64,000 nucleotides of DNA from contig JBBRPE010000002.1 of the NCBI GenBank assembly GCA_038228545.1, positions 22,426-86,425 of the forward strand, read 5' to 3'. This stretch comes from Minisyncoccia bacterium. GTDB lineage: Bacteria > Patescibacteriota > Minisyncoccia > Phycocordibacterales > Phycocordibacteraceae. Below, one piece after another: positions 1 to 64,000 of this stretch. Each line of letters begins with the position of its first letter. The stretch's first letter is position 1. The notes under the pieces were generated by a model. The model was given only the letters and a program-made list of their open reading frames with translations, was not told where the DNA came from and did no database searches. The position numbers and the translations under genes were made by a program.

Positions 1-146
1 CGGGCACGAAGACGGCCGTCCCGACGCGAATGCAGCATCCCGGAGCGGGTCAGGCAGCAGGCAGTCAGCACGGGCGCTCGAAGCAAGGCTAGTGGCGAGG
101 AAAGCTGCCGCCAACACCAGAAGCACGTAAAGACCATAACGACGCA
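1..146 (-). CDS. partial CDS (N-terminus only), secreted or membrane protein; ATG at 146-144 preceded by AGGGAGAA SD; translates MRRYGLYVLLVLAAAFLATSLASSARA... (signal-peptide-like)
   Basis: Own reverse-strand translation; hydrophobic signal-like N-terminus; gene runs off window start. Confidence 0.35.
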
Positions 147-230
147 TGGCATGTTCTCCCTAGCCAGCGGACAGGATTGTCCTATATATAGACTACTCCT
201 CCTCTAACAAAGCGCACTCTGTGCAGGTGC

Positions 231-659
231 CTAAGAAATTGGTTTCGGATTATATACAGAACCAGCCAGCCAATTCTCAAGTACACGTTTGCTTGGAAGA
301 AATATATTCTCCGGGAGTTCGTTCTTTGGAAACCATGTCCAGTTCGCAGATTTCTCCGGTTCTGCCGGATAGGGCTTTCCCGATTTCCATTCAAGCAGAA
401 GGCCGATGGATACGAAATGCTTTTCGTACACACAGTCATTCGAAATAGAGATCAGGCCTTTGACCTCCAAATCGGTAAGGCCACACTCTTCCTCTGTTTC
501 GCGTAACGCTGTCTCTTCAAATGTTTCCCCGCATTCCAGATGTCCGCCAGGAATCGCCCAGGTACCGGCACCATGACTGACCAGCCGTTCACCAAGAAGA
601 ACGCTGTCACCTTTCATGACAACGACTCCTATTCCAACCTTGGGACGAATCTCTTCCAT
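231..659 (-). CDS. NUDIX hydrolase
   Basis: Nudix box [24 protein letters not shown] (GX5EX7REUXEEXGU) in 142-aa ORF. Confidence 0.85.
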
Positions 660-660
660 A

Positions 661-1146
661 TCAATTGGTTCCCTCTCGTCGATGCTTTTCCTTTATTTTC
701 CAGTAAACCTCCTCCGTGCCAGCTTCTGAAGCACGTATTTCCTTATTAAAAAATTCAACCGGATATTTAGCTTGCACTTTCGTAAGTTTATCGTTTACCG
801 CCTCATCCATATCTATTCCAAGAATAGACGCCATATCAAAACAATAAATCATAACGTCAGAGAGTTCCTTCCGAATCTTTTCCATTTTCTTTTCATCCGT
901 ACGTACTTCCTGTGGATGAAGATTGTCCCACTGAAATATCTCAAGCAGTTCCGCTGCCTCTATCGTGATTGACTTAGCAATGTCTGATGGACGCAGCTCG
1001 TCCCACCCGCGCTTTTCAAGATGTTTTCGTATTCGGTCCTGAAACGCCTCCATAGCGTCAGTATATAGCACTAAATACAGTTTCAAGTAAGTAATAATTT
1101 CTGTCTTTGTCACTATTGACTTTTCATAAGTAGTTGCTATAAACAT
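661..1146 (-). CDS. MazG-like nucleotide pyrophosphohydrolase (all-alpha NTP-PPase)
   Basis: [11 protein letters not shown] motif, acidic metal-binding helices typical of MazG/dCTPase-like; adjacent to NUDIX gene. Confidence 0.7.
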
Positions 1147-1219
1147 ATTGGAGTTTCCTCGGACTTCCGGGGACCGAACCGCGCGGTTACGGCGGGCACC
1201 TTGAAAGGATTAGACAACT

Positions 1220-1750
1220 ATGGAGCCGATTTTTTGGATCGCTCTTATCGCCGGCCTTGTCTGCCTCTCCCTGTCACACATCTTTGATATTGGCGGGCAT
1301 GATGCTGACTTCGGTCACGATCACGGAGGAGACGGCGAAAGCGATGGGCTCATGACGAATCTCTTCACGCTTCGCAATTTCTTCATCTTCGCTCTGGGCT
1401 TCGGGGCTAGTGGCGCTATCGCCGCTCGTCTCGGAGCAAACGACCTGATCGCGAGCATTTGGGGCCTCGTCGCCGGCGTGCTTCTTGCACTTCTGGGTTC
1501 CGCTCTGTACCGCGCGATGCGCGGTCAGCAAGCGAGTTCTCTGACGCACTCGAATGCGCTCGTCGGCAAACGGGCCAAGGTGCTCACCGCTATCCCTTCG
1601 GGGGGACGCGGTGAAATAACCACCACGAATGCTCAAGGCACGACGGTGGCTCTACCTGCTCGTTCCTCTTCGGGGGAAATCGTGCAGAACACCATCGTCA
1701 ACATCACGGCCATGGATGGCGATACCGCCACCGTGGAACCCATCGTCTAA
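1220..1750 (+). CDS. NfeD-like membrane protein (TM helices + C-terminal OB-fold beta domain)
   Basis: 3 hydrophobic helices, His/Asp-rich loop, C-terminal G/V-rich OB-like segment; immediately upstream of flotillin gene (classic NfeD-SPFH operon). Confidence 0.65.
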   Translation: MEPIFWIALIAGLVCLSLSHIFDIGGHDADFGHDHGGDGESDGLMTNLFTLRNFFIFALGFGASGAIAARLGANDLIASIWGLVAGVLLALLGSALYRAMRGQQASSLTHSNALVGKRAKVLTAIPSGGRGEITTTNAQGTTVALPARSSSGEIVQNTIVNITAMDGDTATVEPIV

Positions 1751-1776
1751 ATAGACCGAGAAAGGGTCAAACTCAG

Positions 1777-3501
1777 ATGCAGATTCCAAGCTTTGTGATT
1801 CCGGTGGGGGTAGCAATTTTGTTCCTCGTGGCCGGTTTCTTCATGGTGATGGGAACGATTTCCCGTTACTACAAGAAGATCTCGCCCAACACCGTGGCCG
1901 TCATCACCGGCCGGAAGAACAAGATCAAGATGATGATCGACGGCGAGGAAAGGGTCGTCGAGAAGGGCTATCGCTTCGTCTCGGGCGGCGGCGCACTTAT
2001 CGTGCCGCTCCTCGAGAAGATGGAGGAGATGAGTCTCAACACCATCTCCACCACAGTGACCGTGACCGACGTTCCCTCGAAGGAGGGCGTGAAGGTGACG
2101 GTCGTGGCGATCGCCAACGTCAAGATCCAATCCGACGAGGCTTCCCTGCCGCTCGCCATTGAGCGATTCCTGGGGAGCTCCGAAGCTCAGATCCGCGGCG
2201 TCATCGACTCCACACTGGAGGGCGACCTCCGTGGCATCGTCGGCACCATGACGGTTGAAGGCCTGGTCAACGATCGGCAAACCTTCACCCAGCATGTACT
2301 CGAAGAAGCCGGCACCGACCTGGCCAAGATGGGCCTGTCGGTGGACGTGGTGAAAATCCAGTCCATCTCGGACGAACACGGCTATATCGATGCCCTGGGC
2401 AAGAAGCGCACCGCCGGCGTCGTCCGCGACGCCAGCATCGGTGAAGCCGAAGCTCAGCAGGAGACCGACGTCAAGACGGCGGCGGCCCGCCAAACTGGCG
2501 CCACTGCGCAAGCGGTCGCCGAGCAGGCAATCTCGACTGCCAACCGCGATCGTGACATGGCCATCGCCGACAACGAGGCGCAGGTCAAAGCCCAGCAGGC
2601 CCAGATCCCGATTGCCGCGGAAATTGCCGCGGCCAATCGGACCAAAGAGCTGAACGTCGCGACCGTTGATGCCAAAAAGGCGGAAATCACCGCCGGCATC
2701 GCGCTGCAGCAAGAAGAAGCCAAGCGTGTCGCGGCCGAACAGCAGGCCACCGTCGTGGTGCCGGCTGAAAAGGCCAAGGAAGCGCGTATCATCGCCGCCG
2801 ACGCCGGCCAAGCGGCGGCCGAACGTGAAGGTGAAGCCTTCCGCATCAAGGCCTCCAAGGAGGGCGAGGGCGAACGAGCGAAGCAGGAAGGTGTTGCGGC
2901 GGGCCGTAAGGCTCTCGCAAGCGCCGACCAAGCTGAGCGCGAGGCTCTGGCCGCAGGTAACAAGGCCCAGCTGCTCGCCACTGCGGCGGGTGTGCAGGCC
3001 GACCTGGAAGCCAAGGCTGCTGGTGAGATGGCGATGGCGAATGCCATTCGCGCTCGCCTGCTAGCCGAAGCCGAAGGCACCGAAAAGCGTGCCGAGGCGT
3101 TCGCCAAGCTCGACCAAGCCGGTCGCTTCCTGATGATTCTCGAGGCTCTGCCTCCGGTCATCGCGGCGTGCGGCGAAGCGGGTGAACGGATCGTGCGTCC
3201 GGCGGCGGAAGCCATCGGAACCGGTCTGGGCAACGTCAAAGAGATCCGCATCGTGGATCTCGGTGGTGGGAAAGACGGAGGCCAGTCCCTCGTCAGCCGG
3301 TTCGCTTCGACGCCGGTTCAGGCTTTCTTCGGGCTCTTTGAACAGGCGAAGGCGGCGGGTTTTGGTCCGCTCATCGACGAGCTCACGAAGCGCTTCGGCA
3401 TCAATCTCGACGAGATCATTCCGTCAGTTGCTCCGGCAGCTGCGGAACCTCCAATCGAAGGCGAAGCGAAGACGGTCACGCCAGCCGAAGCGAAGGCCTA
3501 A
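1777..3501 (+). CDS. flotillin-like SPFH/Band-7 protein (YqiK/FloA-like)
   Basis: N-terminal TM, SPFH core, long Ala/Glu-rich coiled-coil (EA-repeat) region; 574 aa. Confidence 0.85.
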   Translation: MQIPSFVIPVGVAILFLVAGFFMVMGTISRYYKKISPNTVAVITGRKNKIKMMIDGEERVVEKGYRFVSGGGALIVPLLEKMEEMSLNTISTTVTVTDVPSKEGVKVTVVAIANVKIQSDEASLPLAIERFLGSSEAQIRGVIDSTLEGDLRGIVGTMTVEGLVNDRQTFTQHVLEEAGTDLAKMGLSVDVVKIQSISDEHGYIDALGKKRTAGVVRDASIGEAEAQQETDVKTAAARQTGATAQAVAEQAISTANRDRDMAIADNEAQVKAQQAQIPIAAEIAAANRTKELNVATVDAKKAEITAGIALQQEEAKRVAAEQQATVVVPAEKAKEARIIAADAGQAAAEREGEAFRIKASKEGEGERAKQEGVAAGRKALASADQAEREALAAGNKAQLLATAAGVQADLEAKAAGEMAMANAIRARLLAEAEGTEKRAEAFAKLDQAGRFLMILEALPPVIAACGEAGERIVRPAAEAIGTGLGNVKEIRIVDLGGGKDGGQSLVSRFASTPVQAFFGLFEQAKAAGFGPLIDELTKRFGINLDEIIPSVAPAAAEPPIEGEAKTVTPAEAKA

Positions 3502-3549
3502 CCGCCCTTCGACGCTCCTGACTATCTAGTACCACGTGCTTACAACTTG

Positions 3550-3590
3550 CTCGCCGTAGTCCCACCTTGGGATTGCGGCGAGTTTTTATA
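3550..3590. terminator. intrinsic terminator hairpin (CTCGCCG...CGGCGAG) followed by TTTTTAT; convergent between flotillin and FNR-like gene
   Basis: Inverted repeat plus T-tract read directly. Confidence 0.5.
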
Positions 3591-5100
3591 CAAATCCCGG
3601 GAAATAGTCGGATTTTATGTGCGACAGTGGCAATCCGAGTTCATGTAGTGTTTTTTGAAACGCGACCACCATAGCGCGCGGACCGGAAATGTAGAACATG
3701 CGCTCACGATAGTCAGGTATCTCACGCTTAATGAGTTCAGCGTCAATGAGTCCGGCATAGGACCCCGGGAATGTTTGCGTATCGTTTGAAAGAGCGTAGA
3801 TGGTCTTCATACCAAGTTCGATACGAGCTCGCTCAAATACGTCATAGTACGCAACTTCCTCGACTGTTTTATTTGAGTAGAGCAAAACCGCATCGCGCTT
3901 CTGTTTGCGGTCGAGCATCGAGCCCACCATAGCTCGGAACGGTGTAACACCGATACCACCTGCAATAAAAGCAACTTTCCTTGACTCTTTTTCAGGAAGC
4001 GTAAAGTCCCCCGCAAGGTGCGCAGCCGTAATCGTATCCCCTGCCCTAAGTTCCATGAGTTTCTGTTTGAAACTCGAGAGCTGTGCTCCGGTCTTCACCG
4101 CAAGACGCAAATTCTTTTCTGTCGGGGAAGACGCGATGGTGAAGTAGCGTCGATTTCCTTTATTGTCCGTTCCTTTTCCTTCAGGAATAGTCCACTCAAG
4201 GTATTGGCCCGGGTAGAATGAATGTTTTATGGCGGGTGCAAATACAAACTCAACTGTATCTTTCGCCAACTGATTCTTTTCTGTGAGCGTGAGCATGAAA
4301 CGGCCTTTTGGACTGATTGCGTACACGAACACATTACCAAGAAGAAGAGCGAGTTCCGGTGTGAAATAGAACGAACCTATATGTATAGCGGGTGCAAACC
4401 AAATACCGACGAGTATGCCGTATGCGATACGCATCGAACGAGTCGGTGGCATGGTAGCCGGCTCCGTAAGCATGGCAAACGCCAGGAAGAAGAACGAGGA
4501 ATGTATGAGTGTGGTCCACACCGCATGGAGCGGATCGGTGTTTGTCGTGAACGCAATAGTGAGGAGCGAGGCTGCGGTAAAGGATAGGAACAAATCGAAT
4601 CGCTGAATCTTACGGACAATGAGAAGACCACCGAGAACAATGACAGCCATAAGAGGTAGGTTTCCAGCGACCCACCAGCTTGCGCCGTGCATGAACACGA
4701 GCGAAGAGACAACGACAGCAAACGCTGCAGGATTAAATACGTGTTTCCCGTTAATCGCGAAGATGTACTTCGACGCCATGCCCCACACACCTATGAGCGC
4801 GAGAAGCAGTGAACCCATGAGATCGCCCGGAGTAACCGGTGTCACGATGAGAGCCAAAATGAGTGCCGTTATGTAAAGTGAGGCAGTACCCGGAACGGCG
4901 TGCCAGACACGCGCAAATATAAAATTAGTCAGCCAGGAAGAAGCAATGAGTATCGCAACTGAGTACCCGATAGCAAACGGCGAATACGAGAGAATATGGA
5001 AAAGACCGAGAGTACCCGCAAGCACAAGAAGCGCAATGAGGTAATACAAAACGACGCGATACATCGTTATACGGTTCAAGATTGAGTCTATGTAATTCAT
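3586..5100 (-). CDS. membrane-bound FNR-type oxidoreductase: N-terminal polytopic membrane domain (~8 TM) fused to FAD/NAD(P)-binding ferredoxin-reductase-like domain
   Basis: RRYFTIAS (RxYS FAD motif), GGIGVTPF (NAD(P) motif), multiple hydrophobic helices N-terminally; last gene of ApbE/FMN-bind operon. Confidence 0.7.
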   Translation of the reverse strand: MNYIDSILNRITMYRVVLYYLIALLVLAGTLGLFHILSYSPFAIGYSVAILIASSWLTNFIFARVWHAVPGTASLYITALILALIVTPVTPGDLMGSLLLALIGVWGMASKYIFAINGKHVFNPAAFAVVVSSLVFMHGASWWVAGNLPLMAVIVLGGLLIVRKIQRFDLFLSFTAASLLTIAFTTNTDPLHAVWTTLIHSSFFFLAFAMLTEPATMPPTRSMRIAYGILVGIWFAPAIHIGSFYFTPELALLLGNVFVYAISPKGRFMLTLTEKNQLAKDTVEFVFAPAIKHSFYPGQYLEWTIPEGKGTDNKGNRRYFTIASSPTEKNLRLAVKTGAQLSSFKQKLMELRAGDTITAAHLAGDFTLPEKESRKVAFIAGGIGVTPFRAMVGSMLDRKQKRDAVLLYSNKTVEEVAYYDVFERARIELGMKTIYALSNDTQTFPGSYAGLIDAELIKREIPDYRERMFYISGPRAMVVAFQKTLHELGLPLSHIKSDYFPGFV

Positions 5101-5846
5101 ATAGTTGTATACGCGCTAAATCCACTCGTTTGGGTGGCAATGCCATCCTTGGTAATACTGTACCCCTCAAATCCGTCAGTGCGTTCAAGAAAGTCGATTC
5201 CTTTCTCTCCCATGGCGAACGCTGCAGTCGCTAGAATGTCCGATTCAAGCACGTCGCCGCCAATGACGGTGACGCTCACCACAGTGTCGAGTGCATCGCC
5301 TGCATCGTGTGGGTTATAGATATGTGCGCCCCGCACGTACGAGCCTGACGTCGCAATTCCCTTTCCTTTCGGATACACCACTTTGACTATCTCTTCGCGA
5401 TTAAAGGGATTACGAATACCAATACTCCACTCGCCTCCCCCCGCATTCATTCCTGAAACAGCGATGTCGCCAGCTGCCTCGACCATAAAATTCTGGTGTC
5501 CACGTTGTGCAAGAAGAGCTGCAGTGTTCTTAATAGCCCATCCTTTTACAACACCTGAGGGGTCAATCGTCCTGTTCGGTTGATGTATGTCAAAGTATCC
5601 TTCCGTTTCCCTTCTTGCCTTCTCTGCGAGAGCGAAGACTACTTTCACGGGCTCGCTCCAGTTCGATTCTTTTATTTCTCCACGATTAATGCGAGATATC
5701 TCACTATCAAATTTGTAGGTACTGAAGCGAGTATCTATTTCACTCAGATACTCGAAGGCCGCAGTGAAGGATTCTTCGGAAAGATTCGCATCAACTATTT
5801 CTATGGATATGGGCATTCCCATAATGTCGGTGCGAGTCTGTTTCAT
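5097..5846 (-). CDS. apbE: FAD:protein FMN transferase ApbE (no signal peptide evident)
   Basis: ApbE family motifs (MGMPISIEI..., SGVVKGWA, ATSGSY.R); starts directly with conserved core, no lipoprotein signal. Confidence 0.85.
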   Translation of the reverse strand: MKQTRTDIMGMPISIEIVDANLSEESFTAAFEYLSEIDTRFSTYKFDSEISRINRGEIKESNWSEPVKVVFALAEKARRETEGYFDIHQPNRTIDPSGVVKGWAIKNTAALLAQRGHQNFMVEAAGDIAVSGMNAGGGEWSIGIRNPFNREEIVKVVYPKGKGIATSGSYVRGAHIYNPHDAGDALDTVVSVTVIGGDVLESDILATAAFAMGEKGIDFLERTDGFEGYSITKDGIATQTSGFSAYTTI

Positions 5847-5854
5847 GACAGGTG

Positions 5855-6361
5855 TTAGGCTTTTGCTTTTGCGAGTGCACTTGCGAGCGACTGATTAAAT
5901 GCGGGACTGGTATCAGAAGCTCCGGAAATAGCATTCACATTCGCGTTTTGTGCTGAGATTGCCTCACGAATAAGCATGGGGAGTGCTTGCTGATTTATTT
6001 CGACGGAAGTATCACGGTCGTTTGGATACTGCAGAACCTTCACGTTCGTAAGCTTACCGCCTGAGATAACCGCAGCGACCTGAATATTTCCATAGTAGGC
6101 ATCTGCAACGCTTCCCGTGTAGGTGCCATCACTATACTGACCAGCATGCTTTGGTTTCGTTGCTACGGGTGTAGGTGACACCGGTTTAGAAGTAGGAGTA
6201 CTTGTCGTGGTATTCGCTTGCGCGGCAGTCGAAGACGTTTTAATCGAAGTAGTAACACTATCAGTAAATGCGGCATCTACGGGCGTAGTGTTTGAACGCT
6301 GCAGGAATACATAGCCGACAGAAGCCACAATAAGGACTGCTGCGAGTAGGAACTTCTTCAT
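5855..6361 (-). CDS. FMN-binding domain protein with N-terminal TM anchor/signal and Thr/Ser/Pro-rich linker; flavinylation-type motif ISGASDT
   Basis: FMN_bind-like segment GTYTGSV...NAISGASDTS (xGA[ST] motif as in NqrC/RnfG); start chosen at MKKF (6361). Confidence 0.75.
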   Translation of the reverse strand: MKKFLLAAVLIVASVGYVFLQRSNTTPVDAAFTDSVTTSIKTSSTAAQANTTTSTPTSKPVSPTPVATKPKHAGQYSDGTYTGSVADAYYGNIQVAAVISGGKLTNVKVLQYPNDRDTSVEINQQALPMLIREAISAQNANVNAISGASDTSPAFNQSLASALAKAKA

Positions 6362-6371
6362 ATACCTTCTA

Positions 6372-7124
6372 TTACGGTTGTGGTGGAAGGAGTATTTCAC
6401 CGCTCATCGGGAGTGGATGCACACCGAATGCACGGATAGTACTCGTCCCGTCGTCCATATCGCCGGCTACATATACCTTCTCTCCAGCAGAGAATTGGGT
6501 TATGTCGAAATTGGACGGAAGGATAACGATGTATCCGCTCTCGTCTTGATCCGTATCCAAATCGTCGTGCTGCATACGAATTGTGGACGTACCGATTTCA
6601 GTTATCGTGCCCCGGAAAATACCACGGTCATGCGGTGCGGGTACGCGCATGTGTTCGTAGATTTCTCCGAATGGCGACGGGAGTCCTCCGTGGTCAGCCT
6701 GGTAAAGCAGACGATCGTTGACGGACGTGCCCCGATCAAGCGCGAGGCCTGCACTTGTCGCAAGCGCAAGCAAAGCAAGAAGCAGATACAGAACTGGGCT
6801 TCGGTAACCAAACTTAAACCGGCGCAACAGCGTCTCAAGAAATAGAACGAGCAGCACATCAAGGATCAAGAGTGGCCACGGGAACACGACGAAGAACGCA
6901 AGGAGCCCACGAGGACCGAACCCGAGCAGCGACTCGTGACCATTGAGCCTGAGTCCGAACAGTATGAAATTAACAAGAGCGATGGAGACTACCAGAATTA
7001 CCACCGCGACAAGACCTGCGAGAATCGTCTCGAAAGTGAAGAACAACTTGGGCCGCATATGGACACTCTTCTCACGAATTTTCGCAAGAACCGTTTCCTT
7101 TGAGCTGTGTGAGTTATGTTCCAT
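6372..7124 (-). CDS. polytopic membrane protein, putative anti-sigma factor partner of ECF sigma
   Basis: Overlaps stop of ECF sigma gene by ~10 nt; several TM helices; no recognisable catalytic motif. Confidence 0.45.
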   Translation of the reverse strand: MEHNSHSSKETVLAKIREKSVHMRPKLFFTFETILAGLVAVVILVVSIALVNFILFGLRLNGHESLLGFGPRGLLAFFVVFPWPLLILDVLLVLFLETLLRRFKFGYRSPVLYLLLALLALATSAGLALDRGTSVNDRLLYQADHGGLPSPFGEIYEHMRVPAPHDRGIFRGTITEIGTSTIRMQHDDLDTDQDESGYIVILPSNFDITQFSAGEKVYVAGDMDDGTSTIRAFGVHPLPMSGEILLPPQP

Positions 7125-7743
7125 AGGGATTGGGAGTGTCTTTATAAACCGCCGCTAGTGCGTCCTTGCCGCGCTTCAAGCGAATACCGACAGTTGAAAC
7201 CGGTACCTGAAGAATGTCGGCTATTTCTCGATAGGAAAGTTCTTCAAGGTAGTAGAGCACCAATACTTCGCGATACTTCGAGCTCACCTTCTCAAGTCCC
7301 CTATCGATAAGAATTCGCATTTCCCTTTGCTCACGCTCGGCCGGGGCCGGATCGTCATACGCCGGATGCGAAACGAGAGCATCAAAATCTATGCTAATGA
7401 CTTTCGAGCGTGAGCGCTTCCTAACCGCCGACACGAATTCATTATGAGTAATCCGATACATCCATGGAGAAAAGCGCATAGAGGTGTCAAAGCTCTGAAT
7501 GTTCTGGTAGGCGCGGAGAAACGCGTCCTGAACCAAGTCGGTAATGTCATCACGATCTGCAAGGAACTTCGTTCCGTATCGCTTAAGTTTTGCTTCGTAA
7601 CGTTCCATAAGGACACCGAATGATTCCGTATCTCCTTGCTGGACGCTACGCGCAAGCACCTCATCCGTTAGTTCGGTTGGAGTCACAGATTCTATAGTAC
7701 TAGGCGAGCTATCCATGCGCTTCTTTTCTAGTACCCCGCGCAC
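7114..7743 (-). CDS. ECF-type sigma-70 family RNA polymerase sigma factor
   Basis: Region 2 (DLVQDAFLRAYQ) and region 4 HTH (LSYREIADILQVPVSTVGIRLKRGK). Confidence 0.85.
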   Translation of the reverse strand: MRGVLEKKRMDSSPSTIESVTPTELTDEVLARSVQQGDTESFGVLMERYEAKLKRYGTKFLADRDDITDLVQDAFLRAYQNIQSFDTSMRFSPWMYRITHNEFVSAVRKRSRSKVISIDFDALVSHPAYDDPAPAEREQREMRILIDRGLEKVSSKYREVLVLYYLEELSYREIADILQVPVSTVGIRLKRGKDALAAVYKDTPNPYGT

Positions 7744-7758
7744 CTGCTGAATATTTCA

Positions 7759-8400
7759 CTATTGTCCGACAAGGAGAGAGAACAAAAAAGAGATAAGTAC
7801 TGAAAACGGCGCGGAGAAGAAGTAGCTAAAGGCGAACAGGACCGCCACAAAGGTAATAAGACCACCTTGCGCAAGGCGTGCTTCGAAATTCCGGAAGGAC
7901 ATGGCGTATTTATACGGAAGCAAACCGCGCAGGAAGGTGAAGCCGTCGAGGGGTGGAAACGGAATGAGATTGAAAAGACCGAGCGAGAGATTTACGAGCG
8001 CTATGATGCCAGCCGCCTGAGCAAAGCTCGTCATACCTGCCGAAAGCGCGATGCGCGTCACAAGTCCGAACACGAGTGCAAGGGCGAGATTCGTTGCAAC
8101 GCCCGCTATTGCAACCAAAGACTCCCCATAGCGCTGATTACGGAGGTTGTAGGGGTTATAGGGTACCGGCTTTGCCCAGCCAAAGAAGAAATGTCCGGGT
8201 GAGAGCACACCAATGAGGGGCACAATGATGGAGCCAATGGGGTCTATGTGCGGTATCGGATTGAGAGTCAGGCGCCCTGCAAGCCGTGCTGTCGGGTCTC
8301 CAAGGGCATTTGCAGCATAGCCATGAGCTACCTCGTGGATAATGATGGAGATGATAAGGGCCGCAAAGTAGAAGATTTCGATTCCAGTACCTAATTGCAT
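7759..8400 (-). CDS. site-2 protease family zinc metalloprotease (peptidase M50-like)
   Basis: HEVAHG zinc motif in TM helix, LDG motif (PPLDGF), polytopic membrane; directly upstream of ECF sigma. Confidence 0.8.
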   Translation of the reverse strand: MQLGTGIEIFYFAALIISIIIHEVAHGYAANALGDPTARLAGRLTLNPIPHIDPIGSIIVPLIGVLSPGHFFFGWAKPVPYNPYNLRNQRYGESLVAIAGVATNLALALVFGLVTRIALSAGMTSFAQAAGIIALVNLSLGLFNLIPFPPLDGFTFLRGLLPYKYAMSFRNFEARLAQGGLITFVAVLFAFSYFFSAPFSVLISFLFSLLVGQ

Positions 8401-8432
8401 ACGATTTCAGCCCATGCTAGCATGGCGGAACT

Positions 8433-8675
8433 ATGGCACGAAGCTGCGAAGTAACGGGAAAGAGCACACAAATCGGCGGACGGTACTCAAACCGTGTGCG
8501 TGCTACTCAGTACAACCCTACCGGAAAGGTCCGTCGTAAGGCTAATCTTCAGAAGCGCCGCATTTTCGTAGCAGAGCTTGGTACAACCGTACTCGTCGAT
8601 ATTTCGGCAAACGGCATGCGCCACATCAAGAAGAACGGTGCTCACAAGACCCTCAAGAAAGCGGGGATTATTTAA
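8433..8675 (+). CDS. rpmB: 50S ribosomal protein L28
   Basis: MARSCEVTGKS...GGRYSNRVRATQYNPTGKVRRKANLQKRRIFV. Confidence 0.85.
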   Translation: MARSCEVTGKSTQIGGRYSNRVRATQYNPTGKVRRKANLQKRRIFVAELGTTVLVDISANGMRHIKKNGAHKTLKKAGII

Positions 8676-10167
8676 ACGAGGCGGAATGCTTCGGAGAGGC
8701 GGCGCCAGCAGGCGCCGTTTTTCGTATGTGCCACACGAACCACGCAATGCCGGCGTAGGGAATAACGAGAAAGACAAAAGGAAATGCGGGAACGATAACG
8801 TTTGCGAGCGGCAGCTGCGCAAAACTTTCCGCGGCAAAAATAATGTACGAGAGTACAGCGTACGCAGGTAGACCAACGTAGGTAGCAAGGAACGGAATGA
8901 GGAGCGCAATGAAACCTCCCACGGTAGAGAGACCCATGGCAAGAGGGACGAACGGAAGTACAAGAATATTGGCCGGTACTGCAACTAGCGAAAAATTACC
9001 GGTTTGGTAGAGAAGAATAGGCAGCACAAAAAGCTGCGCAGCCAGCGTAGTAGCAATGATGTCACGCATAAACGCCCACCGAATAAACATGAGTCGTAGC
9101 TCGAACGCGTTCGATGCGAGTAACAGACCGAGTGTTGCCATGAATGAAAATTGGAATCCTGGGTCATACGCAAGTGAAAACGGCGAAAGAAGAAGCATCG
9201 CGACAAACACAACAATAAGTGCTCTAAGTGCATCATAGGTTCGTCCTGTTGAGCGAGCGAACAGAGCGAGGCCTGCCATGAGACCCGCACGCACTGCGGA
9301 CGAACCGCTTCCTGCAGCGACCACGAACAGTAGCACCGACACAGCTGCGATACCGAGTGCGAAACGTTTCGGAAGCCACGAGAGTCCTGCGAGGACTGAT
9401 TCAGCCACAATCATCACGTTGTACCCCGAGAGCACGATGATGGGCAGTAAGCCCGCGACCGTAAACGCATCTAAAAGTTTTTTTCCAAGTCCTTGTTTAC
9501 CGCCGATTATAAGACCTTCTGCAAGCGATGCGCTCGGCTCGGGAAGAGCATTCTCCAGCGCAGACGCAAACGCGTGTTTCGCACCAAAGAGTGCGCCGAG
9601 CGTCTTTGTTTCAATATCTGTACGCCGCCCCGTTACTTCCACACGCGCCAAAGGAACAAGTGCAAATATTCCGTCCTTCGCAAGAAATGTATCGTACGCA
9701 AATGTGCGACCGCCCTCCGTATCAAACGGCTGTGGAAGTCCGAGTACACCGGTAACGCGCACCGTATCGCCATAGGTGAGCGCGGGAAAGCGATCTGCGA
9801 CGGCGATGATTTTTGTACGTACGGTTCCCTTCGAAATTTCGACCGTCACACGCTGATTATTTTCACGAACATCCGGATCAGCGATTATGGTTCCGTTAAA
9901 CGAAGTAGGTTGACCGAGGTCGTGACTAAAAGCAGCTGGCAACGTCCGTGGCACGATACTGGCGCGTGCGCATCCAAGCGAGAGCACAAGGAGAAGTACG
10001 CACGGAATAAGATAGGCGTCACGTCTACCGAAAAACCAGGCACAGAAAAATCCAACAGAAAGTAGGAGCACGAAAAGCGAACAGGAGAGTGGGAGCGGAT
10101 AAAGCGTGCCGAGAAGAATTCCTCCAGCAAAACCGACGATACTAATGAGCGCGAGCGAGCTCTTCAT
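8668..10167 (-). CDS. comEC: ComEC/Rec2-family competence membrane protein (DUF4131 + competence domain; no fused MBL domain)
   Basis: N-terminal OB-like DUF4131 region, polytopic domain with LSGYNV motif. Confidence 0.8.
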   Translation of the reverse strand: MKSSLALISIVGFAGGILLGTLYPLPLSCSLFVLLLSVGFFCAWFFGRRDAYLIPCVLLLVLSLGCARASIVPRTLPAAFSHDLGQPTSFNGTIIADPDVRENNQRVTVEISKGTVRTKIIAVADRFPALTYGDTVRVTGVLGLPQPFDTEGGRTFAYDTFLAKDGIFALVPLARVEVTGRRTDIETKTLGALFGAKHAFASALENALPEPSASLAEGLIIGGKQGLGKKLLDAFTVAGLLPIIVLSGYNVMIVAESVLAGLSWLPKRFALGIAAVSVLLFVVAAGSGSSAVRAGLMAGLALFARSTGRTYDALRALIVVFVAMLLLSPFSLAYDPGFQFSFMATLGLLLASNAFELRLMFIRWAFMRDIIATTLAAQLFVLPILLYQTGNFSLVAVPANILVLPFVPLAMGLSTVGGFIALLIPFLATYVGLPAYAVLSYIIFAAESFAQLPLANVIVPAFPFVFLVIPYAGIAWFVWHIRKTAPAGAASPKHSASFK

Positions 10168-10178
10168 GTGATGCGTGT

Positions 10179-10610
10179 TCAGCGATTCCTTTGTCCCGCG
10201 TCCATAGCTTTATTCGCGAGTGCATCGGCATCTTTATTAAATTCACGAAGCACATGTATGTATTCCACGTGCGGAAAGGACCGGGCAATAATATTCTTTA
10301 CCTCCATATACCGCGGAACAAGGTTCGGGTGTTTCACTTTGTAGTTCCCTTTCAGCTGCTCGATGACGAGCTTGCTGTCCATCTTTATGGTGAGCTTCGA
10401 TTCTTGCAGATGTTCAGCGAGATATTCGTCGCGCAGTTTCGTAAGGCCACGCAGTATCGCTTCGTACTCCGCAATATTGTTCGTAGCAACTCCGAGATAG
10501 TCTGCAACTTCGATAACGCGTTTCCCAAGGTTATCGAATACCACCGCTCCAGCCCCGGCTGGCCCCGGGTTCCCGCGCGAACCGCCATCGGCATAGAGGG
10601 TGAAATGCAT
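10179..10610 (-). CDS. rnhA: ribonuclease H (RNase HI-like)
   Basis: YADGGSRGNPGPAG...EYEA...D motifs; start trimmed to MHFTLYADGG because longer ORF overlaps recJ. Confidence 0.8.
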   Translation of the reverse strand: MHFTLYADGGSRGNPGPAGAGAVVFDNLGKRVIEVADYLGVATNNIAEYEAILRGLTKLRDEYLAEHLQESKLTIKMDSKLVIEQLKGNYKVKHPNLVPRYMEVKNIIARSFPHVEYIHVLREFNKDADALANKAMDAGQRNR

Positions 10611-10629
10611 GTAGGAAGTATACCTGGGG

Positions 10630-12363
10630 CTACGTAATGGCAACCAGTCGAAGACGAACGGGTCGGCCTTTCGTAAACATATCGCGTTCAAGGTTTGCGA
10701 GTATGTTCGCCGTCTTCCCTGCTTCGAGCGTGTCGCATATTTTCCCGAGCTCACGATGTGCATAGAATGCAATGCCCTCCATCGGTCGTTCCGTGAAATC
10801 TTCTACGGCAGGCTGGACGCGTATACGAAGGTGTTCGTTCGACTTCCCAAACCAGGAAACTTCTTTGAGAACCACGCCCCTGAATGCAAAAGACGGCTTT
10901 GGATTACCCATGCCGTAGGGAGCAAGGCGCTCTATTTTACCGAGAAGTGTGTGCGTTGCCTCGTGTGTACCGAGGTGTGCGTCAGCGGTTGAGAATAAGT
11001 CACTCGCTTCGCGCTTGGGCAACCGAGCAAGCGCCTCGCACAAACGTTCGCCAAACGTAAACACTGCATCCGGAGCAACGGTGAAGCCGCCCGCTGCTGC
11101 GTGGCCCCCGAACTGACTGAACGTATCTCCTGCTTCGGTCATAAGTTCCACGACATGGATATTACCGGGACCTCCTCGACACGAACCCTTCAGTACACTG
11201 CTGCCTTCACGCCCCCATAAGAAAACTGGACGGTCATACTCTTCCGAAATACCGCTGGCAACAAGACCAAGAAGCCCCGGCCGCCAATCAGGATCACCGA
11301 GCGCAATCACGCTCGGTATCGCTCCTTCCGTTTTCAGTACGTCGAGCTTCTCGTGTACGGCGCGCGTAATAGCACCTGCAGCCGCGCGACGTGAACGATT
11401 AACACTTTCGAGTTTCTTTGCGAGCATATCCGCTTCAACTTCATCACTCGTCGTGAAAAGAGTAAACGCATCGCGCGGGTCGCCCATGCGTGACGCGGCA
11501 TTCACTCGAGGAGCAATCATAAACGCCACATCGTCTTCCGTAATTGAGCGTTGTTCCACACGTGCACTTTTGCAGAGTTTTTGAAAACCGAGACGCGGTG
11601 ATTTACGCATGACCATGAGTCCATACTTTGCGATGACACGGTTCTCACCCGTAAGTGGAACCATGTCCGCAATAGTCGCGAGCCCTGCCATATCAAGTAA
11701 CCACTTCTCCCAACCCTCCGGAATATCCGCACGTCCGGTGAAGCCATGCGCGAGAACTGCACACGCCGTCTTCCATGCGAGTCCGGCTCCGCACAACTCT
11801 CGGTACTGATACGTTTCTCCGTCCTGCTTCGGGTCAACAACTGCGAACGCGGGCGGAAGTGTTTCTCCGGGAAGGTGATGATCCGTCACGATAACTTCCA
11901 TACCAAGCTCGTTAGCACGCGCCACTGCTGCAACGTCGGTGATACCTGAATCCACAGTGATGATGAGTTTCGTTCCTTCACTAGCTAGCTTTTCAATTCC
12001 CATGACATTCACGCCATACCCTTCGTTGTGACGATGCGGTATGTAATTCGTAAAATTCGCTCCAGCTTTCTTAAAGAAGTCATGGAGTATGACGCCACCG
12101 GGAATGCCATCACAGTCATAGTCGCTCCAAACCGTGATACGTTCAGTGTCATTTATTGCGCGAGCAATCCGCTCTGCAGCTTTCGGCATATTGAGTATGC
12201 CCATAGGGTCATGAATATGGTCGTCGTACGACGGAGTAAGAAAGGCCTCGGCCGCTTCGGCGGTGATGATGCCACGACGTGCAAGAAGTCCTGCAGTAAA
12301 ATCATCGTGCTCTTTGAGAGCATCGCGCGTCGCGTCGTCTAAGGCATCGTGGAGTGGGAACAT
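10630..12363 (-). CDS. recJ: single-stranded-DNA-specific exonuclease RecJ
   Basis: DHH motifs (DYDCDGI, DHH), DHHA1 domain, OB C-terminus. Confidence 0.9.
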   Translation of the reverse strand: MFPLHDALDDATRDALKEHDDFTAGLLARRGIITAEAAEAFLTPSYDDHIHDPMGILNMPKAAERIARAINDTERITVWSDYDCDGIPGGVILHDFFKKAGANFTNYIPHRHNEGYGVNVMGIEKLASEGTKLIITVDSGITDVAAVARANELGMEVIVTDHHLPGETLPPAFAVVDPKQDGETYQYRELCGAGLAWKTACAVLAHGFTGRADIPEGWEKWLLDMAGLATIADMVPLTGENRVIAKYGLMVMRKSPRLGFQKLCKSARVEQRSITEDDVAFMIAPRVNAASRMGDPRDAFTLFTTSDEVEADMLAKKLESVNRSRRAAAGAITRAVHEKLDVLKTEGAIPSVIALGDPDWRPGLLGLVASGISEEYDRPVFLWGREGSSVLKGSCRGGPGNIHVVELMTEAGDTFSQFGGHAAAGGFTVAPDAVFTFGERLCEALARLPKREASDLFSTADAHLGTHEATHTLLGKIERLAPYGMGNPKPSFAFRGVVLKEVSWFGKSNEHLRIRVQPAVEDFTERPMEGIAFYAHRELGKICDTLEAGKTANILANLERDMFTKGRPVRLRLVAIT

Positions 12364-12409
12364 AGTCCGCTGATTGTATCAAACTGGGCCGTCCTGGTAT
12401 TCTCTGTAT

Positions 12410-12871
12410 ATGAAAGACTGTCTTTTTTGCTCCATCGTCGCGGGAACCATCCCATCCCATCAGATCTGGGAGAGCGACACACACCTCGCATTCCTCACCA
12501 TTTTTCCAAACACCGAAGGTGTGACGGTGGTAATCCCAAAAGAACATTACCCAAGTTATGCCTTCGCTCTGTCCGACGTTGCACTTACTGAGCTTATGCT
12601 TGCAACAAAAAAAGTAGCGCAATTACTCGACAAAGCACTTACTGACGTAGGTCGCACTGCACTAGTATTTGAGGGATTTGGTGTCGACCATGTGCACGCA
12701 AAACTGTACCCCATGCACGGAACAGAAAATATGGAGCATTGGAAACCAATCGAGTCGAGCATTGATAAATATTTCTTAACGTACGAAGGCTACGTCTCGT
12801 CACACGACTACAGACGAGCCGATGATGCAGAGTTGGCCGCACTAGCTGAAAAGATTCGTTCGGCTAGTTAA
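12410..12871 (+). CDS. HIT-family (histidine triad-like) protein
   Basis: CLFCSI N-terminus and HIT-like fold; start set to MKDCLF. Confidence 0.7.
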   Translation: MKDCLFCSIVAGTIPSHQIWESDTHLAFLTIFPNTEGVTVVIPKEHYPSYAFALSDVALTELMLATKKVAQLLDKALTDVGRTALVFEGFGVDHVHAKLYPMHGTENMEHWKPIESSIDKYFLTYEGYVSSHDYRRADDAELAALAEKIRSAS

Positions 12872-13997
12872 GTGCATCGATTCCCGGCAAGCTTCCATTC
12901 GCAAGGAAGTCGAGCATTGCGCCACCGCCTGTTGAGACGAATGAAAATTTGGAAAGGAGGCCGAGTGCATCGACGGCAGCCACAGTATCGCCTCCGCCGA
13001 GAATGCTGTGTGCTTTTGAATTCGTAACCGCGTCTGCAAGTTGTTTGGTTCCTTCCGTAAATCCGTTTTCGTATCTGCCAAGAGGGCCATTCCAGAGAAT
13101 AGTTTTTGCCTTCTGAATCAACGGCAGGAGTTCGCGTATCGTCTCTGGTCCGACATCGAGCATCGCTTCGTTATCAGCGACCCCACCAATAGCGACCGCG
13201 TGTCCTTCGTCTTTTTTTCCGTCTCGCGGGGCGACAATGACATCATGAGGAAGCAGTAGTTCCGGCATACGTACCAGTTTCTTAATCTCGGTAGCATCCG
13301 CATCTGAAACGAGCGACGTTCCGACTGCATACCCCTGTGCATGAATGAAATCGTTCGCGAGGGCACCTCCCACAAACACGTGTGTGTATTTTTTAAGGAG
13401 CGCCACAAGCACAGGCTCTTTAGTAGAAAACTTCGCACCGCCTATTATTGCGAGGGCAGGACGCTTGGGAAGAAGTGCTTTCTTAAGCTGTTTCACCTCT
13501 TCTTCCACGAGGAATCCTGCGTAGGAAGGTAAGAGCTTCGGAACGCCTACGACGGACGCATGTGTGCGGTGACACACATCAAACGAATCCTCAACGAACA
13601 CGTCCGCAAGCGATGCGAGGTCTGCGGCAAACTCAGCATTATTCATTACTTCCCCCCGATGCCGACGCAAATTCTCGAGCAGGAGTACGTCGCCCGGCTT
13701 CATGGCACGCACCGCTTCACGAGCTTCCTTTCCTATGGAATAGGAACAGAACTCGAGAGTTGGCACGAATGTCTTAAGCGCTCGATACACCGGCTCGAAT
13801 GTTTCTGTTCCTTTCTCGCCAATGTGGCCACAGAGTATTACGCGGGCACCTTTTTTCTGCAGGTACTCAATGGTCGGGAGAGCTTGTCGAAGGCGAAATG
13901 TATTCGTTACCGTATTGTTTTCAATCGGTGCGTTAAGCGCAGCGCGCACCAACACCGGTACGTTCTTGAGCTTTGGTATCTTGCGAACGCTTCGCAT
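12864..13997 (-). CDS. pgk: phosphoglycerate kinase
   Basis: Full-length PGK motifs. Confidence 0.9.
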   Translation of the reverse strand: MRSVRKIPKLKNVPVLVRAALNAPIENNTVTNTFRLRQALPTIEYLQKKGARVILCGHIGEKGTETFEPVYRALKTFVPTLEFCSYSIGKEAREAVRAMKPGDVLLLENLRRHRGEVMNNAEFAADLASLADVFVEDSFDVCHRTHASVVGVPKLLPSYAGFLVEEEVKQLKKALLPKRPALAIIGGAKFSTKEPVLVALLKKYTHVFVGGALANDFIHAQGYAVGTSLVSDADATEIKKLVRMPELLLPHDVIVAPRDGKKDEGHAVAIGGVADNEAMLDVGPETIRELLPLIQKAKTILWNGPLGRYENGFTEGTKQLADAVTNSKAHSILGGGDTVAAVDALGLLSKFSFVSTGGGAMLDFLANGSLPGIDALN

Positions 13998-14001
13998 GTC
14001 T

Positions 14002-14748
14002 CTAGGAAGTAACTGCTTTTACTATTCCTCCGAATGAGAGTGCATCCGTACTAGCTCGTCCAATGAGAAAACCGTCTATGCCGGTTGCACCAGCAAGTAC
14101 ACGTGCATTACCGGGCTCTACTGAACCTCCGTAGAGAATGCGGATTTTTTCCGCTCCCGTGCCGGGCAAATACTCACCGAGAATCTTTCGTATATAAAGC
14201 ACCATTTCTTGTAAATCTTCTGGTGTAATGGCCTCCGCAGCTGACTTTCCAATCGCCCAAATTGGCTCATAGGCAATAACTAGCCGCATGCGTTCTTTCT
14301 GAGACAGTGGTTCCAGAACCGTTGCAAGTTCCGCACGTAATTCATTCAAATAGTGCGCTTCTGCATCGCGCTCGCGCTCACCGATACACACGATAGGCGT
14401 AAGTCCGTGCGCAAGCGCACGCTTCACCTTTTCGAGCACCATCATGTTCGTCTCGCCCACTGCACGTCGTTCGGAGTGGCCGATAATCGTGTACTGGACT
14501 CCCATACCAGCTATGGTTGCTGCGGTGACTTCTCCCGTAGCTGCTCCGCCCAGAGAAGCTGAGACATCCTGCGCAGCAAATTCAACACTTGAACGGTTAC
14601 CGCCAGCAAGAAAGCCAAGATGTGGCGAGGAAGGAGCGAGCACGATGTCGTGATGGCCTGCCGCAGAAAGACGCTTTCCAACGGCATAGAGACGTTTTGC
14701 TTTTTCGAGTGTTTCTACGTAGGCTTTCCAGTTTCCGACGATAAGCAT
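14002..14748 (-). CDS. tpiA: triosephosphate isomerase
   Basis: GNWKAY..., IAYEPIWAIG, GGSV motifs. Confidence 0.9.
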   Translation of the reverse strand: MLIVGNWKAYVETLEKAKRLYAVGKRLSAAGHHDIVLAPSSPHLGFLAGGNRSSVEFAAQDVSASLGGAATGEVTAATIAGMGVQYTIIGHSERRAVGETNMMVLEKVKRALAHGLTPIVCIGERERDAEAHYLNELRAELATVLEPLSQKERMRLVIAYEPIWAIGKSAAEAITPEDLQEMVLYIRKILGEYLPGTGAEKIRILYGGSVEPGNARVLAGATGIDGFLIGRASTDALSFGGIVKAVTS

Positions 14749-14878
14749 ACGAGCATGATACCACTGGGGCCACCTACTCTACCCGACCGTAAAACTCTTA
14801 GAGAGAAGGTGTGAACAACCGAGGAGTGCAGACGACGATAGGGGGCTATAACACGGGATTTAAGAGATGTACTGATAT

Positions 14879-16303
14879 TTACTTCTGACGCCAATCAATG
14901 AACTTATAGTCTGTCGACGTGTACGGCGTAAAGGGCGGAGGGTCAGTAGCTATGCGCCTGTCGTAGGAGTCGATACGGGTCTGGTAGCCACCATCCGAAC
15001 CTCCACAGCCGTTTATCCATTTGGTTCCTGTGCGTTTATTGGAAACCGTCGTCCCAAGAATGGTAAGAGTGCCTCGTGGTTCATAGGTTCCAGGGCAGTT
15101 ATACAAGTTTCTTCCGAAGGCACCGCCCTGAGCTATAAAAATGCCGTTCATGGTCATGTTGTTCGGTGAATCGGCTGTGACGAGAACATCATTTTCAGCA
15201 ATAAGCGTGAGACCGGCCGTGCCATTGTAGGCTGAATATATAACGTTTCCGCGCACATTCGCGTTCGGTGCGATTCCGGCATGCGTAACGTCAGCAGCGA
15301 CGAGAGTAACTTTGCTGTTAATGGTTCCTTCCACCCACACATCGTCTTCAACAAAAATGAGTCCGCAACCGGAAGGAATGGTGTAGACACCGGTCGGGTG
15401 GGTACCGTCGTTATAAATAGCCTCGCTTGAAATGACCGTGTAGTCGGTGACTTGGCCACCGCTTGAGTTATCGACTGGATACGATTGTATATTGCTGGTG
15501 CTATTTACCTTTTTTACCGTCACGGTTCCATTGCCGTTAAAAATGAGGTGATAGCCACGGCTCGCATTGGTTGTTCCGTTAGTCGCAAAGAAAAGTCCGG
15601 TTGCACTTGCCGTTGTTTTAAGCGAAGTGAAATTTGCAGAAATGGCACTGAAGTCGACTTGCGGCGACGGAAAATTCCAGAGGTTTTGATTGGGACCGGC
15701 GCCGAAGACACCATTCTTAGTCGCGGTCGGACTACAACCATACGACGAAGTGCAGGACCACGTAGCAAGTGAGCTGGTGACAGGTGAGTTTGCCGTACCG
15801 TCCATGCGAATACCGCCGTTGGAGTGATAGGGTCCGTTAATAACACGGTCGGATCCGGCCCATACGGAGTCGTTGATGATGTAGGAGTACTGCCCCACCG
15901 TTGGGCGAGCATAGCGCGCCGAAACCGTCGCTGAGCTATTGCTTCCGGCAGGCGTCCCGGTGGAGCGCATGTCGACGGACGTTAGTGTTCCGCACGAAGA
16001 GTTTCCCGTTATGGAAAGGGATATGGTTCCGGCCGGTCCTCCTTCCGGGTCGTTGTAAGCAAGTGAGTAGGGGCCCGGTTGTCCCGTTCCGTTTTGCATG
16101 TCATTCGGATAATGAGCAAGGAACCAGCGGTAATATTCAATACCTGCCTCTGCAATGGTGAGCGCCTTACTCTTGTCGGTCTGCGATGTCTGCAGTTTGT
16201 TTTCTGTAAGTACAAAACTTGAGAGCGCAAATATAACAGTAAGAAATATAGAGCCAAACACGATGGCAAGAAGCATGAGGTAGCCGCGAGGTTCAGTAGT
16301 CAT
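14879..16303 (-). CDS. PilX-like type IV pilus-associated secreted protein
   Basis: N-terminal TM then AEAGIEYYRW (PilX_N-like), large Thr/Gly/Ser/Asn-rich beta domain; last gene of pilus cluster. Confidence 0.5.
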   Translation of the reverse strand: MTTEPRGYLMLLAIVFGSIFLTVIFALSSFVLTENKLQTSQTDKSKALTIAEAGIEYYRWFLAHYPNDMQNGTGQPGPYSLAYNDPEGGPAGTISLSITGNSSCGTLTSVDMRSTGTPAGSNSSATVSARYARPTVGQYSYIINDSVWAGSDRVINGPYHSNGGIRMDGTANSPVTSSLATWSCTSSYGCSPTATKNGVFGAGPNQNLWNFPSPQVDFSAISANFTSLKTTASATGLFFATNGTTNASRGYHLIFNGNGTVTVKKVNSTSNIQSYPVDNSSGGQVTDYTVISSEAIYNDGTHPTGVYTIPSGCGLIFVEDDVWVEGTINSKVTLVAADVTHAGIAPNANVRGNVIYSAYNGTAGLTLIAENDVLVTADSPNNMTMNGIFIAQGGAFGRNLYNCPGTYEPRGTLTILGTTVSNKRTGTKWINGCGGSDGGYQTRIDSYDRRIATDPPPFTPYTSTDYKFIDWRQK

Positions 16304-16304
16304 G

Positions 16305-16904
16305 TTATTGAGCGCGTAGGTTACGAAGAGTCGCTGTCTCTTGGAGAGTAAGGATATCCGGAGCGCGGAGCGGGTTTAAATCAACCATAACGGATGTCGA
16401 GATGGAAGAAATTTGTGACACGTCCACGGTTGTTGTAGTCGCCAATTCACTGCCATCACTATCATAGTAACGGAACAGTGGCGTCGTGGAACTGTTCCGG
16501 ACGTACGTAGCTATCGTCGTCGTGGCTTCCTTCTGGCCTGTGTACGTTGGCGGACTCGACGTGGAATCCGTCACGCCTCGATAAAATGTGGTACCGAGCA
16601 CATAGAGTCGTATGCGTTCTACCGTTCCGTCTCCATCCACGTCGCTATAGAACGTAATGGTCGACGTTGCTGCACTGGCAATCGGATATGAGCCGTCATC
16701 TCCATACGATGCCTCACGTAAATCCTGAAACGAGGTACGCAGACCACGATGCGCACTGTCGATAGCGGAAGATTGTTGTAATAAGTACGCATTGTCTTTA
16801 TAGAAATTGGCGATAAGCGTGTTGATGGTTAAACCGAGCATGGCCGTAACCGCCACAACGACGATTGATTCAATGATAGTGAAGCCTCGAAGTGAAGTGT
16901 GCAT
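16305..16904 (-). CDS. type IV pilin-like protein (prepilin-type N-terminal methylation motif)
   Basis: RGFTIIESIVVVAVTAML prepilin N-terminus; start set to MHTSL. Confidence 0.65.
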   Translation of the reverse strand: MHTSLRGFTIIESIVVVAVTAMLGLTINTLIANFYKDNAYLLQQSSAIDSAHRGLRTSFQDLREASYGDDGSYPIASAATSTITFYSDVDGDGTVERIRLYVLGTTFYRGVTDSTSSPPTYTGQKEATTTIATYVRNSSTTPLFRYYDSDGSELATTTTVDVSQISSISTSVMVDLNPLRAPDILTLQETATLRNLRAQ

Positions 16905-16905
16905 A

Positions 16906-18639
16906 CTACGGGAAGGAAGCGAGGTAGAACGTATCGCCGGAAATTGAAATGTTTGCGAAGGCAGTTGTCGTATAGCCGCTTTTAGCAATGGTAACGGTGT
17001 AGGTACCGGATGAGAGTGCACCGAAGTACGATGCTCCACACGAGGAGGTGTCGACATCTTGTGTGAATCCGGATTTAGAAAGCGTTACCGTAGCACCGGT
17101 CACGATAGCTCCGGTACTGTCGTGAACGGTCACCAAGATTGCGTTCGAGGTGTTCGGTCCTAGGTACAGAAGATTCGTACTACTCGATCCAGAAGCAAGC
17201 GAATACGGTGGAGCGGTACAGGCATCGATGACGTCATAGCCAGAAAGCGTGAACGCATACGAATCCCACTCGAGCGGAAGTGTGCTCGTACCCACGCCGT
17301 TGGTTGTCGTTGCGATACTAGTCTTATAAATAGGAGCACCACCGCCCGTTGAGCCAACCGTCTTGTTCCCGGTAAGGGCGAAGGAGACGTTCGGCACCGG
17401 TATAGGCCCTACGAGAGAATTGATGCTCCAGTCGGCAATAGAAGGCGTGGTGGTGGTTGCATTCGTTGCAAGCTCCGCCGAGAGACCGAGCGATGGATAC
17501 GTGGTGGTGGAAATTCCCGAGAGAGTAATCGAACTCCCGGAGAAGCCCGTTGCATTGCCGGCAAGCGCGCTGTCCGGTAGAAGGGTCCCCGTGCCGTCGG
17601 TAACGTGCACAAGTACGCTTGTGCCGGACGGAGTTGAGATGGTCGTGCTTGCACTCGTCCATCCTGCGAGATACCCCGGTGTAAACGCGGTCGAGCGGGC
17701 AGTTCCGGCGAGAGAATACCCACTTCCCCCGCTCGCAAGAACTAACGAGCCACCGGAGACTACCGTGTTCGACTGATTTGCGAGCATCGTCGCATTCGCA
17801 AAGGTATCGAGTGTTGTTGTTGCCTTAATTGGATACAGCGTTGTAAGCGTCATGGATGCGAGCATATCGATAGCAAACGTACTTGCGGTGGTTTGATTCT
17901 TTACCACGGTGAGATAGCCCGGTGTTGGGTTCTGATTTGTACCATCGCGCACGTAGGTTTGTGCACTTGAGTAGCCTGTTTTAGAAACATAGATTTGATA
18001 CTGCGTCGACGTTGTGGCACCCCCAAGGAAGACTACCCCACTTGAGTCGCTGAATGTCGTTAGGTCGACGGTCGGAGAGCTACTGGCATTTACTACATGC
18101 ACCGCAGCGCCCGCTACCCCGACACCTCCTGAATTAACGACGAGTATCTTGAGTGTTCCGCCGTTGGTGGTTGTTTCTATGGAAAGCGGTGCGTAGTTTG
18201 AGACCAAGTCCACCTCTCGAGTCGTATTACGTATCGTGTACGTCACCGCAACTTTTATACGTTTGTAGTCTGTCGTAATGCCGTTGGTGTCGGATGTTGA
18301 CGTGCCGTCAGCCGGGTCGTCGACATATTCTATGAAGGTTCGCACTCCATAAGGAATGGAATTTTCAGTTGTGGTTGAGTACTGGGGAATAGCCCCTGAA
18401 GGAATACCGCCAACAGTTCCTACTGAGTCGTAGGGCAACGAGCGAATATATTCCATTTGATTATTGGCGACGGCCGTTCCGCCCGCCTTTGCTTTTGCGA
18501 GCGACGAGACGAGAAGGGTCGCTCGGAGAAGTCCGATGAGCGAAAGAAATATAACCAGCACGAGTGCGGAGCCGACAACGACATCGATGAGAGAAACGCC
18601 TCGCAGAGGACGAAATGTCATACCAGCATGATAGCGCAC
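16906..18639 (-). CDS. giant type IV pilin-like protein (prepilin N-terminus + ~540-aa Thr/Ser/Gly-rich beta-rich domain)
   Basis: RGVSLIDVVVGSALVLVIF prepilin-like N-terminus; true start possibly MTFRPL at 18621. Confidence 0.6.
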   Translation of the reverse strand: MRYHAGMTFRPLRGVSLIDVVVGSALVLVIFLSLIGLLRATLLVSSLAKAKAGGTAVANNQMEYIRSLPYDSVGTVGGIPSGAIPQYSTTTENSIPYGVRTFIEYVDDPADGTSTSDTNGITTDYKRIKVAVTYTIRNTTREVDLVSNYAPLSIETTTNGGTLKILVVNSGGVGVAGAAVHVVNASSSPTVDLTTFSDSSGVVFLGGATTSTQYQIYVSKTGYSSAQTYVRDGTNQNPTPGYLTVVKNQTTASTFAIDMLASMTLTTLYPIKATTTLDTFANATMLANQSNTVVSGGSLVLASGGSGYSLAGTARSTAFTPGYLAGWTSASTTISTPSGTSVLVHVTDGTGTLLPDSALAGNATGFSGSSITLSGISTTTYPSLGLSAELATNATTTTPSIADWSINSLVGPIPVPNVSFALTGNKTVGSTGGGAPIYKTSIATTTNGVGTSTLPLEWDSYAFTLSGYDVIDACTAPPYSLASGSSSTNLLYLGPNTSNAILVTVHDSTGAIVTGATVTLSKSGFTQDVDTSSCGASYFGALSSGTYTVTIAKSGYTTTAFANISISGDTFYLASFP

Positions 18640-18648
18640 CGTCTTCGG

Positions 18649-19866
18649 TTAAATCTTCGAGGAAAGGGAGTAAATCGGGGTAATCATCGCGAGTGCAAAT
18701 ATACCGACGGCCACACCAATAACGAGCATGAGCATTGGTTCGATGATGGTCGAGAGATCCTTGGTACGCTCTTCCACATCATTCTCGTAGTACTCGGCAA
18801 CCTGCGAAAGCATATCGGCAACTTTTCCGGTCTCCTCGCCCACAGATATCATGTCAGCAATAAAGAAGGGATACAGCTTGGGATGATTCTCAAAGGCCTT
18901 TGAGAGTGCCTCACCTTTCTTTACGAGTACACCTGCCTCGCCAATAACTTTTCCGAAGACATTATCCCCTACCACCTCTTCTGCGATCTCTATTGCAGAG
19001 AGCATCTCAACGCCGGAAGAAAGGAGCGAGGCGAGTGCACGTGCGGCACGTGCTCCGAACGTTTCTCGCACGAGTTCACCTATGACCGGCAGGTGGAGTG
19101 CCACGGTTAGAATAATTCGCCCGCCTATTTTCGAGTGGGTGAATGCATATATAACACCAAAAAAGACACCGAGAATCACGAACACAAGAGGGGCATTGTG
19201 TGCTGTGAAGTCGGAAGCGCCGATAATAACGCGTGTTGCCAGTGGGAGAGCGACATTAAGAGATTTAAAGGTGGCAGAAAGCGTTGGCACCACATACATA
19301 AGCATGAGAACACCGATGATAAGAATGGCAGAAAGGATAATACCCGGATAAATCATCGCTCCTTTGATTTTCTTCTCGAGCGTAAACGAACGGTCCATCT
19401 GGCGCGCCACCACTTTGAGCGCATCGGCAAGTGTTCCTGATTCTTCCCCCGCCTTTGTCATCGCAATGAAGAGTTTCGAGAAAATCTTGCTGTGTAGCAT
19501 GAGTGCCTCATGGAAGCCGGTGCCTTTTTTCACCTGTTCTTCGAGGTCATTCACTATTTTCTTGAGATTTTTGTTTCTAGACTGACGCTCAATAACCGAA
19601 AGCGCGCGCGAAAGCGTAAGGCCTGCCGCGAGCATGGCTGAAAGATTCTTAGTGAATGTGATGCGCTCTTCGGTCTTGATTCCAGTGCCGATATTGAATG
19701 ACGCGAGTTTGCGAAGTGAAAAGCCCTTCCCTCCCCCCTCTTCTATAGAGAGGACCATTGCGCCCTCTTTTTCAGCATCGCCGTATACCGCAAAGCGTGA
19801 TGGCGCTTCCATCTCGCGTGTCTCTTCGCTTCCATCTTCCTTCTTGAGTTTTACTTTGAATTTCAT
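18649..19866 (-). CDS. pilC: type IV pilus assembly protein PilC / T2SS F family
   Basis: Two GspF repeats, 3 TM segments. Confidence 0.85.
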   Translation of the reverse strand: MKFKVKLKKEDGSEETREMEAPSRFAVYGDAEKEGAMVLSIEEGGGKGFSLRKLASFNIGTGIKTEERITFTKNLSAMLAAGLTLSRALSVIERQSRNKNLKKIVNDLEEQVKKGTGFHEALMLHSKIFSKLFIAMTKAGEESGTLADALKVVARQMDRSFTLEKKIKGAMIYPGIILSAILIIGVLMLMYVVPTLSATFKSLNVALPLATRVIIGASDFTAHNAPLVFVILGVFFGVIYAFTHSKIGGRIILTVALHLPVIGELVRETFGARAARALASLLSSGVEMLSAIEIAEEVVGDNVFGKVIGEAGVLVKKGEALSKAFENHPKLYPFFIADMISVGEETGKVADMLSQVAEYYENDVEERTKDLSTIIEPMLMLVIGVAVGIFALAMITPIYSLSSKI

Positions 19867-19870
19867 AGTG

Positions 19871-21661
19871 TTATCCGTCGTTCACGGCACGCAACACCTC
19901 TTCAAGACTCGTCACACCCTTCGCCGCCTTATAAATACCGTCTTCAAGCATAGTAAGCATGCCTTCTTTACGTGCCTGTGCCTCGAGCTGGTCAGGAGAT
20001 GCGCTATGGAGTATCAGGTCCCGGATAGTAGGAGTAACCGTAAGGATTTCATGGATACCCATACGACTCTTATATCCGTCTTCGCATTCTGCAGATGGCT
20101 TCGGGTGATAAAACGGAATCGAGTCGAGTTTCGCGGTATCTTTCGCAAGTTTTTCGTCCTGAAGCGCCTTCATGGCCGCGTCGAAGTGGTCACTCGTCGC
20201 AACTTTGTCGCGTTCTTTTCCGTCGAGCGTGTATTCTTCCTTGTCGTCACAAAGCCGTCGTGTAAGACGTTGACCAACAATAAGACGAAGCGTCGAAACA
20301 AGAAGGAATGGCTCAACACCCATATCAAGTAGACGCGGAATTGCGCCGACGGCTGAGTTCGTGTGAATAGTTGAAAGCACAATGTGTCCCGTGAGCGCAG
20401 CGTTAATGGCGAGGGACGCTGTTTCGTTATCGCGGATTTCACCAACCATGATGACATTCGGGTCCTGACGAAGAAGCGCGCGTAGTCCGGCGGCAAATGT
20501 CATACCGATTTGCGGGTTCACCTGCGTCTGATTCACCCGCTTCATCTGATACTCAATCGGGTCTTCAATAGTCGAAATGTTCACGTCAGGGCGATTCAAA
20601 ATATCGAGTACGGTATAGAGTGTCGTCGTCTTTCCGGAACCTGTTGGACCTGAAATAAGAATGATTCCCGTCGTAGTCTTGGTAGCTTGATGGATGCGCT
20701 CCAAACTTTCTCCATGAAAGCCAAGGCCTTCGAGCGTGAAGCCCTCCCCTGTTTCGCGCAAAAGACGCATGACGATTTTTTCACCATAGTAGGTCGGCAG
20801 GAGCGATACACGGAACGACACCTTGTCGGCTTCCGTTTCCATTTTGAATCGTCCGTCTTGCGGCAGACGTTTCTCGTCGAGTTTCAGGTTTGCAAGAACT
20901 TTGATGCGCGCGGTAATGCCCGGGCCGGCGTTCTTCGGGAGTGTCATAGCGTCATGCAAAATACCATCAATGCGGTATCGCACGAGTGTGGCTTCCTCCA
21001 TCGGCTCTATGTGGATGTCGGATGCGTCCTGGATGATTGCGTGACGCAGGAGCGTATCCACAATGCGCACGATAGGCAGGTCTTCTGCCATTTTTTTAAG
21101 CTCGTCTCCCGTTACGTCCCCGCCGTCAGCATCCTTAACGAGATTAATCTTCCCCGCCTCAGTCGTAATGAGATCGCCGAATTCTTCTTTGAGAGACTTC
21201 TGATACTGCAAGAGCACGTGCTTAAGTGACTCGTCGTCCGTGAGACGCGGAGCAATTTTCAGACCAGTCTTCTTACGAACGGAATCGATTGCAACCAAGT
21301 CCTGTGTGTCGAGCATGGCGACCTCAAGCTGCGTCGCGTCCTTGCGGAACGCAACAATACTGTGTGTACGTGCTATCGGCTCAGGAATAAGCGAAAGGAC
21401 ATCGAGTGCAATTTTCTTATCTTTCAAATTCACGAACGGGATTCCAAGAACATAGGCCTTAATGCGACGAAGTGCGTCCTGTGTGAGTGCTCCGGATGAT
21501 ACCAGAATGTCACCAATGGATTGTTTTCGCTTCTTTGCTTCTTCGTCTGCAGCCTCCACGTCTTTACGTGGAACAAGCCCCGAGTCGAGGATGAATGTTT
21601 TTAGTTCAGTTTCAGATACCTGCATAGCCGTACGTACTAAAAGTATAACGCGCAACTGCAT
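19871..21661 (-). CDS. pilB: type IV pilus assembly ATPase PilB / GspE family
   Basis: T2SSE N-domain, Walker A GPTGSGKTT, Asp/His boxes. Confidence 0.9.
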   Translation of the reverse strand: MQLRVILLVRTAMQVSETELKTFILDSGLVPRKDVEAADEEAKKRKQSIGDILVSSGALTQDALRRIKAYVLGIPFVNLKDKKIALDVLSLIPEPIARTHSIVAFRKDATQLEVAMLDTQDLVAIDSVRKKTGLKIAPRLTDDESLKHVLLQYQKSLKEEFGDLITTEAGKINLVKDADGGDVTGDELKKMAEDLPIVRIVDTLLRHAIIQDASDIHIEPMEEATLVRYRIDGILHDAMTLPKNAGPGITARIKVLANLKLDEKRLPQDGRFKMETEADKVSFRVSLLPTYYGEKIVMRLLRETGEGFTLEGLGFHGESLERIHQATKTTTGIILISGPTGSGKTTTLYTVLDILNRPDVNISTIEDPIEYQMKRVNQTQVNPQIGMTFAAGLRALLRQDPNVIMVGEIRDNETASLAINAALTGHIVLSTIHTNSAVGAIPRLLDMGVEPFLLVSTLRLIVGQRLTRRLCDDKEEYTLDGKERDKVATSDHFDAAMKALQDEKLAKDTAKLDSIPFYHPKPSAECEDGYKSRMGIHEILTVTPTIRDLILHSASPDQLEAQARKEGMLTMLEDGIYKAAKGVTSLEEVLRAVNDG

Positions 21662-21696
21662 TCACGCGTGTGCGTTATTTTTTTCGCGGGGAAAAG

Positions 21697-21734
21697 AAAA
21701 TACCTACGCACCACCGGTGGTGCGTAGGTATTTT
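21697..21734. terminator. bidirectional intrinsic terminator: perfect 17-bp palindrome AAAATACCTACGCACCACC/GGTGGTGCGTAGGTATTTT
   Basis: A-tract, perfect stem, T-tract; follows small minus-strand ORF and precedes pilB start. Confidence 0.6.
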
Positions 21735-21754
21735 CGTCTCACGTCCTTTGACGG

Positions 21755-21946
21755 TTAGTTCCTGGCGGCAGCGACATGGTGTTGTGACTGCCTGTGACTG
21801 ACCGAGTAGGTGATGCCGAGGCCGATGATGATGAACACCACCACGAAAGCAGCGAGGATGCGTCTGAACGCAGGGTCGCGCAGCCACAGACGTTCCTCGT
21901 CTGACTTTGACGGTTGTGGGTCGTGGCGAACAGGAAGTGGCGACAT
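21755..21946 (-). CDS. small single-pass membrane protein (63 aa)
   Basis: Hydrophobic helix AAFVVVFIIIGLGITY; ends 20 nt before the strong terminator. Confidence 0.35.
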   Translation of the reverse strand: MSPLPVRHDPQPSKSDEERLWLRDPAFRRILAAFVVVFIIIGLGITYSVSHRQSQHHVAAARN

Positions 21947-22198
21947 GAGAATCCTTCTCCAAGAAGTATGAGACGACGCAAAGAACTACTGTTCTGCGTC
22001 GCTCAAGGGGTTTCCACTGAGTGCGCAAAGCACATTACTGAATAACTATACGTATATATAGCGTATAGTCAATATTTCCGCATTCCCCGAATTGACTACC
22101 TACACCTATATATGGTAGATTTGGGCTATCTGATATGTCCGCACCCGCGGGCATTTCTTTATAAAATGGGCGTGTGCGAACAATTAAATATCGGAAGT

Positions 22199-23599
22199 AT
22201 GTTGGATCTCAAAACAATCAACCTGGTGCTCGGCGAGTTTGAAGAGCGTGGAATCACAAAAGAAGTCATGGTTGATGCTATCGAAAGCGCCATGGCGACT
22301 GCCTACAAGAAGGAATACGGAAAGCGCGGCCAAGTGGTCCGTGGCAAACTTGATATGAATTCAGGCACCGTCACCTTTGAGCAGATTAAGACCGTTGTGG
22401 ACGACACCATGGTTCGTTTCCCCGAGGAAGGCGAAGAGATTGATGAACTTCCAGCGCATCATCCGCACCACGATCGTGAGGAGGTGGTCGCCGAGGGCGA
22501 ACTTCCTCGCTACGACGCTGAGAAGCATATGCTTATTGATGACGCGCGTCGCATCAAGAACGCAGTAGCACTCGGTGACGAAATCATCTTCCCTCTCGAG
22601 CCGCAGGACGACTTCGGCCGCATTGCTGCGCAGACGGCAAAGCAAGTGGTTATCCAGAAAATTCGCGAAGCGGAGAAGCTCTCTATTCTCGATGAATTCG
22701 GCCACAAGAAAGGTGAAATCGTTTCCGGTGTAGTGCAACGCGTTGAACGCGGCGCTATTTTTATCGATCTTGGCCGTGCGACCGGCATCATTCCGTACGA
22801 GGAACAGATTCCCGGCGAACGGTATCGTCCAGGTGAGCGCATCCGTGCGTATCTCTACGCTGTAGATGAGGGATTCCGTGGAGTCTATCTTCGCCTTTCT
22901 CGTAGCCATCCTCGTTTCGTTATTAAACTCTTCGAAATGGAAGCTCCTGAACTCGCTTCAGGCGCTATTGAAGTGAAGGGTCTTGCACGCGAGCCAGGAA
23001 GCCGCACGAAGATTGCTATCTTGTCAGTTGATTCGCACGTTGATCCCGTCGGTTCACTCGTGGGCCAGAGGGGTGTACGTGTTTCGACCGTTATGAGCGA
23101 ACTCGGCGGCGAGCGCATCGACATCATTGAATGGTCCGAGGACCAAACCAACTTCATCAAGGAAGCTCTCTCTCCTGCTTCCGTTTTGAGTGTTGAGCTT
23201 GATGAAGCAGACCACCGTGCAAAAGTAACCGTGTCCGATGATCAGCAGTCCCTTGCCATTGGACGCGGAGGACAGAATGTACGACTTGCGGCAAAACTCA
23301 CAGGCTGGAACATCGACATCAACTCGACAGGTGGAGCTACGGGAAGCGCGTCTCCTGCAATCGAAGCGCCTGAAGGTGCTAGCGATGAAAGCGTTGCGGA
23401 GATTGAGGCTGAGGACCAGGACCCTGCAATTGCTGCCGGTATCGACCCAACGGAAACAGAGTCGACGGTCACTGAGGATGATGCTCAGAACAATACTCTT
23501 CCTGCTGAAGAAGAAAGTACCCTTTCCGAGAATGTATCTATCGCTGATTCACAGGAGTCTCGCGACGAGTCTTCTGAAAGCGTTGCTGATAACGCATAA
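22199..23599 (+). CDS. nusA: transcription termination/antitermination factor NusA with acidic C-terminal extension
   Basis: NusA N-domain, S1, two KH domains; start set to MLDLKTINLV (RBS GGAAG). Confidence 0.9.
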   Translation: MLDLKTINLVLGEFEERGITKEVMVDAIESAMATAYKKEYGKRGQVVRGKLDMNSGTVTFEQIKTVVDDTMVRFPEEGEEIDELPAHHPHHDREEVVAEGELPRYDAEKHMLIDDARRIKNAVALGDEIIFPLEPQDDFGRIAAQTAKQVVIQKIREAEKLSILDEFGHKKGEIVSGVVQRVERGAIFIDLGRATGIIPYEEQIPGERYRPGERIRAYLYAVDEGFRGVYLRLSRSHPRFVIKLFEMEAPELASGAIEVKGLAREPGSRTKIAILSVDSHVDPVGSLVGQRGVRVSTVMSELGGERIDIIEWSEDQTNFIKEALSPASVLSVELDEADHRAKVTVSDDQQSLAIGRGGQNVRLAAKLTGWNIDINSTGGATGSASPAIEAPEGASDESVAEIEAEDQDPAIAAGIDPTETESTVTEDDAQNNTLPAEEESTLSENVSIADSQESRDESSESVADNA

Positions 23600-24126
23600 T
23601 GACGCGTATGAATCTTCTACACGACATTGCTCCAGGAACGGCTGATGAGATGAACGTTATCGTGGAAATCAATAAGGGCTCGAAGAATAAGTACGAAATA
23701 GACAAGGAAACGGGCATGATTGCGCTCGACCGCGTCATGCATAGCGCGCAGGACTATCCATTCGATTATGGCTTCGTTCCACAGACGCTCTGGGACGACG
23801 GTGACGCGCTCGACGTTGTGCTCCTCACTACGTATCCGCTCTTCCCGGGATTACTCGTACGCGCTCGCCCGGTCGGCATCATGCATATGATTGACGGCGG
23901 TGAAGCTGACGAGAAAGTTATCGCTGTTCCGGTGGACGACCCGCGTTTCAAGGAAGTGCAGGACCTGAAGGATGTGAATTCTCATACCCTTAAGGAAATC
24001 TCTCACTTCTTTGCAACCTACAAGCAGATTCAAAACAAGGCGGTGGAAGTCGGCGAGTTCGAAGACGCTGCCGCTGCTAAGGCCGCATTCGCACGGGGTG
24101 TACAACTCTACGCCGACAAGAAATAA
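23599..24126 (+). CDS. ppa: inorganic pyrophosphatase (family I)
   Basis: EINKGSKNKYEIDKETG...DGDALDV motifs. Confidence 0.9.
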   Translation: MTRMNLLHDIAPGTADEMNVIVEINKGSKNKYEIDKETGMIALDRVMHSAQDYPFDYGFVPQTLWDDGDALDVVLLTTYPLFPGLLVRARPVGIMHMIDGGEADEKVIAVPVDDPRFKEVQDLKDVNSHTLKEISHFFATYKQIQNKAVEVGEFEDAAAAKAAFARGVQLYADKK

Positions 24127-24136
24127 TATGTGCAGA

Positions 24137-24173
24137 GGAAACAGCCCCGAGACAAAAGTCTCGGGGCTGTTTC
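24137..24173. terminator. hairpin GGAAACAGCCCCGAGAC-AAAA-GTCTCGGGGCTGTTTCC after ppa
   Basis: Perfect 17-bp inverted repeat. Confidence 0.5.
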
Positions 24174-24218
24174 CATATCCCCTTTCCTCATACAGGCGCC
24201 CGGACATATACTGAAGCT

Positions 24219-24437
24219 ATGGATATGACACCAAGTGTTGAAGAGGACAGCAACGACACACCTATTCCGGTCATTGCTCCGTCGCCCGTACCACCCACAC
24301 ATGAGAAAGGGTCGGCAGGAAGCGTCATTGCGATTCTTCTTATCGTCGCGCTTTTGGTATTCGGTGCGTTCTATGTGTGGGGCCAGCGTCTCTCGGAACA
24401 GCACGCGGACCAAGTCGTACGGGCTGTCGGCCAATAA
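24219..24437 (+). CDS. small membrane protein (72 aa, Pro-rich N-terminus, one TM)
   Basis: Hydrophobic helix SVIAILLIVALLVFGAFYVW; between two terminators/genes. Confidence 0.35.
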   Translation: MDMTPSVEEDSNDTPIPVIAPSPVPPTHEKGSAGSVIAILLIVALLVFGAFYVWGQRLSEQHADQVVRAVGQ

Positions 24438-24498
24438 TCGCTCGCGTGCGAAGCCGTTGGCTTTTTGGTACCATGCCCTCACCTAACGCCTCTTTCGT

Positions 24499-25107
24499 AT
24501 GAAAAAAAATTCAATCCCAAGCGCATCCATGCTCGTCCCGATGGTTATCGAGAAATCTCAGTTCGGTGAGCGTGCCTATGACATTTACTCCCGTCTACTC
24601 CGCGAACGCATCATTTTCCTCGGCGGAGGCATCGATGATGACAGTGCAAACCTCATCATTTCGCAACTTCTCTTCCTTGAAGCTGAAGACCCGAAGAAAG
24701 ACATCTATCTCTACGTAAACTCTCCAGGTGGTCATGTGCACTCTGGTCTCGCTATCGTTGACGCCATGAATCACATCAAGCCTGACGTCGCGACCGTCGC
24801 TATGGGCATGGCCGCTTCGATGGGCTCTATCATTCTTGCCTCCGGAGCCAAGGGAAAGCGATTCGCACTCCCGAATGCGGATATCATGATTCACCAGCCG
24901 CACGGTGGAGCTGAAGGCCAAGCTGCCGATATCGAAATCAGCGCGAAGCGCATCCTCTCTCTACGCGACCGTCTTAATAAGATTCTCGCAAAGACCACGG
25001 GCCAGGAGCTCTCGAAGATTGAACGTGATGTCGATCGTGACTTCTTCCTCACTGCTGACGAAGCGAAGAAATACGGCATTGTGGACGTCGTCTACAAGAC
25101 TCGTTAG
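24499..25107 (+). CDS. clpP: ATP-dependent Clp protease proteolytic subunit
   Basis: Ser-His-Asp triad context ([11 protein letters not shown]), full length. Confidence 0.9.
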
Positions 25108-25120
25108 GTGTTTTTATGGG

Positions 25121-25152
25121 AAAACGGCCGCAACAGCGGCCGTTTTCCTTTT
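25121..25152 (+). terminator. intrinsic terminator AAAACGGCCGC-AACA-GCGGCCGTTTT + CCTTTT
   Basis: Stem-loop + T-tract after clpP. Confidence 0.6.
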
Positions 25153-25266
25153 GTGATAGGCTGTTTTTGTACCGTTACGATTGAACGACAGACTACTACT
25201 GAATTCCTGTTTTCCCTTTGAAATCGATTTAATCCGCTTCCTTTCGGGGACTGCGGCACACTGTGT

Positions 25267-26796
25267 ATGTCTATAAAACTGATACTGAGTTTACTCGCAC
25301 TTTCCGGCCTTGCCGGTATAGCGCTCGGCTACGTGCTTCGTCTTCTCATCGCGCTTGGCCAGCGTGGCTCGCTCGAACTCGAAATCAAGCAGCAAATGCT
25401 TGAGGCTAAAGAGCGTGCCAATAAAATTCTTACTGAAGCGGAAGACCGAGCAGAGAAGGCAGTTGAGGAACTCGAACGTCCACTCAAAGAACGTGAGGAC
25501 ACTATCCGCAAAACTACTGAACGCCTCGGCAAGCGCGAGGAATTTCTGGATGAACGCGAACGAGCTATCGCAGACGAGGTCGAGGACGTAAAAAACAGAG
25601 AGAACGAAGCGGCAAATGTGAAGCGTGAAGCAGAGAAGCTTCGTGACGAGCGCCGTCTTGAACTTGTGCGTCTCGGTCGTCTTTCGGAAACCGAAGCGAA
25701 AGATGCCCTTATGAAGGACCTTGAGGAAAGTCAGTCTGAGGCACTTCTTGCCAGGCTTCAGAAGCTTGAGGCACACGGACGCACCCAGCTCGAAGAAAAG
25801 GCTCGTTCGATTCTACTTTCGAGTATTCACCGCATGGCAGCTAGTGTAAGCAATGAAGTTATGACGCTTTCAGTCGCCATTCCGTCTGAAGAGATAAAAG
25901 GAAAAGTTATCGGCAAAGAAGGCCGTAACATTAAGGCATTTGAACGTGCCACTGGTGTCGACGTCATCATAGATGATGCTCCTGACAAGATTACACTCTC
26001 TTCGTTTGACCCGCTTCGTCGCCACATCGCCAAGATTGCTCTTGAGCAGTTGATCCAGGATGGACGCATACAACCAACGAAGATTGAGGAAGTTGTTGAA
26101 AAGACACGCCAGAACGTAAACGATATGGTGAAACAAAAGGGTGAAGAAGCGGCCTACGAAGTGGGTGTAGCGGGTCTTGACCCCCGCCTTATTACCCTTT
26201 TGGGTCGCCTCTACTTCCGTACGAGCTACGGCCAGAACGTACTTCAGCATTCAGTTGAGATGGCACACCTGGCTGGAATGCTTGCTGACCAGCTCGGCGC
26301 AGATGCTGACGTCGCCCGCACCGGTGCACTGCTTCATGACATCGGTAAGGCTGTTGACCACGAAGTGCAGGGTACACACGTTGAGATTGGACGGCGTATT
26401 CTGGAGAAATTCGGCATCGGGAAGCCGGTTATCCAAGCAATGCAATCGCATCACGAGGAATATCCGTATGAAACGCCGGAATCTATAATCGTACAGGTTG
26501 CAGATGCTATCTCAGCAGGTCGTCCTGGAGCACGTCGCGACACCGTGGAGCGCTATCTTGAGCGTCTTGGGGACCTTGAGCGCATTGCAAGTGGTTTCGA
26601 AGGTGTAGAAAAGACGTATGCGATACAGGCCGGCCGTGAGATTCGCATTTTTGTGAATCCAGGCAAGGTGTCAGACCTTGCTATGCATAAACTCGCTCGT
26701 GACATTGCTGAGCGTGTGCAAAAAGAGCTTAAATACCCTGGAGAAATAAAAGTTAACGTTATTCGCGAGAACAGAGTCGTCGAATTCGCCCGGTAA
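25267..26796 (+). CDS. rny: ribonuclease Y
   Basis: N-terminal TM, coiled coil, KH domain, HD domain (HDIGKA). Confidence 0.9.
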   Translation: MSIKLILSLLALSGLAGIALGYVLRLLIALGQRGSLELEIKQQMLEAKERANKILTEAEDRAEKAVEELERPLKEREDTIRKTTERLGKREEFLDERERAIADEVEDVKNRENEAANVKREAEKLRDERRLELVRLGRLSETEAKDALMKDLEESQSEALLARLQKLEAHGRTQLEEKARSILLSSIHRMAASVSNEVMTLSVAIPSEEIKGKVIGKEGRNIKAFERATGVDVIIDDAPDKITLSSFDPLRRHIAKIALEQLIQDGRIQPTKIEEVVEKTRQNVNDMVKQKGEEAAYEVGVAGLDPRLITLLGRLYFRTSYGQNVLQHSVEMAHLAGMLADQLGADADVARTGALLHDIGKAVDHEVQGTHVEIGRRILEKFGIGKPVIQAMQSHHEEYPYETPESIIVQVADAISAGRPGARRDTVERYLERLGDLERIASGFEGVEKTYAIQAGREIRIFVNPGKVSDLAMHKLARDIAERVQKELKYPGEIKVNVIRENRVVEFAR

Positions 26797-26813
26797 TATA
26801 TTCTGAGAACATC

Positions 26814-26850
26814 GAAGCGCCCCTCCTTTCGTGGGGCGCTTTCGTGTTTG
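26814..26850 (+). terminator. intrinsic terminator GAAGCGCCCC...GGGGCGCTTTC + GTGTTTG
   Basis: Stem-loop + T-rich tail after rny. Confidence 0.5.
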
Positions 26851-27066
26851 CGTGGTGAGCACGATTCTTATTCCTCGCGGTCGACAGTCGGTCGCTTATG
26901 ACTGCCGTACACACATAAATCTATATACGCGCAGAGCGCCTTTTGCCACCAGACGGGGCCGAGAAACCAGGGATACTCAGGATCATAGAAAGAAAACACG
27001 GCTGTACTCCTTCTGCTACAGATAAGTATAGGTCTGCTTGTGAATTGGTTATGCCGTTATCCTCTT

Positions 27067-27355
27067 CTACGCGGCTTCTTTGCCTTCGACCAGTTCGAAT
27101 AAGTGCTGCAACTCCGGATACAGCTCGTCGTACTGTTCTTGGCTAATTACCCGTTCTTTAAGGGCCTTCGAAAGGTCGTCAAAAACTACTTGAAACTCGT
27201 ACCGTGCCAATCCTTCCTGCCCATTAGCGATGCGTTGCGTGACATCAGCGATACCTTCCTTGACTGATTCAATAGCTTTTTGGGCCTCTATTTGCTTATG
27301 TTCTAAGGAATTGTGTGCGTTCGCGTGAGCATCGAGCCGGTGTCCTTCAGTCATA
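27067..27355 (-). CDS. hypothetical small acidic helical protein
   Basis: ORF only; start trimmed to MTEGHRLD; no recognised motif. Confidence 0.25.
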
Positions 27356-27416
27356 GGGTCAGTATGGGTCTCAAAAAACCCTGAAAATACGCTATCCCCA
27401 GGTATTTCCTGCCCTA

Positions 27417-27444
27417 TTGCACAATATGGCTCATTTCCTATACT
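27417..27444 (+). promoter_or_regulatory. candidate sigma-70 promoter for hup: TTGCAC-16 nt-TATACT
   Basis: Hexamers read directly; followed by ~70-nt structured leader. Confidence 0.3.
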
Positions 27445-27515
27445 TTTTGGGTAGCCCTCCATCGGGGCTGTGCGCCCCGAAAGGGATTAACCCTCATTGT
27501 TTACAAAACAATTCT

Positions 27516-27788
27516 ATGAACAAAGCAGATATCGTAACGAAGGTGCAGGACGTTCTTGGTGGTACGAAGGCAGACGCAGACCGCGCTGTTGAGACCGTTA
27601 TCGAAGCAATCACGTCAGGCCTCAAGGGTGGTGACGAAGTATCGATTGCAGGACTTGGTATCTTCCAGGCAAAGGCTCGCCCAGCTCGTACTGGTCGCAA
27701 CCCACGCACAGGAGAGACTATCAAGATTGCAGCTACTCGCACACCAAAGTTCCGCGCTGCTAAGGCACTTAAGGACGCTGTAAAGTAA
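27516..27788 (+). CDS. hup: DNA-binding protein HU
   Basis: MNKADIV...GFGIFQAKARPARTGRNPRTGE (HU arm), 90 aa. Confidence 0.85.
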   Translation: MNKADIVTKVQDVLGGTKADADRAVETVIEAITSGLKGGDEVSIAGLGIFQAKARPARTGRNPRTGETIKIAATRTPKFRAAKALKDAVK

Positions 27789-27804
27789 TCTTCAGTTTTC
27801 TTTG

Positions 27805-27840
27805 AAAACACCCCGCTTCTGCGGGGTGTTTTCATTTATT
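27805..27840. terminator. bidirectional terminator AAAACACCCCGC-TTCT-GCGGGGTGTTTT between hup and rarA
   Basis: Perfect 12-bp stem flanked by A- and T-tracts. Confidence 0.6.
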
Positions 27841-29005
27841 CCTTCGTTTTCTTAGTCGAACGCTTTGGAAAGTAGGAATGCTTCTGTATTTTCTCGGGAA
27901 GATAGCTTTCTTCGTCGTATTTCTTATAGCCTTTGCCGTAGCCCAAGTCTTTCATGAGTTTTGTGGGTGCGTTCCGTATATTCATAGGCACCTTGAGGTT
28001 TCCAAAAGCTTTCACGTCCTCTTGAGACTTACCGAGAGCATCCGTAACTGAACGGTCCTTTGCGGCGTTCGCAAGATACGCAACGCCATGTGCGAGATTG
28101 AGTGAGCATTCAGGATAGCCAATCGTTTCGCATGCGCGAAAGACCGCATTGGCGACAACGAGCGCAGTGGGCTGAGCGAGGCCCACATCTTCGGAAGCAA
28201 AGATAACCATACGTCGAGCAATGAAAAGTGGGTCTTCCCCAGCTTCTATCATACGAGCGAGGTAATACATGGCCGCATCCGGCTGCGAAGCACGCATGCT
28301 TTTTATAAACGCACTTATGATGTCGTAGTGCTCCTCTCCTTTTTTGTCGTAGCGCAGATGCGGCGACTCAAGCGATTTATTTAAATTCGTGACGGTAATC
28401 TTCTTTCCATACAGTGCGATAGCGCCCTCAAGCATGCCAAGTGCCTTACGTGCGTCGCCATTGGCGTAGCCCATAAGCCACTCAAACGCCCCGTCACCGA
28501 GCGTAACCTCAGCACGCGCTACGATGGCTCGTAGTGCTTCTTCCGAGAGTGGTTCAAGTACGAATACACGACTGCGAGAAAGGAGCGCAGGAATAACTTC
28601 AAACGATGGGTTCTCCGTCGTTGCTCCAATGAGCGTGAGTTCGCCGCTTTCTACATACGGCAACAGAAAATCTTGCTGTGCTTTATTAAAACGGTGTATC
28701 TCGTCGAGAAATAGGAGTTTCGGTTTAAATTCGAGCGTTTTGTTCTTTGAATCACCAAGTATTTTGCGTATATCGTCCTTACTTGCAGAGACTGCAGAGA
28801 GTTCAAAAAGTTCCGCATCTAACGCGCGAGCATAAATGCGAGCAATGGTCGTCTTTCCCGTCCCGGGCGGGCCCCAAAGAATAAACGAGAAAAGATGTTT
28901 CTTCTCTATGGCCACACGTAGCGGCTTCCCCTTCCCCACCAGATGCTCCTGTCCGACCACGTCGTCGATATTCGTAGGTCGTATGCGGTTAGCGAGAGGC
29001 TCCAT
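27836..29005 (-). CDS. rarA: replication-associated recombination protein A (AAA+ ATPase RarA/MgsA)
   Basis: Walker [10 protein letters not shown], Walker B LFLDEIHRF, MgsA C-terminal domains. Confidence 0.9.
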   Translation of the reverse strand: MEPLANRIRPTNIDDVVGQEHLVGKGKPLRVAIEKKHLFSFILWGPPGTGKTTIARIYARALDAELFELSAVSASKDDIRKILGDSKNKTLEFKPKLLFLDEIHRFNKAQQDFLLPYVESGELTLIGATTENPSFEVIPALLSRSRVFVLEPLSEEALRAIVARAEVTLGDGAFEWLMGYANGDARKALGMLEGAIALYGKKITVTNLNKSLESPHLRYDKKGEEHYDIISAFIKSMRASQPDAAMYYLARMIEAGEDPLFIARRMVIFASEDVGLAQPTALVVANAVFRACETIGYPECSLNLAHGVAYLANAAKDRSVTDALGKSQEDVKAFGNLKVPMNIRNAPTKLMKDLGYGKGYKKYDEESYLPEKIQKHSYFPKRSTKKTKE

Positions 29006-29037
29006 ACAAAAATTCTACGCTTCTCTACATAAAGTGA

Positions 29038-29060
29038 AAGCGCGGTCAGAGACCGCGCTT
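29038..29060 (-). terminator. hairpin AAGCGCGGTC-AGA-GACCGCGCTT at 3' end of small-gene array (upstream of rarA)
   Basis: Perfect 10-bp stem; moderately U-rich downstream on minus strand. Confidence 0.4.
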
Positions 29061-29279
29061 ATTGAAGTACAACCCTCCGCGTTCACCTAGAGGACGGATC
29101 CCGAGGAAACGCAGCAACGGTCCGAAACGACCGGTAAGTAGCAGGTCGCGCTCGAAGCGCCGGCGACGCTCGCGCATGAAGTCGGCGAGTGCCGTCATGC
29201 CATCGAGACGGGCTGCCAGTTCCATTTCATGGGCGACCTTGATGCGGAAGCGGGCGCGCTTGATTTCATTATTCATCAT
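29046..29279 (-). CDS. small ORF A (77 aa, Arg-rich), hypothetical; preceded by hairpin motif copy 1 and AAGGGA SD
   Basis: ORF + RBS + conserved leader motif. Confidence 0.45.
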   Translation of the reverse strand: MMNNEIKRARFRIKVAHEMELAARLDGMTALADFMRERRRRFERDLLLTGRFGPLLRFLGIRPLGERGGLYFNKRGL

Positions 29280-29284
29280 GTGAC

Positions 29285-29476
29285 CTATTCCCTTTCAGCC
29301 AAGGAACCATTTCCCGGGCTGAATAGAGAGAGCAAATCGTACTTGGTGTCGTACTTGCCCTGTTTGAGTTGTGCACGAGTCACCACTCGGTTTCGTTTCT
29401 TGGTCTTATCCGCGACGACCCGCGGACGCAGGTGCGGGCTCCGTAGAGCCTTCGCAATCGGATTACGTCGTTTCAT
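29285..29476 (-). CDS. small ORF B (63 aa, very basic: MKRRNPIAKALRSPHLRPR...), hypothetical nucleic-acid-binding-like; 3' end encodes hairpin motif copy 1
   Basis: AGGGAGAA SD 5 nt before ATG; overlaps ORF C by 14 nt (coupled). Confidence 0.4.
   Translation of the reverse strand: MKRRNPIAKALRSPHLRPRVVADKTKKRNRVVTRAQLKQGKYDTKYDLLSLFSPGNGSLAERE
29295..29322 (-). promoter_or_regulatory. leader hairpin motif copy 1 (minus-strand RNA: UUCAGCC-CGGGAAAUGGUUCCUU-GGCUGAA)
   Basis: Outer stem TCAGCC/GGCTGA + inner palindrome GGAA-ATGG-TTCC, ~15 nt before SD of ORF A. Confidence 0.55.
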
Positions 29477-29789
29477 TAGGTTCTCCCTGTTTGTGTCGTG
29501 CCTGGATGAAGTTCAAGAAGTCTTTCAGCTCGACTCGAGCCAGGTTTGCCTCGTCACGAATGTCTTTGGGGACATTCCGGAACCAGGTCGCGCGACGGTC
29601 GCCGACCCGCATGGCGACTGCCTTGAGCCTCGCCTCCATCTCCTGGAACTTCACCGAATCCGTGAGCGGGCTGTGCGAATCCTTGGCGTAGATGGCAACG
29701 AGCACGAGGTCCCCACTGATCTTCGCAGCACGCGCGAGGTCAAAGACCACCGCAACCGTCGTGACTTTATTTCCGTAGAAATCGTTCAT
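29463..29789 (-). CDS. small ORF C (108 aa), hypothetical
   Basis: AGGAGA SD; hairpin motif copy 2 just upstream. Confidence 0.5.
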   Translation of the reverse strand: MNDFYGNKVTTVAVVFDLARAAKISGDLVLVAIYAKDSHSPLTDSVKFQEMEARLKAVAMRVGDRRATWFRNVPKDIRDEANLARVELKDFLNFIQARHKQGEPNETT

Positions 29790-29809
29790 TACATTCTCCT
29801 AAACCTCTG

Positions 29810-29836
29810 TCAGCCAACGAACCATTCGTGGGCTGA
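29810..29836 (-). promoter_or_regulatory. leader hairpin motif copy 2 (TCAGCC-CACGAATGGTTCGTT-GGCTGA)
   Basis: Same outer stem; inner palindrome changed to CGAA-TGG-TTCG (compensatory). Confidence 0.55.
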
Positions 29837-29909
29837 ATAAAGTGGAGGACCGAAATCCTCCGAGTTTACAGATTCTGTTGCCAGGCTCTGCGAGCCCCGT
29901 CCGCCATCC

Positions 29910-30269
29910 CTAGGCCGCAGCGATGAATCGCGTTACCGCGATGACGTGACCATCCTTATCTCGAATGGATCCGTCCATCGGCCCCGTTCCCGGAGCGATG
30001 ACATCGGGGCGTCCCGACACGTGTCCGAGCACAAGGCTCGAAACAATGAAGAACGTATCCGGGATGGGCTCCGGAAGGTTCTCCACCACCCCCCAGACGG
30101 GCGACGCGTGAATCGGGATGCCGCCGTGTTCGGCACAGCCAGTGGCGATTTGCTCGCCAGGAGTGCTTGAGACTCGGACCACCGTCCCGCAGGGCGGGAC
30201 GGTGACATCTTCATTATCCAGCTTGCGGAACGTGATCGGATGCGGAGTGAGATTGCGCCAGTAGCTCAT
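29910..30269 (-). CDS. small ORF D (119 aa), hypothetical
   Basis: Start trimmed to MSYWRN (AAGGGG SD); hairpin motif copy 3 just upstream. Confidence 0.45.
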   Translation of the reverse strand: MSYWRNLTPHPITFRKLDNEDVTVPPCGTVVRVSSTPGEQIATGCAEHGGIPIHASPVWGVVENLPEPIPDTFFIVSSLVLGHVSGRPDVIAPGTGPMDGSIRDKDGHVIAVTRFIAAA

Positions 30270-30290
30270 ATTCAGTACCCCTTGTGCTTT

Positions 30291-30319
30291 TTGAGTCCAC
30301 GAACCATTCATGGACTCAA
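30291..30319 (-). promoter_or_regulatory. leader hairpin motif copy 3 (TTGAGTCCA-TGAATGGTTCG-TGGACTCAA)
   Basis: Outer stem fully replaced (GAGTCC/GGACTC) but still base-pairs; loop GAATGGTTCG conserved. Confidence 0.55.
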
Positions 30320-30604
30320 TGAAGCGGTGGACTTGAGAGGTCCACCGGAGGTGCCGGCCTTTTTGAGGCCGGCCTCCTGGAACTTTTCAGCCCAGAAGTT
30401 TTGCGCGTCACGTTCGCGACGCTCTTTGGCCCACTGCTCGCGCAGAGCCGGCGAGGGGTAAACCTTGGCGGTCACTCCTTCCGGCGCCTGCTCGCAGACG
30501 CGGGTACCGCACGGCTTGTGAGTCGTGAAGTGGTTGCTCCCGACCTGGAGCATCCATTGCGCGCCTGCGCGACGGCAGACGGTGCAGGTAATGATGTCGG
30601 TCAT
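30308..30604 (-). CDS. small ORF E (98 aa), Cys-rich zinc-ribbon-like (CTVCRR...CGTRVC)
   Basis: Start trimmed to MTDIITCTVC (GAAGGAAA SD); hairpin motif copy 4 upstream; 3' end contains two additional strong hairpins. Confidence 0.45.
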   Translation of the reverse strand: MTDIITCTVCRRAGAQWMLQVGSNHFTTHKPCGTRVCEQAPEGVTAKVYPSPALREQWAKERRERDAQNFWAEKFQEAGLKKAGTSGGPLKSTASLSP

Positions 30605-30621
30605 GAGAGTTTCCTTCTCTA

Positions 30622-30649
30622 TCAGCCAAGGAACCATTTCCCGGGCTGA
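30622..30649 (-). promoter_or_regulatory. leader hairpin motif copy 4 (identical core to copy 1)
   Basis: TTTATTCAGCCCGGGAAATGGTTCCTTGGCTGA, 20 nt before SD of ORF E. Confidence 0.55.
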
Positions 30650-30779
30650 ATAAAGGAGCTGACGTATTTGTCAGCTCTTGGTGCGAATTTGTGGCAATCG
30701 CGGCCTCCCTGCTTTTTCGCTCTAAGGAAATTGTGAGCAACCTGTGGAATGACCCCGCCACAGGACAAGGGGTGAATGG

Positions 30780-30947
30780 CTACACGCGCCAGCCGGGCTT
30801 ACCGCCGGAGGGCGTGGAGATCAGGCGGGCTTCAAACCCGCACTGACCCCCATCAACCTCCCGGCGCAAGCGGCCGGCGGGCGTGTAGCCCTTGCTCTGG
30901 AGGAGCAAGGTTGCGGCCTTCACCAGCTCGCGTTGACGGTCGGTCAT
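30780..30947 (-). CDS. small ORF F (55 aa, MTDRQRELVKAATLLL...), hypothetical
   Basis: GGGAGA SD 6 nt upstream; degenerate AGCCC-N-GGGCT hairpin upstream. Confidence 0.35.
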   Translation of the reverse strand: MTDRQRELVKAATLLLQSKGYTPAGRLRREVDGGQCGFEARLISTPSGGKPGWRV

Positions 30948-31346
30948 GACGTTTCTCCCAAAGCCCGGGATGGGCTCTTTTTTGATTCTTAAAGAACTGT
31001 CTGGAAACGTACGAGGTGCGCACCCTCGCTTACCCGTTTCCTTGTATGCACTCGTCCTGGTTTTACCGAACTTCGTCAAAACTTGACGTAAGTACCAGAT
31101 ACGATGCACATGGCGCGACGGACACCACCCCTCTTCCCCATCGGGGACTGGCCCGAGAGCAGGCTTCATTTTTTGGGAATTGCTTTCGCAATCCCTCTCC
31201 CAAGCGGAAACGGGCCGCAGGTACGGCATTAAGTGCGCCGGATGAATCCTGCTGAGTCCCCTTCCCGTTCAGGGAGGAATCACGAATTAACTTTTCACTA
31301 TGGAAATCTTTCAATGACCCTTGCCGTCAATGACGACTGACAAAAG

Positions 31347-31375
31347 CTGTATACACCCGTTCTCTTTTTTTGTCA
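31347..31375 (-). promoter_or_regulatory. candidate sigma-70 promoter for small-gene array (minus strand: TTGACA-17 nt-TATACA)
   Basis: Consensus -35, 17-nt spacer, 5/6 -10; points toward ORFs F-A. Confidence 0.4.
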
Positions 31376-31382
31376 AGACATT

Positions 31383-31468
31383 CTGACTTATTTAGTCAAT
31401 TTATAACAAAAATGCCTATAAAATAGGCTATTTTACTAGTATTAAACGACATTATCAGCTGACTAAAT
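31383..31468. promoter_or_regulatory. operator-like repeat set between divergent promoters: TGACT-TATTT-AGTCA inverted repeat (31383-31397), palindrome GCCTATAAAATAGGC (31413-31427), TGACTAAAT (31460-31468); further CTGAC(T) copies at 31336 and 31503
   Basis: Repeats read directly in ~70% AT spacer. Confidence 0.4.
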
Positions 31469-31489
31469 TTGAATTCGTGACAATAAACA

Positions 31490-31518
31490 TTGACAAATCT
31501 TTCTGACTTTGCTACGAT
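31490..31518 (+). promoter_or_regulatory. candidate sigma-70 promoter (TTGACA-17 nt-TACGAT) driving noncoding transcript
   Basis: Perfect -35, 17-nt spacer, 4/6 -10. Confidence 0.45.
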
Positions 31519-31524
31519 ATGACG

Positions 31525-31778
31525 GTCTGGCTAGCCCCTTTGGGACTGCCTAATTCATTGGAGGAATCCATGAGAATGCGGCTTCATTGAGGTCGTCAGT
31601 CGGACGACCGCCCGGGTGTAACCGGGCAAAAAAGTAGGAAAGGTCATTCATGACCAGAATTTTCTCTCCAGGCGACGGCGAGTAGCCGACCGAAGTGCCT
31701 GTCTTGCGACGTAAGATGACGTCGCGACGAAGCAACCAGTACCGGGGCCGGGGACACAACGTCTCCGGCCCTTTTTTA
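31525..31778 (+). ncRNA. candidate ~255-nt noncoding or leader RNA bounded by promoter and intrinsic terminator; contains two SD-preceded micro-ORFs (MRMRLH, MTRIFSPGDGE) and several internal hairpins; antisense partner region of TrmB-like gene 3' end
   Basis: Promoter 31490-31518, terminator 31745-31778, no plausible protein gene between. Confidence 0.35.
31745..31778 (+). terminator. intrinsic terminator GGGCCGGGGAC-ACAAC-GTCTCCGGCCC + TTTTTT
   Basis: 11-bp GC-rich stem + U6. Confidence 0.65.
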
Positions 31779-32537
31779 CGCCTCTTTTTTCTTAGGCTCT
31801 TCGGAGTTGAGCCACAAGAAGTCAAAAATACTTCGCATATTCTCGGCTATCTCCTCACTTTCTATAATGACGCCGAATGGTTCATTACTGTATGAACGAA
31901 TTACCGTTTTGTTATCGAAAATCGACAAATCGATGCTTAGAGCGAGCACATCCGGCGCGATGAATCGTCGTTCGGTGAGAGCATCGAACTCAACTCGCTC
32001 GAAATGAGGTTTATGGAGTTGGATACCTTTTGAATACACACCCTTACCCCTCCGTCGCTCCGAGTATTCATCGAGCTCTTTTTCTGAAAAAAGATTTGCG
32101 AGATGCTCGTATGAAAAGATGGTGTAAATTTTCTTAGACTTGGTCATGAGGGCCTCCTCCCTTGTCGCTGACACACCCTCCTTTCCCGGAAAAAAACGAA
32201 CAACGGGACGTTCTCCTGCCCCTTCAAACTGAAGGAGTAGCGCTGGAAGCAAAGTTTGCAACAAACTCTCATTCGTTCGTAAATTTTCTTTTTGCTTTTC
32301 GAGTACTCGCTTAAGAGCCTCCGGGGACTCCGGCGCGAAATACGTTTTCTTCCCCTCCTCATACGTACTCATCAGTCCTTTTTCCATAAGGGACTTTATC
32401 TGTACGTACGTCGTGGGACGTACTATCTTCGCGTGTTTAGCGAGCTGGTCGGCGGTCGCGCGACCGATTTCAATTGATGCAAGATACACTCGGGCCTCTT
32501 TTTCAGATAGACCAAAATCCTGAAGTTCTTTTAGCAT
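31776..32537 (-). CDS. TrmB-family transcriptional regulator (N-terminal wHTH + C-terminal effector-like domain)
   Basis: MLKELQDFGLSEKEARVYLASIEIGRATADQLAKHAKIVRPTTYVQIKSLMEKGL matches TrmB HTH pattern; start trimmed to MLKELQ. Confidence 0.7.
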   Translation of the reverse strand: MLKELQDFGLSEKEARVYLASIEIGRATADQLAKHAKIVRPTTYVQIKSLMEKGLMSTYEEGKKTYFAPESPEALKRVLEKQKENLRTNESLLQTLLPALLLQFEGAGERPVVRFFPGKEGVSATREEALMTKSKKIYTIFSYEHLANLFSEKELDEYSERRRGKGVYSKGIQLHKPHFERVEFDALTERRFIAPDVLALSIDLSIFDNKTVIRSYSNEPFGVIIESEEIAENMRSIFDFLWLNSEEPKKKEA

Positions 32538-32557
32538 GTACACAGAATAGCATTCGG

Positions 32558-32710
32558 TGGTGCGGGATAGGAGAAGTGTCCAGCGAAGACGCAGGCACGC
32601 ATCGGTCACAGATATTTTCCTGCTGGAAAATTCCGCGACCCCGCCTCAGCGCCGACGCGCTTCCGGCTTCCGATTCTCCTATCCCAGCCATTACACACGC
32701 TTCGCGTGTT
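32558..32710. repeat. tRNA-linked conserved element, copy 1 (downstream of tRNA-Gly-UCC on minus strand): partial direct copy of the tRNA 3' end (32558-32574), ~70-nt conserved core (32595-32666), inverted copy of the tRNA T-loop/3' end (32667-32685), hairpin ACACGC-TTC-GCGTGT (32694-32708)
   Basis: Compared by eye with copies at 34905-35250 and 35942-36154; core about 90% identical to copy 3. Confidence 0.55.
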
Positions 32711-32715
32711 ACATG

Positions 32716-32786
32716 TGCGGGATAGGAGAATCGGACTCCTGCTCTCAGTTTGGAAAACTGATGTTCTACCATTAAACTAATCCCGC
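32716..32786 (-). tRNA. tRNA-Gly (anticodon UCC)
   Basis: Manual fold: GCGGGAT/ATCCCGC acceptor, D-arm GTTT-AATGGTA-GAAC, anticodon loop TTTCCAA, T-arm AGGAG-TCCGATT-CTCCT, discriminator A; no encoded CCA. Confidence 0.8.
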
Positions 32787-32854
32787 TGTAGGCCAGAGAA
32801 TACCATATCTTGGCCCTCTCTGTCTTTTTTCGAGCTTCACGGTAGCATTGCCGT

Positions 32855-34072
32855 ATGCGCGAGCACATTGAACATCTCCTGGCCGCCCTCGGTGCCGTCG
32901 GCTTCGCACTTTTCGTTTCCTATTTCAATACGGGCCCCGTACACGTCGCTCCCCTTGAGCGTACGACGCCAACACTAGTGCCTATTTCGCCTGGTGCAGC
33001 AACATACGCGGTGAACACATTCCCATCACTCGCTCTTTCCACATCAACGATTGACCAGATGTTTCCGTCTGGTACTTCTGCACCGAGCGAAAAGAAAACC
33101 AAAACGCCAGCACCGGTAGCTACTCCGGCACCTGTCCCTGTAAAACCTGCCGCTCCGGTGGTTAGCGTAAAACCTAAGCCTGTTCCTAGTGTTGCCACAC
33201 CTACGGTCGCTACGACGACCACTCCCCCAGTAACCTCACCAGTCCTATCCGGACTCGGTAGTGCAGTGGTCAATATTCTATGTACGTCTCGAACAGGAAC
33301 GACACAAGGTCTGTCTGGCTCAGGTACAATCATCGACTCACGCGGCGTAATACTCACTGTTGCTCACGTCGCGCAAGCAGAGCTCCTTGAGCAGGCGTAC
33401 GGACCGGAAACGATGTCGTGTGTTGTTCGTACGGGAAGTCCGGCACACACCGCATACAAAGCAAAAGTTATGTACCTTTCAGAAAATTGGCTAAGAAATA
33501 ATTCAACGACACTGATTAGCTCACACCCGACAGGAAACGGTTCAGATGATTTTGCCCTTCTGGCGATTACTGCATCGGCAACAGGTAGGCCACTCCCTTC
33601 TTCCTTTCCTTCAGTCCCACTTGCAAACATCGTGCCAAACGCCGGTAACACCGTTCAAATTGCTGGCTACGGCGCTGAGCACCTTACCAATACACAAGTG
33701 TTTACATCGCTCACACAAACTCTTATCCAGGGCGCTGTGTCCAAAGTACACAGCTTCCGCGGCGGGACGGCAGACGCACTCTCAGTTGATGGCGGGGACT
33801 CGGCACAGGAAGGTGCGTCCGGAGGCGCAGTAGCAACTTCAAACGGCGCGCTCACCGGCGTAATTACCGGAAGCGAAATTACGAGTACCAGCAGTACCCC
33901 GCTCGTATGGGCTATAACTGTTGACTACATTCGCCGTACGTTCACCGATGCTACGGGTAAAGATTTTGATTCATTCTACCAAGGAAGCATTCCTGACCTC
34001 GTGAATAGTTACGCACCAACCGCTCAGACGCTGGGCACATTCCTCGGTAAAGCTATTGGGCTACAGAGTTAA
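32855..34072 (+). CDS. membrane-anchored trypsin-like serine protease with Pro/Thr-rich linker
   Basis: N-terminal TM; His (TVAHV), Asp (DFALLAI), Ser (GASGGAV) triad contexts. Confidence 0.65.
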   Translation: MREHIEHLLAALGAVGFALFVSYFNTGPVHVAPLERTTPTLVPISPGAATYAVNTFPSLALSTSTIDQMFPSGTSAPSEKKTKTPAPVATPAPVPVKPAAPVVSVKPKPVPSVATPTVATTTTPPVTSPVLSGLGSAVVNILCTSRTGTTQGLSGSGTIIDSRGVILTVAHVAQAELLEQAYGPETMSCVVRTGSPAHTAYKAKVMYLSENWLRNNSTTLISSHPTGNGSDDFALLAITASATGRPLPSSFPSVPLANIVPNAGNTVQIAGYGAEHLTNTQVFTSLTQTLIQGAVSKVHSFRGGTADALSVDGGDSAQEGASGGAVATSNGALTGVITGSEITSTSSTPLVWAITVDYIRRTFTDATGKDFDSFYQGSIPDLVNSYAPTAQTLGTFLGKAIGLQS

Positions 34073-34834
34073 CTCGGCTGCAATCAAGCAATGGTCTGAG
34101 CCATGTCGCTCGGTCTCGACTGAAACACCTTCCACGACAACATCAGCGGACACCAAGATGTGATCGAGTTGGGAACGCGAGAACGGATGTGTTGTAAGCG
34201 AACGGAGCGGATTCTTCATACCGGCCTCGGCAAACTTTTCCTCGATAATATCTCGCTCGGGATACCAAGGCATCGCTTCGGTAAGCGTAGAGCCGAGTAG
34301 CCAATTCAGAACCTTAAGCGGCGGGTATTCAATAATATTAAAATCTCCGCATACAACTGAAGGTACGCCCGGCTGCATGTGCCCCACGACTGCATCGAAT
34401 TCTTTCTGTCTGTTCCCGGGCCCCCACAGCGTGAAGTGAACTGAGAAAATGCGCACGACTTCAGTTCCTCTTCGTATATCTGCGTACACGGCACCGCGTT
34501 CAGTAACGAATGACCACTTGAAAAGAGACATGAACGTTACGAATGCACGAGTATGCGCAGGAAACGGAAAATCGAGAAACTGAAGCGTGCCGGTATGTTC
34601 AAATGGAATCTTCGAAAGTAATGCAACGTAGTTATATTCGCTTCTGCCTTTTCCAAAAAGTCTGAGGACATCAACATGATACGTAAGATGAAACGGCATC
34701 TTCTTAAGTTCTTCGAGAAGCGCAGGTGTTACCTCCTGAAGACACAACACGTCAAAATCTGCCTCGCGAATATACTTCGCAACCTGCGACATCTTCTTAT
34801 TGAAACAGTACACGTTCCAAGACTTGATAATCAT
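34061..34834 (-). CDS. endonuclease/exonuclease/phosphatase (EEP) family protein
   Basis: NVYCFN..., LCLQEV, GDFN, SDHCLI motifs. Confidence 0.75.
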   Translation of the reverse strand: MIIKSWNVYCFNKKMSQVAKYIREADFDVLCLQEVTPALLEELKKMPFHLTYHVDVLRLFGKGRSEYNYVALLSKIPFEHTGTLQFLDFPFPAHTRAFVTFMSLFKWSFVTERGAVYADIRRGTEVVRIFSVHFTLWGPGNRQKEFDAVVGHMQPGVPSVVCGDFNIIEYPPLKVLNWLLGSTLTEAMPWYPERDIIEEKFAEAGMKNPLRSLTTHPFSRSQLDHILVSADVVVEGVSVETERHGSDHCLIAAELTL

Positions 34835-34904
34835 TTCGGAAGTATACGGGTCGATGATGAAGACTTGAAATACGACACTTAGTTAGAAGCCCCATCGTCC
34901 GGAT

Positions 34905-35250
34905 GGCTCCTATTTTTTGCAAATCATTGTCGGGGTGCGCGCCATTGTTTCGTTGCGAGTGTAACGAGTTAGGAAACAACTAGTGCCTTAGGGGTGGAGA
35001 TTGAACTCCGTCATCCGGATGTCTCCCAGACATCCGATTACATGCTGATTCTTTTCTGCAAATCATTGTCGGGGTGCGGAGAAGCTTCGCGCATTGGTCA
35101 CGCATCACTAAGTCGTTTCGCTCCTAAGTAGCGCGACCCCGTCTCGCCGTTTTCGGGAGGACCCGAAAACATGCTCCGGCTTTCAATTCTCCGGAGCAGG
35201 CCAGAGCAGTCTGGCCTGCTCACCACTCCTTCACTCACTTCGTTCATTCA
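34905..35250. repeat. tRNA-Pro trailer repeats: two direct copies of TGCAAATCATTGTCGGGGTGCG (34913-34940, 35058-35085; antisense of tRNA-Pro acceptor 3' strand + trailer), a partial tRNA-Pro 3'-half copy (34990-35022), and a family-type core (35095-35250) with hairpin TTTTCGGG-AGGA-CCCGAAAA and inverted T-arm copy TTCAATTCTCCGGAG
   Basis: Direct sequence comparison with tRNA-Pro gene at 35252-35322 and with Gly-linked elements. Confidence 0.5.
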
Positions 35251-35251
35251 G

Positions 35252-35322
35252 TCGGGGTGCGGAGAATTGAACTCCGTCATCTACTTCCCAAAAGTAGCGT
35301 ACTACCGGTATACGACACCCCG
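35252..35322 (-). tRNA. tRNA-Pro (anticodon UGG)
   Basis: Manual fold: CGGGGTG/CACCCCG acceptor, anticodon stem CTACT/AGTAG loop TTTGGGA (G37), T-arm CGGAG-TTCAATT-CTCCG, discriminator A; no CCA. Confidence 0.7.
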
Positions 35323-35376
35323 TTACGTCTTGTGGGCGTTCCTTGCGGAAACGCCCGTCAGAGCATCCTAGCAGAT

Positions 35377-35772
35377 TTATAGAATTTGGGGGAGATAGCG
35401 TACTCGGGCCTTCCCATCCCTCGTTCGTAGCCACACCAGGACCGCATCCACCTGCCACTCCCCTTCCCAGTCTGTGTTGGCCACATACCACTCGCTTGTA
35501 CGAGCCACTCGCCTAATCTTCGCCTCATGAAGGTTTACAGACGGGTCATAGCGGTCGTTGTTGTCAGCGTCATCAGGAAACTGCACGCAAAGTATTGATT
35601 TAACCTCGACGAAATGAAGGCAATCTCGTTTTCGAGCGACAATATCAATCTCACCCGTCTTACGTGCGACATTCTTCGCGACTATTTTCATTCCCTGTCG
35701 TCGCAGGTATTCGGCAGCAACTTTTTCGCCTAGATTTCCGATGTCCTTTGTTGAAAAAAGGGAGAGGTCCAC
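35377..35772 (-). CDS. YraN-family (UPF0102) endonuclease-like protein
   Basis: AAEYLRRQGMKIVAKNVARKTGEIDIVARKRDCLHFVEVKS matches UPF0102 core. Confidence 0.75.
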   Translation of the reverse strand: MDLSLFSTKDIGNLGEKVAAEYLRRQGMKIVAKNVARKTGEIDIVARKRDCLHFVEVKSILCVQFPDDADNNDRYDPSVNLHEAKIRRVARTSEWYVANTDWEGEWQVDAVLVWLRTRDGKARVRYLPQIL

Positions 35773-35941
35773 GGCTTTAAAGTATAGCTCCGAAATACAC
35801 TCTTTCTCACCGACATTAATGAAAACTACCTAAAGGTCGCCTGTCCTTTATCCCCAGTGTTAACAGGTTTGTCCACTGTTTGAAAATACAAAATGGCCTA
35901 GATACAACGTTTTGTATTTTCACTTTTCTGCATGAGTGTAT

Positions 35942-36154
35942 AGGTGCGGATGGGGAGAATGGAGGGGAGAAGTGTCCTGAGATTATTCAGGCACGCATCG
36001 GTCACAGATATTTCCCTGCTGGGAAATTCCGCGACCCCGCCTCGGCGCCGTCGCGCTTGCGGCTTCCGATTATCCACGCACGGCGTCCCACGCCGTGCTC
36101 TATCCGCCCGTCGACAATGCAAAAACGCCCCAGAGGGGCGTTTTTGCTCGACGG
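35942..36154. repeat. tRNA-linked conserved element, copy 3 (downstream of tRNA-Gly-GCC): partial direct tRNA 3'-end copy GGTGCGGATGGGGAGAA (35942-35958), conserved core (35990-36070), inverted partial CTCTATCCGCC (36097-36107), long hairpin CGTCGACAATGCAAAAACGCCCC-AGA-GGGGCGTTTTTGCTCGACG (36108-36152)
   Basis: Aligned by eye to copy 1; stem TTTTCC/GGAAAA of copy 1 becomes TTTCCC/GGGAAA here (compensatory). Confidence 0.55.
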
Positions 36155-36225
36155 TGCGGATAGGGAGAATCGGACTCCCGCCTCGTCCTTGGCAAGGACG
36201 CGTTCTACCACTAAACCATATCCGC
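36155..36225 (-). tRNA. tRNA-Gly (anticodon GCC)
   Basis: Manual fold: GCGGATA/TATCCGC acceptor, anticodon loop TTGCCAA, T-arm GGGAG-TCCGATT-CTCCC, discriminator A; no CCA. Confidence 0.8.
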
Positions 36226-36266
36226 TTCGCGAGGCATCATAGCATACGCCTCGCTACTCTAACCAG

Positions 36267-36338
36267 TGCCTCCGCCAGGATTCGAACCTGGAACGACAGT
36301 TTCGAAGACTGTTGTGATATCCATTTCACTACAGAGGC
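36267..36338 (-). tRNA. tRNA-Arg (anticodon UCG)
   Basis: Manual fold: GCCTCTG/CGGAGGC acceptor, anticodon loop CTTCGAA, T-arm CCAGG-TTCGAAT-CCTGG; no CCA. Confidence 0.8.
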
Positions 36339-36394
36339 AATACCGAAATACTACGCGAGACCTCAGAGAAAGGCTACGTGGTAGTATTTTCTCG

Positions 36395-37855
36395 ATGCAC
36401 TTCTCCATTCCGCTTGAGGTACGCACGGTTACCGATGCCCTGAGAAAGGCCGGCTACGAGGCATATTTGGTCGGTGGCTGCGTCCGTGACCTACTTATAG
36501 GACGAACGCCTAAGGATTGGGATGTAACCACGAACGCGAAGCCAGGGGAGATTCAGGCCATCTTTCCCGAATCCTTTTATGAAAATGATTTTGGAACCGT
36601 TGGTGTAAAGACCGATTCAGAAGATTCAACACTTTCAATCATCGAGGTAACTCCCTATCGAACCGAGACAGGCTACTCAGACAAGCGTCGTCCAGACTCC
36701 GTCGCATTTGGAAATAGCCTCACGGACGATCTGGCCCGGAGAGACTTCACCATTAACGCGATTGCCCTTGATGATTCTAAAGGACAACTTCTTGACCCGT
36801 ATAAAGGACAGGAGGACATTACGGCTAGGGTACTCCGCACCGTTGGCTCCCCTACTGAGCGTTTTGAAGAAGACGCGCTTCGCCTTATGCGTGCAGTCCG
36901 TCTTGTCGCCGAGCTCGGATTTGCCCTTGATGCTGACACTGCAGCTGCAATTAAAGAAAAGGGTCCTAATCTACGATACATTTCACGTGAAAGGATTCGC
37001 GACGAGTTTGTACGTATATTGAATTCAAAAGAGCCTATGATGGCCCTGGTTCTCTGCCAACAGCTTGGAATTCTTGAATATATAGCCCCTGAGCTCACTC
37101 AGGGTATCGGAATCGACCAAAACCAAGCTCACAGTTATGACGTTTTTGGACACCTCATGCGTTCCCTACAACACGCCGCAGATAAGGACTGGGACTTTGA
37201 CACGCGCCTTGCTGCTGTATTTCACGATGTCGCCAAGCCCGAGACACGTCGCTGGTCTGACGAAAAGAAAGATTGGACCTTCCACGGTCACGAGGTTGTA
37301 GGAGCCCGTATGACAAGAAAGGCTTTGGAGGGGCTCAAGTTTCCACGTGAAACTATAGAGCGAGTGAGTAAACTGGTGCGCTGGCACATGTTCTTCTCAG
37401 ACCCTGATCAGATAACCCTTTCGGCGGTTCGACGCATGATTCGGAATGTGGGAGAGGAAAACATTAACGACCTGTTGAATCTGCGTATTTGCGACCGAAT
37501 TGGAACCGGTAGGCCTAAGGAGCAGCCGTTTCGCTTCCGTAAGTACAAAGCCATGGTGGACGAGGCACTTCGCGACCCGATATCAGTTGGTATGCTCAAA
37601 ACTGATGGAAATCGGCTTATGAACGTGTTTCATGTGGCACCCGGCCCACGCATTGGAAATGTACTTAATGCCCTTCTCGAGGAGGTTCTGGAGAGCCCGA
37701 AGTTGAATACGGAGTCTTATTTAGATACCCGAACACATTCCTTGCTAGAACTCAGCGACGACGAATTAAAGAAATTGGGAGATTCAGGTAAGAAGAAGAA
37801 AGAAGCTGAGGAGGAAAAGGAAATAAAGGAAATAATGAGGAAACACCACGTATAG
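36395..37855 (+). CDS. cca: CCA-adding tRNA nucleotidyltransferase with HD domain
   Basis: GGCVRD...DWDV polymerase-beta head, HD motif (HDVAKP); start trimmed to MHFSIPLE to clear tRNA-Arg. Confidence 0.85.
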   Translation: MHFSIPLEVRTVTDALRKAGYEAYLVGGCVRDLLIGRTPKDWDVTTNAKPGEIQAIFPESFYENDFGTVGVKTDSEDSTLSIIEVTPYRTETGYSDKRRPDSVAFGNSLTDDLARRDFTINAIALDDSKGQLLDPYKGQEDITARVLRTVGSPTERFEEDALRLMRAVRLVAELGFALDADTAAAIKEKGPNLRYISRERIRDEFVRILNSKEPMMALVLCQQLGILEYIAPELTQGIGIDQNQAHSYDVFGHLMRSLQHAADKDWDFDTRLAAVFHDVAKPETRRWSDEKKDWTFHGHEVVGARMTRKALEGLKFPRETIERVSKLVRWHMFFSDPDQITLSAVRRMIRNVGEENINDLLNLRICDRIGTGRPKEQPFRFRKYKAMVDEALRDPISVGMLKTDGNRLMNVFHVAPGPRIGNVLNALLEEVLESPKLNTESYLDTRTHSLLELSDDELKKLGDSGKKKKEAEEEKEIKEIMRKHHV

Positions 37856-37858
37856 TTC

Positions 37859-38108
37859 CGTTTCACGTGGAATTTAAGGTCAAAATGGTCTTTTTGGGCC
37901 GTTTTCACGTGAAAAGTACTTAAGACACAAAGAGGCCCTGCACAATGGGCATAAGTTGGTACTTACGTGCATTGGGCAGGGCCTCTGACTATGTTGATGG
38001 TCGACCTCGGTTGAGAGTCTAAAATGGAGCTGGGGCTATGTTTGGTGGCTCTCTGGGGAATTGAGGTCGAATCAACTTCTACTGAACGGTGCGTTTTCAC
38101 GTGGAACT
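37859..38108. repeat. three copies of palindromic motif CGTTT(T)CACGTGRAA (37859-37873, 37900-37916, 38091-38108) plus long imperfect hairpin 37932-37985 in 470-nt convergent intergenic region
   Basis: Repeats read directly; TTTCACGTGAAA is a perfect 12-bp palindrome in copy 2. Confidence 0.45.
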
Positions 38109-38325
38109 CTCCGGGAGGACTCACTTATTTTTCGGGAGATACGCTCCGGTTACGTTAGCCACCGGTTTTTCTACGCTATTCGCTTGATCGAAAGAGCTAT
38201 CAAAGAACTACTTTCCGGGGCACCGTATGAGTCTCACGACCATGCTGCTGCCCCGCTAGAATCCAGTATATTCCTGTCACGGACATTGTAAAGGACAGTA
38301 TAGGTGGATAACTGTCCTTTATGTC

Positions 38326-39120
38326 CTAGAGAGTAATCGAGACAGGGCAGTGGTCTGAGCCCATAGCCTCAGGATGAATTTCGGCAGTCTTTACATGCTT
38401 TGCAAGCTTGTTGGAGACAAATATGTAATCAATACGCCACCCCACATTACGTTCACGTGCGCCACCGAAGTTACTCCACCACGTATATAAGCCGTTTCCT
38501 TCCTTAAACAGGCGAAGTGTATCTTTGAAACCGCCAGCAATTATCTGATCAATACCTTCGCGTTCTTCGCTCGTAAAGCCTTTCTTTCCTTCGTTTTCTT
38601 TGGGGCGCGCAAGGTCTTCCGGAAGGTGAGCTACATTTAAGTCACCGCAAAAAATGACGGGTTTTTCTTCCTCAAGACGCTTCATGTATTCGAGAAATGC
38701 AGGGTCCCAATGCTTGTGGCGAAGATCGAGACGTGACAAATCATCTTTTGCATTTGGTGTATATACCGACACTACATAGAAATCATGCATGTCTGCTGCG
38801 ATAATACGCCCTTCTTCGTTCGGGTCTCCGTAGCTATCGTCCGACAAACCCCATTTCTTTGCGATATCTTCCGGCATGCCGAAGAGCACGTCCTCTGGCG
38901 TCATCTTGCTAAAAATGGCCGTGCCACTGTAGCCCTTACGAGCCTTTGAGGAGCTCCAGAATTCCTCATAGTCAGGAAGATCGAGAGGGGACTGCTCCTG
39001 CTCTGCCTTTGTTTCCTGCAGGCAGAGAATATCGGGCTTATATTTCTTCATAAACGGCATAAAGAGGTCTTTTTTGTGGACCGCCCGAATACCGTTTACA
39101 TTCCATGACACGATACGCAT
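38326..39120 (-). CDS. xth: exodeoxyribonuclease III
   Basis: MRIVSWNVNGIRA..., LCLQET, GDLNVAH, SDHCPV. Confidence 0.9.
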   Translation of the reverse strand: MRIVSWNVNGIRAVHKKDLFMPFMKKYKPDILCLQETKAEQEQSPLDLPDYEEFWSSSKARKGYSGTAIFSKMTPEDVLFGMPEDIAKKWGLSDDSYGDPNEEGRIIAADMHDFYVVSVYTPNAKDDLSRLDLRHKHWDPAFLEYMKRLEEEKPVIFCGDLNVAHLPEDLARPKENEGKKGFTSEEREGIDQIIAGGFKDTLRLFKEGNGLYTWWSNFGGARERNVGWRIDYIFVSNKLAKHVKTAEIHPEAMGSDHCPVSITL

Positions 39121-39141
39121 GCCACTATTCTACGCTATCGA

Positions 39142-40059
39142 CTATTGCTGACGCGAGTGGAAACGTTTATGTACTTCACGTAGATGCGCGTCGGTAACGT
39201 GCGTGTAAATCTGGGTGGTATTGATAGAGGCATGGCCCAGGAGAGCCTGAACACTGCGTATATCAGCACCATTTGAAAGGAGGTCGGTAGCGAATACGTG
39301 ACGAAGCGTATGAGGGCTTACCTTATTGGTTATTCCGGCTTGTGCAGCGTACTTCTTAATGTGACGCTGGATATCACGTGGTGTGATGCGATGCGGTTTG
39401 GTATCGCGGCCATCTACAAAAAGTGCTTCCTCCATGTCCTTACGGGCCTTCAAATAGGCCGTAACAGAGTCCTTGGCAGCAGGCGAGAGAAATACGACCC
39501 GTACTTTCTCGCCTTTTCCGCGTACCGAAAGGTCGTCGCGAGTGAGATCGATGTCTGAATTGAGTGCACAGAGTTCCGCCACACGAAGCCCTGTTGAGAA
39601 AAGGAGCTCGAGAATGGCGGTATCACGCAGTGCTACTTGCTGTTTGCGCGGCTCATCACTTTTCTTAGCTACGTCTTCCGGTGCTTTCATGAGACGTTCG
39701 AGCTCCGCGGAAGTGATGATATCAATTTGGCGCTCCGGAAGCTTGGCGAGCTCAATTCGTTCGGGATTCAGGCCCTCTACACCGCGTTTACGTAAATACT
39801 TAAGGAAAGCGCGTAGGGCAATGAGGTAGTAATTCTGTGTGCGGCGCTTCATGGTCGCGTTTCCCGTACCTGGCTGGCGGTTAAGCCAAAGGCGGAATTC
39901 ACGGATTTTGTCCTCTGAGATGTCTCCAACGCCCTGAATCTTCATTTGTTCAAAGAAAACCGATAGGTAATGGTCGTAATTTTCGACTGTTTTTACCGCA
40001 CGACCACGCTCAATTTCCGTATATTCGAGGAATTCACGCTTCATCTGTACCGCGTCCAT
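39142..40059 (-). CDS. tyrosine site-specific recombinase, XerC/XerD-like
   Basis: N-terminal SAM-like core-binding domain; catalytic R..HxxR..Y context (TLRHVFATDLL...GHASINTTQIYTHV). Confidence 0.8.
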   Translation of the reverse strand: MDAVQMKREFLEYTEIERGRAVKTVENYDHYLSVFFEQMKIQGVGDISEDKIREFRLWLNRQPGTGNATMKRRTQNYYLIALRAFLKYLRKRGVEGLNPERIELAKLPERQIDIITSAELERLMKAPEDVAKKSDEPRKQQVALRDTAILELLFSTGLRVAELCALNSDIDLTRDDLSVRGKGEKVRVVFLSPAAKDSVTAYLKARKDMEEALFVDGRDTKPHRITPRDIQRHIKKYAAQAGITNKVSPHTLRHVFATDLLSNGADIRSVQALLGHASINTTQIYTHVTDAHLREVHKRFHSRQQ

Positions 40060-40252
40060 ACATGAAGTATATCAGCCAGAGTGCGCACAATAAGTCGTTG
40101 TTGCGAGCAAAATCCTAAGGATTTAGTCGCAAAACGCGTGCCAGGTTGTGCAAACGAACAAGCCTACGCACAATCTGGCTTAGAGCCCGTAGATACTACC
40201 CCTGACCAGGCAACACTTGCGTATATTGGCAAGGTGTGGTAAGGTACATCCA

Positions 40253-40519
40253 ATGCTTACGAAACGAGTGAAGACGTCCGTTATTAAGGACGCCGCACGC
40301 CACGATACGGATTCCGGCTCTGCCGATGTCCAGGTGGCGCTTTTGAGCCGTCAGATTGAAGAGCTTACGAAGCACCTCAAGAAGAATCACAAAGATTTTC
40401 ATAGTCGTCGTGGTCTTCTTCAGATGGTTGCCGACCGTCGCTCACATCTTCGCTACCTAGAGAAGAATGACAAGCGTCGTTACACCTCGCTTATCAAGAA
40501 GCTCGGACTCAAGAAGTAA
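40253..40519 (+). CDS. rpsO: 30S ribosomal protein S15
   Basis: MLTKRVKTSVIK...HSRRGLLQMV..RRSHLRYL; start trimmed to MLTKR. Confidence 0.9.
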   Translation: MLTKRVKTSVIKDAARHDTDSGSADVQVALLSRQIEELTKHLKKNHKDFHSRRGLLQMVADRRSHLRYLEKNDKRRYTSLIKKLGLKK

Positions 40520-40556
40520 ATCCGGAGAAAATCTCCGGATACTTCGTTTCTCGTTT
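40520..40556 (+). terminator. intrinsic terminator ATCCGGAGA-AAA-TCTCCGGAT + T-rich tail after rpsO
   Basis: Stem-loop + U-rich. Confidence 0.6.
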
Positions 40557-40722
40557 CGGCGCTCGCTCACCGTATACCATATACGGCTCGCGTAGCTCCT
40601 CACCCGTGCCTCGTCTCCAAAGGTTTTCTCCTAGGATTTGAGCACCAGTGGGGTAAGCAGGTGCTACCATTCTATTCAGACCACTAGTTTGAGTACGAAT
40701 TTAATAAGTTAGTTTATTTTTT

Positions 40723-41235
40723 ATGCCTGTAATCAAGCATCCAGCGCAACGCGTTGGGGTTTTCATAGATACGCAAAACCTCTACCACAGCGCTAAACAC
40801 CTCTATAAATCACGCGTTAACTTCCAGAAGGTCCTCGAAGAGGCCGTGGGAGACCGCATTCTTGTACGCGCCATTGCCTATGTCATATCGACGGAAAGTG
40901 GTGACGAGACAGCATTCTTTGAGGCTCTGACCAAAATCGGTATCGAAACCAAGGTAAAAGGTCTTCAGATATTCTCTGACGGCGCCAAGAAAGCCGATTG
41001 GGACGTTGGTATCGCTATTGATGCCGTTAAACTTTCACCGAAACTCGATACGGTCATCATTGCGTCGGGCGATGGCGACTTCATCCCGCTCATCGAATAC
41101 CTCGATATGCACGGAGTCCAGGTGGAGGTCATTTCTTTCGGAAAGTCATCTTCAGCGAAACTCAAAGAGGCTGCACACGCATTCACTGATATGTGCGACG
41201 ACCCAAAGAAGTTTCTCATCGGTAGTCGCGGATAA
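40723..41235 (+). CDS. NYN-domain (LabA-like) protein
   Basis: VGVFIDTQNLYHS...IIASGDGDFIPLIEYL pattern of NYN/LabA nucleases. Confidence 0.7.
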   Translation: MPVIKHPAQRVGVFIDTQNLYHSAKHLYKSRVNFQKVLEEAVGDRILVRAIAYVISTESGDETAFFEALTKIGIETKVKGLQIFSDGAKKADWDVGIAIDAVKLSPKLDTVIIASGDGDFIPLIEYLDMHGVQVEVISFGKSSSAKLKEAAHAFTDMCDDPKKFLIGSRG

Positions 41236-41320
41236 TTGCTGTCGCGCAAAATCCCGCATACACGTGTATGCGGGATTTTGTAGTTGAGAGGAGCATGAAG
41301 CGGTTATACTTTTACTATCT

Positions 41321-42784
41321 ATGGCCGACGTACCGTCACCAAATCCGTACATTCGCACCTACGCAAAAGACGTGGCAGAACTTTCCGGAAAAGAGCCGCC
41401 TCCTTCGACTATGCCGGCACCAACAGTAACGGCATCGGCGCCCACAATTTCTACACCTCCACCAACTCCTGTGGAAGCACCCGCACCAAAAGTCGAAGTC
41501 GACCCTCAAGAGGTCGAGCGCGAAGCTGTTCTTGCACGCCTACGCGAGCGTGCCCTGAAAGACCCTGTGCACCAAGCACCAATGCTTCCGCCGACTCTTC
41601 CGATGCCACTTCCTATTGCTGACTCGACAGACGAACAAATCCCCGTGACTCCTGCTCCCGAACCAGTTCCCGTTGTGGAACCAGTACAGGTACCAGCTGC
41701 TGTTGTCATACCACCACCACTTCCACCCCCAGTCATACCGGAGCCTTCAACACTTCCACCCCCACCACAGCCCGAACCGCTTGTGGAAGAGCGACCCATT
41801 CTTCCTATCCCAGAACCCGAGCCCCAAAAGCCCGTATCGCTTGATGGTGTGTCTCCAATACACACCTACAAGAGTGATTTCTCCGACCGCATCGATGTAC
41901 AAGGAGCATCTACATTCTCCGTTCTTGCCGCTCAATCAGACGCAGGAACGCTCTCCGCTACACGTGGGGCAGCTCCCACAAAGAAACGTGGACGCGGAAT
42001 TCTTATAGCGGCAGGCGGTCTCATTCTGATTCTTCTTGGGGGAGCGGGCGCGTATGCAGCGTACCGCTATGTCTCAACACGTTCCGTTGTTGCGATTACT
42101 GCTTTGAACGTGCCCTCGCTCATATTCGCTGACGAGCGCACAGCACTTACTGGCGAGGGGACACAGCTTGTACAGGCTATGGCTGCCTCTGCCGAGACTC
42201 CGCTCCCTGATGGGCAGGTGCGCGTGCTCTACCTCACAGAATCGTCCACCACACCGGACAGGAAGACGACGACCATACCACTTGCCGGAGGAAGGCTTGT
42301 TGGGTCACTGCAACTTTCGGCACCGGACATTCTTCTTCGGAATGTGGCTCCGGAAAGCACCGTCGGCATAGTTCACGCCGGCTCTGAGACACGTGCTTTC
42401 TTTATATTAAAAGTCCTCTCGTACGAACGAACGTTTGCGGGCATGTTGCAGTGGGAAGGAACAATGGAATCGGCACTTGCTATTCTCTACCCTGAATATC
42501 CGGCAGCACCGCTTCCTGCGCCGACGATAGCTACGACAACGACACTTATAAAAGGTAAGCGCGTTGTGGCAACAACGACCGTGCAAGCGGCTCCAGTAGC
42601 CACCATTGCTCCGCGCTTTATAGACGAGGTGGCGTCAAACAATAATGTTCGTGCACTCAAGGATGGGGCAGGGAGAACGATTTTACTCTACGGCTACAAG
42701 GACAAGGACACGCTCGTCATCGCGCGCGACGAGCAGGCGTTTGCGGAGATAGTAAATCGTCTGAGTGCGACAAAGCAACAATAA
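41321..42784 (+). CDS. Pro-rich, single-pass membrane-anchored hypothetical protein
   Basis: N-terminal Pro/Val/Glu-rich ~190 aa, TM ILIAAGGLILILLGGAGAYAAY, C-terminal globular region without known motif. Confidence 0.45.
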   Translation: MADVPSPNPYIRTYAKDVAELSGKEPPPSTMPAPTVTASAPTISTPPPTPVEAPAPKVEVDPQEVEREAVLARLRERALKDPVHQAPMLPPTLPMPLPIADSTDEQIPVTPAPEPVPVVEPVQVPAAVVIPPPLPPPVIPEPSTLPPPPQPEPLVEERPILPIPEPEPQKPVSLDGVSPIHTYKSDFSDRIDVQGASTFSVLAAQSDAGTLSATRGAAPTKKRGRGILIAAGGLILILLGGAGAYAAYRYVSTRSVVAITALNVPSLIFADERTALTGEGTQLVQAMAASAETPLPDGQVRVLYLTESSTTPDRKTTTIPLAGGRLVGSLQLSAPDILLRNVAPESTVGIVHAGSETRAFFILKVLSYERTFAGMLQWEGTMESALAILYPEYPAAPLPAPTIATTTTLIKGKRVVATTTVQAAPVATIAPRFIDEVASNNNVRALKDGAGRTILLYGYKDKDTLVIARDEQAFAEIVNRLSATKQQ

Positions 42785-42822
42785 CGTTGCTCGCGACTGC
42801 CCGCGTGCTACAGTAGGGGCCA

Positions 42823-43173
42823 ATGGAAACAACACATTTTCGCGAGCTTTTGGAGGACGAAAAACGCGTACTCGAAGCAGAACTTTCAACTATTGGCCGT
42901 AGGAACCCCAGCAACCCCGCAGATTGGGAAGCGGTACCAAACGAAACGGGACAGGAAGCCGATCCAAACGACCGTGCAGATATCCTCGAGGGCTATGTGG
43001 AAAATGTAGCGATACTGAACGACCTTGAGATTCGTTACAACGATGTGCTCGGCGCACTTGAGCGAATTGAGAAGGGGACCTACGGAGTTTGCACCGTGAG
43101 TGGGGAGACCATAGAACCCGAACGTCTCGCTGCAGATCCTGCGGCGAAAACATGCAGAGCACACATGCAGTAA
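42823..43173 (+). CDS. DksA/TraR-family C4 zinc-finger protein
   Basis: Coiled-coil N-terminus, C-terminal C-x2-C...C-x2-(C/H) context (GTYGVCTVSGETIE...AAKTC). Confidence 0.7.
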   Translation: METTHFRELLEDEKRVLEAELSTIGRRNPSNPADWEAVPNETGQEADPNDRADILEGYVENVAILNDLEIRYNDVLGALERIEKGTYGVCTVSGETIEPERLAADPAAKTCRAHMQ

Positions 43174-43187
43174 CAACAAAAAATACT

Positions 43188-43844
43188 ATGACTACACTCA
43201 CTATTAAGGAATGTCTCGGATTCGGGTGGCGCACTTTCAGGGCACGCCCCTGGTTCTTCGTTCAGGTCGGCGTCGCACTACTTATCGTAAGCATACTCTC
43301 CGGTGTTGTGCAGAGCTTTATTACACAACTACTTGGAACACATACGGGCGGATTCATATCGTTTGTGATTGCCATGGTGATAGACACATTCGTTGCAATG
43401 GGAATTCTTGCGGTATACCTGAAGGCACACGACTCTGTCATGTCACCCTCACTTCAAGAACTCTGGAACCCGGACCCATTCTGGAAATTTCTCGGCGCGA
43501 CCCTCGTGCTCTGTATTATTCTCATGGTCGGATACGTCCTGTTTATCGTTCCAGGACTCATTCTTACGACGATGCTCTACTTCACAACAACACTCGTTAT
43601 TGATAAGAACCTCGGTGCGATTGACGCCCTAAAAGAAAGCGCGCGCATGACGAAAGGGCACCGCTGGCAAATACTCTTCCTCATCCTCGCTATCATCGGG
43701 ATTAACTTACTCGGTGTTGCGGCTCTCGTTGTCGGACTGTTTGTGAGTGTTCCGGTTTCGATACTCGCGATGATTCATGCGTACCGACATCTGGCAGGTG
43801 GGACAGCACAGTCAGCCGACCCCGGCGTAGCCGAAGTCGTATAG
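43188..43844 (+). CDS. polytopic membrane protein (DUF975-like topology)
   Basis: 5-6 TM helices; start set to [14 protein letters not shown]; no catalytic motif. Confidence 0.5.
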
Positions 43845-43878
43845 CTTCAAAAAACAGTCTCCGCACGGAGACTGTTTT

Positions 43879-45444
43879 TTGATACGGTACACTGGTGAGG
43901 TGGCAGCTCGCACCACTCCACGCATAGTTGAAACACATGGCTACGGCACTCTTGTCGCAGCGCAACCACTCGGTTCCTCTGCAGAACTCGTTACTATCGA
44001 GGCAGATCTCACGCGCGGGCTTCATTCATTTTCAGTTGTCGGACTGGCGGACAAAGCGATGGAAGAGGCGCGCGACCGTATTAGTGCGGCAATACGCCAT
44101 AGCGGTTTCAAGTCGCCCAAAGCTGAAAACCGCAGGATTGTACTCTCACTCTCTCCGGCCGATTTAAAGAAGGAAGGTTCACACTATGACGTTCCACTTG
44201 CACTCTGCTATCTCGTGGCAAGTGGCAATCTCGTGCTCCCCACTGAGCCAACACTCTTTGCAGGCGAGCTCGCGCTCGATGGAACACTGCGTACGGTACG
44301 TGGCATTTTGCCGCAAGTGATAGCCGCTAAGGCCGCCGGGTTTACTACGGTCTACGTTCCCCCCGGTAACGCAGAGGAAGCCCTGCTCGCAAGCGGTGTC
44401 ACAGTGTATACGCCAGTCTCACTCACTGAACTCGTACACCACCTTACAGGTGAAACACTTCTTGCGCCCCGTGTGCCAACACCGCGTCAGGATTGTTCTG
44501 ATTCGACTACGGACATGTCGCACGTGAAGGGGCAGGAAAGCGCAAAACGAGCGCTTGAGATAGCGGCGGCGGGACGCCATAACATTGTCTTGTACGGTCC
44601 GCCGGGCACCGGAAAGACGATGCTCGCACGAGCACTCGCGAGTATTCTCCCGCCACTTACACCCGACGAAGTGCTTGAGGTGACGGCAATACACTCGACG
44701 GCAGGCATGCTCAAAGGTGGGGCAGTATTCGAGCCTCCGTTCCGCTCGCCGCACCACACTGTTTCTCATACTGCGATGGTAGGAGGAGGTGCATACCCGA
44801 AAGCAGGGGAGGTGACTCTTGCTCATAAGGGTGTCTTATTTCTCGACGAATTTCCTGAATTTGATGTACGCACGCTCGAGGCGCTTCGACAACCACTTGA
44901 AGATAAGACAGTTACCGTCTCCCGGGCCCGTGCGACGATAACATTTCCTGCAGACTGTATGATTGTTGCCGCTATGAATCCGGCAGATACGCTCTCTGCC
45001 GATGCTGAGGTTGCCGTGCGACAAGCTTTGAAACAATCCAGGAAGATTTCACGACCTATAGCAGACCGGCTGGATTTGTGGATAGAAGTCCCGCACGTTC
45101 CACATGAGACTCTCGCAAAGAAAGGAGAAGGTGAGTCTTCAGCCACCGTGCGTGCACGAGTTGCACAGGCACGCTCGCGGGCTGTAGAGCGCACTGCTAA
45201 TCCAAACGCATCAAACGCTTGTCTTTCTGGAAAGGAGCTCGACGAAGCGAGTGGGTTTTCCGGAGAGGCAAAAGAGACTCTCTTGCGTGCAAGTTCGAAA
45301 CTCGACCTTTCTCCGCGTGCGTACCATAGAGTTATGCGCGTTGCCCGAACTATTGCCGACCTTGCTGGGTCGGATTCAGTCGAACCGTCTCACGTCTTAG
45401 AAGCGTTGCAGTACCGTCCGCGCGGTATGTTTGGTTTTGAATAG
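43879..45444 (+). CDS. comM: YifB/ComM-family Mg-chelatase-like AAA+ ATPase
   Basis: Lon-like N-domain, Walker [10 protein letters not shown], Walker B VLFLDEF, C-terminal ChlI domain. Confidence 0.8.
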
Positions 45445-45456
45445 TAAAAGAACTGC

Positions 45457-46335
45457 ATGACTACGAAGCGCGAATGGATATATACAGGAATAGTCCTTGT
45501 GTTGGCGATACTTACGGTGACCGTTGCGTTCGTACGTATCCTTCCACCTACGCTCGCAGATACGCATGCGCTCAAGGTTTCTTTTCTCGATATCGGCCAA
45601 GGAGATTCAATTCTCATACAGGGTCCGACTGGAATAAAAATGCTCGTTGATGGTGGACCCGATCGCTCCGTACTCCGCGAACTGTCTCACCAGCTTGCCC
45701 CTTGGGATAGACATTTCGATGTACTCGTCGAAACACATCCGGACAAGGACCACATCAGTGGACTCGGGGATGTATTCGAGCGCTACTCAGTTTCAAATTT
45801 TCTTGAGCCCGGAATACCGGATACCACAGCAGTATCGAAACACGTCTTTGACGATGCTATGCACGAGCCTGGTCTCCACCACATCATCGCTCACCGAGGC
45901 ATGCGCATCCATTTAGGCGGCGGGGCGTTCGCAGATGTTTTGTTCCCCGACCGAGATGAGTCAACACAGAAGGCAACCAATGACGGCTCTATCGTCTTGC
46001 ATATCGTGTACGGCTCTACATCGTTCATGCTCACCGGAGATTTGCCGAGTCCGTACGAAGACTACCTAGTGGGACTCGATGGAAACGATGGGGAACTACC
46101 AAGCACTGTCCTTAAGGCCGGGCATCACGGGTCGAAATATTCGAGTGACAGTCTGTGGCTTTCCGCAGTGCATCCGAGTATCGTCGTTATCTCAGCAGGA
46201 AAGGGCAACACGTATGGTCATCCGAATCCTGATGCACTCGCGCGCATTCGAGCAGAAGGCGCGACGATATTTTCAACAATAGACAGTGGAACTATTACGT
46301 TCGTAAGCGATGGCACGAACGTAACGAAGCACTAG
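45457..46335 (+). CDS. MBL-fold metallo-hydrolase (ComEC C-terminal-domain-like, standalone), membrane-anchored
   Basis: N-terminal TM; DIGQGDS, HPDKDH metallo-beta-lactamase motifs. Confidence 0.75.
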   Translation: MTTKREWIYTGIVLVLAILTVTVAFVRILPPTLADTHALKVSFLDIGQGDSILIQGPTGIKMLVDGGPDRSVLRELSHQLAPWDRHFDVLVETHPDKDHISGLGDVFERYSVSNFLEPGIPDTTAVSKHVFDDAMHEPGLHHIIAHRGMRIHLGGGAFADVLFPDRDESTQKATNDGSIVLHIVYGSTSFMLTGDLPSPYEDYLVGLDGNDGELPSTVLKAGHHGSKYSSDSLWLSAVHPSIVVISAGKGNTYGHPNPDALARIRAEGATIFSTIDSGTITFVSDGTNVTKH

Positions 46336-46961
46336 GCGACAGCAGCGAAGCGCTTTTCGACGACGGTCCAGTTTACGTTATCGAGAAAAGCTTGGACGTA
46401 TGTTTTTTTGTCGGCAGGTGCGTAATCAACCATGTATGCGTGCTCCCACATGTCGAGTGCGAGTATGATAGGTAACCCCGAGAGTTGGCCAAGCTGATGA
46501 TCATCAACCCATGCAGTGTGCAACATTTTTACCGTAGGGTCGTAGTACACAATCGTCCATCCGATACCGCGCGTTCCAGCGACTTCTTGTATGTGTGCAA
46601 TAAAAGCATCTCCACTTCCATAACGTTCTGCTGCTGACTTCGCGAGTGCAGACTCAGAATCACCACCCTTTTCCCCTTCGAACTGCTCGAAATAGTATTC
46701 ATGCATGCGCATGCCATCGAATTCAAAGCCGAGACGGCGTCGCATCTCCGCGATTGCATACGCATTTCCTTCGGCGTCCGCTTCTTTGTACGCGGATATT
46801 TTTTCCATAATAAGATTCACGTGCTTCACGTACCCCTCGTAGAGAGCGAGGTGCACATCAATTTGCTTCTGTGAAAGGCCGGCGAGTTCTGGGAGATTGA
46901 ATTTTTTTGCTTGGTACTGCATATACGGATGATTAGTAGTCTCAGTATACTCCTCGTGCAT
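46332..46961 (-). CDS. sodA: Fe/Mn superoxide dismutase
   Basis: DMWEHAY motif and Fe/Mn-SOD fold signatures. Confidence 0.85.
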   Translation of the reverse strand: MHEEYTETTNHPYMQYQAKKFNLPELAGLSQKQIDVHLALYEGYVKHVNLIMEKISAYKEADAEGNAYAIAEMRRRLGFEFDGMRMHEYYFEQFEGEKGGDSESALAKSAAERYGSGDAFIAHIQEVAGTRGIGWTIVYYDPTVKMLHTAWVDDHQLGQLSGLPIILALDMWEHAYMVDYAPADKKTYVQAFLDNVNWTVVEKRFAAVA

Positions 46962-47017
46962 AGAGAGTGGGCGTGGGAAAGAAAGCGCCCCAATACTCGG
47001 GGCGCTTTCTTTCCTGG

Positions 47018-48109
47018 TTATCTGCAGAACGGGTTAACGCCCTTATGAACTTCAAAATGAAGGTGATTTCCGGTAGCTTTTCCGGTCTCCCCAACGTACC
47101 CGATAATGGTACCTTTATTCACTTCTTCTCCGACTTCAGCCCCCACCTTCGACATATGAGCATAGAGTGTTTGTTCGCCATTCGGATGATTGATGACGAC
47201 GTAGTAGCCCCAACCGTGACCCCATGTATCAGTGTCATTAGCAATAATGACTGAACCACCAAGAGCAGCATAAATAGGTGTTCCTGAAGGAGCGCCAATA
47301 TCTATACCATTGTTATCGTGAATACCTTGCGTACAGCGACCAGCCGGGAGGGGATTCCCTAGACTTGTTGAAAGTGTAGCCGTACCTGCATTCTTCGAGG
47401 AAGTTGAGCTACGCGACGTGGTGGTCTTCGTGGGAGCAGAAACAGCAGGCTCTCCGTCGGGAATCAGGATAGAGTCGCCGACAATAAGGCCCTGTCCCTC
47501 ATCAATACCATTATAGGTAAGAATATCCTGTGCATTACCGCTGTACTTCTTAGCAAGTGACGCTACCGTGTCGCCCTTTCGAACAGTGTACTGAATACCG
47601 GTGATAGGAAGGATTTCGAGCTTCATTCCTGGCTTAAGTAAACTCTTCGCAGTCAAATTATTAGCCCAGCGGACCGTATTTATGGAAATGCCGTTCTTAG
47701 CTGCGATTGAGGAAAGCGTGTCACCATCGACCACCGTATAGGTGGTGATGAAAGCGTCTGGCGTCGATGATTTGGGTCCGTCAGCGAGCGTACCGTCCGG
47801 CCCTGCATTAGCCAAAAGAGCTGACCCTTCTGTTACAGGAATACCACTATCGCCCTTTTCCGGGTTCGGGTCCGGATTTGTGGCCGCTTCAAGAAGTGCC
47901 AAACTGCTGTCGTGCACCATAGGAGGGTCTCCGGCGGTATTGTCCGCATGAGCGATAGGCGAAAGAGGCCAGAATGCTCTGGTAGCGATAGGTACGAAAA
48001 GGAGAGAACCTCCCGCAAGGGTAGCCGCGACCGTAGTGACGATAGCGAGCCGATATGCATTCCGATTCAGAGCACGCTTCTTGGAATCGGAAGATAAATT
48101 GAAAGACAA
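47018..48109 (-). CDS. LysM-domain M23 family peptidoglycan metallo-endopeptidase
   Basis: Two LysM repeats (YTVVDGDTLSSIA..., YTVRKGDTVASLAKKY), C-terminal M23 (HxxxD, GNHLHFEVH). Confidence 0.8.
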   Translation of the reverse strand: MSFNLSSDSKKRALNRNAYRLAIVTTVAATLAGGSLLFVPIATRAFWPLSPIAHADNTAGDPPMVHDSSLALLEAATNPDPNPEKGDSGIPVTEGSALLANAGPDGTLADGPKSSTPDAFITTYTVVDGDTLSSIAAKNGISINTVRWANNLTAKSLLKPGMKLEILPITGIQYTVRKGDTVASLAKKYSGNAQDILTYNGIDEGQGLIVGDSILIPDGEPAVSAPTKTTTSRSSTSSKNAGTATLSTSLGNPLPAGRCTQGIHDNNGIDIGAPSGTPIYAALGGSVIIANDTDTWGHGWGYYVVINHPNGEQTLYAHMSKVGAEVGEEVNKGTIIGYVGETGKATGNHLHFEVHKGVNPFCR

Positions 48110-48346
48110 AATAGGGAAGCAGAGGGCGATTCAGACAATCTTCAGAATACAAAAATGGCCTACATAAGCCATCTCTTGAGTTTCAGGGTATCAAGTGACC
48201 TGGCCAGTATACCCCGGCCACAGGGCCGGTCAACGCGTAAAAACAGCACCTGTTGAGAGCATGAAGTTTGGCTGAAGTGTCAATTATGTGTCGTAATATA
48301 TGGCGAAAATAGCATGCTCAGAGCGTCGCGCGGTATAGTGGGAGCA

Positions 48347-50272
48347 ATGCAGTACCTCGATGGTCTCAACGAACAGCAGAAGGAAGCAGTCCTTACCACT
48401 CTGGGGCCGATTTCGGTCTTGGCAGGCGCGGGTTCAGGCAAAACTCGGGTTCTTACTACCCGTATTCTCCATCTTATTCGCGAAGGGACTCCGCCAGAGA
48501 AGATTCTTGCCGTCACCTTTACCAACAAGGCGGCGCGTGAAATGAAAGAGCGCCTTGCACTCTTGCTTGGCGATGGATCGCTCCCGTTTGTGGCGACTTT
48601 TCATGGACTTGGGCGAGAATTGCTTCAGCAGTATGGGCGGGCAGTGGGCGTACCGCGGTATTTCAGCGTCTACGACCGTGATGACTCTGAGCGTGCAATA
48701 AAGGAAGCGCTTAAGGAAATGGACATCGACCCAAAAGAAGTTCCAGCTCGAGCTATTCTCTCTCGCATAAGTAAGGCGAAAGGAGAAGGCATGACTGCAG
48801 AAGACTTCCGAAAGCGTCACGGTGGCGAGGGTTTTCGTTCGCGTATTGCTTCTGAAGTCTGGTTTAAATACGACGCGACACTCCTAAAGGAAAAGGCTCT
48901 CGATTTCGACGACCTTATTACGAAGCCCGTACAACTTCTTGAAGAGCATGCGGACGCACGTGAGCTCGTACAAAATCGTTTCTCGTATGTGCACGTTGAT
49001 GAGTATCAAGACACCAACGAGCTACAAGGACGCCTTTCAAACATACTTGCCCAAAAGCATCGAAATCTTTTTGTTGTCGGTGATATTGATCAGACTATAT
49101 ACACGTGGCGTGGCGCAACTATAGATAATCTTCTCTCGTTCGATGTAACCTACCCGGAAGCAAAGACCATAGTCCTTGAGCACAACTATCGTTCAACCAA
49201 AACAATTGTTGCCGCGAGTAATGCAATCATTGAGAAGAACAGAAACAGAAAAGAGAAGCGCGCCGTGACCGACAATCCCGATGGCTCACCCATACGTCTG
49301 CATGTTTCAGACACTGCGGAAGAGGAGGCACGGTACATTGCACGCGAAGCTATGCAGTTCATTCGTACCGGACTCGAGCCTGAAGAAATCGCCGTGTTGT
49401 ACCGAACTAATTTCCAATCGCGTGTGCTGGAAGAAGCGTTCCTGTCCTATGGTGTGCCGTATAAGCTCTTAGGTACGCGCTTTCTAGACAGAAAAGAAGT
49501 GAAGGATGTGCTCTCGTGGGTTAGACTCGCGCTTGAGCCGTCGCGTGAGAGCGACCGCGTGCGAGCAGTACAAGCACCACCGCGCGGTATAGGAAAAGTT
49601 ACGGTTGCAAAAATGGCAGCAGGGAAAATTGATGGCCTCGCTCCCGCAGTCCGCGCAAAAGTTGATGCCTTTGAATCTCTCGTACAGACACTGCATGAAG
49701 AAAGTAAGTCAGCAGCGCCGTCGGCATTCGTACGACGCGTCATTCAACTTTCAGGACTTGAGGACACCCTTGCGAAGGGAGGGGAAGACGACCATGAGCG
49801 ACTGGAAAATGCGAAAGAGCTCGCAACGCTTGCCAGTCGTTATGATGCGACACCGGGCGAAGAGGGAATCGCAGCGTTCCTTGCCGAAACTGCTCTTGCC
49901 GGAGACCAAGATGAACTCGACCGGCCACAAACAAACGATAAAGGAAATAAAAAAGGCGTAACACTCATGACGGTGCATGCCGCAAAAGGACTCGAGTTCG
50001 AGGCAGTGTTTGTTACTGGACTGGAGGAAGGATTATTCCCGCACGAAGGTATGAACCAGGACGAAGAACGAGACGAGGAAGAAGAGCGCCGACTTTTTTA
50101 TGTCGCTATGACACGCGCCAAACAACATTTGATACTAACCATGGCGCGTGTACGACGAATCTACGGCACTGATTATATGTCCGAGCCGTCGTCGTTCCTC
50201 CATGATATTGATGCGGGCCTCATGCAGGTGAACTACGGGGAAGAGGAGCACGAGGAAACTATCCATATATAG
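48347..50272 (+). CDS. pcrA: ATP-dependent DNA helicase PcrA/UvrD
   Basis: Walker A AGAGSGKTRVL, helicase motifs II-VI; start set to MQYLDGLN. Confidence 0.9.
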   Translation: MQYLDGLNEQQKEAVLTTLGPISVLAGAGSGKTRVLTTRILHLIREGTPPEKILAVTFTNKAAREMKERLALLLGDGSLPFVATFHGLGRELLQQYGRAVGVPRYFSVYDRDDSERAIKEALKEMDIDPKEVPARAILSRISKAKGEGMTAEDFRKRHGGEGFRSRIASEVWFKYDATLLKEKALDFDDLITKPVQLLEEHADARELVQNRFSYVHVDEYQDTNELQGRLSNILAQKHRNLFVVGDIDQTIYTWRGATIDNLLSFDVTYPEAKTIVLEHNYRSTKTIVAASNAIIEKNRNRKEKRAVTDNPDGSPIRLHVSDTAEEEARYIAREAMQFIRTGLEPEEIAVLYRTNFQSRVLEEAFLSYGVPYKLLGTRFLDRKEVKDVLSWVRLALEPSRESDRVRAVQAPPRGIGKVTVAKMAAGKIDGLAPAVRAKVDAFESLVQTLHEESKSAAPSAFVRRVIQLSGLEDTLAKGGEDDHERLENAKELATLASRYDATPGEEGIAAFLAETALAGDQDELDRPQTNDKGNKKGVTLMTVHAAKGLEFEAVFVTGLEEGLFPHEGMNQDEERDEEEERRLFYVAMTRAKQHLILTMARVRRIYGTDYMSEPSSFLHDIDAGLMQVNYGEEEHEETIHI

Positions 50273-50274
50273 GT

Positions 50275-51045
50275 ATGCGCGCAAAACAATCACTCGGGCA
50301 GAACTTCCTTATGCACCAGGCGACCGCTGACCGCATTGCGGACGCCGCTGGGCTTACCGAGAAGTCGGTTGTTCTCGAGATAGGCCCGGGAACCGGCATG
50401 CTTACGCGTTCTCTTCTGGAGCGAGCAAGGAAGGTATACGCCGTGGAAACGGACAGCGAACTTCTTCCACAGCTCGAGGAAACATTTACAGTCGAAATAA
50501 CTGCAGGAAAACTCCGTCTCGCGAATGGAGATATACGCACCTACGACCTGTCTAGAATGCCAAAGGGCTACACGGTAGTGGCCAATATTCCGTATTACAT
50601 AACGGGAGAAATCATACGAACCGTGCTTTCGGCAAAGAATAAGCCGTCATCGGTGACGTTTTTAGTGCAAAAAGAGGTCGCAACGCGCATAGTGCGGAGT
50701 CCAAAAGAAAGCCTTTTGTCGCTCTCGGTGAAGATTTATGGCACCCCGAGCTACAAATTTACCGTTCCGAAAGGGGCTTTTCGCCCCGCACCGAAAGTAG
50801 ATTCGGCAGTTCTTCATATTGCGGCCATCGCCGCTCCATTCAAGACACCCAAGCAGGAGCAACGTTTTTTTCAAGTACTACATGCTGGTTTCGCCCATAA
50901 AAGAAAACGATTAGCTAAAAACTTGGAAGATATCGCACAGACTGGGGCAATTACACAGGCATTTGGCGAGCTTGGGCTTGATACGAATGCGCGAGCAGAA
51001 GACGTTTCGCTGCCTGACTGGAAAAAACTTTCAATAACACTTTGA
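50275..51045 (+). CDS. rsmA: 16S rRNA (adenine1518/1519-N6)-dimethyltransferase
   Basis: SLGQNFL, EIGPGTG, NIPY motifs. Confidence 0.9.
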   Translation: MRAKQSLGQNFLMHQATADRIADAAGLTEKSVVLEIGPGTGMLTRSLLERARKVYAVETDSELLPQLEETFTVEITAGKLRLANGDIRTYDLSRMPKGYTVVANIPYYITGEIIRTVLSAKNKPSSVTFLVQKEVATRIVRSPKESLLSLSVKIYGTPSYKFTVPKGAFRPAPKVDSAVLHIAAIAAPFKTPKQEQRFFQVLHAGFAHKRKRLAKNLEDIAQTGAITQAFGELGLDTNARAEDVSLPDWKKLSITL

Positions 51046-51133
51046 CGACGCTTCGGAGTCATACACAATGCACACGTAAGCGTGTGTTTTTCCTATGAAA
51101 TAAAGCCTGCGTGCTACTATTTCAGTACGTACC

Positions 51134-52138
51134 GTGACTTATTCTACCCGCACCACTTTAATAGCTATCGCATCTTTTGCAGCGCTCTTTTTTATTGTCG
51201 TGGCCGTCCTTATTTCAGGACCTCTTCCATTTCATCTGAACGCAGCGAACGCAGAATCCACGCACGAGTTGCTTGTTTCGTATGCGGCCAAAGATTCCGA
51301 CAGTGATGGACTTCCGGATTGGGAAGAGGCACTCTATGGCACTGATCCAAACAATCCTCATTCGGTGAATGCAGACGTAACGGACGGACAGGCAGTTGCT
51401 CAGGGTCTCGTGAAGCCTAAATTCTCAACAGCAACGACAACCCCGGTCGACGCAAGTTCAATTCCTGGTGCGGCAGTTGGACCCCAGACGGTGACCGACC
51501 AATTCGCACGGACACTTTTCTCCGATTATCTTTCGAGTCACGGAAGTACTCAACCAACGCCTGAGGAAATTGCGACCTTCGTAGAAAGAAAGCTCTCTAC
51601 GCTCAAGGCGGACCAGCAGGTTGCTACCGCATTTAATGTGGGTCAGGTGCGTGTAGCCGGGACTGGCAGCGATGCTCTGCTTGCATACGCAGCAAGTGTT
51701 GAGCAGCTCTACCTTCGCTACCAAACAAACGACACCGAAAACGAGATAGAGTACCTATCTGACGCATCAACGAAGAGCGACCCGAAAGCACTCGTACGAA
51801 TTGCAGTAATAGGGAAGGCTTACACATCAATCGGGCAGGGACTTATGAAGCTTTCGGTTCCAAAGGAACTGGCGACGGCGCATCTTCAGCTTGCAAATTC
51901 CATGGTTCGTTTGGGAGGACTGATTACCGACATGTCGTATCTTGATGCAGATCCATTCCGTGCAGTGCTCGCGTTCCAGCAATACCAGGATGCGAGCACT
52001 GCCATGTATCAGGCGTTGAGTTATTTGAACAACAGCTACAGCGCGGAAGGTGTCACGATTAATCAGAACGTCCCCGGCTCGCGTTTCTACGCGACGATGG
52101 TTCTTGGAAGCAGTGTGGTCGCGAAACCGCAACAATAA
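51134..52138 (+). CDS. membrane-anchored secreted hypothetical protein (first gene of T4SS-like cluster)
   Basis: N-terminal TM, no known motif. Confidence 0.45.
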   Translation: MTYSTRTTLIAIASFAALFFIVVAVLISGPLPFHLNAANAESTHELLVSYAAKDSDSDGLPDWEEALYGTDPNNPHSVNADVTDGQAVAQGLVKPKFSTATTTPVDASSIPGAAVGPQTVTDQFARTLFSDYLSSHGSTQPTPEEIATFVERKLSTLKADQQVATAFNVGQVRVAGTGSDALLAYAASVEQLYLRYQTNDTENEIEYLSDASTKSDPKALVRIAVIGKAYTSIGQGLMKLSVPKELATAHLQLANSMVRLGGLITDMSYLDADPFRAVLAFQQYQDASTAMYQALSYLNNSYSAEGVTINQNVPGSRFYATMVLGSSVVAKPQQ

Positions 52139-52142
52139 TTCT

Positions 52143-53648
52143 ATGAAACGAACCCTATCGGAATTCACAGTTTCTCTTGCACGAGTGGTTGCTGTTGCGC
52201 TCACAGTTGTACTCTTTCTTCTTCCTGCTGCTCCACTAGCTCGTGCGGCAGACTGGAACAGTCCACTTCAGGTTAGTGCGGCTGGGCACTCTTCCGTTGC
52301 CAACGGTCTTACTTCGATAACACAAATAAAGGTCTTTTCGAATCCAATTTTCTATCACATAGCGCAGGCTGCCATACAATCGATGGTTCGTAGCACGGTC
52401 ACCTGGATTAATAGTGGATTCCAAGGTTCTCCTGCCTACGCAACCGATTTAAAAGCAACGCTCCAAGATGCAGCTGATCAAGAAGCAGAACGATACCTCA
52501 CTACACTCCTTGATAGTTCGGCTATTAATTCTCCGTTCCGAGATCCGGTCGCACGGGAGGTGCTTGCGGCTTACTACGTAGCAACGAGTCGTGATGGGTT
52601 CACCATTCAAAATCCATATACGCTCAACCAGGTGAGTCCGAATGATGCAGCTTTTCAACGAGGAGATTTTTCGCAAGGAGGTTTTCCTGCATGGCTTTCC
52701 GAAACAATAAACCCATCGAATAATTGGTTCGGTGCTGAGCAACTTCAGAAGGCGGCCCTCGATAGTCGTATCGGCCAAACGGTAGGGCAAATAAATTCAG
52801 AGCTTGCGCAAGGAAATGGATTCTTTTCGTATCGTAAGTGCGATAAACAGGTCACTACTCTAGAAGGGAGCGGCACCACTGTACAGACCATTAATGGTGC
52901 GCAGGTCGACCTCACTCCACGCCAGACCTGTCTTAACAGTCGCATAGAGACGCCGGGTTCGGTCATAGCAAACTCTCTTAATAAGTCCCTGGGGCTCGGT
53001 GCCGACTCGCTTGTGCAGGCAAAAGAATTTGATGAAATAGTAAACGCCCTGATGGGACAGCTTCTGCAAAACGTTATCGGATCAAATGGTCTAGGAGGTG
53101 TATCGCGTAGCTCCACAGCAACCGCTGGACGAGCATACTTCGACCAAACGACGACTTCTTCGTCAGCAACAACATCTGCCTCAGTTTCCCTCGTTACGTC
53201 ATTCCTCCAAGTAGTTTCTACACAGTCTACCCAGCTCCAAACCTATCTAACAAGCTGGCAGACTATAAACTCTGCTGCACAAGCTGCAAAGACAGCGCTC
53301 CAGCAAAGTACCTGCCTCCCGAACGCAAGCGCACTCATTACTACGCAGGTAGACCCGGTCATCATTCAAGCGTCGACGGTGAGCGGCTCGATTCCTCCGC
53401 TCCTAGCACAGCTCGATACAATTAATACCAACGCACTTGATGCTTCAACCCAAACAAGCACCGAGCGGTCAACAACACTCAGTACAGCTTCTACTGACTA
53501 CCAGACTGTGACGTCCTCGACTAATTTCCCGTCAGCAAGCGATTTCACCTTTGCAGCACAGCAGTCCCAAGACTCAGGAACTACGTCTCCACCTTCACTA
53601 CTTACGCAAATGAATCAACTTACCGCTCAAGCAAGGTGCGGACAATAG
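52143..53648 (+). CDS. secreted Ser/Thr/Gln-rich hypothetical protein
   Basis: Signal/TM VVAVALTVVLFLLPAAPLARA; start set to MKRTL after upstream stop. Confidence 0.45.
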   Translation: MKRTLSEFTVSLARVVAVALTVVLFLLPAAPLARAADWNSPLQVSAAGHSSVANGLTSITQIKVFSNPIFYHIAQAAIQSMVRSTVTWINSGFQGSPAYATDLKATLQDAADQEAERYLTTLLDSSAINSPFRDPVAREVLAAYYVATSRDGFTIQNPYTLNQVSPNDAAFQRGDFSQGGFPAWLSETINPSNNWFGAEQLQKAALDSRIGQTVGQINSELAQGNGFFSYRKCDKQVTTLEGSGTTVQTINGAQVDLTPRQTCLNSRIETPGSVIANSLNKSLGLGADSLVQAKEFDEIVNALMGQLLQNVIGSNGLGGVSRSSTATAGRAYFDQTTTSSSATTSASVSLVTSFLQVVSTQSTQLQTYLTSWQTINSAAQAAKTALQQSTCLPNASALITTQVDPVIIQASTVSGSIPPLLAQLDTINTNALDASTQTSTERSTTLSTASTDYQTVTSSTNFPSASDFTFAAQQSQDSGTTSPPSLLTQMNQLTAQARCGQ

Positions 53649-56329
53649 ACTCTATGGTGTACGTTCCACAAAAGGGGGAGCTCGTGTGCAGGAGCTGGAA
53701 GTTGTTTTTTGGTGCTGTTTTCACACTTTTTCTCCTATCAATCGCTCCATCTCTCGTTCATGCAAGTACTGCGTATGATACGGCTCACCAAGCTTCGATT
53801 GCGGCGGCGGCGGCGGCTACTGCAGCAGACACAAAATTTAATAACGATGGTCTGCTTACGAGTGCAGCGACCACAGATCAGGACGCGGTAAGTGCATCGC
53901 GTGCCCAAGCGCAATACGCTGCCGCTCTCTCGAGAGAGGCAAGCGCTGCTGCAGCTGATGCTCAAGCTGCTAACGGTACGCCCGCAGCAACTACGGCATA
54001 CAACAATGCAAACGCAGCAACACAAGCCATCTCGCCGATTGTCAATACAGTTAACGGATATCTTACTGGTAATAAACTTGTCGGTTCTCCAGCTCAAGTT
54101 GCACCTATTGCCGCAAGCATCCAGGCAGATAAGGCAAGCATACAGTCGTCCTTGGCAAGCGCAAACACTTATTTAGCTTCTGCTGCAACCTCAGCAAACA
54201 ACAGCGCTGCTGCAGCTACCGCGACAGCAACAGCAGCTTCTGCAACAACTGCTGCAACACAGACAAACACCGCTGCGGCACAGACCGCTGCAAATCCGGA
54301 GCCTAATGCGTGTAATATCGGCATTCTTGGGGGAGGGAACTTATGGGCTTGTATTCAGGGCGTAATATACGGCTTTATAAAGCTCATTGCGCTCTTTTTC
54401 CTCTCGCTCTCAACCTTCTTTCTTGGTATTGTCGGTCTCCTGTTCAATTGGACTATTTATATCACCGTCTTCCAGTTCGGAAATTTAATAGGTAACAACC
54501 CAGGCATGCTTGCTGCATGGGGTGTGCTCCGGGATGTTGGAAATATTCTACTTCTGTTTGGATTCATATTCATGGGGGTTAGTACCATTTTGAACTTACC
54601 GGGGAGCGAGTTCACTGCTCGTCGAGCATTGCCAACTCTCATAATTTTCGCGATTTTAATGAATTTCAGTCTGTTTGCGGCTGAGGTAATTATCGACACA
54701 AGTAATGCTCTTGGTAGTACGTTTTACCGACAGGCAGGTACCGGCCTCTGTACAAGTGATGCGGTTACTGACCTACTACGTTGTGCGACAGAATACGGTG
54801 TTGCGGGAGCAGTTATGCAGCTAAGTGGTATCACGTCTATTTTTAGTTTTGATGGAGGCGCCCACTTCTTGGCCGCAAACGACATGGGCTATGCGATAGC
54901 ACTCATTGGTCTTACTATATTCGCGTTTACTCTTGCCTTTGTCCTTCTTGCTGCAGTATTTATGCTGGCAACACGAGCGGTCACACTCGCTTTCCTTATG
55001 GCGGTTTCACCAATAGGCTTCGCTGGCATGGCAGTGCCATTCCTACATAAGTTTGCGAAGATGTGGTGGGAACAACTTTTAAAACAAGCATTCTTTGCCC
55101 CAATTTACTTACTTTTAGTTCTGGTGAGTGTGAAGTTTATGGATGGCGTACGTACAGCACTCGGTGATAGTAACCAGACCCTTTTAGCAGCCTTTAGTGG
55201 TGGTGGTGTCTCAAACTTAAGTATGGTGGTTTTATTTGTTCTGTTGGTTGGTTTCCTACTTGCGGCGACGCAATCTGCAAAAGATATGAGTGCCATAGGC
55301 TCAAGTACGGCAACTAAGTTTGCGGGTGCGGCCACGTTCGGGACGATTGGATTTGTTTCTAGGCGTACGGTGGGCGCAGCAGCAAGTCATGCTTCTCGTG
55401 CAATACGCAGTTCACCAATCGGTACGACCGAGTTTGGTCGCTCGCTTGCAGGTGTTGCCGATAAGGGAGCACGGGCAAGCTTCGACTTTCGTACTACAGC
55501 AGGCGGCAAGGCACTTGCAGGTCGCACTGGCGACCTTGGTAAGCCAAGTAAGGCCGCTTCGCATGGTATGCACGGTATAGAAGAGAAGGCTGAGAAGGAG
55601 CGTGTTGACTATGCTAAGAGTCTTAAAGATGTAAAAGCCAAGAAGGACGGCGAACGCACGGAATCGGACCAGGAATTTGATACCCGTCGCCAAAAGGAGG
55701 CAGAGAACAGCGAGAAAACAATTGAGGAGGCAACTGCAGCGTCTGAGCTCGTCGATAAGGCTACTGAGGGCCTAAACACAGCAAAAGATGAGCTCAACGG
55801 CACCGAGGAACGTGTCGCCGTGCTTCGTGCTCAGGCTGCAGATAAGCCTGGGGACGCGAGTATCCAGCGCCAGCTTTTGGAGGAAGAACGCATACTTAAG
55901 TCACGGGAGGCACTTGCCGGAAATGCCGAGCTGAAACATAAGGAGGCTCTTGAGAAGCTTACCGCAGCTGAGAAAGCTAGGGCAGAAGCAGAGAAAGTTA
56001 AAACCGAAGGAGCGGAAAAGAAAGTGCTTACCTTTAAAAAGGGAGATGTTTTAGATTCTAAGAAGCAACGACAAGAAAAATACGGACATAACCTTGAGCG
56101 TGAGACGTTCCTGAATGCTCCAATAATTAAAAACTTTACGGCGACAGGTATAGCAAACGCAGACGCCGCGCACCATATAATTCACAACGCTGGTAGGACT
56201 AAACTGGAAGAATCGTTGGATAACCTTAAAAAATCAGTTGAGGAAGGGACTGAAAAGGTCACTGAGGAGGTGCATGCGAACGATCAGAAGCCTGCTGGAA
56301 ATAAAGCTCCTGCAGATGCACATCATTAA
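53636..56329 (+). CDS. VirB6/TrbL-like polytopic membrane protein with Ala-rich N-terminal ectodomain and charged coiled-coil C-terminal domain
   Basis: >=8 TM helices in central region, T4SS gene context (PrgI, VirB4, VirB2-like). Confidence 0.5.
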   Translation: MRTIDSMVYVPQKGELVCRSWKLFFGAVFTLFLLSIAPSLVHASTAYDTAHQASIAAAAAATAADTKFNNDGLLTSAATTDQDAVSASRAQAQYAAALSREASAAAADAQAANGTPAATTAYNNANAATQAISPIVNTVNGYLTGNKLVGSPAQVAPIAASIQADKASIQSSLASANTYLASAATSANNSAAAATATATAASATTAATQTNTAAAQTAANPEPNACNIGILGGGNLWACIQGVIYGFIKLIALFFLSLSTFFLGIVGLLFNWTIYITVFQFGNLIGNNPGMLAAWGVLRDVGNILLLFGFIFMGVSTILNLPGSEFTARRALPTLIIFAILMNFSLFAAEVIIDTSNALGSTFYRQAGTGLCTSDAVTDLLRCATEYGVAGAVMQLSGITSIFSFDGGAHFLAANDMGYAIALIGLTIFAFTLAFVLLAAVFMLATRAVTLAFLMAVSPIGFAGMAVPFLHKFAKMWWEQLLKQAFFAPIYLLLVLVSVKFMDGVRTALGDSNQTLLAAFSGGGVSNLSMVVLFVLLVGFLLAATQSAKDMSAIGSSTATKFAGAATFGTIGFVSRRTVGAAASHASRAIRSSPIGTTEFGRSLAGVADKGARASFDFRTTAGGKALAGRTGDLGKPSKAASHGMHGIEEKAEKERVDYAKSLKDVKAKKDGERTESDQEFDTRRQKEAENSEKTIEEATAASELVDKATEGLNTAKDELNGTEERVAVLRAQAADKPGDASIQRQLLEEERILKSREALAGNAELKHKEALEKLTAAEKARAEAEKVKTEGAEKKVLTFKKGDVLDSKKQRQEKYGHNLERETFLNAPIIKNFTATGIANADAAHHIIHNAGRTKLEESLDNLKKSVEEGTEKVTEEVHANDQKPAGNKAPADAHH

Positions 56330-56334
56330 CGTCT

Positions 56335-57159
56335 ATGGACCCTCGAACACTACCTTCGGACGACCAGCAACTTGAGAACGCAATGGCGTATCTGCTCAAC
56401 ACGCTACCAAAACCCTTACAAGATTTTCTTTTGAGTGATGAGCGTAATCAGATTGCTCTCTCGCTCTCTCAAAAATATGGTCTGCATGTCGACCAGGCAG
56501 GGGAGTTTGAGCGTGGTTTCCTCTATCTACTTATGGGTTCCATCACCCCGGGAGAATTCGCCAGCATGCTTGAGACCGCCGGCATTTCTAAAGAGAGCAC
56601 TATGGGGCTTATGGCAGACGTAAATGAGCAAGTCTTTAAGCGCTTGCGTGATGCTGAAAAATTACAGCAACATTCTGCTGTATCGGCACCTGACATACAA
56701 CGATCTAACGCAGTCGATGCTATCCTTGCCGCTCCGGCACCGATTGCACCTCCCGCTCCAGTACCACTTATTCCTGCCGCTGAGCTGGTCACTCCTCAGC
56801 CCGCTACCACAGCTCCTCTGTATGCTACTCCGACAGTGCCTCAGCGGGTAACGCTCCCGACACCAACACCAGTTTATACTCCTCAAGCAGCGACGGTTCC
56901 TGCCTACAGCGAACATTCTTCTATGCGTACCATGGCAACCGATATGCAGGCTGTGAAAGAAAACCGTCCAGCGATGCCTGTCTTCGAGCAGGTCGCAGTT
57001 ACTCAGGTTGCGAGCACGACTGTTACTACAGCACCGATACCCGTCGCACAGCCAGTGATGGAAACATCAGGAAAGACCGCTCCTGCTCCTGTAAATCTTC
57101 CTGGTGCTCCGATGATTAAGCAGTACGGTGTTGACCCATACCGAGAAGCTATCCAATAG
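56335..57159 (+). CDS. hypothetical Pro/Ala-rich protein in T4SS-like cluster
   Basis: ORF only. Confidence 0.4.
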   Translation: MDPRTLPSDDQQLENAMAYLLNTLPKPLQDFLLSDERNQIALSLSQKYGLHVDQAGEFERGFLYLLMGSITPGEFASMLETAGISKESTMGLMADVNEQVFKRLRDAEKLQQHSAVSAPDIQRSNAVDAILAAPAPIAPPAPVPLIPAAELVTPQPATTAPLYATPTVPQRVTLPTPTPVYTPQAATVPAYSEHSSMRTMATDMQAVKENRPAMPVFEQVAVTQVASTTVTTAPIPVAQPVMETSGKTAPAPVNLPGAPMIKQYGVDPYREAIQ

Positions 57160-57191
57160 AAACTCGATGTCAGTCGGTTATACTGATAGCA

Positions 57192-57605
57192 ATGGAGTAT
57201 CAGGTACCGCAGTTCATCGAGGTTGAAGACAAGATATTCGGCCCCTTCACACTCAAGCAATTTATATATATTGCGGGTGGTGTTGGAGTATCCGTTGCTA
57301 TCTTTCTGTACACCCCTCTTTTCATTGCCGTCCTTCTCATTATCCCGATTGCAGCTCTTACTGCGGCGCTGGCGTTTTACAAAATAAACAACAAGACTTT
57401 TATCGAAGTACTTGAAGCGGGATTCAATTACTACACGAAAGGGAGACTCTACCTTTGGCACAAAGATACGTCTGAGCGCTCGCAAACACCCGCCGCTCCG
57501 GCTCCTATAGTAGTGACACGCCAGAAACTCGGCCTTACGCAGGGAAAGTTGCAGGAGCTCGCATGGTCGCTCGATATCAAGGACCAGAACCAGCCTCCCG
57601 TATAA
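57192..57605 (+). CDS. PrgI-family (VirB3-like) small membrane protein
   Basis: YQVPQFIEVEDKIFGPFTLKQFIYIAGGVGVSVAIFLYTPLF matches PrgI/VirB3-like N-terminus + 2 TM. Confidence 0.65.
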   Translation: MEYQVPQFIEVEDKIFGPFTLKQFIYIAGGVGVSVAIFLYTPLFIAVLLIIPIAALTAALAFYKINNKTFIEVLEAGFNYYTKGRLYLWHKDTSERSQTPAAPAPIVVTRQKLGLTQGKLQELAWSLDIKDQNQPPV

Positions 57606-57608
57606 CGT

Positions 57609-58262
57609 ATGGCACTACCACAAGCAACTCAGGATTTTGTACCAGTTCGGGAAGTGCGCAATGGCGTCATTATTCTTAAGGACGATGGCTACCGCGCTGT
57701 AATGATGTGTTCATCACTCAATTTCTCTTTGAAATCAGAAGACGAACAGGCGGCAATCGTCGGAGGCTTCCAGTCTTTCCTTAATACGCTCGATTTTTCG
57801 GTGGAGATAGTGGTGCATTCCCGAAAAATGGACATCCGTCCGTATCTAACTCTTTTGGAGCAGCGCATCGATTTACAGCAGAGTGAGCTCATGCGTATTC
57901 AGTTACGAGAGTATATCCAATTCGTTCGGGGGTTTATGGATTCTGCCGAGATAATGACAAAACTTTTCTATGTCGTTGTTCCGTACACACCAGCAATAGC
58001 ATTACAACTTTCCAAGGCACTTCCTTTTACAGGGAAGAAACACCCTGAGGCCAAGGGTGGTATCGTCGACAACTTCGAGGAGGACCGTATACAACTTGAG
58101 CAACGTATGTCACTTGTTGCGGCGGGACTTCAGTCAGCCGGTATACGCGCAGTCCCACTGACAACTGAAGAAACTATCGAACTGCTGTACCGCTCCTTTA
58201 ATATTGGCCAGATTGAAAGCCCTATCCATCTTGATGGTGGCGCACCTTCCGCGCGTACATAA
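57609..58262 (+). CDS. VirB4/TraC N-terminal-domain-like protein (standalone)
   Basis: Resembles N-terminal region of following VirB4-like ATPase; sits between PrgI-like and VirB4 genes. Confidence 0.4.
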   Translation: MALPQATQDFVPVREVRNGVIILKDDGYRAVMMCSSLNFSLKSEDEQAAIVGGFQSFLNTLDFSVEIVVHSRKMDIRPYLTLLEQRIDLQQSELMRIQLREYIQFVRGFMDSAEIMTKLFYVVVPYTPAIALQLSKALPFTGKKHPEAKGGIVDNFEEDRIQLEQRMSLVAAGLQSAGIRAVPLTTEETIELLYRSFNIGQIESPIHLDGGAPSART

Positions 58263-58265
58263 CAT

Positions 58266-60089
58266 ATGGCACTACTCGACTTCCTCGGACGAAATAGAAA
58301 AGAGACAGTGGCAATGACTCCTGTGTTGCCAAAAGATATATATGCGCAAGGGGCGCTCCAGCTTACAGATGCGATTGCCCCGGCCGCACTTAAGGTAAGT
58401 GCAAAGGAAATTGAGCTTGGAGAGAAATTTTCTCGCTCGTTCTACACTATTTCTTACCCGCGTTTCCTTACGGACGGTTGGTTCATACAGGTAATTAACC
58501 TCGCGCGTCAGCTTGATATCGCCATATTCATACATCCAGTTGAGACCGGCCTAGCGCTTCGGAACTTCCAGAAAAAAGTCGCAGAGGTGCAAAGTCAGAT
58601 TTCCGACCGTGAACAGAAAGGTCTCGTCCGTGACCCACTTCTCGATACTGCCTACCAAGACCTTGAAACACTTCGCGACCGGTTGCAACAGGCGGAAGAA
58701 AAACTCTTTGATGTCGGACTGTATCTCACACTCTATGGAGACACCAAGGAGGAGCTCGACAAGATAGAAGGAGAGGTACGCGGTCTTCTTGACGCGAAAC
58801 TTGTCTATACAAAGCCTGCACTCTTCCAGCAAGAACAGGGATTCCGCTCTACACTTCCGCTTGCACTCGATGAACTCCAAGTCAATTCCAAACTGAATTC
58901 CTCGCCCCTCTCTTCCATATTCCCATTCGTTTCGTTCGACCTCACAAGCGACCACGGCATTCTTTATGGCATCAACCGCCACAACGCTTCTCTCATCCTC
59001 TTTGACCGTTTCTCGCTTGAGAACTACAACTCGGTTGTGTTTGCGAAGTCGGGCTCCGGTAAGTCATACGCTGTGAAGCTCGAAATCTTGCGTTCGCTTA
59101 TGTTCGACACTGATGTCATTGTTATCGACCCTGAGCAGGAATATGAGTACTTGGCGAACGCTACAGGCGGACGTACTTTTAATATTTCGCTTTCGAGTGA
59201 GCACCATATCAATCCGTTTGATTTACCGCCAGTGAAGGAAGACGAGGAGCCGGGTGATATTCTTCGCTCGAACATCATTAACCTGGTTGGTCTTTTCCGT
59301 ATTATGCTCGGTGGTCTATCCCCGGAAGAGGACGCTATTATCGATCGCGCAATTACGGAAACCTACGCCCTTAAGGACATTACGGGCGATAACGATTTCA
59401 CGGGTGTTGAGCCACCCCTGCTTTCTGATTTTGAGAACGTTCTTTCTGGCATGGAAGGAAGTGAGTCACTTCTCCAGCGACTTTCGAAGTACACACATGG
59501 CACCTGGGCGGGATTCATAAATCGTCCGACTAATATCGACATCAAGAAACAGTTTATTGTCTTCTCGGTCCGTGACATGGAAGATGAACTCAAGCCGGTC
59601 GCCATGTACATCATTACGCATTTTATTTGGAATGCGGTACGTCATGAGCTTAAAAAACGCCTTCTGGTAATCGATGAAGCGTGGTGGATGATGAAGTCGG
59701 AAGATACTGCATCGTTCCTCTTCTCGCTTGCAAAACGCGGACGTAAATACTTCCTTGGCCTTGCGACTATTACTCAGGACGTCGAAGACTTCTTGAAGAG
59801 TCCGTATGGCCGTCCTATTCTTACCAACTCTTCGATTCAGCTTCTCCTCAAGCAATCGCCGACAACGATTGACGTGCTCAAGGAGACCTTCAATCTCACG
59901 GAACAGGAGAAATACTTACTTCTTGAATCAGGGGTGGGGGAGGGACTTTTCTTTGCTGGTCTTAAGCATGTGGCGATTAAAATCGTCTCTTCGTATACGG
60001 AGGACCAAATCATCACGTCTGACCCGTCTCAGTTGCTTTCCATAAAGCAGGAGAAAGACCGTCTCGACAGCCAAGCTGCGGGCGCCTAA
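58266..60089 (+). CDS. VirB4/TrbE/PrgJ-like type IV secretion ATPase
   Basis: Walker A AKSGSGKSY, Walker B LLVIDEAWWM, CagE/TrbE/VirB domain order. Confidence 0.8.
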   Translation: MALLDFLGRNRKETVAMTPVLPKDIYAQGALQLTDAIAPAALKVSAKEIELGEKFSRSFYTISYPRFLTDGWFIQVINLARQLDIAIFIHPVETGLALRNFQKKVAEVQSQISDREQKGLVRDPLLDTAYQDLETLRDRLQQAEEKLFDVGLYLTLYGDTKEELDKIEGEVRGLLDAKLVYTKPALFQQEQGFRSTLPLALDELQVNSKLNSSPLSSIFPFVSFDLTSDHGILYGINRHNASLILFDRFSLENYNSVVFAKSGSGKSYAVKLEILRSLMFDTDVIVIDPEQEYEYLANATGGRTFNISLSSEHHINPFDLPPVKEDEEPGDILRSNIINLVGLFRIMLGGLSPEEDAIIDRAITETYALKDITGDNDFTGVEPPLLSDFENVLSGMEGSESLLQRLSKYTHGTWAGFINRPTNIDIKKQFIVFSVRDMEDELKPVAMYIITHFIWNAVRHELKKRLLVIDEAWWMMKSEDTASFLFSLAKRGRKYFLGLATITQDVEDFLKSPYGRPILTNSSIQLLLKQSPTTIDVLKETFNLTEQEKYLLLESGVGEGLFFAGLKHVAIKIVSSYTEDQIITSDPSQLLSIKQEKDRLDSQAAGA

Positions 60090-60092
60090 CCT

Positions 60093-61199
60093 ATGGCAGA
60101 ACCAGCCCGCCGGCCGGATGGGGAAGAGGGACAGGAGCGGAAACCGCTTAATCTTCGACAGAAGGTGAGTGATGGAGCCGATCTCATTCCTTTCGTAGGA
60201 GGAGTAAAGATGATGGGCGAGTCAGTCGCCGGCAAGGATGTGGCTGGGCGAACTCTTTCTGGAAGAGAGCGTGTGGCACACGGTGCCATGGGGGCGGGTA
60301 GTCTTGCACTCGATTTTACTGGTGTAGGGGAGGTGGAGAAAGCAGGCCTCGCGGCCGAGAAGGCGGCGATTGGCTTTACTGAGAAAGAAGGGGCGGAATC
60401 ACTCGGTAAGGATACTGTCCGTCCTCAGGAGGAAAGTGCTCAACGTCATTTTGTTGAACGAGGAGCATCCGACGCACGTAAGAATATTGAAGTACTACGA
60501 CGTCAACGCGATCGTGTGCCGGGAGAAGGGCAGAGGCGTCGTGAAGTACCAGGCCAGGAGCAACTGCGACCAGGCGATCCTGACGACGAAAAGACGCAAA
60601 AGAAACAGCGTGCTCGAACAAAGGCCAAGGAGGAGCGTGGTCAACGTAGACGAGGAGTCCGTTCGACGAACGATATCCTTGCAAACAAGGGAGATTTGAA
60701 TGATGCCCAGGCAATCGGTATGGTGCGTCAGGCAATACGCTCGACGTTTGAGAATATTGAAACGAGCTTCAGTAAAGCCGGCGAGCACTTTGATACCGAG
60801 GATGTAGAGAAAATAGTGAACGATACGCCACCTCCACCATCATTCCCGTATTTCATGGTAGTGATTGCACTTATTAAGGATTTGATTGACATCCCGGGAG
60901 ACCTTCTTGTTGTTGGTGTTATTTTAACGACTATTTTGGCCATTGTAGCCGATCTTATTATTTTTATGTGGTCGTGGCATAAAATGGGTGGGTGGTGGTG
61001 GAAGAAAATGATTTTCACCTGGTTTTGGAAACGTTTTATATTTGAAGTTATTATTGAAATCATTCCCTTTGCTCAGATTATCCCCGCAACCACAATCCTG
61101 GTACTCATGACCCATTACCGCGAAACAAAAATAGTAAAACTTCTTAACGGAGCTCTGGAAGAGATACACGAGGCAGGAATTCTCAAATATATTACGTAA
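60093..61199 (+). CDS. hypothetical protein, charged disordered N-terminus + C-terminal Trp-rich TM region
   Basis: ORF in T4SS-like cluster. Confidence 0.4.
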   Translation: MAEPARRPDGEEGQERKPLNLRQKVSDGADLIPFVGGVKMMGESVAGKDVAGRTLSGRERVAHGAMGAGSLALDFTGVGEVEKAGLAAEKAAIGFTEKEGAESLGKDTVRPQEESAQRHFVERGASDARKNIEVLRRQRDRVPGEGQRRREVPGQEQLRPGDPDDEKTQKKQRARTKAKEERGQRRRGVRSTNDILANKGDLNDAQAIGMVRQAIRSTFENIETSFSKAGEHFDTEDVEKIVNDTPPPPSFPYFMVVIALIKDLIDIPGDLLVVGVILTTILAIVADLIIFMWSWHKMGGWWWKKMIFTWFWKRFIFEVIIEIIPFAQIIPATTILVLMTHYRETKIVKLLNGALEEIHEAGILKYIT

Positions 61200-61253
61200 T
61201 TTTGTGCCCAGGTATGATGGTTTTGGTAGGTAGGGTGGCGGTATACTACTCAT

Positions 61254-62240
61254 ATGCGAATCTACGGCAAGATGTTCGTGCCGCTCCTTGTGGCTTCTTT
61301 ATTTTTTGTGACATATCCAGCACATGCGCAATTTGATACGGGTCAATCGCTCTCAATTATCGTGTCTCCGCAGAACCCTCGTCCATACGACACAGTGACT
61401 ATCACTCCTGACAGTAACGCTATTGATCTCATTGCGAGTCTGGTGACTGTAAGTGTTAACGGAAAGGTAGTCGAAACAGGTACAGGAGCTCAGAGCATTC
61501 CGGTAACTATTGGAGGACCGGGAGAGACAACTAAAATAAGTGTAACTGCTAAAATAGGGGGTGCCAGCTATACCAGTACTGTTTTGCTTAAGCCGGCAGA
61601 TGTTTCACTTGTGATCGAGCCAGTCTCGATCACCCACCCGTTTTATTTGGGTGGGGGACTCGTCGCACCGTCCGGACGTGTCCGCATTATAGCTCTACCA
61701 GATTTGCGTACGACACCAAATGTACGATTGAATCCGTCCACTCTTATCTACACATGGAAGCTGGGCGATCAGATACTCAAAGGAGATTCCGGAATCGGAC
61801 GTTCAATGCTTGTGGCGACAGCGCCTGTGCGATACCGTGACGCACAAGTTTCTGTGACGGTTACCAATTCGGATTCTACGCTTGTAGCCCAGAGTGCCAC
61901 TACCATTTCACCCGTTGACCCTGTTTCTCGGGTTTACCATAATGACGCACTCATGGGTCCAGATTTTGACCATGCACTTTCAGCTTTTATTATGACGACC
62001 CAAGAAGAGGCGTTCCGGGTCGTTCCGTATTATTTCGCAACCCTGCCGTCGCTCTCGTGGGCAGTAAACGGACAATCAGCAAGTAATGATGCCGATGTAA
62101 CGGTGCGAACTACCGGGTCAGGGAAGGGGACTGCGACCCTTTCGCTCACTGCTATCGACAGTGCGACTCGACAGAGTTCATCTGCAAGCCTGCCGATAAC
62201 ATTCGGGGCACGAAAGTCGGTTAATATATTTGGATTCTAG
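61254..62240 (+). CDS. secreted beta-rich hypothetical protein (signal peptide MRIYGKMFVPLLVASLFFVTYPAHA)
   Basis: Signal peptide + Thr/Ser/Val-rich. Confidence 0.45.
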   Translation: MRIYGKMFVPLLVASLFFVTYPAHAQFDTGQSLSIIVSPQNPRPYDTVTITPDSNAIDLIASLVTVSVNGKVVETGTGAQSIPVTIGGPGETTKISVTAKIGGASYTSTVLLKPADVSLVIEPVSITHPFYLGGGLVAPSGRVRIIALPDLRTTPNVRLNPSTLIYTWKLGDQILKGDSGIGRSMLVATAPVRYRDAQVSVTVTNSDSTLVAQSATTISPVDPVSRVYHNDALMGPDFDHALSAFIMTTQEEAFRVVPYYFATLPSLSWAVNGQSASNDADVTVRTTGSGKGTATLSLTAIDSATRQSSSASLPITFGARKSVNIFGF

Positions 62241-63201
62241 TATGCGTACGACTCACTATCTCCTACTCGGTGCGCTCCTGATTCTTCCTGTTGCTGCAGC
62301 GGCACAAGGAAGTGATACAACGGCCTTCGTTCCGCTTTTACCTCAACTTCCAGGGATTTCAACACTTGAGACGAGTACCACACTCGCACCATTTCTAAGT
62401 CAGATATATAAAATATGTATCGGTGCGGCGGCGGTACTAGCAGTGCTCCAACTCATGCGTGCTGGTGTTATGTATATGGGAGGTGACAGTATCACAGAAA
62501 AGAAGGAGGCTCGCGAACTTATAACTCTTTCGATAGTTGGCCTTATTCTTGTGCTCTCACCGGTAATTGTGTTCAGTATCATCAATCCAAAGATTTTGAA
62601 TCTTGATATTAATGCAGCATCGCTCAAGACGGAGATTCAGAATATACAAGCTATTCCAGGACAAACAACCGCTGCTGATGGAAGTGTGTCCCGCTCTGTG
62701 TCTGCTGGGCCGTCAAGTACCTGTACGCAAGCAACTTGTAGTGCAGTAAACGGAGAGTATAGCGAGGCAGTGTGCTATAACGCGTCTTCCGGAAGTGTTA
62801 CTGCATTTAACTCAAAATTTTGTTCGGCAGGTTATAGCCGTGCAAGTAGTTGTAGTGTTGCTGCGTCAGGCTGCACCCCTGCAACCCAACGGGTAAGTGG
62901 CCCCACAAGTAGTGCAACAGCATGTCCCATATACACAGCAGGACAAACAATTAGCGGGAACTGTGTGGATTCATGTAATGCCCAGCCGGGTTTCCAAGCT
63001 CAGATAAGACCAGCGCGTGGACAAGTTTGTAATCTGAAACCTGTGGCTACAACACCTGCAGCGGCCCCAACGGGACCAGCGAGGTATCCTCGTAATGCAA
63101 CTACTAACGTAGCTAATCCATACGACTTAGATCAGTGCCAACTTCAAGGATGTACACTGAACCGGTCTGGTAGGGGTGCTTCATGTACCTGTCCCACATA
63201 G
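62230..63201 (+). CDS. VirB2/TrbC-like T4SS pilin with long Cys-rich C-terminal extension
   Basis: Signal peptide, two hydrophobic segments ICIGAAAVLAVLQL / LITLSIVGLILVLSPVIVF typical of VirB2 pilins; 17 Cys in C-terminal 150 aa. Confidence 0.5.
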   Translation: MDSSMRTTHYLLLGALLILPVAAAAQGSDTTAFVPLLPQLPGISTLETSTTLAPFLSQIYKICIGAAAVLAVLQLMRAGVMYMGGDSITEKKEARELITLSIVGLILVLSPVIVFSIINPKILNLDINAASLKTEIQNIQAIPGQTTAADGSVSRSVSAGPSSTCTQATCSAVNGEYSEAVCYNASSGSVTAFNSKFCSAGYSRASSCSVAASGCTPATQRVSGPTSSATACPIYTAGQTISGNCVDSCNAQPGFQAQIRPARGQVCNLKPVATTPAAAPTGPARYPRNATTNVANPYDLDQCQLQGCTLNRSGRGASCTCPT

Positions 63202-63204
63202 CAT

Positions 63205-64000
63205 ATGCGACGTACCCTTCTGATTACCGCGGCAGTCGTTCTCCTCATCGCACTAGGTGTTGGAGTGTATTTTGTTTTCTTTACCAAGAAAGGAGGGCTT
63301 ACGGTGGGGCAGGGGACAAGCTTCCCGAGTTCAGACACAAATGGTGCAAATAGTGCGGTGGTGAGTGCCTCAACTCAAGAGCTTGGTGTACCGCTTGCAA
63401 ACGCCGGGACGGATATCGCACCAGGCTTGGTACGTATAACCAACACACCAGTTTCACTTGGAAGTGTCGCTACGTATGTTCCTGGACAAGTAGCGGGTAC
63501 AAGCACAGCCACGAGCGCCCCACTTACGTCCTACCAGCCGGATGTACGCGTCGAATATATTGAACGTGAAAGTGGAAACATATATGACTATCAGGCACAC
63601 GCACGCACCCTTACCAGGCTTTCAAACAAGACTCTCCCGGGTGTCGAAGAGGCCACTTGGCTACCGGATGGCTCGCTTGCATATGCGCGTTTCCTCGACA
63701 AAGGAAGCGGGAGCGAGCATATAGGGACCTATGCACTTCCTGCGACAGGCACTGGCGGATACTTTCTCGAGCCGGGCCTCGCCCAGGTAATCGCGCGTGG
63801 CACCAGCACGCTCGTAACGTTACTTTCCACTACAGACGGTTCTTCAGCGACCATATCAACTCCTTCAGGAGCGGGTGTTCGGACCCTCTTCACAACCGCA
63901 TTATCTGCCATTCGTGTCGCTTTTTCAGGAAATAATTATGTCGTAACGACAAAAGGCTCAGCCACGAGTGATGGATATGCTTTTCTTGTTGACGCGAAGA
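63205..64000 (+). CDS. partial CDS (3' end beyond window): N-terminally membrane-anchored secreted protein
   Basis: Own translation, ATG at 63205 (MRRTLLITAAVVLLIALGVGVYFVFF...), open to window end; absent from ORF track presumably because no stop. Confidence 0.45.
   Translation, partial: MRRTLLITAAVVLLIALGVGVYFVFFTKKGGLTVGQGTSFPSSDTNGANSAVVSASTQELGVPLANAGTDIAPGLVRITNTPVSLGSVATYVPGQVAGTSTATSAPLTSYQPDVRVEYIERESGNIYDYQAHARTLTRLSNKTLPGVEEATWLPDGSLAYARFLDKGSGSEHIGTYALPATGTGGYFLEPGLAQVIARGTSTLVTLLSTTDGSSATISTPSGAGVRTLFTTALSAIRVAFSGNNYVVTTKGSATSDGYAFLVDAK

Follow-up and report, generated by a model that had tools for sequence, protein, structure and literature searches.

What brings a stress-type sigma factor next to a flavin-based redox cassette? 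The question is raised by a locus within a 64,000-nt stretch of DNA (the window, to which all coordinates refer). The answer that we favour, and hold to be fairly likely, is that a known three-gene NQR/RNF-like electron-export cassette has been put under a sigW-like ECF sigma factor in a Paceibacteria lineage. If this is true, the stress-type sigma encoded next door would switch on flavin electron export to the outside of the cell.

Layout of the locus

An ORF listing of the window confirmed six co-directional ORFs on the minus strand. All six genes of the chain described in an earlier reading of the same DNA (the original prediction) are real, and the domains assigned to them hold in Pfam and NCBIfam profile searches. 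The host is a tiny uncultivated Parcubacteria-type bacterium of the Paceibacteria lineage. The features are as follows:

7759..8400, minus strand: M50 protease, 213 aa; PF02163 3e-12; HEVAH, NLIPFPPLDG
7730..7758, minus strand: P1, predicted ECF-type promoter, TGAAATATTCAGCAGGTGCGCGGGGTACT; motif and matrix score
7114..7716 (ORF to GTG 7743), minus strand: ECF (group IV) sigma; Sigma70_r2, Sigma70_r4_2
6372..7124, minus strand: TMX, 250-aa membrane protein; no Pfam or NCBIfam match
6371..6399, minus strand: P2, second ECF-type promoter motif, TGAAATACTCCTTCCACCACAACCGTAAT; matrix score
5855..6361 (ORF to 6400), minus strand: FMN_bind protein; PF04205, 27 bits, 5.5e-6; SGAS
5097..5846, minus strand: ApbE, 249 aa; PF02424, 1e-40
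3586..5100, minus strand: RED, reductase fusion of 504 aa; PF03116, FAD_binding_6, NAD_binding_1
3549..3583, no strand assigned: 16-bp GC-rich hairpin between the convergent RED and flotillin genes

The likely start of sigma is ATG 7716, from which its N-terminus (MDSS...) aligns with that of the relative L084, and the likely start of the FMN_bind protein is ATG 6361 (MKKFLL...). With these starts corrected, the junctions from M50 to RED measure +42, -11, +10, +8 and -4 nt, the sigma and TMX genes overlapping by 11 nt and the ApbE stop codon overlapping the RED start (ATGA). The chain is bounded upstream by a divergent rpmB gene, across a 32-nt spacer, and downstream by the hairpin at 3549-3583, beyond which lies the convergent flotillin gene. 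This hairpin is likely the terminator that closes the operon; no comparable hairpin and no internal terminator were found within the six-gene chain. In the arrangement that we propose, sigma would be transcribed from P1 together with TMX, its co-translated 3-TM/OB-fold partner, FMN_bind, ApbE and RED would be transcribed from P2, located where TMX ends, and transcription would terminate at the hairpin after RED.

Sigma, its membrane partner and the neighbouring protease

The sigma protein carries sigma-70 regions 2 (Sigma70_r2, 3e-17) and 4 (Sigma70_r4_2, 3e-15) and neither region 1 nor region 3, the make-up of ECF (group IV) factors. It matches TIGR02937 with 104 bits, over the cutoff, and its best NCBIfam match is SigW, at 129 bits and under the equivalog cutoff. 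In B. subtilis, sigW recognises the consensus promoter TGAAAC-N16-CGTA and is activated by RasP-dependent RIP. A sigW-like motif, TGAAAY-N15-17-CGTA, was found twice in the chain, upstream of sigma and upstream of FMN_bind; in its N16 form (TGAAAY-N16-CGTA) this predicted motif matches the B. subtilis consensus. The first copy, P1, opens with its -35 element directly behind the stop codon of M50, is separated by 13 nt from the sigma ATG at 7716 and reaches a matrix score of 18.7. At the equivalent position, 10-25 nt upstream of sigma, TGAAA[CT]-N15-17-[CTG]GTA[CGT]T occurs in 10 of 11 loci. The combination of an AAC-type -35 and a CGT-type -10 upstream of the sigma gene itself is, at the level of the motif, that of an autoregulatory ECF-type promoter, as which P1 is predicted to act.

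The gene directly downstream of sigma encodes TMX in every locus found, so that the two are always paired; overlapping or abutting genes, the adjacency expected of an anti-sigma factor, are seen in the window, L051, L084 and L086-L100. TMX has a short cytoplasmic N-terminal helix, three TM helices and an OB-fold domain that is acidic and extracytoplasmic, the topology being taken from loop charge counts. In its AF2 model (pLDDT 84) a single short N-terminal helix precedes TM1, with about 25-35 cytoplasmic residues, and the OB-fold spans residues 169-237. Searches of Pfam and NCBIfam gave no match for TMX, and Foldseek returned weak OB-fold matches only, with none to anti-sigma structures; no recognisable anti-sigma domain, of class I/ZAS or another described class, was found in it. 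The TMX family counts 3168 representatives. The original prediction of a membrane anti-sigma stands as far as a membrane protein that always follows sigma is concerned, while its anti-sigma function, which no domain match supports, is inferred. TMX is probably a membrane anti-sigma or sensor.

Does the M50 protease belong to this signalling pair? The original prediction regarded protease, sigma and membrane protein as one RIP-type cassette, in which M50 would cleave TMX and free the ECF sigma to induce the redox genes. Several observations agree with this. M50 is a site-2-protease family membrane metalloprotease with intact catalytic motifs (HEVAH at residues 22-26 for HExxH, and the NxxPxxxLDG motif), sigma-TMX follows it directly in the window, L084, L086 and L091, the sigma resembles the RIP-activated sigW, and TM1 and TM3 of TMX are N-in/C-out, the orientation cut by site-2 proteases. 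Against it, M50 lies upstream of P1 and thus outside it, and the motif is missing from the region upstream of M50 itself, which scores only 2.7 with the ECF matrix. M50 adjoins rpmB in L081, L082, L084, L086 and L091 with or without sigma and TMX, both of which are absent from L081 and L082. No M50 homologue was found near sigma-TMX in L087, L088, L093, L099 and L051, nor within 8 kb of any of 80 cassette loci, so M50 is not consistently associated with the pair. Furthermore, M50 is devoid of the PDZ domain that RseP and RasP possess, TMX crosses the membrane three times where RIP substrates are single-pass proteins, and no site-1 protease is evident. A full RIP cassette is therefore rather unlikely, and M50 is better described as a neighbour whose syntenic place ahead of P1 is conserved and which may or may not process TMX.

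Compared with sigW-RsiW of B. subtilis, the window thus shares an ECF sigma with SigW as best family match, autoregulated by motif, a co-transcribed membrane partner and an M50 protease encoded nearby. In contrast to RsiW, TMX has no zinc-binding anti-sigma domain and combines three TM helices with an OB-fold ectodomain, and unlike the PrsW/RasP arrangement the window protease is PDZ-less and not consistently linked. The targets differ as well, being envelope and antimicrobial defence genes for sigW and, as predicted here, redox modules for the window sigma.

A second promoter motif before the redox genes

The pair of sigW-like motifs, P1 and P2, is what is new in this locus. P2 shares part of its -10 element with the stop codon of TMX and leaves 9 nt between its end and the FMN_bind ATG at 6361; it scores 17.1 with a matrix trained only on the sites upstream of sigma. 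Of 15 regions downstream of TMX, 7 reach a score of 17 or more, compared with 0.28% of background segments scoring at least 16. In the window, L084 and L089 the cassette is immediately preceded by the motif, of which L091 has a weaker variant (score 13.3). In L051, where sigma-TMX is divergent from the cassette, the latter has its own copy 48 nt before FMN_bind, and L082 retains the motif before FMN_bind (score 16.4) with no adjacent sigma. Where other genes occupy the position after P2, they encode a TM-anchored cytochrome b5 (L086) or a rubredoxin (L095), so the genes after P2 are repeatedly those of redox proteins. Since the positions of both P1 and P2 recur in relatives, the ECF sigma probably targets the redox cassette; both promoter calls are motif-based, and P2 is borne by a small number of loci, some of which share descent. 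The functional link between sigma and redox genes put forward in the original prediction has thereby gained the backing of two conserved ECF-type promoter motifs. The motif scan found no copy before 45 other cassette loci, which makes ECF control lineage-specific.

Could the juxtaposition be a matter of chance, sigma and TMX having landed between M50 and redox genes unrelated to them, with a shared strand and small gaps that carry no regulatory meaning? The genome is reduced and gene-dense, relatives at 70-71% identity (L081, L082) have M50-FMN_bind-ApbE-RED without sigma and TMX, 79 of 80 genome loci have the cassette without sigma-TMX beside it, and the genes flanking sigma-TMX vary among loci. 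The placement of P2 just described, including the copies in the divergent L051 and the sigma-less L082, and the recurrence of redox proteins behind it argue against this explanation, which we regard as improbable.

Two further observations speak against the favoured reading. The distance of 9 nt between P2 and the start codon would imply a leaderless or nearly leaderless mRNA. An equally strong match lies at 20651-20677, within a pilB-like gene and antisense to it, which shows that chance matches of such strength do occur.

The redox cassette and its leaderless ApbE

FMN_bind-ApbE-RED, the module that we place under ECF control, is the NQR/RNF-like flavinylation system of Méheust et al. 2021, eLife (PMC8238504), and Huang et al. 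2024, mSystems (PMC11334425). Its treatment as an unclassified variant was rejected on the same match. HMM searches, which had been proposed for the redox proteins, found FMN_bind, ApbE and FAD_binding_6/NAD_binding_1, and PF03116 in the N-domain of RED. As Méheust et al. define the system, one protein (here RED) joins an N-terminal PF03116 to a C-terminal PF00175 and is clustered with ApbE and/or FMN_bind, at least one of which bears a predicted secretion signal; here both genes lie immediately upstream, and the signal is that of FMN_bind, as judged by hydropathy of its N-terminus. The published system shares with the window the two-subunit make-up (an NqrB/RnfD-PF00175 fusion and a membrane-anchored NqrC/RnfG-like FMN_bind), an ApbE encoded within the cluster, the taxonomic range (CPR, Actinobacteria, Chloroflexi) and a membrane subunit without the flavinylated Thr of NqrB/RnfD, a lack noted by Huang et al. 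and found in RED. The two papers describe no regulator, whereas the window cassette is preceded by a sigma/TMX pair and a predicted ECF-type promoter, and the parts of their text available to us do not comment on the leaderless ApbE of the cluster. Of 80 genome loci taken at ApbE E<1e-40, 46, belonging to several phyla, keep the order and strand of the trio.

In RED, about residues 1-265 form a polytopic, RnfD/NqrB-like membrane domain, to which an FNR-type FAD/NAD(P)H domain predicted to be cytoplasmic is fused, with Pfam matches to PF03116 (6e-10, residues 151-262), PF00175 (6e-12, residues 378-482) and PF00970 (4e-4). Throughout the family the RRYFTIAS and GGIGVTPF motifs of RED do not vary, and its AF2 model (pLDDT 81.5) is matched in Foldseek by FNR, NqrF and bacterial NOX dehydrogenase domains. 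HGAS in the N-domain had been suggested as an additional flavinylation-like site. It does not occupy the RnfD/NqrB position: T187 of E. coli RsxD (SQAT) maps to an insertion of about 75 aa that is missing from the RED family, in which the residue preceding WW is variable (S/T/N/I/V/A). The deletion of this loop agrees with Huang et al. (PMC11334425).

We propose that NAD(P)H would reduce the FAD of the cytoplasmic FNR domain and that electrons would cross the membrane through the RnfD/NqrB-like domain, whose own loop for a covalent flavin is deleted. Outside the cell they would be taken up by the FMN_bind protein, tethered to the membrane and covalently flavinylated, and would pass from it to an acceptor. 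Na+-NQR and RNF have homologous membrane domains (PF03116; RnfD 8ahx_D, profile match to the RED N-domain at 1.9e-7) and a homologous FMN_bind subunit, and the FNR-type domain of RED resembles NqrF. Compared with these six-subunit complexes, the chain has two homologous subunits plus ApbE and no other matching ORFs, and thus lacks NqrA/D/E, RnfA/B/C/E and the Fe-S centres, as well as the periplasmic loop carrying the covalent-FMN Thr; in place of their semicircular ion-pumping path, electron flow is presumably one-way and outward. NOX/FRE enzymes follow the same principle of a cytoplasmic FNR-type dehydrogenase fused to a membrane domain that moves electrons outward (S. pneumoniae NOX, 8qta, matches RED in Foldseek at 1.2e-15). 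However, their membrane domain is a di-haem ferric reductase, whereas that of RED is RnfD-like and presumably flavin-based, and RED needs a separate flavinylated subunit.

ApbE starts 9 residues ahead of its conserved MGM core. An in-frame stop lies 17 codons upstream with nothing hydrophobic in between, which makes a signal peptide impossible and bears out the claim that the protein is leaderless; hydropathy and topology analysis found no TM segment in it. It aligns with the solved ApbEs 6nxi and 4xgw beginning near the point where their mature domain starts, and the fold and core motifs (DxSxxxKG, TSGSY, H(I/V)xxP) of an FAD:protein FMN transferase, an enzyme that moves FMN from FAD onto the Ser/Thr of an [S/T]GA[S/T] motif, are intact. 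What it lacks is the lipoprotein or secretion signal typical of ApbEs with extracytosolic substrates. A peculiarity of this locus or a sequencing issue was rejected as the cause, the leader being absent in 59 of 59 cassettes across phyla. ApbE is thus cytoplasmic, by its sequence, in the window and in every cassette examined, and this creates a paradox, since its predicted substrate always bears an export-type anchor. The NqrC/RnfG-like FMN_bind protein begins with MKK and 17-20 hydrophobic residues, followed by a Ser/Thr/Pro-rich linker and the FMN_bind domain, with SGAS about 20 residues before the C-terminus; the anchor and an SGAS-type motif are conserved in 49 of 49 relatives, and the domain is predicted to face outward.

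A reversed, N-out anchor that kept the FMN-binding domain and the module's redox chemistry inside the cell (the original prediction speaks of an N-in orientation) would suit the leaderless ApbE and has known cytoplasmic ApbE/substrate pairs as precedent, but we hold it to be very improbable, since MKK-hydrophobic-linker is the classic N-in/C-out pattern in all 49 relatives, the homologues NqrC and RnfG face the periplasm, the residual flavin pocket of RED lies outside by loop charge counts, and the AlphaFold-multimer model published in PMC11334425 docks the subunit on the outer face. The precedent is the cytoplasmic ApbE of Klebsiella pneumoniae, likewise without a signal peptide, which flavinylates a soluble fumarate reductase (review, PMC12052999); that substrate is cytoplasmic, whereas the only predicted substrate of the window ApbE has an export-type N-terminal anchor. 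For the outward-facing FMN_bind protein that we favour, a cytoplasmic ApbE would mean flavinylation either before export or by an unrecognised route. Encoded next to ApbE, the SGAS of FMN_bind is a candidate substrate motif of the [S/T]GA[S/T] type.

The gene chain and its redox cassette

Six co-directional genes had been claimed for the minus strand of this locus, and ORF listing together with Pfam and NCBIfam scans agrees with that claim. The observation is confirmed; the interpretation first placed on it is supported in part only.

Genes of the chain, in order of transcription (window coordinates)
7759-8400, minus: M50 metalloprotease of the site-2-protease family, with HEVAH and NLIPFPPLDG motifs
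7114-7743 (ORF), minus: ECF sigma factor, regions 2 and 4; best match SigW, below the SigW equivalog cutoff
6372-7124, minus: TMX, a 250-aa membrane protein without Pfam or NCBIfam match
5855-6400, minus: FMN_bind protein with an SGAS motif
5097-5846, minus: ApbE (PF02424)
3586-5100, minus: RED, a 504-aa fusion of an RnfD/NqrB-like membrane domain with FAD_binding_6 and NAD_binding_1

Relatives point to shorter starts for the sigma gene (ATG 7716) and the FMN_bind gene (ATG 6361), with which the predicted junctions become +42, -11, +10, +8 and -4 nt. The chain is bordered upstream by the divergent L28 gene rpmB and, since the spacer between the M50 and rpmB start codons has only 32 nt (8401-8432), the two promoters must run into coding sequence or into one another. 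The rpmB-M50 pair is also kept in four related loci (L081, L082, L084 and L086). At the downstream border, a 16-bp hairpin (3549-3583) faces a convergent flotillin gene, and a hairpin check of the chain found no comparable terminator inside it. A small membrane protein gene (1220-1750, plus) precedes the flotillin gene, the two spanning 1220-3501; the 574-aa flotillin/Band-7-like protein has an Ala/Glu/Lys-rich centre that lifts local GC to 0.64. Because the Band_7 gene lies on the same strand after the reductase in L084 and is convergent in the window, a local inversion is suggested.

The proposed flavinylation redox module holds at the level of domains, but it is already known as the NQR/RNF-like system. 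Passages of Méheust et al. 2021 (PMC8238504) define this system by a PF03116-PF00175 fusion inside a flavinylation gene cluster and count 127 such clusters, chiefly in Actinobacteria and the Candidate Phyla Radiation (CPR); RED, the membrane-anchored FMN_bind protein and ApbE fit the definition. A Ktedonobacter NQR/RNF-like complex was modelled by Huang et al. 2024 (PMC11334425). The novelty is not in the cassette itself. New are its predicted control by ECF promoters, the uncharacterised TMX family, and a leaderless ApbE as a family trait.

A protein search with RED gave 4706 matches at E<=1e-10, mostly from Patescibacteria, so that with more than 4700 homologues the system is widespread in the CPR. 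Scanning genomes for the cassette yielded 80 loci, hosted by Patescibacteria, Mesorhizobium/Kaistia, Ktedonobacteria and other Chloroflexi, Spirochaetota and Actinobacteria, and FMN_bind, ApbE (E<1e-40) and RED keep the same order and strand in 46 of them. The ApbE stop overlaps the RED start codon as ATGA in the window (5097-5100) and in 23 of these 46 loci, which suggests translational coupling and perhaps a 1:1 association. Such coupling is unusual given the maturation-enzyme role of ApbE. What could the electron acceptor be? In Pfam surveys of the flanking genes (75 and 72 loci), neither a terminal reductase nor any conserved partner turned up beside the cassette; the neighbours are heterogeneous (about 75 loci), and VIT1, Nramp, P-type ATPase, MacB and histidine kinase genes occur here and there. 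A metal or another small soluble compound would be a plausible acceptor.

The AF2 model of RED is confident (pLDDT 81.5). In a Foldseek search its C-terminal half resembles FNR-family reductases, NqrF and a bacterial NADPH oxidase, and the FNR domain dominates to the point that no NqrB/RnfD chain occurs among the best 50 matches of the full model; phmmer of the full-length protein against the PDB likewise returned FNR-type domains only. A profile of the N-domain does reach the RnfD chain 8ahx_D (1.9e-7). In working principle, RED can be seen as a flavin-based analogue of NOX/ferric reductases, with an NAD(P)H dehydrogenase on the cytoplasmic side joined in one chain to a membrane part that conducts electrons. 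The suggestion that the HGAS motif of the N-domain is an additional flavinylation site is unsupported, and we reject it on the basis of an alignment of E. coli RsxD with the RED family and of the variability of the residue. The flavinylated Thr187 (SQAT) of RsxD lies in a periplasmic insertion of about 75 aa that is absent from the RED family; S141 of the window protein aligns opposite the RsxD "MTSW", at the start of this loop, and the residue preceding the invariant WW is S, T, N, I, V or A in the wider family. This agrees with passages of Huang et al. 2024 (PMC11334425), in which the membrane subunit of the NQR/RNF-like system is without the NqrB/RnfD flavinylation site.

Promoter motifs and the probable link between sigma factor and cassette

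Is the redox cassette really coupled to the sigma module, as the original prediction held? Gene order alone is equivocal. L084, a 60% relative, has the full six-gene order, and FMN_bind (with ApbE and RED) follows TMX in the window, L084, L089, L091 and probably L094. However, L081 and L082, whose RED proteins are 70-71% identical to that of the window, carry divergent rpmB and M50-FMN_bind-ApbE-RED with neither sigma nor TMX; unrelated genes follow TMX in L087, L088 and L099; and sigma-TMX is found near only one of the 80 genome loci, L051, where it is divergent from the cassette.

The decisive evidence, at the level of DNA sequence, comes from conserved ECF-type motifs, which support the coupling. 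The motif TGAAA[CT]A-N15-17-[CTG]GTA[CGT]T, which we take to match the B. subtilis sigW consensus TGAAAC-N16-CGTA, lies upstream of the sigma start in 10 of 11 loci, 10-25 nt from the start codon. In the window this predicted promoter (P1, 7758-7730, minus) starts directly after the M50 stop codon. A matrix trained solely on such sigma-upstream sites detects another site, where TMX ends or directly beyond, with a score of at least 17 in 7 of 15 loci, against a background in which 0.28% of random 130-nt segments reach a score of 16. The window copy (P2, 6399-6371, minus) overlaps the TMX stop with its -10 element and ends 9 nt before the FMN_bind ATG. A motif of this type precedes FMN_bind in L084 and L089 and, as a weaker variant, in L091 (score 13.3); it also stands 48 nt ahead of FMN_bind in L051, where the cassette diverges from sigma-TMX, and ahead of FMN_bind in L082, without an adjacent sigma gene (score 16.4). 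The regions upstream of M50 and ApbE in the window score 2.7 and -1.0, and a motif search of the other 45 cassette loci found no ECF-type motif.

Because the second motif recurs before FMN_bind, even in L051 and L082, the adjacent ECF sigma factor very probably controls the cassette in the window's Paceibacteria lineage. The predicted unit would read P1-sigma-TMX-P2-FMN_bind-ApbE-RED-hairpin. A literature search found no relevant report on ECF sigma factors and flavinylation in the CPR, and placing an NQR/RNF-like system behind an envelope-stress-type sigma factor would be the first hint on when the system is used. Gene content, conserved motifs and predicted topology are what the sequences give; the mechanistic steps that go further are what we infer. 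The strongest match outside the operon (20651-20677, plus, score 19.9) equals the operon sites in strength; it was rejected as a real promoter, since it runs antisense within the gene of a pilB/T2SSE-like ATPase (19871-21661, minus) and is followed by no ORF that it could plausibly serve, and is probably a chance match.

TMX, M50 and the putatively regulated slot

In the loci found by TMX search, TMX homologues always lie directly downstream of an ECF sigma gene. Its label as an anti-sigma factor gains from this invariable position, but the defining anti-sigma domain is undetectable with Pfam, NCBIfam or Foldseek. In an AF2 model (pLDDT 84) the chain opens with a short helix, crosses the membrane by three TM helices and closes with an OB-fold of five strands; judged by loop charge counts, the N-terminus would lie inside the cell and the acidic OB domain on the outer side. 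Foldseek returned no anti-sigma structure, only weak generic OB matches (CcmE, CusF, RPA). Since TMX always accompanies a sigma gene in these loci, our best guess is that it acts as an anti-sigma factor or a sensor. The family comprises 3168 representatives at E<=1e-3 in a 50%-identity library (window protein and P0121-P0383 series); named homologues in another protein search come from Paceibacteria or Parcubacteria, and a metagenome scan with a 9-sequence TMX alignment gave 12 loci, mostly short. With some 3200 representatives and no Pfam model, the TMX family may represent a new class of anti-sigma factors in the membrane.

It appears doubtful that TMX undergoes regulated intramembrane proteolysis by M50. 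The protease is catalytically intact by its motifs, but it has no PDZ domain, lies outside P1, adjoins rpmB with or without sigma-TMX and is absent from other sigma-TMX loci, so that an RIP-type cassette including M50 finds no support.

The gene slot behind TMX is not reserved for flavin proteins. L086, which shares the rpmB-M50-sigma-TMX synteny with the window, carries there (5726-6654) a TM-anchored cytochrome b5 that has a Ser/Thr/Pro linker and, next in line, a 4-TM protein; cytochrome b5 is also found near sigma-TMX in L093 and the P0156 locus. In L095 (903-1076), TMX and an ECF-type motif are followed by an ORF starting MPIETLAYSLYVCLECGWIYDE...PGTRWENLPDDFTC that ends at the contig edge and looks like a rubredoxin, which would make three kinds of redox protein in the slot. 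The ECF-type motif precedes both the cytochrome b5 of L086 and the rubredoxin of L095. Redox effectors behind one sigma/TMX pair are apparently interchangeable, a new observation, and a predicted regulated slot that holds a flavin module, a surface cytochrome b5 or a rubredoxin suggests a regulated reaction to redox or metal signals from outside, not housekeeping respiration.

Secreted DUF5666-like or unknown proteins also occur beside sigma-TMX (L087:3622-4384, L097:342-880, L099 about 4300-5400, L051:3880-4436 on the minus strand), with an ECF-type motif in front of those of L087, L097 and L051. Their His/Met/Gly-rich stretches (e.g. GPGMGHGVMG, MPMMGKHGG) may mean that these proteins bind metal and that the signal is related to metals.

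A leaderless ApbE and its predicted outward-facing partner

The claim that the window ApbE has no signal peptide was borne out, and the trait is not specific to this locus. Going upstream, the reading frame runs into a stop after 17 codons, and what lies between is polar, which leaves no room for a signal peptide; hydropathy reveals no hydrophobic segment anywhere in the protein. None of 59 cassette-adjacent ApbE ORFs, taken at maximal extent, has an N-terminal hydrophobic segment, and these span Patescibacteria, Proteobacteria, Chloroflexi, Spirochaetota and Actinobacteria. Judged from these ORFs, the leaderless ApbE is a newly recognised family-wide trait, and it challenges the working assumption that exported proteins are flavinylated outside the cytoplasm. 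No second, secreted ApbE was found within the 64-kb window.

All 49 FMN_bind partners begin with MKK, 17-20 hydrophobic residues and a low-complexity linker, the N-in/C-out signal-anchor pattern of NqrC and RnfG, and all 49 carry D[IV][IV]SGA[TS] about 20 residues from the C-terminus. As RED has no flavinylation site of its own, the sole predicted ApbE substrate lies outside and the enzyme inside. We found no discussion of this mismatch in the available parts of PMC8238504 and PMC11334425.

Four resolutions can be ranked roughly. ApbE may, tentatively, flavinylate the still-cytoplasmic C-terminal tail of FMN_bind; the flavin would be attached where FAD is available, before or during Sec-type export. 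The flavinylation motif is close to the C-terminus, and according to published work ApbE is able to modify short unstructured tags. A cytoplasmic role other than FMN_bind modification is a less probable solution; cytoplasmic ApbEs are known, but with cytoplasmic substrates (PMC12052999). Export of ApbE by an unrecognised route seems unlikely. An FMN_bind domain facing the cytoplasm, the other alternative first offered beside cytoplasmic flavinylation, is improbable. Two further candidates were rejected: Tat export of pre-flavinylated FMN_bind, as no RR motif occurs in the probable N-terminus of the window protein or its relatives, and an FMN_bind-ApbE fusion by frameshift or readthrough, as frame offsets differ between loci.

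If true, flavinylation before or during export would be a route to extracytosolic flavoproteins that needs no FAD export. That a family-wide cytoplasmic ApbE serves an outward-facing FMN_bind in this manner, as a new biogenesis route, is a rather speculative proposal; a more likely reading is that a large 3-TM/OB-fold anti-sigma family lets Paceibacteria switch interchangeable surface redox modules through a sigW-like ECF sigma factor.

Most cassette ApbEs start M[KR]xT[RK]x[LI]MGMP, six residues ahead of the core. The window protein aligns to solved ApbEs from about the first mature-domain residue and keeps the core motifs. Set against E. coli 4xgw and V. cholerae 6nxi, it has a gap of some 45 residues (chain positions about 105-150; gap at ApbE residues about 87-90) and so a compact form of 249 aa.

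Follow-up and report, generated by a model that had tools for sequence, protein, structure and literature searches.

A set of repeated hairpins in the 64-kb window (the whole stretch of DNA analyzed here) belongs to a new family of folded elements. Members of this family stand between small accessory genes that can be swapped, within one variable locus of tiny symbiotic bacteria of the CPR/Paceibacteria type. They are the junction elements of a polycistronic small-gene array, comprised of one regulated promoter beside the gene for a TrmB-like repressor or activator, a long leader, and compact cassettes, each with a short spacer, a Shine-Dalgarno (SD) sequence and one or two small ORFs. The structure of these elements, the strand on which they fold, their position and their link to cassette boundaries are direct observations; as for function, we infer, at about even confidence, that mRNA ends are formed or processed and cistrons insulated at these sites, which would double as recombination linkers.

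Organization of the array and its junctions

The features of the array, from its upstream neighbor to its terminator, are as follows (CM, covariance model):

31776-32609, minus strand: gene for the TrmB-like HTH regulator (Pfam TrmB, 48 bits), the conserved upstream neighbor of the array
31348-31376, minus strand: array promoter, with -35 TTGACA (31376-31371), 17-nt spacer and TG-extended -10 TATACA (31353-31348)
31324-31343, minus strand: inverted repeat TTGTCAG-N7-TGACGG, just after the -10
30948-31323, minus strand: long, GC-rich untranslated leader, with no convincing ORF and no Rfam match
30780-30947, minus strand: ORF F, 55 aa, first cassette, with no family hairpin before it
30656-30677, minus strand: hairpin 1 of junction F/E, GAGCTGAC..GTCAGCTC, then CTTTATT; called terminator-like
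30610-30659, minus strand: hairpin 2 of junction F/E (copy w4), before ORF E; CM 59.7 bits
30308-30604, minus strand: ORF E, 98 aa, Cys-rich, zinc-ribbon-like
30326-30346, minus strand: hairpin 1 of junction E/D, GGTGGAC..GTCCACC, overlapping the last codons of ORF E
30280-30328, minus strand: hairpin 2 of junction E/D (copy w3), before ORF D; CM 48.9 bits; variant stem TTGAGTCC/GGACTCAA
29910-30269, minus strand: ORF D, 119 aa, homolog of Crn4/Unk01-family ring nucleases
29844-29861, minus strand: hairpin 1 of junction D/C, GGAGGA..TCCTCC, then ACTTTATT; called terminator-like
29798-29846, minus strand: hairpin 2 of junction D/C (copy w2), before ORF C; CM 62.3 bits
29463-29789, minus strand: ORF C, 108 aa, in a two-gene cassette with ORF B (14-nt overlap)
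29285-29476, minus strand: ORF B, 63 aa, very basic, DUF7230, ArfA-like, with junction B/A inside it
29329-29360, minus strand: hairpin 1 of junction B/A, GGGCAAGT..ATTTGCTC, inside ORF B
29283-29332, minus strand: hairpin 2 of junction B/A (copy w1), inside the ORF B 3' end, 15 nt before the ORF A start; CM 60.0 bits
29046-29279, minus strand: ORF A, 77 aa, last gene of the array, with no hairpin 2 after it
29038-29060, minus strand: terminal terminator hairpin, AAGCGCGGTC-TCTG-ACCGCGCTT plus TCACTTT, with the ORF A stop codon in its loop, as read from the sequence

Starting from two anchors, the neighboring TrmB-like regulator and a protein of the array, we collected ~20 syntenic loci (labeled L below) from Paceibacteria-type MAGs. 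In each of them a conserved promoter leads into a same-strand array of 2-10 small ORFs, and the array content varies from genome to genome. The regulator has 428 orthologs, and the same layout recurs in L001 and L008-L021. A single leftward operon running from promoter to terminator, as originally predicted, is plausible: the promoter block TTGACAAAAA...TGTGTATAC is kept in eight syntenic loci and the terminator hairpin closes the array. A consensus scanner misses this promoter because its -10 ends in A. The inverted repeat, of which TTGTCAG..TGACG is kept in eight loci, could be either an operator-like site or a 5' hairpin of the transcript; several more TGTCA/GTCAA half-sites lie upstream of it, and it is a candidate site for the TrmB-like regulator. 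Leaders of 0.2-0.9 kb occupy the same place in the syntenic loci, with differing sequences.

Each junction consists of two tandem stem-loops on the mRNA strand, namely a cassette-specific, GC-rich hairpin 1 ending in YCC and, directly 3' to it, hairpin 2 with the conserved base 5'-CUCUAUUCAG...CUGAUUGAG-3'. From the base of hairpin 2 upward, a 3-bp lower stem gives way to a small (3x2) internal loop and then to a 6-bp stem, above which come a position that is mismatched or G.U and a top that varies freely; the three paired segments together make up 14-17 bp. The ends of hairpin 2 across 40 aligned copies (see below) read CUCUAUU and GAYNGAG. All four copies claimed before ORFs A, C, D, and E are present on the minus strand, and a check of the sequence bears out their outer stem TCAGCC/GGCTGA with the apex GAA-(A)TGG-TTC, the inner palindrome CGAA-TGG-TTCG of the second copy, the outer stem GAGTCC/GGACTC of the third, and the 5' flank YTTATT. 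The variant stem of w3 forms 13 bp without interruption. Two components had been overlooked, viz., the CUC/GAG lower stem of 3-5 bp and the variable GC-rich hairpin 1 found immediately 5' of every copy. Copy w1 sits in the 3' end of ORF B with no free leader, and the spacing given for the copies needs correction: they precede the SD by 5-10 nt (not 15-25 nt) and the start codons by 15-23 nt. The degenerate fifth copy proposed before ORF F has to be dropped, the best candidate (31278-31257) attaining only 5.5 bits (E = 2.5; CM with filters off).

The CM scores the four window copies at 49-62 bits in the sense orientation versus 12-17 bits in the antisense, and recovers no further hairpin 2 elsewhere in the 64-kb window. 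Fold z-scores of the window copies range from -3.0 to -5.9, with w4 and its hairpin 1 folded together reaching -31.5 kcal/mol (z = -5.9). Hairpin 1 is called terminator-like at two of the four window junctions; more generally, a hairpin precedes hairpin 2 in 40/40 copies (mean -14.2 vs -7.3 kcal/mol for shuffles), and that of junction B/A (-11.8 vs -5.0 kcal/mol for shuffles) is kept as the same hairpin in L007 and L002. The elements lie between ORFs, the last ORF having one in front of it but never one behind; this arrangement suits a 5' or intercistronic element.

The interval from the terminal GAG to the next SD-preceded start (median 20 nt) is short and fixed, the hairpin base is strongly conserved in sequence with a varying top, and an extended lower stem pairs with the SD in some copies (e.g., UCCUUU/GAAGGA in w4). 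These features are those expected of a translational operator or the site of a specific RNA-binding protein, host- or array-encoded, that would grip the internal loop and lower stem by each SD and co-regulate the cassettes. We deem this quite improbable: 11/40 copies are devoid of an SD-preceded start within 80 nt, SD sequestration is inconsistent among the copies, and the obligatory upstream hairpin is left unexplained. The dedicated array-encoded binding protein suggested by the original prediction is itself unlikely, since no ORF family is common to all arrays; the commonest one (ORF1) is absent from the window and L017, and the ORF B family (DUF7230) is seen in only 8 of roughly 14 distinct arrays.

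Covariation and the folding strand

The pairing of the hairpins is under selection. In a set of 40 distinct hairpin 2 copies drawn from 18 loci, 97.7% pairing is retained and compensatory changes occur at 12 of the 14 pairs, whereas none of 500 shuffles matches the observed pairing and covariation and slid controls are 31-48% paired. A structure-blind approach (MAFFT alignment followed by RNAalifold) recovers the same fold, with 10/13 pairs compensatory. The compensatory stem changes first noted in the window copies are borne out by this strong covariation. In searches against Rfam only tRNAs reach the gathering score in the window and nothing relevant is detected at E <= 10 in 28800-31600, in agreement with the earlier remark that the motif was not recognized as a described RNA family.

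G.U combinations far exceed A.C combinations in the alignment of the 40 copies (60 vs 5 cells), which indicates that it is the sense strand that folds; further, 22/27 copies fold more stably in the sense than in the antisense orientation, and all CM matches with E < 0.02 are on the ORF strand. This bias fits the proposed RNA structure rather than a dsDNA operator, which is excluded. Moreover, the maintenance of pairing despite sequence change and a stem length ranging from 37 to 76 nt among the copies (76 nt being reached in L011, with its variable terminal structure) rule out a fixed-spacing protein site on duplex DNA. Nevertheless, G.T is also tolerated in ssDNA hairpins, and the strand bias therefore tells which strand folds, not whether it is RNA.

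The element is short, imperfectly palindromic, and intergenic, as might also be said of an ordinary functionless repeat, be it REP/BIME-like, a dsDNA palindromic operator, or a product of chance. However, it is strand-specific with a G.U bias, occurs at one locus per 64 kb and at the same locus in ~20 genomes, and its 29-nt hairpin pattern is expected 0.00 times in shuffled sequence, making such an origin extremely improbable. A REP/BIME-type repeat, in particular, needs tens to hundreds of dispersed copies, against four in 64 kb, all at one locus, here. Across the 243 kb searched, the element is confined to arrays, where it occurs only at ORF junctions and always on the sense strand; a generic genome-wide REP-like repeat, which the original prediction had held up as the outcome contrary to its own, is not what was seen.

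Cassette exchange at the junctions

The hairpins bound exchangeable cassettes in a hypervariable locus, an aspect that had been overlooked. L011 and L012 are 99.4% identical and then become unrelated immediately past GATTGAG; L011 and L026 differ by a replaced cassette bounded on both sides by hairpin 2 sequence; and L001 differs from L015 by a 1.15-kb insertion lying between two identical hairpins. Hence, the homology of near-identical strains ends exactly at the hairpins, identifying them as cassette boundaries. Individual window genes recur in other arrays: a homolog of ORF F is the first ORF of the L017 array, ORF E homologs occur in the L015, L023, L025, and L007 arrays, and the C-B gene pair is also present in L002. 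Viral contigs (IMG/VR) yielded no convincing match, and the locus is chromosomal and bacterial.

This boundary role opens a reading of the elements as attC-like ssDNA recombination sites, to which covariation alone is no bar. In this main rival to the RNA-based reading, cassettes would be gained and lost through a recombinase encoded elsewhere (e.g., the Xer-type enzyme or some other protein), and the locus would be an integron-like platform to which no integrase is linked. As in integron attC/CALIN arrays, co-oriented, small, promoterless ORFs lie behind a single promoter, array content varies between close relatives, and imperfectly palindromic sites at the cassette boundaries retain structure more than sequence. 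Arrays likewise differ by whole cassettes with their junctions in the site (the above L011/L012, L011/L026, and L001/L015 pairs), and some ORFs end inside the site. In both kinds of site a conserved basal stem is followed by an unpaired spacer, then by a second stem in which a position is unpaired or mismatched, and finally by a terminal structure that varies (attC anatomy: PMC2727003). The combination of a conserved base, a variable top, and compensatory change is likewise common to both, and the evidence from cassette boundaries agrees just as well with a DNA recombination site; both points count against our preferred mechanism.

We nonetheless regard the attC-like reading as rather unlikely. 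The RYYYAAC (R'')/GTTRRRY (R') core is absent from all 40 aligned copies, and the sites span 37-50 nt (about 80 nt with hairpin 1), versus 55-140 nt for attC. No integron integrase is found nearby: the sole tyrosine recombinase of the window (39142-40059), 8.5 kb away, is Xer-type (239 bits to XerA/XerD vs 124 bits to IntI, whose cutoff is 265), and there is no recombinase within 5 kb in eight syntenic loci (L008-L021); however, CALINs also lack IntI, so that a missing integrase alone is not excluding. Whereas attC recombines via the bottom strand, folded with extrahelical bases, the hairpins fold best from the coding strand and have one conserved mismatch position, on the sense strand. Further distinctions are the extra cassette-specific hairpin before each site, the lack of a site after the last cassette, and the CPR host. 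Finally, the orthologous ORF1/ORF E junctions of L023 and L025 have different hairpin stems, which looks like gene conversion rather than a site travelling with its cassette, and the breakpoints are explained by plain homologous recombination between ~45-nt repeats.

A comparable exchange is known from T4-like phages, whose PeSLs (promoter-early stem-loops) combine a terminator and a promoter in one motif and mediate the shuffling of modules (PMC2839356, PMC4122927). These too are short conserved stem-loop motifs between small, mostly unknown ORFs in hyperplastic regions, with the indel and replacement breakpoints of close relatives falling in the motif and the exchange ascribed to homologous recombination between copies. 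In contrast to PeSLs, the conserved part here is the covarying second hairpin rather than a promoter, no sigma-70-like site being called in it, a terminator-like hairpin 1 is seen at only 2/4 junctions, and the locus lies on a bacterial chromosome.

Possible roles of the elements and their cargo

In the preferred mechanism, the hairpin pair would act on RNA as an end-forming, insulating module. The cistrons might be parted by partial termination or by endonucleolytic cleavage by a host enzyme, the candidates being an RNase III-type enzyme or a nuclease reading the conserved internal loop. Hairpin 1 would then remain on the upstream message and protect its 3' end, while hairpin 2 would cap the 5' end of the downstream message, fixed ~20 nt before the start codon. 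For ORFs entering the element (the ArfA-like ORF B is one), translation would proceed from a truncated, stop-less mRNA, as in E. coli arfA. Because the same ~45-nt element is present at every junction in many genomes, it could also supply the homology for cassette insertion, deletion, and swapping.

The closest parallels on the RNA side are the stem-loop of arfA and the intercistronic sites that RNase III cuts in the early operon of phage T7. These are likewise hairpins with an internal loop, placed between small cistrons of one long transcript or at their 3' end; there, the upstream RNA keeps a 3' hairpin after cleavage, as might by analogy happen here. However, the stems of our elements are shorter, T7 sites do not mark exchangeable cassettes, and the conservation of the hairpin base goes far beyond the needs of RNase III, pointing to a specific reader. 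A typical RNase III substrate has about two turns of dsRNA (~20 bp), often with an internal loop, for which the interrupted pairing of 14-17 bp is short; this and the weak U-tract after hairpin 1 (CUCUAUU) count against the preferred mechanism. The latter sequence could alternatively be construed as boxA-like and hairpin 2 as boxB-like in a nut-like system of processive antitermination, with the factor reloaded after each cassette terminator. While some copies read CGCUCUAUU or CGCUCUUUU, resembling boxA (CGCUCUUUA), and terminator-like hairpins precede copies, the resemblance is partial only, CUC is base-paired with covariation whereas boxA is read single-stranded, and one leader site would suffice, rendering one per junction needless; we thus hold this to be very improbable.

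ORF B scores 26.3 bits against Pfam DUF7230, below the cutoff of 27 (relatives 27.1 and 30.6), its only Pfam match, with no ArfA-family match at E <= 1. Single sequences retrieve nothing from PDB; with a 72-sequence profile the best six matches are all ArfA, at E = 0.014-0.09, and hhalign with ArfA gives 70% (P = 4e-5) over the ribosome-binding region. The last ~25 codons of ORF B are encoded by hairpins 1 and 2 of junction B/A, and the frame of this family crosses the hairpins in the window, L007, L002, L011, and L026, just as the E. coli arfA ORF crosses its mRNA-truncating stem-loop. In E. coli, this internal stem-loop regulates arfA, either by terminating transcription or as a site of RNase III cutting (PMC8012679). 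ORF D, judged by its sequence, belongs to the Crn4/Unk01 family (PMC12830947), N-terminal His motif included, and is a putative ring nuclease: it matches PADLOC Unk_01 (E = 6.3e-12), phrog_21731 (E = 7e-15), and PDB Crn4a 9sma (E = 7.2e-6, with the N-terminal NLTPH aligned), the matches to Crn4a, Crn4 H15A, and Crn4b chains ranging from E = 7e-6 to 3e-3. For ORF E, no match was found in Pfam or PDB.

A more speculative proposal, which we consider unlikely, unites these strands: the locus would be a CPR integron-like gene-capture platform without a linked integrase, whose coding-strand-folding sites serve both recombination and mRNA processing or insulation, and which stocks MGE-type accessory and counter-defense genes (Crn4, ArfA-like) under a TrmB-controlled promoter.

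These findings add a new structured element, with 40 distinct copies, strong covariation, and no Rfam family, in a host lineage for which, to our knowledge, almost no regulatory RNA or mobile-DNA biology has been described. They also reveal that Paceibacteria-type genomes share a hypervariable locus of small genes, conserved and driven by a promoter, in which the element is where cassettes are exchanged. Should the element serve RNA processing or insulation, it would amount to a natural 'cistron insulator' that frees captured genes from their context; should it serve recombination, it would represent a second, integrase-independent solution to the integron problem. The predicted cargo includes a cyclic-oligoadenylate ring nuclease of the Crn4 type, together with an ArfA-like rescue factor whose mRNA has an arfA-like architecture, and suggests a reservoir of counter-defense or stress genes in an obligate symbiont.

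Two hairpins at each array junction

The minus-strand region 31380-29040 of the window contains six small ORFs and four copies of the motif:

30780-30947, minus: ORF F
30308-30604, minus: ORF E
29910-30269, minus: ORF D
29463-29789, minus: ORF C
29285-29476, minus: ORF B
29046-29279, minus: ORF A

All four motif copies of the original prediction (w4, w3, w2, and w1, before ORFs E, D, C, and A) can be read in the sequence as described, including the altered apex of copy 2 (CGAA-TGG-TTCG) and the replaced stem of copy 3 (TTGAGTCC/GGACTCAA). Two of the copies share a 29-nt identity, for which shuffles give 0.00 expected occurrences, and the window copies fold with z-scores of -3.0 to -5.9 relative to shuffles. 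A covariance model scores them at 49-62 bits on the sense strand versus 12-17 bits on the antisense strand and, run in full with filters off, finds only these four in the island; the degenerate fifth copy proposed before ORF F reaches 5.5 bits (E = 2.5) in such a search and is not upheld. Copy w1 sits within the 3' end of ORF B.

Two elements of this architecture had been overlooked, namely a lower stem CUC/GAG (4-5 bp in some copies), which lengthens the conserved stem-loop (hairpin 2) across a small internal loop, and a non-conserved GC-rich stem-loop (hairpin 1) directly 5' of every window copy, whose 3' arm leads straight into CUYUAUU. Hairpin 1 very often takes the form GGAGG(A)...(U)CCUCC, viz., an SD-like 5' arm pairing with an anti-SD-like 3' arm (window 29844-29861 and junctions of L001, L002, L015, and L019, loci from other genomes or metagenomes, as are all those with L numbers). 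The array closes with a terminator hairpin (29038-29060, minus), whose loop contains the ORF A stop codon (29046-29048). The original prediction did not recognize the motif as a described RNA family, and it is without a match in Rfam; the hairpins, the leader, and the upstream region contain no Rfam family at gathering thresholds or at E <= 10.

Syntenic arrays and their control region

The window is bacterial chromosome (GC ~51%) with genes for NusA, ClpP, RNase Y, HU, RarA, tRNAs, and a Xer recombinase, and the array is flanked by rarA and a gene for a TrmB-like HTH protein. A motif scan of one genome per species recovered two genuine loci, L001 (Candidatus Adlerbacteria) and L002 (a Candidatus Paceibacterota MAG), each with several motif copies and an adjoining TrmB-like gene, and with small ORFs that differ; the scan's hits L003 and L004 are chance matches. 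There are 428 close relatives of the TrmB-like protein, and the few with source names are labeled Paceibacterota, Kaiserbacteria, or Patescibacteria. Contigs of seven of these relatives, together with a metagenome scan using the commonest array protein, provided about 20 loci, most but not all of which show a recurrent order of clpP, the TrmB-like gene, a 0.9-1.35-kb stretch devoid of gene calls, an array of 2-10 same-strand small ORFs, and tig on the opposite strand. Eight loci, whose long leaders differ, keep the promoter TTGACA-17-TGnTATAC, the inverted repeat TTGTCAG-N7-TGACG just past it, and further TGTCA/GTCAA half-sites. This conservation supports the single leftward operon proposed earlier and suggests that the TrmB-like protein controls the array promoter.

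The region that separates the array promoter from the TrmB gene (window 31380-31790, both strands) contains conserved, repeated TGTCA/GTCAA half-sites, a conserved divergent promoter-like site TTGACA-17-TACGAT (31490-31518, plus), a conserved 10-nt box GGCGACGGCG (31672-31681), and a strong hairpin with a T-run (31744-31780, plus). They may mark a divergent sRNA or be no more than operators plus the TrmB terminator; the sRNA reading gained no support, as only a terminator hairpin and one 10-nt box are conserved and nine loci yield no consensus fold. In L002, array and TrmB-like gene run divergently, and the 2.7-kb module formed by the two is flanked by hairpin-containing 48-nt direct repeats of 98% identity (2751-2798, 5465-5512), which look like the att-type duplication of an inserted module. 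Some genomes possess a second small-ORF array beside a second TrmB paralog (L017 875-4285; L008 716-2477); that of L017 includes a family hairpin (3066-3110), and in this locus a DUF6922-AbiEii pair also occurs twice, so that the TrmB gene with its downstream array lies between the two copies.

A sense-strand stem-loop family under selection for pairing

A covariance model built from nine copies and rebuilt from 24 retrieves 53 matches at E < 0.02 from 243 kb. Every one lies within an array and on the ORF strand, which excludes the genome-wide REP-like repeat that the original prediction had named as a refuting outcome. Across 40 distinct copies, 97.7% of cells are paired and 12 of 14 pairs show changes on both sides; none of 500 shuffles reaches any observed pairing measure, and shifting the partner by 1-3 columns lowers pairing to 31-48%. 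Because this alignment was fitted to the covariance model, the test was repeated in a structure-blind manner (MAFFT and RNAalifold), recovering the same three-part helix with 10 of 13 pairs compensatory. The conserved part is the hairpin base, YCC-N-CUCUAUU(C/G)AG...CU(G/C)A(U/C)NGAG, and above it stem and loop are free to vary, up to wholly different stems and a 76-nt version. The latter, found at one junction (L011 7374-7449, equivalent to L012 6129-6204 and L026 481-556), keeps the base and has its top swapped for a 12-bp extra helix. G.U cells exceed A.C cells (60 vs 5) and the sense fold is stabler than the antisense fold in 22 of 27 copies; the folded strand is therefore the coding strand. 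The conserved pairing from which the original prediction argued is borne out on 40 distinct copies, and covariation with the strand evidence excludes a duplex-DNA operator.

A nut-like antitermination signal is a less likely reading because its boxA-like bases are paired. Rejected were a K-turn or box C/D (by eye; CUGA pairs canonically with UCAG), a three-way junction enclosing both hairpins (flank pairing in one copy only), a hammerhead-like core (CUGAUUGAG is similar to CUGAUGAG, but there is no Rfam ribozyme match and no third stem), and a promoter within the element (none called).

A GC-rich hairpin precedes all 40 copies (mean -14.2 kcal/mol vs -7.3 in shuffles), and two of the four window hairpin-1 sites qualify as terminators by a simple definition. 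An SD-preceded start lies within 80 nt in 29/40 copies, the median distance from GAG to start being 20 nt. The hairpins occur between cassettes (one or two small ORFs each) and, in some loci, ahead of the first ORF, never after the last. Several unrelated ORFs extend into hairpin 2, some of them taking their TGA stop from the conserved CUGA. Unrelated ORF families stop in-frame in its 3' arm, at the TGA of (C/U)UGA:

L011 7452-7673: ORF ending ...LFSPRMVVG*
L021 9890-10135: ORF ending ...LFNSRIVVG*
L001 3244-3411, minus: ORF ending ...LYSTREWFVG*

The first, clade-specific exact pattern has no match in JGI metagenomes, and its sole match in viral contigs (L005) is a chance coding-region match; a broader base pattern has none in viral contigs, and exact-pattern scans of IMG/VR viral contigs yielded no convincing copy. 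Our literature search found no description of the element or locus. The element lies outside attC, PeSL (promoter-early stem-loop), REP, and every Rfam family, and is best filed as akin to known structured repeats delimiting gene cassettes or cistrons.

Cassette exchange, cargo, and possible roles

The arrays draw on a common pool of ORF families in differing order. The TrmB proteins of L011 and L012 are the same, and 6.4 kb of the two loci align at 99.4% identity; homology then ends right after GATTGAG of one hairpin, whose 3' arm has a single SNP. Between L011 and L026 one cassette is replaced, bounded on the left by a full hairpin 2 and on the right by hairpin-2 3'-half sequence. L001 is 1.15 kb longer than L015, the extra DNA lying between two hairpins with identical cores, and in L015 a lone hairpin joins the 5' flank of one of these to the 3' flank of its partner. 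By these breakpoints, read from sequence comparison, the hairpins are the sites of cassette gain, loss, and replacement. Within the 1.15 kb missing from L015, a ~100-nt segment (ggtagtatccccgtctgactacc...ggaaatataagactgaatacca) occurs twice, at the 3' end of each of two neighboring ORFs (~4460-4360 and ~3740-3650, minus). Stems can differ greatly at orthologous junctions between ORF E and the ORF1 family, the commonest array protein (L023 vs L025), which suggests conversion among hairpin copies. Hairpin 2 tracks neither neighboring cassette consistently (L023, L025, L019), a pattern that does not separate RNA from DNA readings.

An attC-like single-stranded DNA site is the main rival: the array logic, the breakpoints at the hairpins, and the conserved base with variable top (compare attC anatomy, PMC2727003) agree with it. 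We nevertheless consider it rather improbable, as core sites are absent, the folded strand is the coding one, no site lies past the last cassette, and there is neither an integron integrase (the sole recombinase in the window is Xer-type) nor any recombinase near eight other arrays. On this reading the recombinase may be unlinked to the array.

ORF D, a stand-alone cassette, is a homolog of the recently characterized CRISPR ring nuclease Crn4 (Unk01), a family also present on phages and plasmids (PMC12830947). PADLOC assigns it to Unk01/Crn4 (E = 6.3e-12), and its alignment with the Crn4a structure 9sma (E = 7e-6) takes in the N-terminal NLTPH. The window contains no CRISPR locus; L021 has a second Crn4/Unk01 member (8298-8684). 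ORF B belongs to DUF7230. The six best matches of its 72-member profile among 177,635 PDB sequences are all ArfA, the ribosome-rescue factor (E = 0.014-0.09), and ORF B aligns with the ribosome-binding part of ArfA (70% probability; ArfA sequence checked against the PDB), which is suggestive, not proof, of a remote relationship of DUF7230 to ArfA. The ORF B frame runs on through hairpins 1 and 2 in the window, L007, L002, L011, and L026. Such frames, often spanning both junction hairpins, are reminiscent of E. coli arfA, whose stem-loop acts as a terminator or an RNase III cleavage site, yielding ArfA from non-stop mRNA (PMC8012679). At E <= 0.001 the DUF7230 family numbers 187 representatives, most of them some 36-90 aa long; its array members include:

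window 29285-29476, minus: ORF B
L007 152-322: DUF7230 member
L002 ~3200-3020, minus: DUF7230 member
L011 8714-8917: DUF7230 member

A word-indexed search found only two ORF B homologs, one of which (P0002, locus L006) is in a phage-like contig without the hairpin. The remaining window ORFs have no identifiable family: ORFs C and E lack PDB or Pfam identity, and ORFs A and F Pfam identity. The ORF1-family alignment (7 sequences) is too divergent for a locus scan. As no ORF family is universal among arrays, the dedicated array-encoded RNA-binding protein once suggested (ORF B or E) is judged less likely.

Hairpin 2 represents a new family. It occurs only at junctions within a promoter-driven, hypervariable array of small genes, and it coincides with cassette breakpoints. 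We give roughly even credence to the proposal that the hairpins act in mRNA to form or process ends and to insulate cistrons. In this scheme hairpin 1 would serve as a 3' protector or weak terminator, and hairpin 2 as a recognition element and 5' structure at a fixed distance ahead of the next RBS. The conserved hairpins may also supply the homology for cassette exchange, in likeness to the PeSLs of T4-like phages, for which exchange through motif homology has been proposed (PMC4122927).

Follow-up and report, generated by a model that had tools for sequence, protein, structure and literature searches.

The 3.7 kb between rarA and tRNA-Gly(UCC) in the window, by which is meant the whole stretch of 64,000 nucleotides analysed, is probably a composite accessory islet of three layers lying in a hypervariable gap between core genes. 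The source is a metagenome-assembled genome of Paceibacteria type (Patescibacteria). A 1.9-kb GC-rich array of six genes would be a recent import; the middle layer would consist of a TrmB-like gene of native composition, an AT-rich divergent promoter region and a candidate structured small RNA (sRNA); and a mini-module trailing the tRNA would be a miniature or remnant, of putatively mobile origin, of tRNA-targeting integrative elements. An earlier note had described this segment as a degenerate tRNA-targeted islet. The elements on which that description was built were all confirmed (Table 1): rarA, tRNA-Gly(UCC), the TrmB-like gene, a set of small ORFs (six, all on the minus strand, within 29046-30947) and a 16-bp copy of the tRNA 3′ end.

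Table 1. Features of the islet and its flanks, in window positions
Feature	Position	Strand	Evidence or properties
rarA (mgsA), islet-flanking core gene	27836-29005	-	Pfam MgsA_C 1.7e-51, AAA_assoc_2, AAA
Intrinsic-terminator-like hairpin upstream of rarA promoter	29038-29060	-	Read from sequence
Gene A, 77 aa, ORFan	29046-29279	-	GC3 0.67
Gene B, 63 aa, basic	29285-29476	-	GC3 0.59
H1 copy 4, upstream of gene A	29285-29333	-	Covariance model R1 55.7 bits; fold z-score -3.3
Gene C, 108 aa, ORFan	29463-29789	-	GC3 0.72
H2 (29844-29861) and H1 copy 3 (29800-29847), upstream of gene C	29800-29861	-	Terminator prediction, fold, R1
Gene D, 119 aa, predicted Crn4b-like ring nuclease	29910-30269	-	Profile, fold, conserved residues
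H2 (30326-30346) and H1 copy 2 (30282-30329), upstream of gene D	30282-30346	-	Fold, R1, sequence
Gene E, 98 aa, Cys-rich ORFan	30308-30604	-	GC3 0.74
H2 (30656-30677) and H1 copy 1 (30612-30660), upstream of gene E	30612-30677	-	Terminator prediction, fold, R1
Gene F, 55 aa, first gene of the array	30780-30947	-	ORF and ribosome-binding site; GC3 0.84
Predicted array promoter (31458-31430) and ~480-nt leader	30948-31458	-	Promoter-like site CTGATA-17-TAAAAT
AT-rich (GC 0.34) divergent promoter region, operator-like motifs	31301-31530	.	Promoters on both strands
Candidate structured small RNA, ~250 nt	31524-31778	+	Promoter and terminator prediction, fold
TrmB-like winged-helix regulator	31776-32537	-	PF01978 8.1e-13; GC 0.46, GC3 0.48, core-like
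tRNA-trailer mini-module	32560-32714	-	Repeats, structure, sequence comparison
tRNA-Gly(UCC)	32715-32786	-	ARAGORN; Rfam tRNA model 68.9 bits

The gap between rarA and tRNA-Gly(UCC)

The flanks of the gap (a trypsin-like gene, the tRNA cluster, Xer and o25267) were conserved across relatives, and the rarA orthologues of loci L001 to L008 were 75 to 80% identical to that of the window. In three of these loci rarA and tRNA-Gly(UCC) were only 17 bp (L008), 29 bp (L007) and 116 bp (L006) apart, indicating that the segment is an insertion. The gap was longer in L005 (474 bp), L003 (∼1.5 kb), L002 (6.3 kb) and L004 (9 kb), and the contents of the larger gaps, those of the window and of L002 to L005, were unrelated between genomes; the large gaps of L002 and L004 held ordinary metabolic and regulatory genes without an integrase. 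No homologue of genes A to F was detected in 80 rarA-centred loci of relatives (L001 to L080), and only gene D has homologues, on unrelated metagenome contigs. Set against the compared relatives, none of which is closer than ∼80% RarA identity, the 3.7 kb is a genuine insertion that is specific to its lineage and occupies a hypervariable spot; for the TrmB part, loss in other lineages is a possible alternative to gain. The terminator-like hairpin between the array and rarA overlaps the stop codon of gene A. As L004 and L005 share a terminator at the equivalent position, followed by GCGTAnAnTTTTT..ATGG, upstream of rarA, the islet ends within ∼10 nt of this stop codon.

The block of genes A to F (29046-30947) had a GC content of 0.587 and GC3 values of 0.59 to 0.84, compared with 0.46 to 0.51 for rarA, TrmB, Xer and other core-type genes and a window mean GC of 0.51, and no other 1.9 kb of the window was as GC-rich, an Ala-rich flotillin gene excepted. 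The impression that the segment is more GC-rich than its surroundings was, therefore, borne out for this block but not for the TrmB gene (0.46) or the promoter region (0.34). The A-F part is compositionally foreign, while the TrmB gene has native composition. Contents that differ between relatives and a block that deviates in composition are in keeping with the earlier note's view of an integrated segment.

Annotation of genes and families detected no integrase or recombinase gene in 29040-32790. Recombination supplied in trans by the Xer-like recombinase at 39142-40059 had been suggested, but this gene was present at the same position, with 75 to 76% identity, in L006 and L007, both without the islet; Xer is hence a syntenic core gene, and nothing ties it to the islet. 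A classical att-bounded island was rejected on these grounds, there being neither an integrase nor a second att copy.

A small-gene array with conserved hairpins

The array genes are read in the order F, E, D, C, B, A towards rarA. Gene A matched only itself among 1.84 billion representative proteins and had no match in Pfam, PHROG, NCBIfam or PADLOC, genes C and E matched only themselves among 5.8 billion clusters, and gene F was without a family match in Pfam and further family and defence profile searches. Gene B, which overlaps the end of gene C and whose last 13 codons span the fourth H1 hairpin, gave a weak match to DUF7230 (8e-06; 26.3 bits, slightly below the cut-off of 27).

A profile of gene D built from 46 homologues matched Crn4b (PDB 9r7b) at 1.4e-14 and also Crn4a (9sma) and Crn4 (9qs9), and a PADLOC match was obtained to Unk_01 (6.3e-12). 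The AlphaFold model of gene D (pLDDT 90.8) retrieved only Crn4 chains in Foldseek (TM 0.71 to 0.74). The conserved residues of the NLTPH motif (T8 and H10) and R103 correspond to the catalytic T/H/R described for Crn4 (Chi et al. 2025, PMC12830947). These profile and model comparisons show gene D to be a predicted Crn4b-like ring nuclease, which would degrade cyclic oligoadenylates, that is, cyclic-oligoadenylate defence signals. Crn4b has been found in phages and plasmids and is likely to be an anti-CRISPR protein (Chi et al. 2025, PMC12830947); homologues of gene D were present in cultured phages and on contigs consisting mostly of small genes without family matches. The gene content of the array is what would be expected of a mobile-element anti-defence or 'moron'-type gene set, with one of the six genes, gene D, suggesting the anti-defence role.

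Between the array genes lie two-part units in which a terminator-like hairpin, H2, precedes a conserved hairpin, H1. Covariance model R1 detected four copies of H1 in the window, every one inside the array. Copy 4 was 93% identical to the copy at 30615-30655, these being the outermost direct repeats, 1327 bp apart, while the stem of copy 2 was unlike the others in sequence, a difference accounted for by compensatory changes. Pairing and covariation show H1 to be a structured element. In the 12 copies compared, which come from 8 loci, pairing held for 88% of cells, as against 29 to 46% when the partner was slid, in an alignment (A3) whose prior fitting to the covariance model bears on these figures, and both sides had changed in 9 of 15 pairs. 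G-U pairs were found on the sense strand only, every copy being in the sense orientation, and there was no Rfam match to H1.

Elsewhere, H1 was found only in Patescibacteria loci, as single copies inside operons adjoining TrmB genes. Each of the 10 copies outside the window had a divergent TrmB-like gene starting 400 to 1130 nt away, a type of gene encountered only once per ∼83 kb in the DNA examined. H1 is typical of operons adjoining TrmB-like genes in this lineage; the window is the exception, its TrmB gene and array being arranged in tandem and not divergently as in the other 10 cases. At the same hotspot, but in the opposite orientation, L004 carries an array of two other genes that shares these hairpins. 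Its position and covariation make an RNA-level role the most likely one for H1, whether in processing, in stability or in controlling read-through between cistrons.

The TrmB-like gene and the tRNA-trailer module

The TrmB-like gene was only ∼30% identical to TrmB-like paralogues in relatives. Its neighbouring promoter region contains two copies of a repeat termed D6 (TTGWCAAnnnnTTCTGACTT) and a further repeat, I9. We infer a leader function for the stretch between the predicted array promoter and gene F, which had a fold z-score of -4.1 and no homologue in any locus examined. The sRNA candidate of the earlier note was retained as a candidate plus-strand transcript, bounded by a promoter at 31490-31518 (TTGACA-17-TACGAT with TG, 10/12 matches) and, at 31744-31772, by a strong terminator with a T-run after it; it was strongly structured (z-score of -5.4) and had no match in Rfam.

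Read in gene direction, the mini-module has a hairpin first, next an inverted copy of the tRNA 3′ region (32669-32689) and then a structured core (32590-32680). It closes with a 16-bp direct copy (32560-32575) exactly matching the 3′ end of the tRNA (32715-32730), for which ∼0.4 matches would be expected by chance even with three mismatches allowed. The att-like scar previously proposed as the boundary of the islet is, in this respect, real, but it bounds only this 139-bp module and not the 3.7-kb segment, which lies outside. The second att copy for which a search had been proposed was not detected: 28900-32550 contained no further copy of the tRNA 3′ end of at least 10 nt and only two 9-mers, a chance level. 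Over 115 nt the module shared 88% identity with 35961-36075, a stretch lying downstream of tRNA-Gly(GCC), and its recurrence at tRNAs is clear: it was present at three tRNAs of the window (Gly(UCC), Gly(GCC) and Pro) and at 8 in relatives; in related genomes, it follows ∼10% of the tRNAs.

The tRNA-Gln of L046 is followed, 6.7 kb further downstream, by a matching core (model R2, 23.3 bits), accompanied by inverted and partial direct (12 nt) copies of the tRNA-Gln 3′ end. This core sits at the distal end of an element that encodes a large serine recombinase, a rolling-circle Rep protein and also a CBASS system; another direct copy, of 16 nt, was located ∼0.65 kb beyond the core, after an S51-peptidase gene. 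As in L046, large serine recombinases immediately follow tRNAs in L005, L061 and L080 and lie on the opposite strand. Elements of this lineage do target tRNA genes for integration; the recombinases adjoining these genes in relatives are serine and not tyrosine enzymes.

Origin of the islet and comparison with known systems

A single degenerate island comprising all of the 3.7 kb, which was integrated site-specifically at the 3′ end of tRNA-Gly(UCC) and has since lost its integrase and distal att site, is unlikely. Such an origin would fit the location at a tRNA 3′ end, the presence and absence among relatives, the foreign composition of A-F, the mobile-element type of gene D, the use of tRNAs by serine-recombinase elements in this lineage and the att-like repeats arrayed in series downstream of one tRNA in L046, which point to tandem accretion. 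However, the segment lacks a recombinase gene, and as A-F has not drifted to host composition, a recent att site should remain visible, yet the only direct repeat spans 139 bp with the islet beyond it. The native composition of the TrmB gene and the ordinary, integrase-free contents of the L002 and L004 gaps also argue against a single island. What survives of the degenerate-islet reading is, hence, the insertion, the foreign A-F block, the mobile-type gene D and the tRNAs as targets, while the repeat as boundary, the distal att, the composition of the TrmB part and the link to Xer do not. As the array is not bracketed by att sites, it most likely entered by hotspot turnover, through flank recombination or illegitimate recombination, and not by a recognisable site-specific event.

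Two other explanations turn partly on the sole independent contig, L081 (Logan), which spans just 29296-30651 and ends in H1 repeats. The absence from it of the outer junctions, the abrupt step in composition and the failure to find A, C and E anywhere else could mean that the GC-rich block is a metagenome assembly chimera, with no real cell carrying it between TrmB and rarA. This is very unlikely: the block holds four copies of a motif otherwise confined to Patescibacteria loci, including L004 at the same hotspot, the gene A stop overlaps a terminator also found upstream of rarA in L004 and L005, and the gene order can be read as one continuous operon from a plausible promoter. The same contig covers exactly the interval between the outermost, nearly identical H1 repeats, as might be expected of integron-like cassettes (an integrase-less attC cluster) added singly at H1 or H2 plus H1 acting as folded recombination sites, but an end at repeats is the de Bruijn assembly outcome for any 30-nt repeat. 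The small, mostly ORFan genes in one orientation, the separating repeat conserved in structure but variable in sequence and the differing array of L004 would also suit cassettes. Against them, no RYYYAAC or GTTRRRY cores were seen by eye in H1 or H2, H1 at ∼40 nt falls short of the length of known attC sites, an intI gene is lacking, and the single H1 copies inside TrmB-adjoining operons outside the window fit a regulatory RNA better, making a cassette origin highly improbable.

Gene D resembles Crn4b (9r7b) in profile, fold, T/H/R residues and size, but is only 24 to 29% identical to the solved Crn4 proteins (9r7b, 9sma and 9qs9) and lies in a Patescibacteria chromosome among ORFans, with no type III CRISPR neighbour within the window. 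Tracts of small novel genes with their own stem-loop punctuation and a composition unlike their surroundings are known from phage 'morons' and the promoter/stem-loop regulatory cassettes of T4-type phages; the array differs in having no recognisable promoter per gene and in its H1, which was not found in viral contigs but in chromosomal operons beside TrmB-like genes. With integron attC sites and CALINs the array shares structure-conserved, sequence-variable hairpins between small ORFan genes of one orientation, but the core sequences, length and integrase context of H1 do not match.

Integrative elements that target tRNAs and encode large serine recombinases and rolling-circle Rep proteins (pSAM2-like RepSA and G2P Pfam families) have att sites within tRNA genes, and the 16-bp repeat of the window likewise runs from the T-loop to the discriminator. 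The full-length element of L046 has the inverted copy, core and direct copy of the window module, whereas the window holds only a 139-bp non-coding miniature, at three tRNAs, with a tRNA-specific inverted copy. Horizontal-transfer hotspots and genomic islets adjoining tRNAs are a general concept, and the present locus resembles them in being a gap between core genes with a tRNA alongside, contents that differ per relative and a part of foreign composition. It departs from typical cases in having no integrase or flanking att pair, in belonging to an ultra-small Patescibacteria genome and in the lineage-specific hairpin that organises its content.

Contents of the rarA-tRNA-Gly(UCC) interval and its state in relatives

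The window belongs to a Paceibacteria-like genome of the Patescibacteria, the best relatives of its RarA being found in metagenome-assembled genomes labelled Parcubacteria, Paceibacterota or Saccharibacteria (75-80% identity). The earlier note had listed small ORFs, a TrmB-like gene and a small-RNA candidate between rarA and tRNA-Gly(UCC); this inventory was essentially correct and all of these features were located (see the table). The product of the regulator gene carries an N-terminal TrmB winged-helix domain (Pfam PF01978). The candidate small RNA is convergent with the TrmB gene, running towards the 3' end of that gene, and CTTCATTGAGG in its 5' part resembles the 5' flank of H1, the conserved hairpin described below. 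This candidate had neither an Rfam match nor a homologue in the relatives' loci examined. A search of 28800-33000 with Rfam, at gathering thresholds and also at E values of up to 10, detected the tRNA only, plus chance matches of microRNA type.

Positions in the window of the features discussed
Feature	Position	Strand	Properties
SPFH/flotillin-like ORF	1777-3501	(+)	574 aa
rarA	27836-29005	(-)
Gene A	29046-29279	(-)
Gene B	29285-29476	(-)
Gene C	29463-29789	(-)
Gene D	29910-30269	(-)
Gene E	30308-30604	(-)
Gene F	30780-30947	(-)
AT-rich region between TrmB and F	31301-31530		GC 0.34; promoter-like sites on both strands
Candidate small RNA	31524-31778	(+)	about 250 nt; near-consensus promoter; strong terminator (12-bp stem); fold z-score -5.4
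TrmB-like regulator gene	31776-32537	(-)	PF01978, 8.1e-13, residues 5-68
Exact 16-bp copy of the tRNA-Gly(UCC) 3' end (direct copy), closing the 139-bp non-coding stretch 3' of this tRNA	32560-32575	(-)
Structured core, tRNA-Gly(UCC)	32590-32680		covariance model R2, 108.5 bits
Inverted copy, tRNA-Gly(UCC)	32669-32689		covers T-loop, T-stem and acceptor 3' strand
tRNA-Gly(UCC)	32715-32786	(-)
Trailer module, tRNA-Pro	34913-35250		has 3'-end copies of its own tRNA
27-nt repeat at tRNA-Pro	34913-34939, 35052-35078		duplicates tRNA-Pro end and downstream flank
Direct copy, tRNA-Pro	35068-35083		TTCTCCGCACCCCGAC
Structured core, tRNA-Pro	35082-35193
Trailer module, tRNA-Gly(GCC)	35944-36152		has 3'-end copies of its own tRNA
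Direct copy, tRNA-Gly(GCC)	35944-35959		15/16 positions match own tRNA 3' end
Xer-like recombinase gene	39142-40059

The order of the flanking genes (o41321, o40723, Xer, o38326, o36266, tRNA cluster, trypsin-like gene, tRNA-Gly(UCC), rarA and o25267) was conserved in the closest relatives. Whether rarA and tRNA-Gly are adjacent elsewhere had been proposed as a check, and they were adjacent in three of these relatives, with gaps of 17 bp (L008), 29 bp (L007) and 116 bp (L006), while the content differed elsewhere. The gap measured 474 bp in L005, about 1.5 kb in L003, 3.7 kb in the window, 6.3 kb in L002 and 9 kb in L004. The larger gaps in relatives contained unrelated genes and no integrase: a peptidoglycan-binding protein was encoded in L001, L002 and L003, a Schlafen/AlbA_2-domain protein, methyltransferases and TrmB-like genes were present in L002, and a phosphatase, an O-methyltransferase, a DHODH-like gene, an ornithine-type decarboxylase and several TrmB-like genes were present in L004. 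Genes A to F were absent from all 80 rarA-centred loci of relatives (L001 to L080); D alone had homologues, on unrelated metagenome contigs. The position between tRNA-Gly(UCC) and rarA is a hypervariable hotspot. RarA gave no exact match in the contig index. In L002 (3700-3850), tRNA-Gly(UCC) is directly followed, on the opposite strand, by a sequence that resembles a tRNA in having a T-arm and an acceptor end, with an apparent insertion near the anticodon region; ARAGORN made no call for it.

The segment had been described as more GC-rich than its surroundings. This was true of the array of genes A to F (29046-30947), with a GC content of 0.587, but not of the TrmB part, the TrmB gene having a GC content of 0.46. 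GC3 values were 0.59-0.84 for genes A to F and 0.46-0.51 for rarA, TrmB, Xer, the trypsin-like gene and others, so that the compositional deviation was restricted to the array and the TrmB part was native-like. As its GC and GC3 exceed those of the core genes, the array looks like a recent import from a higher-GC donor, which cannot be said of the TrmB part. The only stretch of the window exceeding the array in GC was 1000-3500. This stretch was rejected as a second island, being instead an Ala/Glu-rich flotillin-like gene whose product has a long Ala/Glu/Lys-rich region (judged by eye from the translation). This ORF accounts for the GC content of 0.60-0.64 and the strong AT skew at 1500-3500, which are due neither to an island nor to rRNA.

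tRNA-trailer modules and serine-recombinase elements

A partial copy of the tRNA-Gly(UCC) 3' end had been interpreted as an att-like scar. The 16-bp repeat is real and significant, but it is no boundary of the islet; it closes a 139-bp module. Extra copies of the end of this tRNA were found solely within 155 bp of it, and the second att copy that had been anticipated was not found, there being no further 3'-end copy of at least 10 nt in 28900-32550, including the region near rarA. Along the direction of the tRNA, the order is tRNA, short hairpin, inverted copy, structured core and direct copy. The same module, 88% identical over 115 nt, trails tRNA-Gly(GCC), and a more diverged one trails tRNA-Pro, where a second partial tRNA copy was also seen. 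Pairing in the long hairpin of the core was kept through five to six two-sided changes between the window and L006.

Across all sequence examined, for 10 of 104 tRNAs an exact copy of at least 15 nt of the tRNA's 3' end lay no more than 350 nt downstream, compared with a background longest match of 5-8 nt. All 10 were in loci of Patescibacteria, and most also had an inverted copy of 10-17 nt. The direct copies begin in or just after the T-loop and end one or two bases past the discriminator, and in several cases a terminator follows each of the two tRNA 3' ends. Searches of viral contigs for the core yielded nothing, or only chance matches that were rejected by the covariance model. The opposite strand of the module was considered as a possible tRNA-like minihelix ending in CCA; this was rejected, as it fitted tRNA-Gly(UCC) only and not tRNA-Pro. 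In another relative (L016, 1600-2080), several partial copies of the 5' part of tRNA-Ala lie upstream of that tRNA, and one of them precedes a core matched by R2 (35.9 bits), after which comes an anticodon-stem-like sequence; this arrangement looks like a mirror image of the 3' trailer modules.

A 6.7-kb integrated element was found downstream of tRNA-Gln in L046 (1-7731 of that locus), from a Candidatus Campbellbacteria metagenome-assembled genome (BTUR01000003.1). Its large serine recombinase gene overlaps the tRNA-Gln 3' end on the opposite strand, and its other genes encode a cyclodipeptide synthase, a G2P/RepSA-like rolling-circle Rep and a CBASS-like pair of a SMODS cyclase and a membrane protein. 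At its distal end the element has a matching core (R2, 23.3 bits), accompanied by an inverted copy and by direct copies that are only partial (12 nt); a further direct copy of 16 nt lies about 0.65 kb past the element, after an S51-peptidase gene. Serine recombinases directly downstream of tRNAs on the opposite strand were also present in L005 (tRNA-Pro), L061 and L080. That of L005 is a 548-aa large serine recombinase overlapping the tRNA-Pro 3' end in the orthologous tRNA cluster and followed by DUF3892, Bro-N and Band_7 genes; this region (2295-8600) looks like an integrated element at tRNA-Pro, the window orthologue having a remnant module only. A tblastn search of the window with the L046 serine recombinase gave no match.

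Given the recurrence of the module and the existence of full-length elements of the L046 type, we read the trailer modules of the window as miniatures or remnants of serine-recombinase integrative elements. The claim that tRNAs serve as integration targets is, therefore, supported by the serine-recombinase elements, but the recombinases are of the serine type and the supposed scar is a separate 139-bp entity. The tRNA-specific inverted copy together with the conserved core could serve as a tRNA-like RNA or, folded as a single strand, as an attachment site or origin.

H1 hairpins, the TrmB link and the genes of the array

Upstream of genes E, D and C there is a GC-rich terminator-like hairpin, H2, followed directly by H1, and the U-rich tail of H2 doubles as the 5' strand of H1; gene A is preceded by an H1 without H2. 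A covariance model of H1 (R1) detected exactly four copies in the 64-kb window (55-61 bits), all in the array and three with H2 upstream. Two copies occur in L004, in a two-gene array at the same hotspot but in opposite orientation and with unrelated genes. This array (936-1800, GC 0.55-0.57) contains two H2+H1 units, abuts the tRNA-Gly(UCC) 3' end and points towards the tRNA, divergent from a TrmB-like gene. L034 also had two copies, and single copies were present in L002, L003, L005, L063, L095 and L097. The last two came from the second of two metagenome scans; the first, for the exact H1 type, detected none, while the second detected four loci, of which L095 (27.8 bits) and L097 (19.7 bits) were accepted as genuine and L096 and L098 gave weak matches (R1 14.5-15.2 bits, E 0.1-0.15). 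A loose regular expression for H1 returned mostly noise. H1 was absent from Rfam, and viral contigs yielded nothing or chance matches only, rejected by the covariance model.

Over 12 copies, 88% of the cells in H1 pairs were paired, compared with 29-46% when the partner was slid, and two-sided changes were seen in 9 of 15 pairs, in an alignment fitted to the model. The presence of G-U pairs and the constant sense orientation argue that H1 is an RNA. For each of the 10 copies outside the window, a TrmB-like gene transcribed divergently starts at a distance of 400-1130 nt; the sequence examined has just one such gene in every 83 kb or so. The TrmB gene of the window is on the same strand as the array, 1.9-3.2 kb from H1, whereas it is divergent in all 10 other cases. 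On account of this association, the TrmB gene and the H1-punctuated operon of the window belong to a recurrent module type, with the regulator here in tandem instead of divergent. Our best guess is that H1 is an element between cistrons acting in RNA processing, stability or read-through. TrmB-linked H1 operons were also seen just downstream of rarA, and convergent with it, in three close relatives (L002, 11751-11799; L003, 2931-2980; L005, 11646-11692) and not in the window, L001 or L006 to L008, so that the other flank of rarA is variable too.

Several known classes were judged by eye for H1 and rejected. A REP or MITE identity did not accord with a count of only four in 64 kb, confined to the array, and with covarying stems; the spacing and hexamers did not fit an N4-type hairpin promoter or a sigma-70 promoter; CTCTTTATT only loosely resembles the boxA of a lambda nut-like boxA/boxB site; and for a kink-turn, the GA is missing from one strand.

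A profile of gene D built from 46 homologues matched PDB entries 9r7b (1.4e-14), 9sma (6.2e-14) and 9qs9 (5.5e-12), the matched chains being Crn4b, Crn4a and Crn4, and PADLOC Unk_01 matched gene D at 6.3e-12. The predicted structure (pLDDT 90.8) matched Crn4 chains only (E 2e-08 to 7e-07, TM 0.71-0.74). Every one of the homologues has T8 and H10, and at least 90% have R103; these residues align with the NLTPH and RD positions of Crn4b. Catalytic roles of Thr, His and Arg in Crn4 have been described by Chi et al. (PMC12830947), and Crn4b has been reported in phages and plasmids as a probable anti-CRISPR protein (PMC12830947). From these profile and structure-model matches, the gene D product is a putative Crn4b-like ring nuclease, predicted to cleave cyclic oligoadenylates. 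Its homologues are found in cultured phages and on contigs composed mainly of small genes without family matches, and no cas-like family match was detected among the neighbouring genes of gene D, cellular Crn4 members being expected beside type III CRISPR loci. Genes A, C and E had no relatives in collections of billions of proteins, and gene B had a sub-threshold match to DUF7230. To judge from this single gene, the array resembles an anti-defence or 'moron' region of mobile elements, with one anti-signalling enzyme among small ORFans.

Readings of the islet and comparison with known elements

Genomes of Patescibacteria are tiny, and little is understood of the ways in which these bacteria acquire and regulate accessory genes. 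The locus is a concrete example of a rapid-turnover hotspot in this group. A joint reading, which we consider possible but rather doubtful, is that H1 and the trailer module are two undescribed, structure-defined elements shaping the accessory DNA of Paceibacteria. H1 would be a new cis-acting RNA hairpin, placed after a terminator in every case and in variable operons under a neighbouring TrmB-like regulator, and the window would be an extreme, four-fold version, stringing together imported genes of anti-defence type that include the Crn4b ring nuclease. About one tRNA gene in ten would carry a non-coding derivative of elements with a serine recombinase and a rolling-circle Rep; the folded stem of the module would re-create the acceptor and T-stem helix of the cognate tRNA and may act as a folded single-strand attachment site, replication origin or tRNA-like small RNA. 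Both elements are absent from Rfam and might serve as markers for accessory operons and element remnants in uncultured lineages. The ring nuclease is of an only recently characterised family and, in a mobile-element setting, would be predicted to switch off cyclic-oligoadenylate immune signalling. The islet itself is ordinary in kind; what is noteworthy is that a Patescibacteria chromosome carries a Crn4b-like gene, together with the H1/TrmB module and the wide occurrence of trailer modules.

The segment had been proposed to be a tRNA-targeted islet whose integrase was lost or is replaced in trans by the Xer-like recombinase. As in tRNA-targeted islands, the segment begins at the tRNA 3' end (32715), and a lineage-specific accessory islet, part of it recently imported, is upheld; a single att-bounded island is not, since the repeat belongs to another tiny element, there is no distal att, the TrmB part is native-like and Xer is a housekeeping gene. 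The Xer-like gene occupies the same syntenic position, with 75-76% identity, in the islet-free L006 and L007; it belongs to the core genes, and nothing was seen that ties it to the islet. A fully decayed classical island is a remaining, less likely rival; the ORFs of 29040-32790 gave no match to a recombinase domain. The lesson is that a short tRNA-end copy beside a tRNA need not mark the edge of a neighbouring island. That the array is an assembly chimera is a further remaining rival, favoured by the lack of relatives of A, C and E and opposed by the two-gene H1 array of L004 at the same hotspot. We conclude that the segment is a genuine accessory islet, specific to this lineage, in a hotspot beside the tRNA, and that part of it is recently imported and of mobile-element type.

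Integron-like capture of cassettes is the last remaining rival for the array, its small genes being punctuated by H1. A Logan contig (L081, SRR19962015, 1356 nt) corresponds to 29296-30651 and has both ends exactly in two near-identical H1 copies; it was rejected as evidence for a circular cassette, as any 30-nt repeat breaks a k=31 assembly likewise. Integron attC sites have RYYYAAC ... GTTRRRY cores and are about 57-141 nt long, whereas no such cores were seen by eye in H1 or H2 and H1, at only about 40 nt, is too short. No integron integrase is nearby, the only tyrosine recombinase being the syntenic Xer-type one, 6 kb away. Compared with elements of the L046 type, the window lacks a large serine recombinase 3' of the tRNA but shares the architecture of inverted copy, structured core and direct copy.
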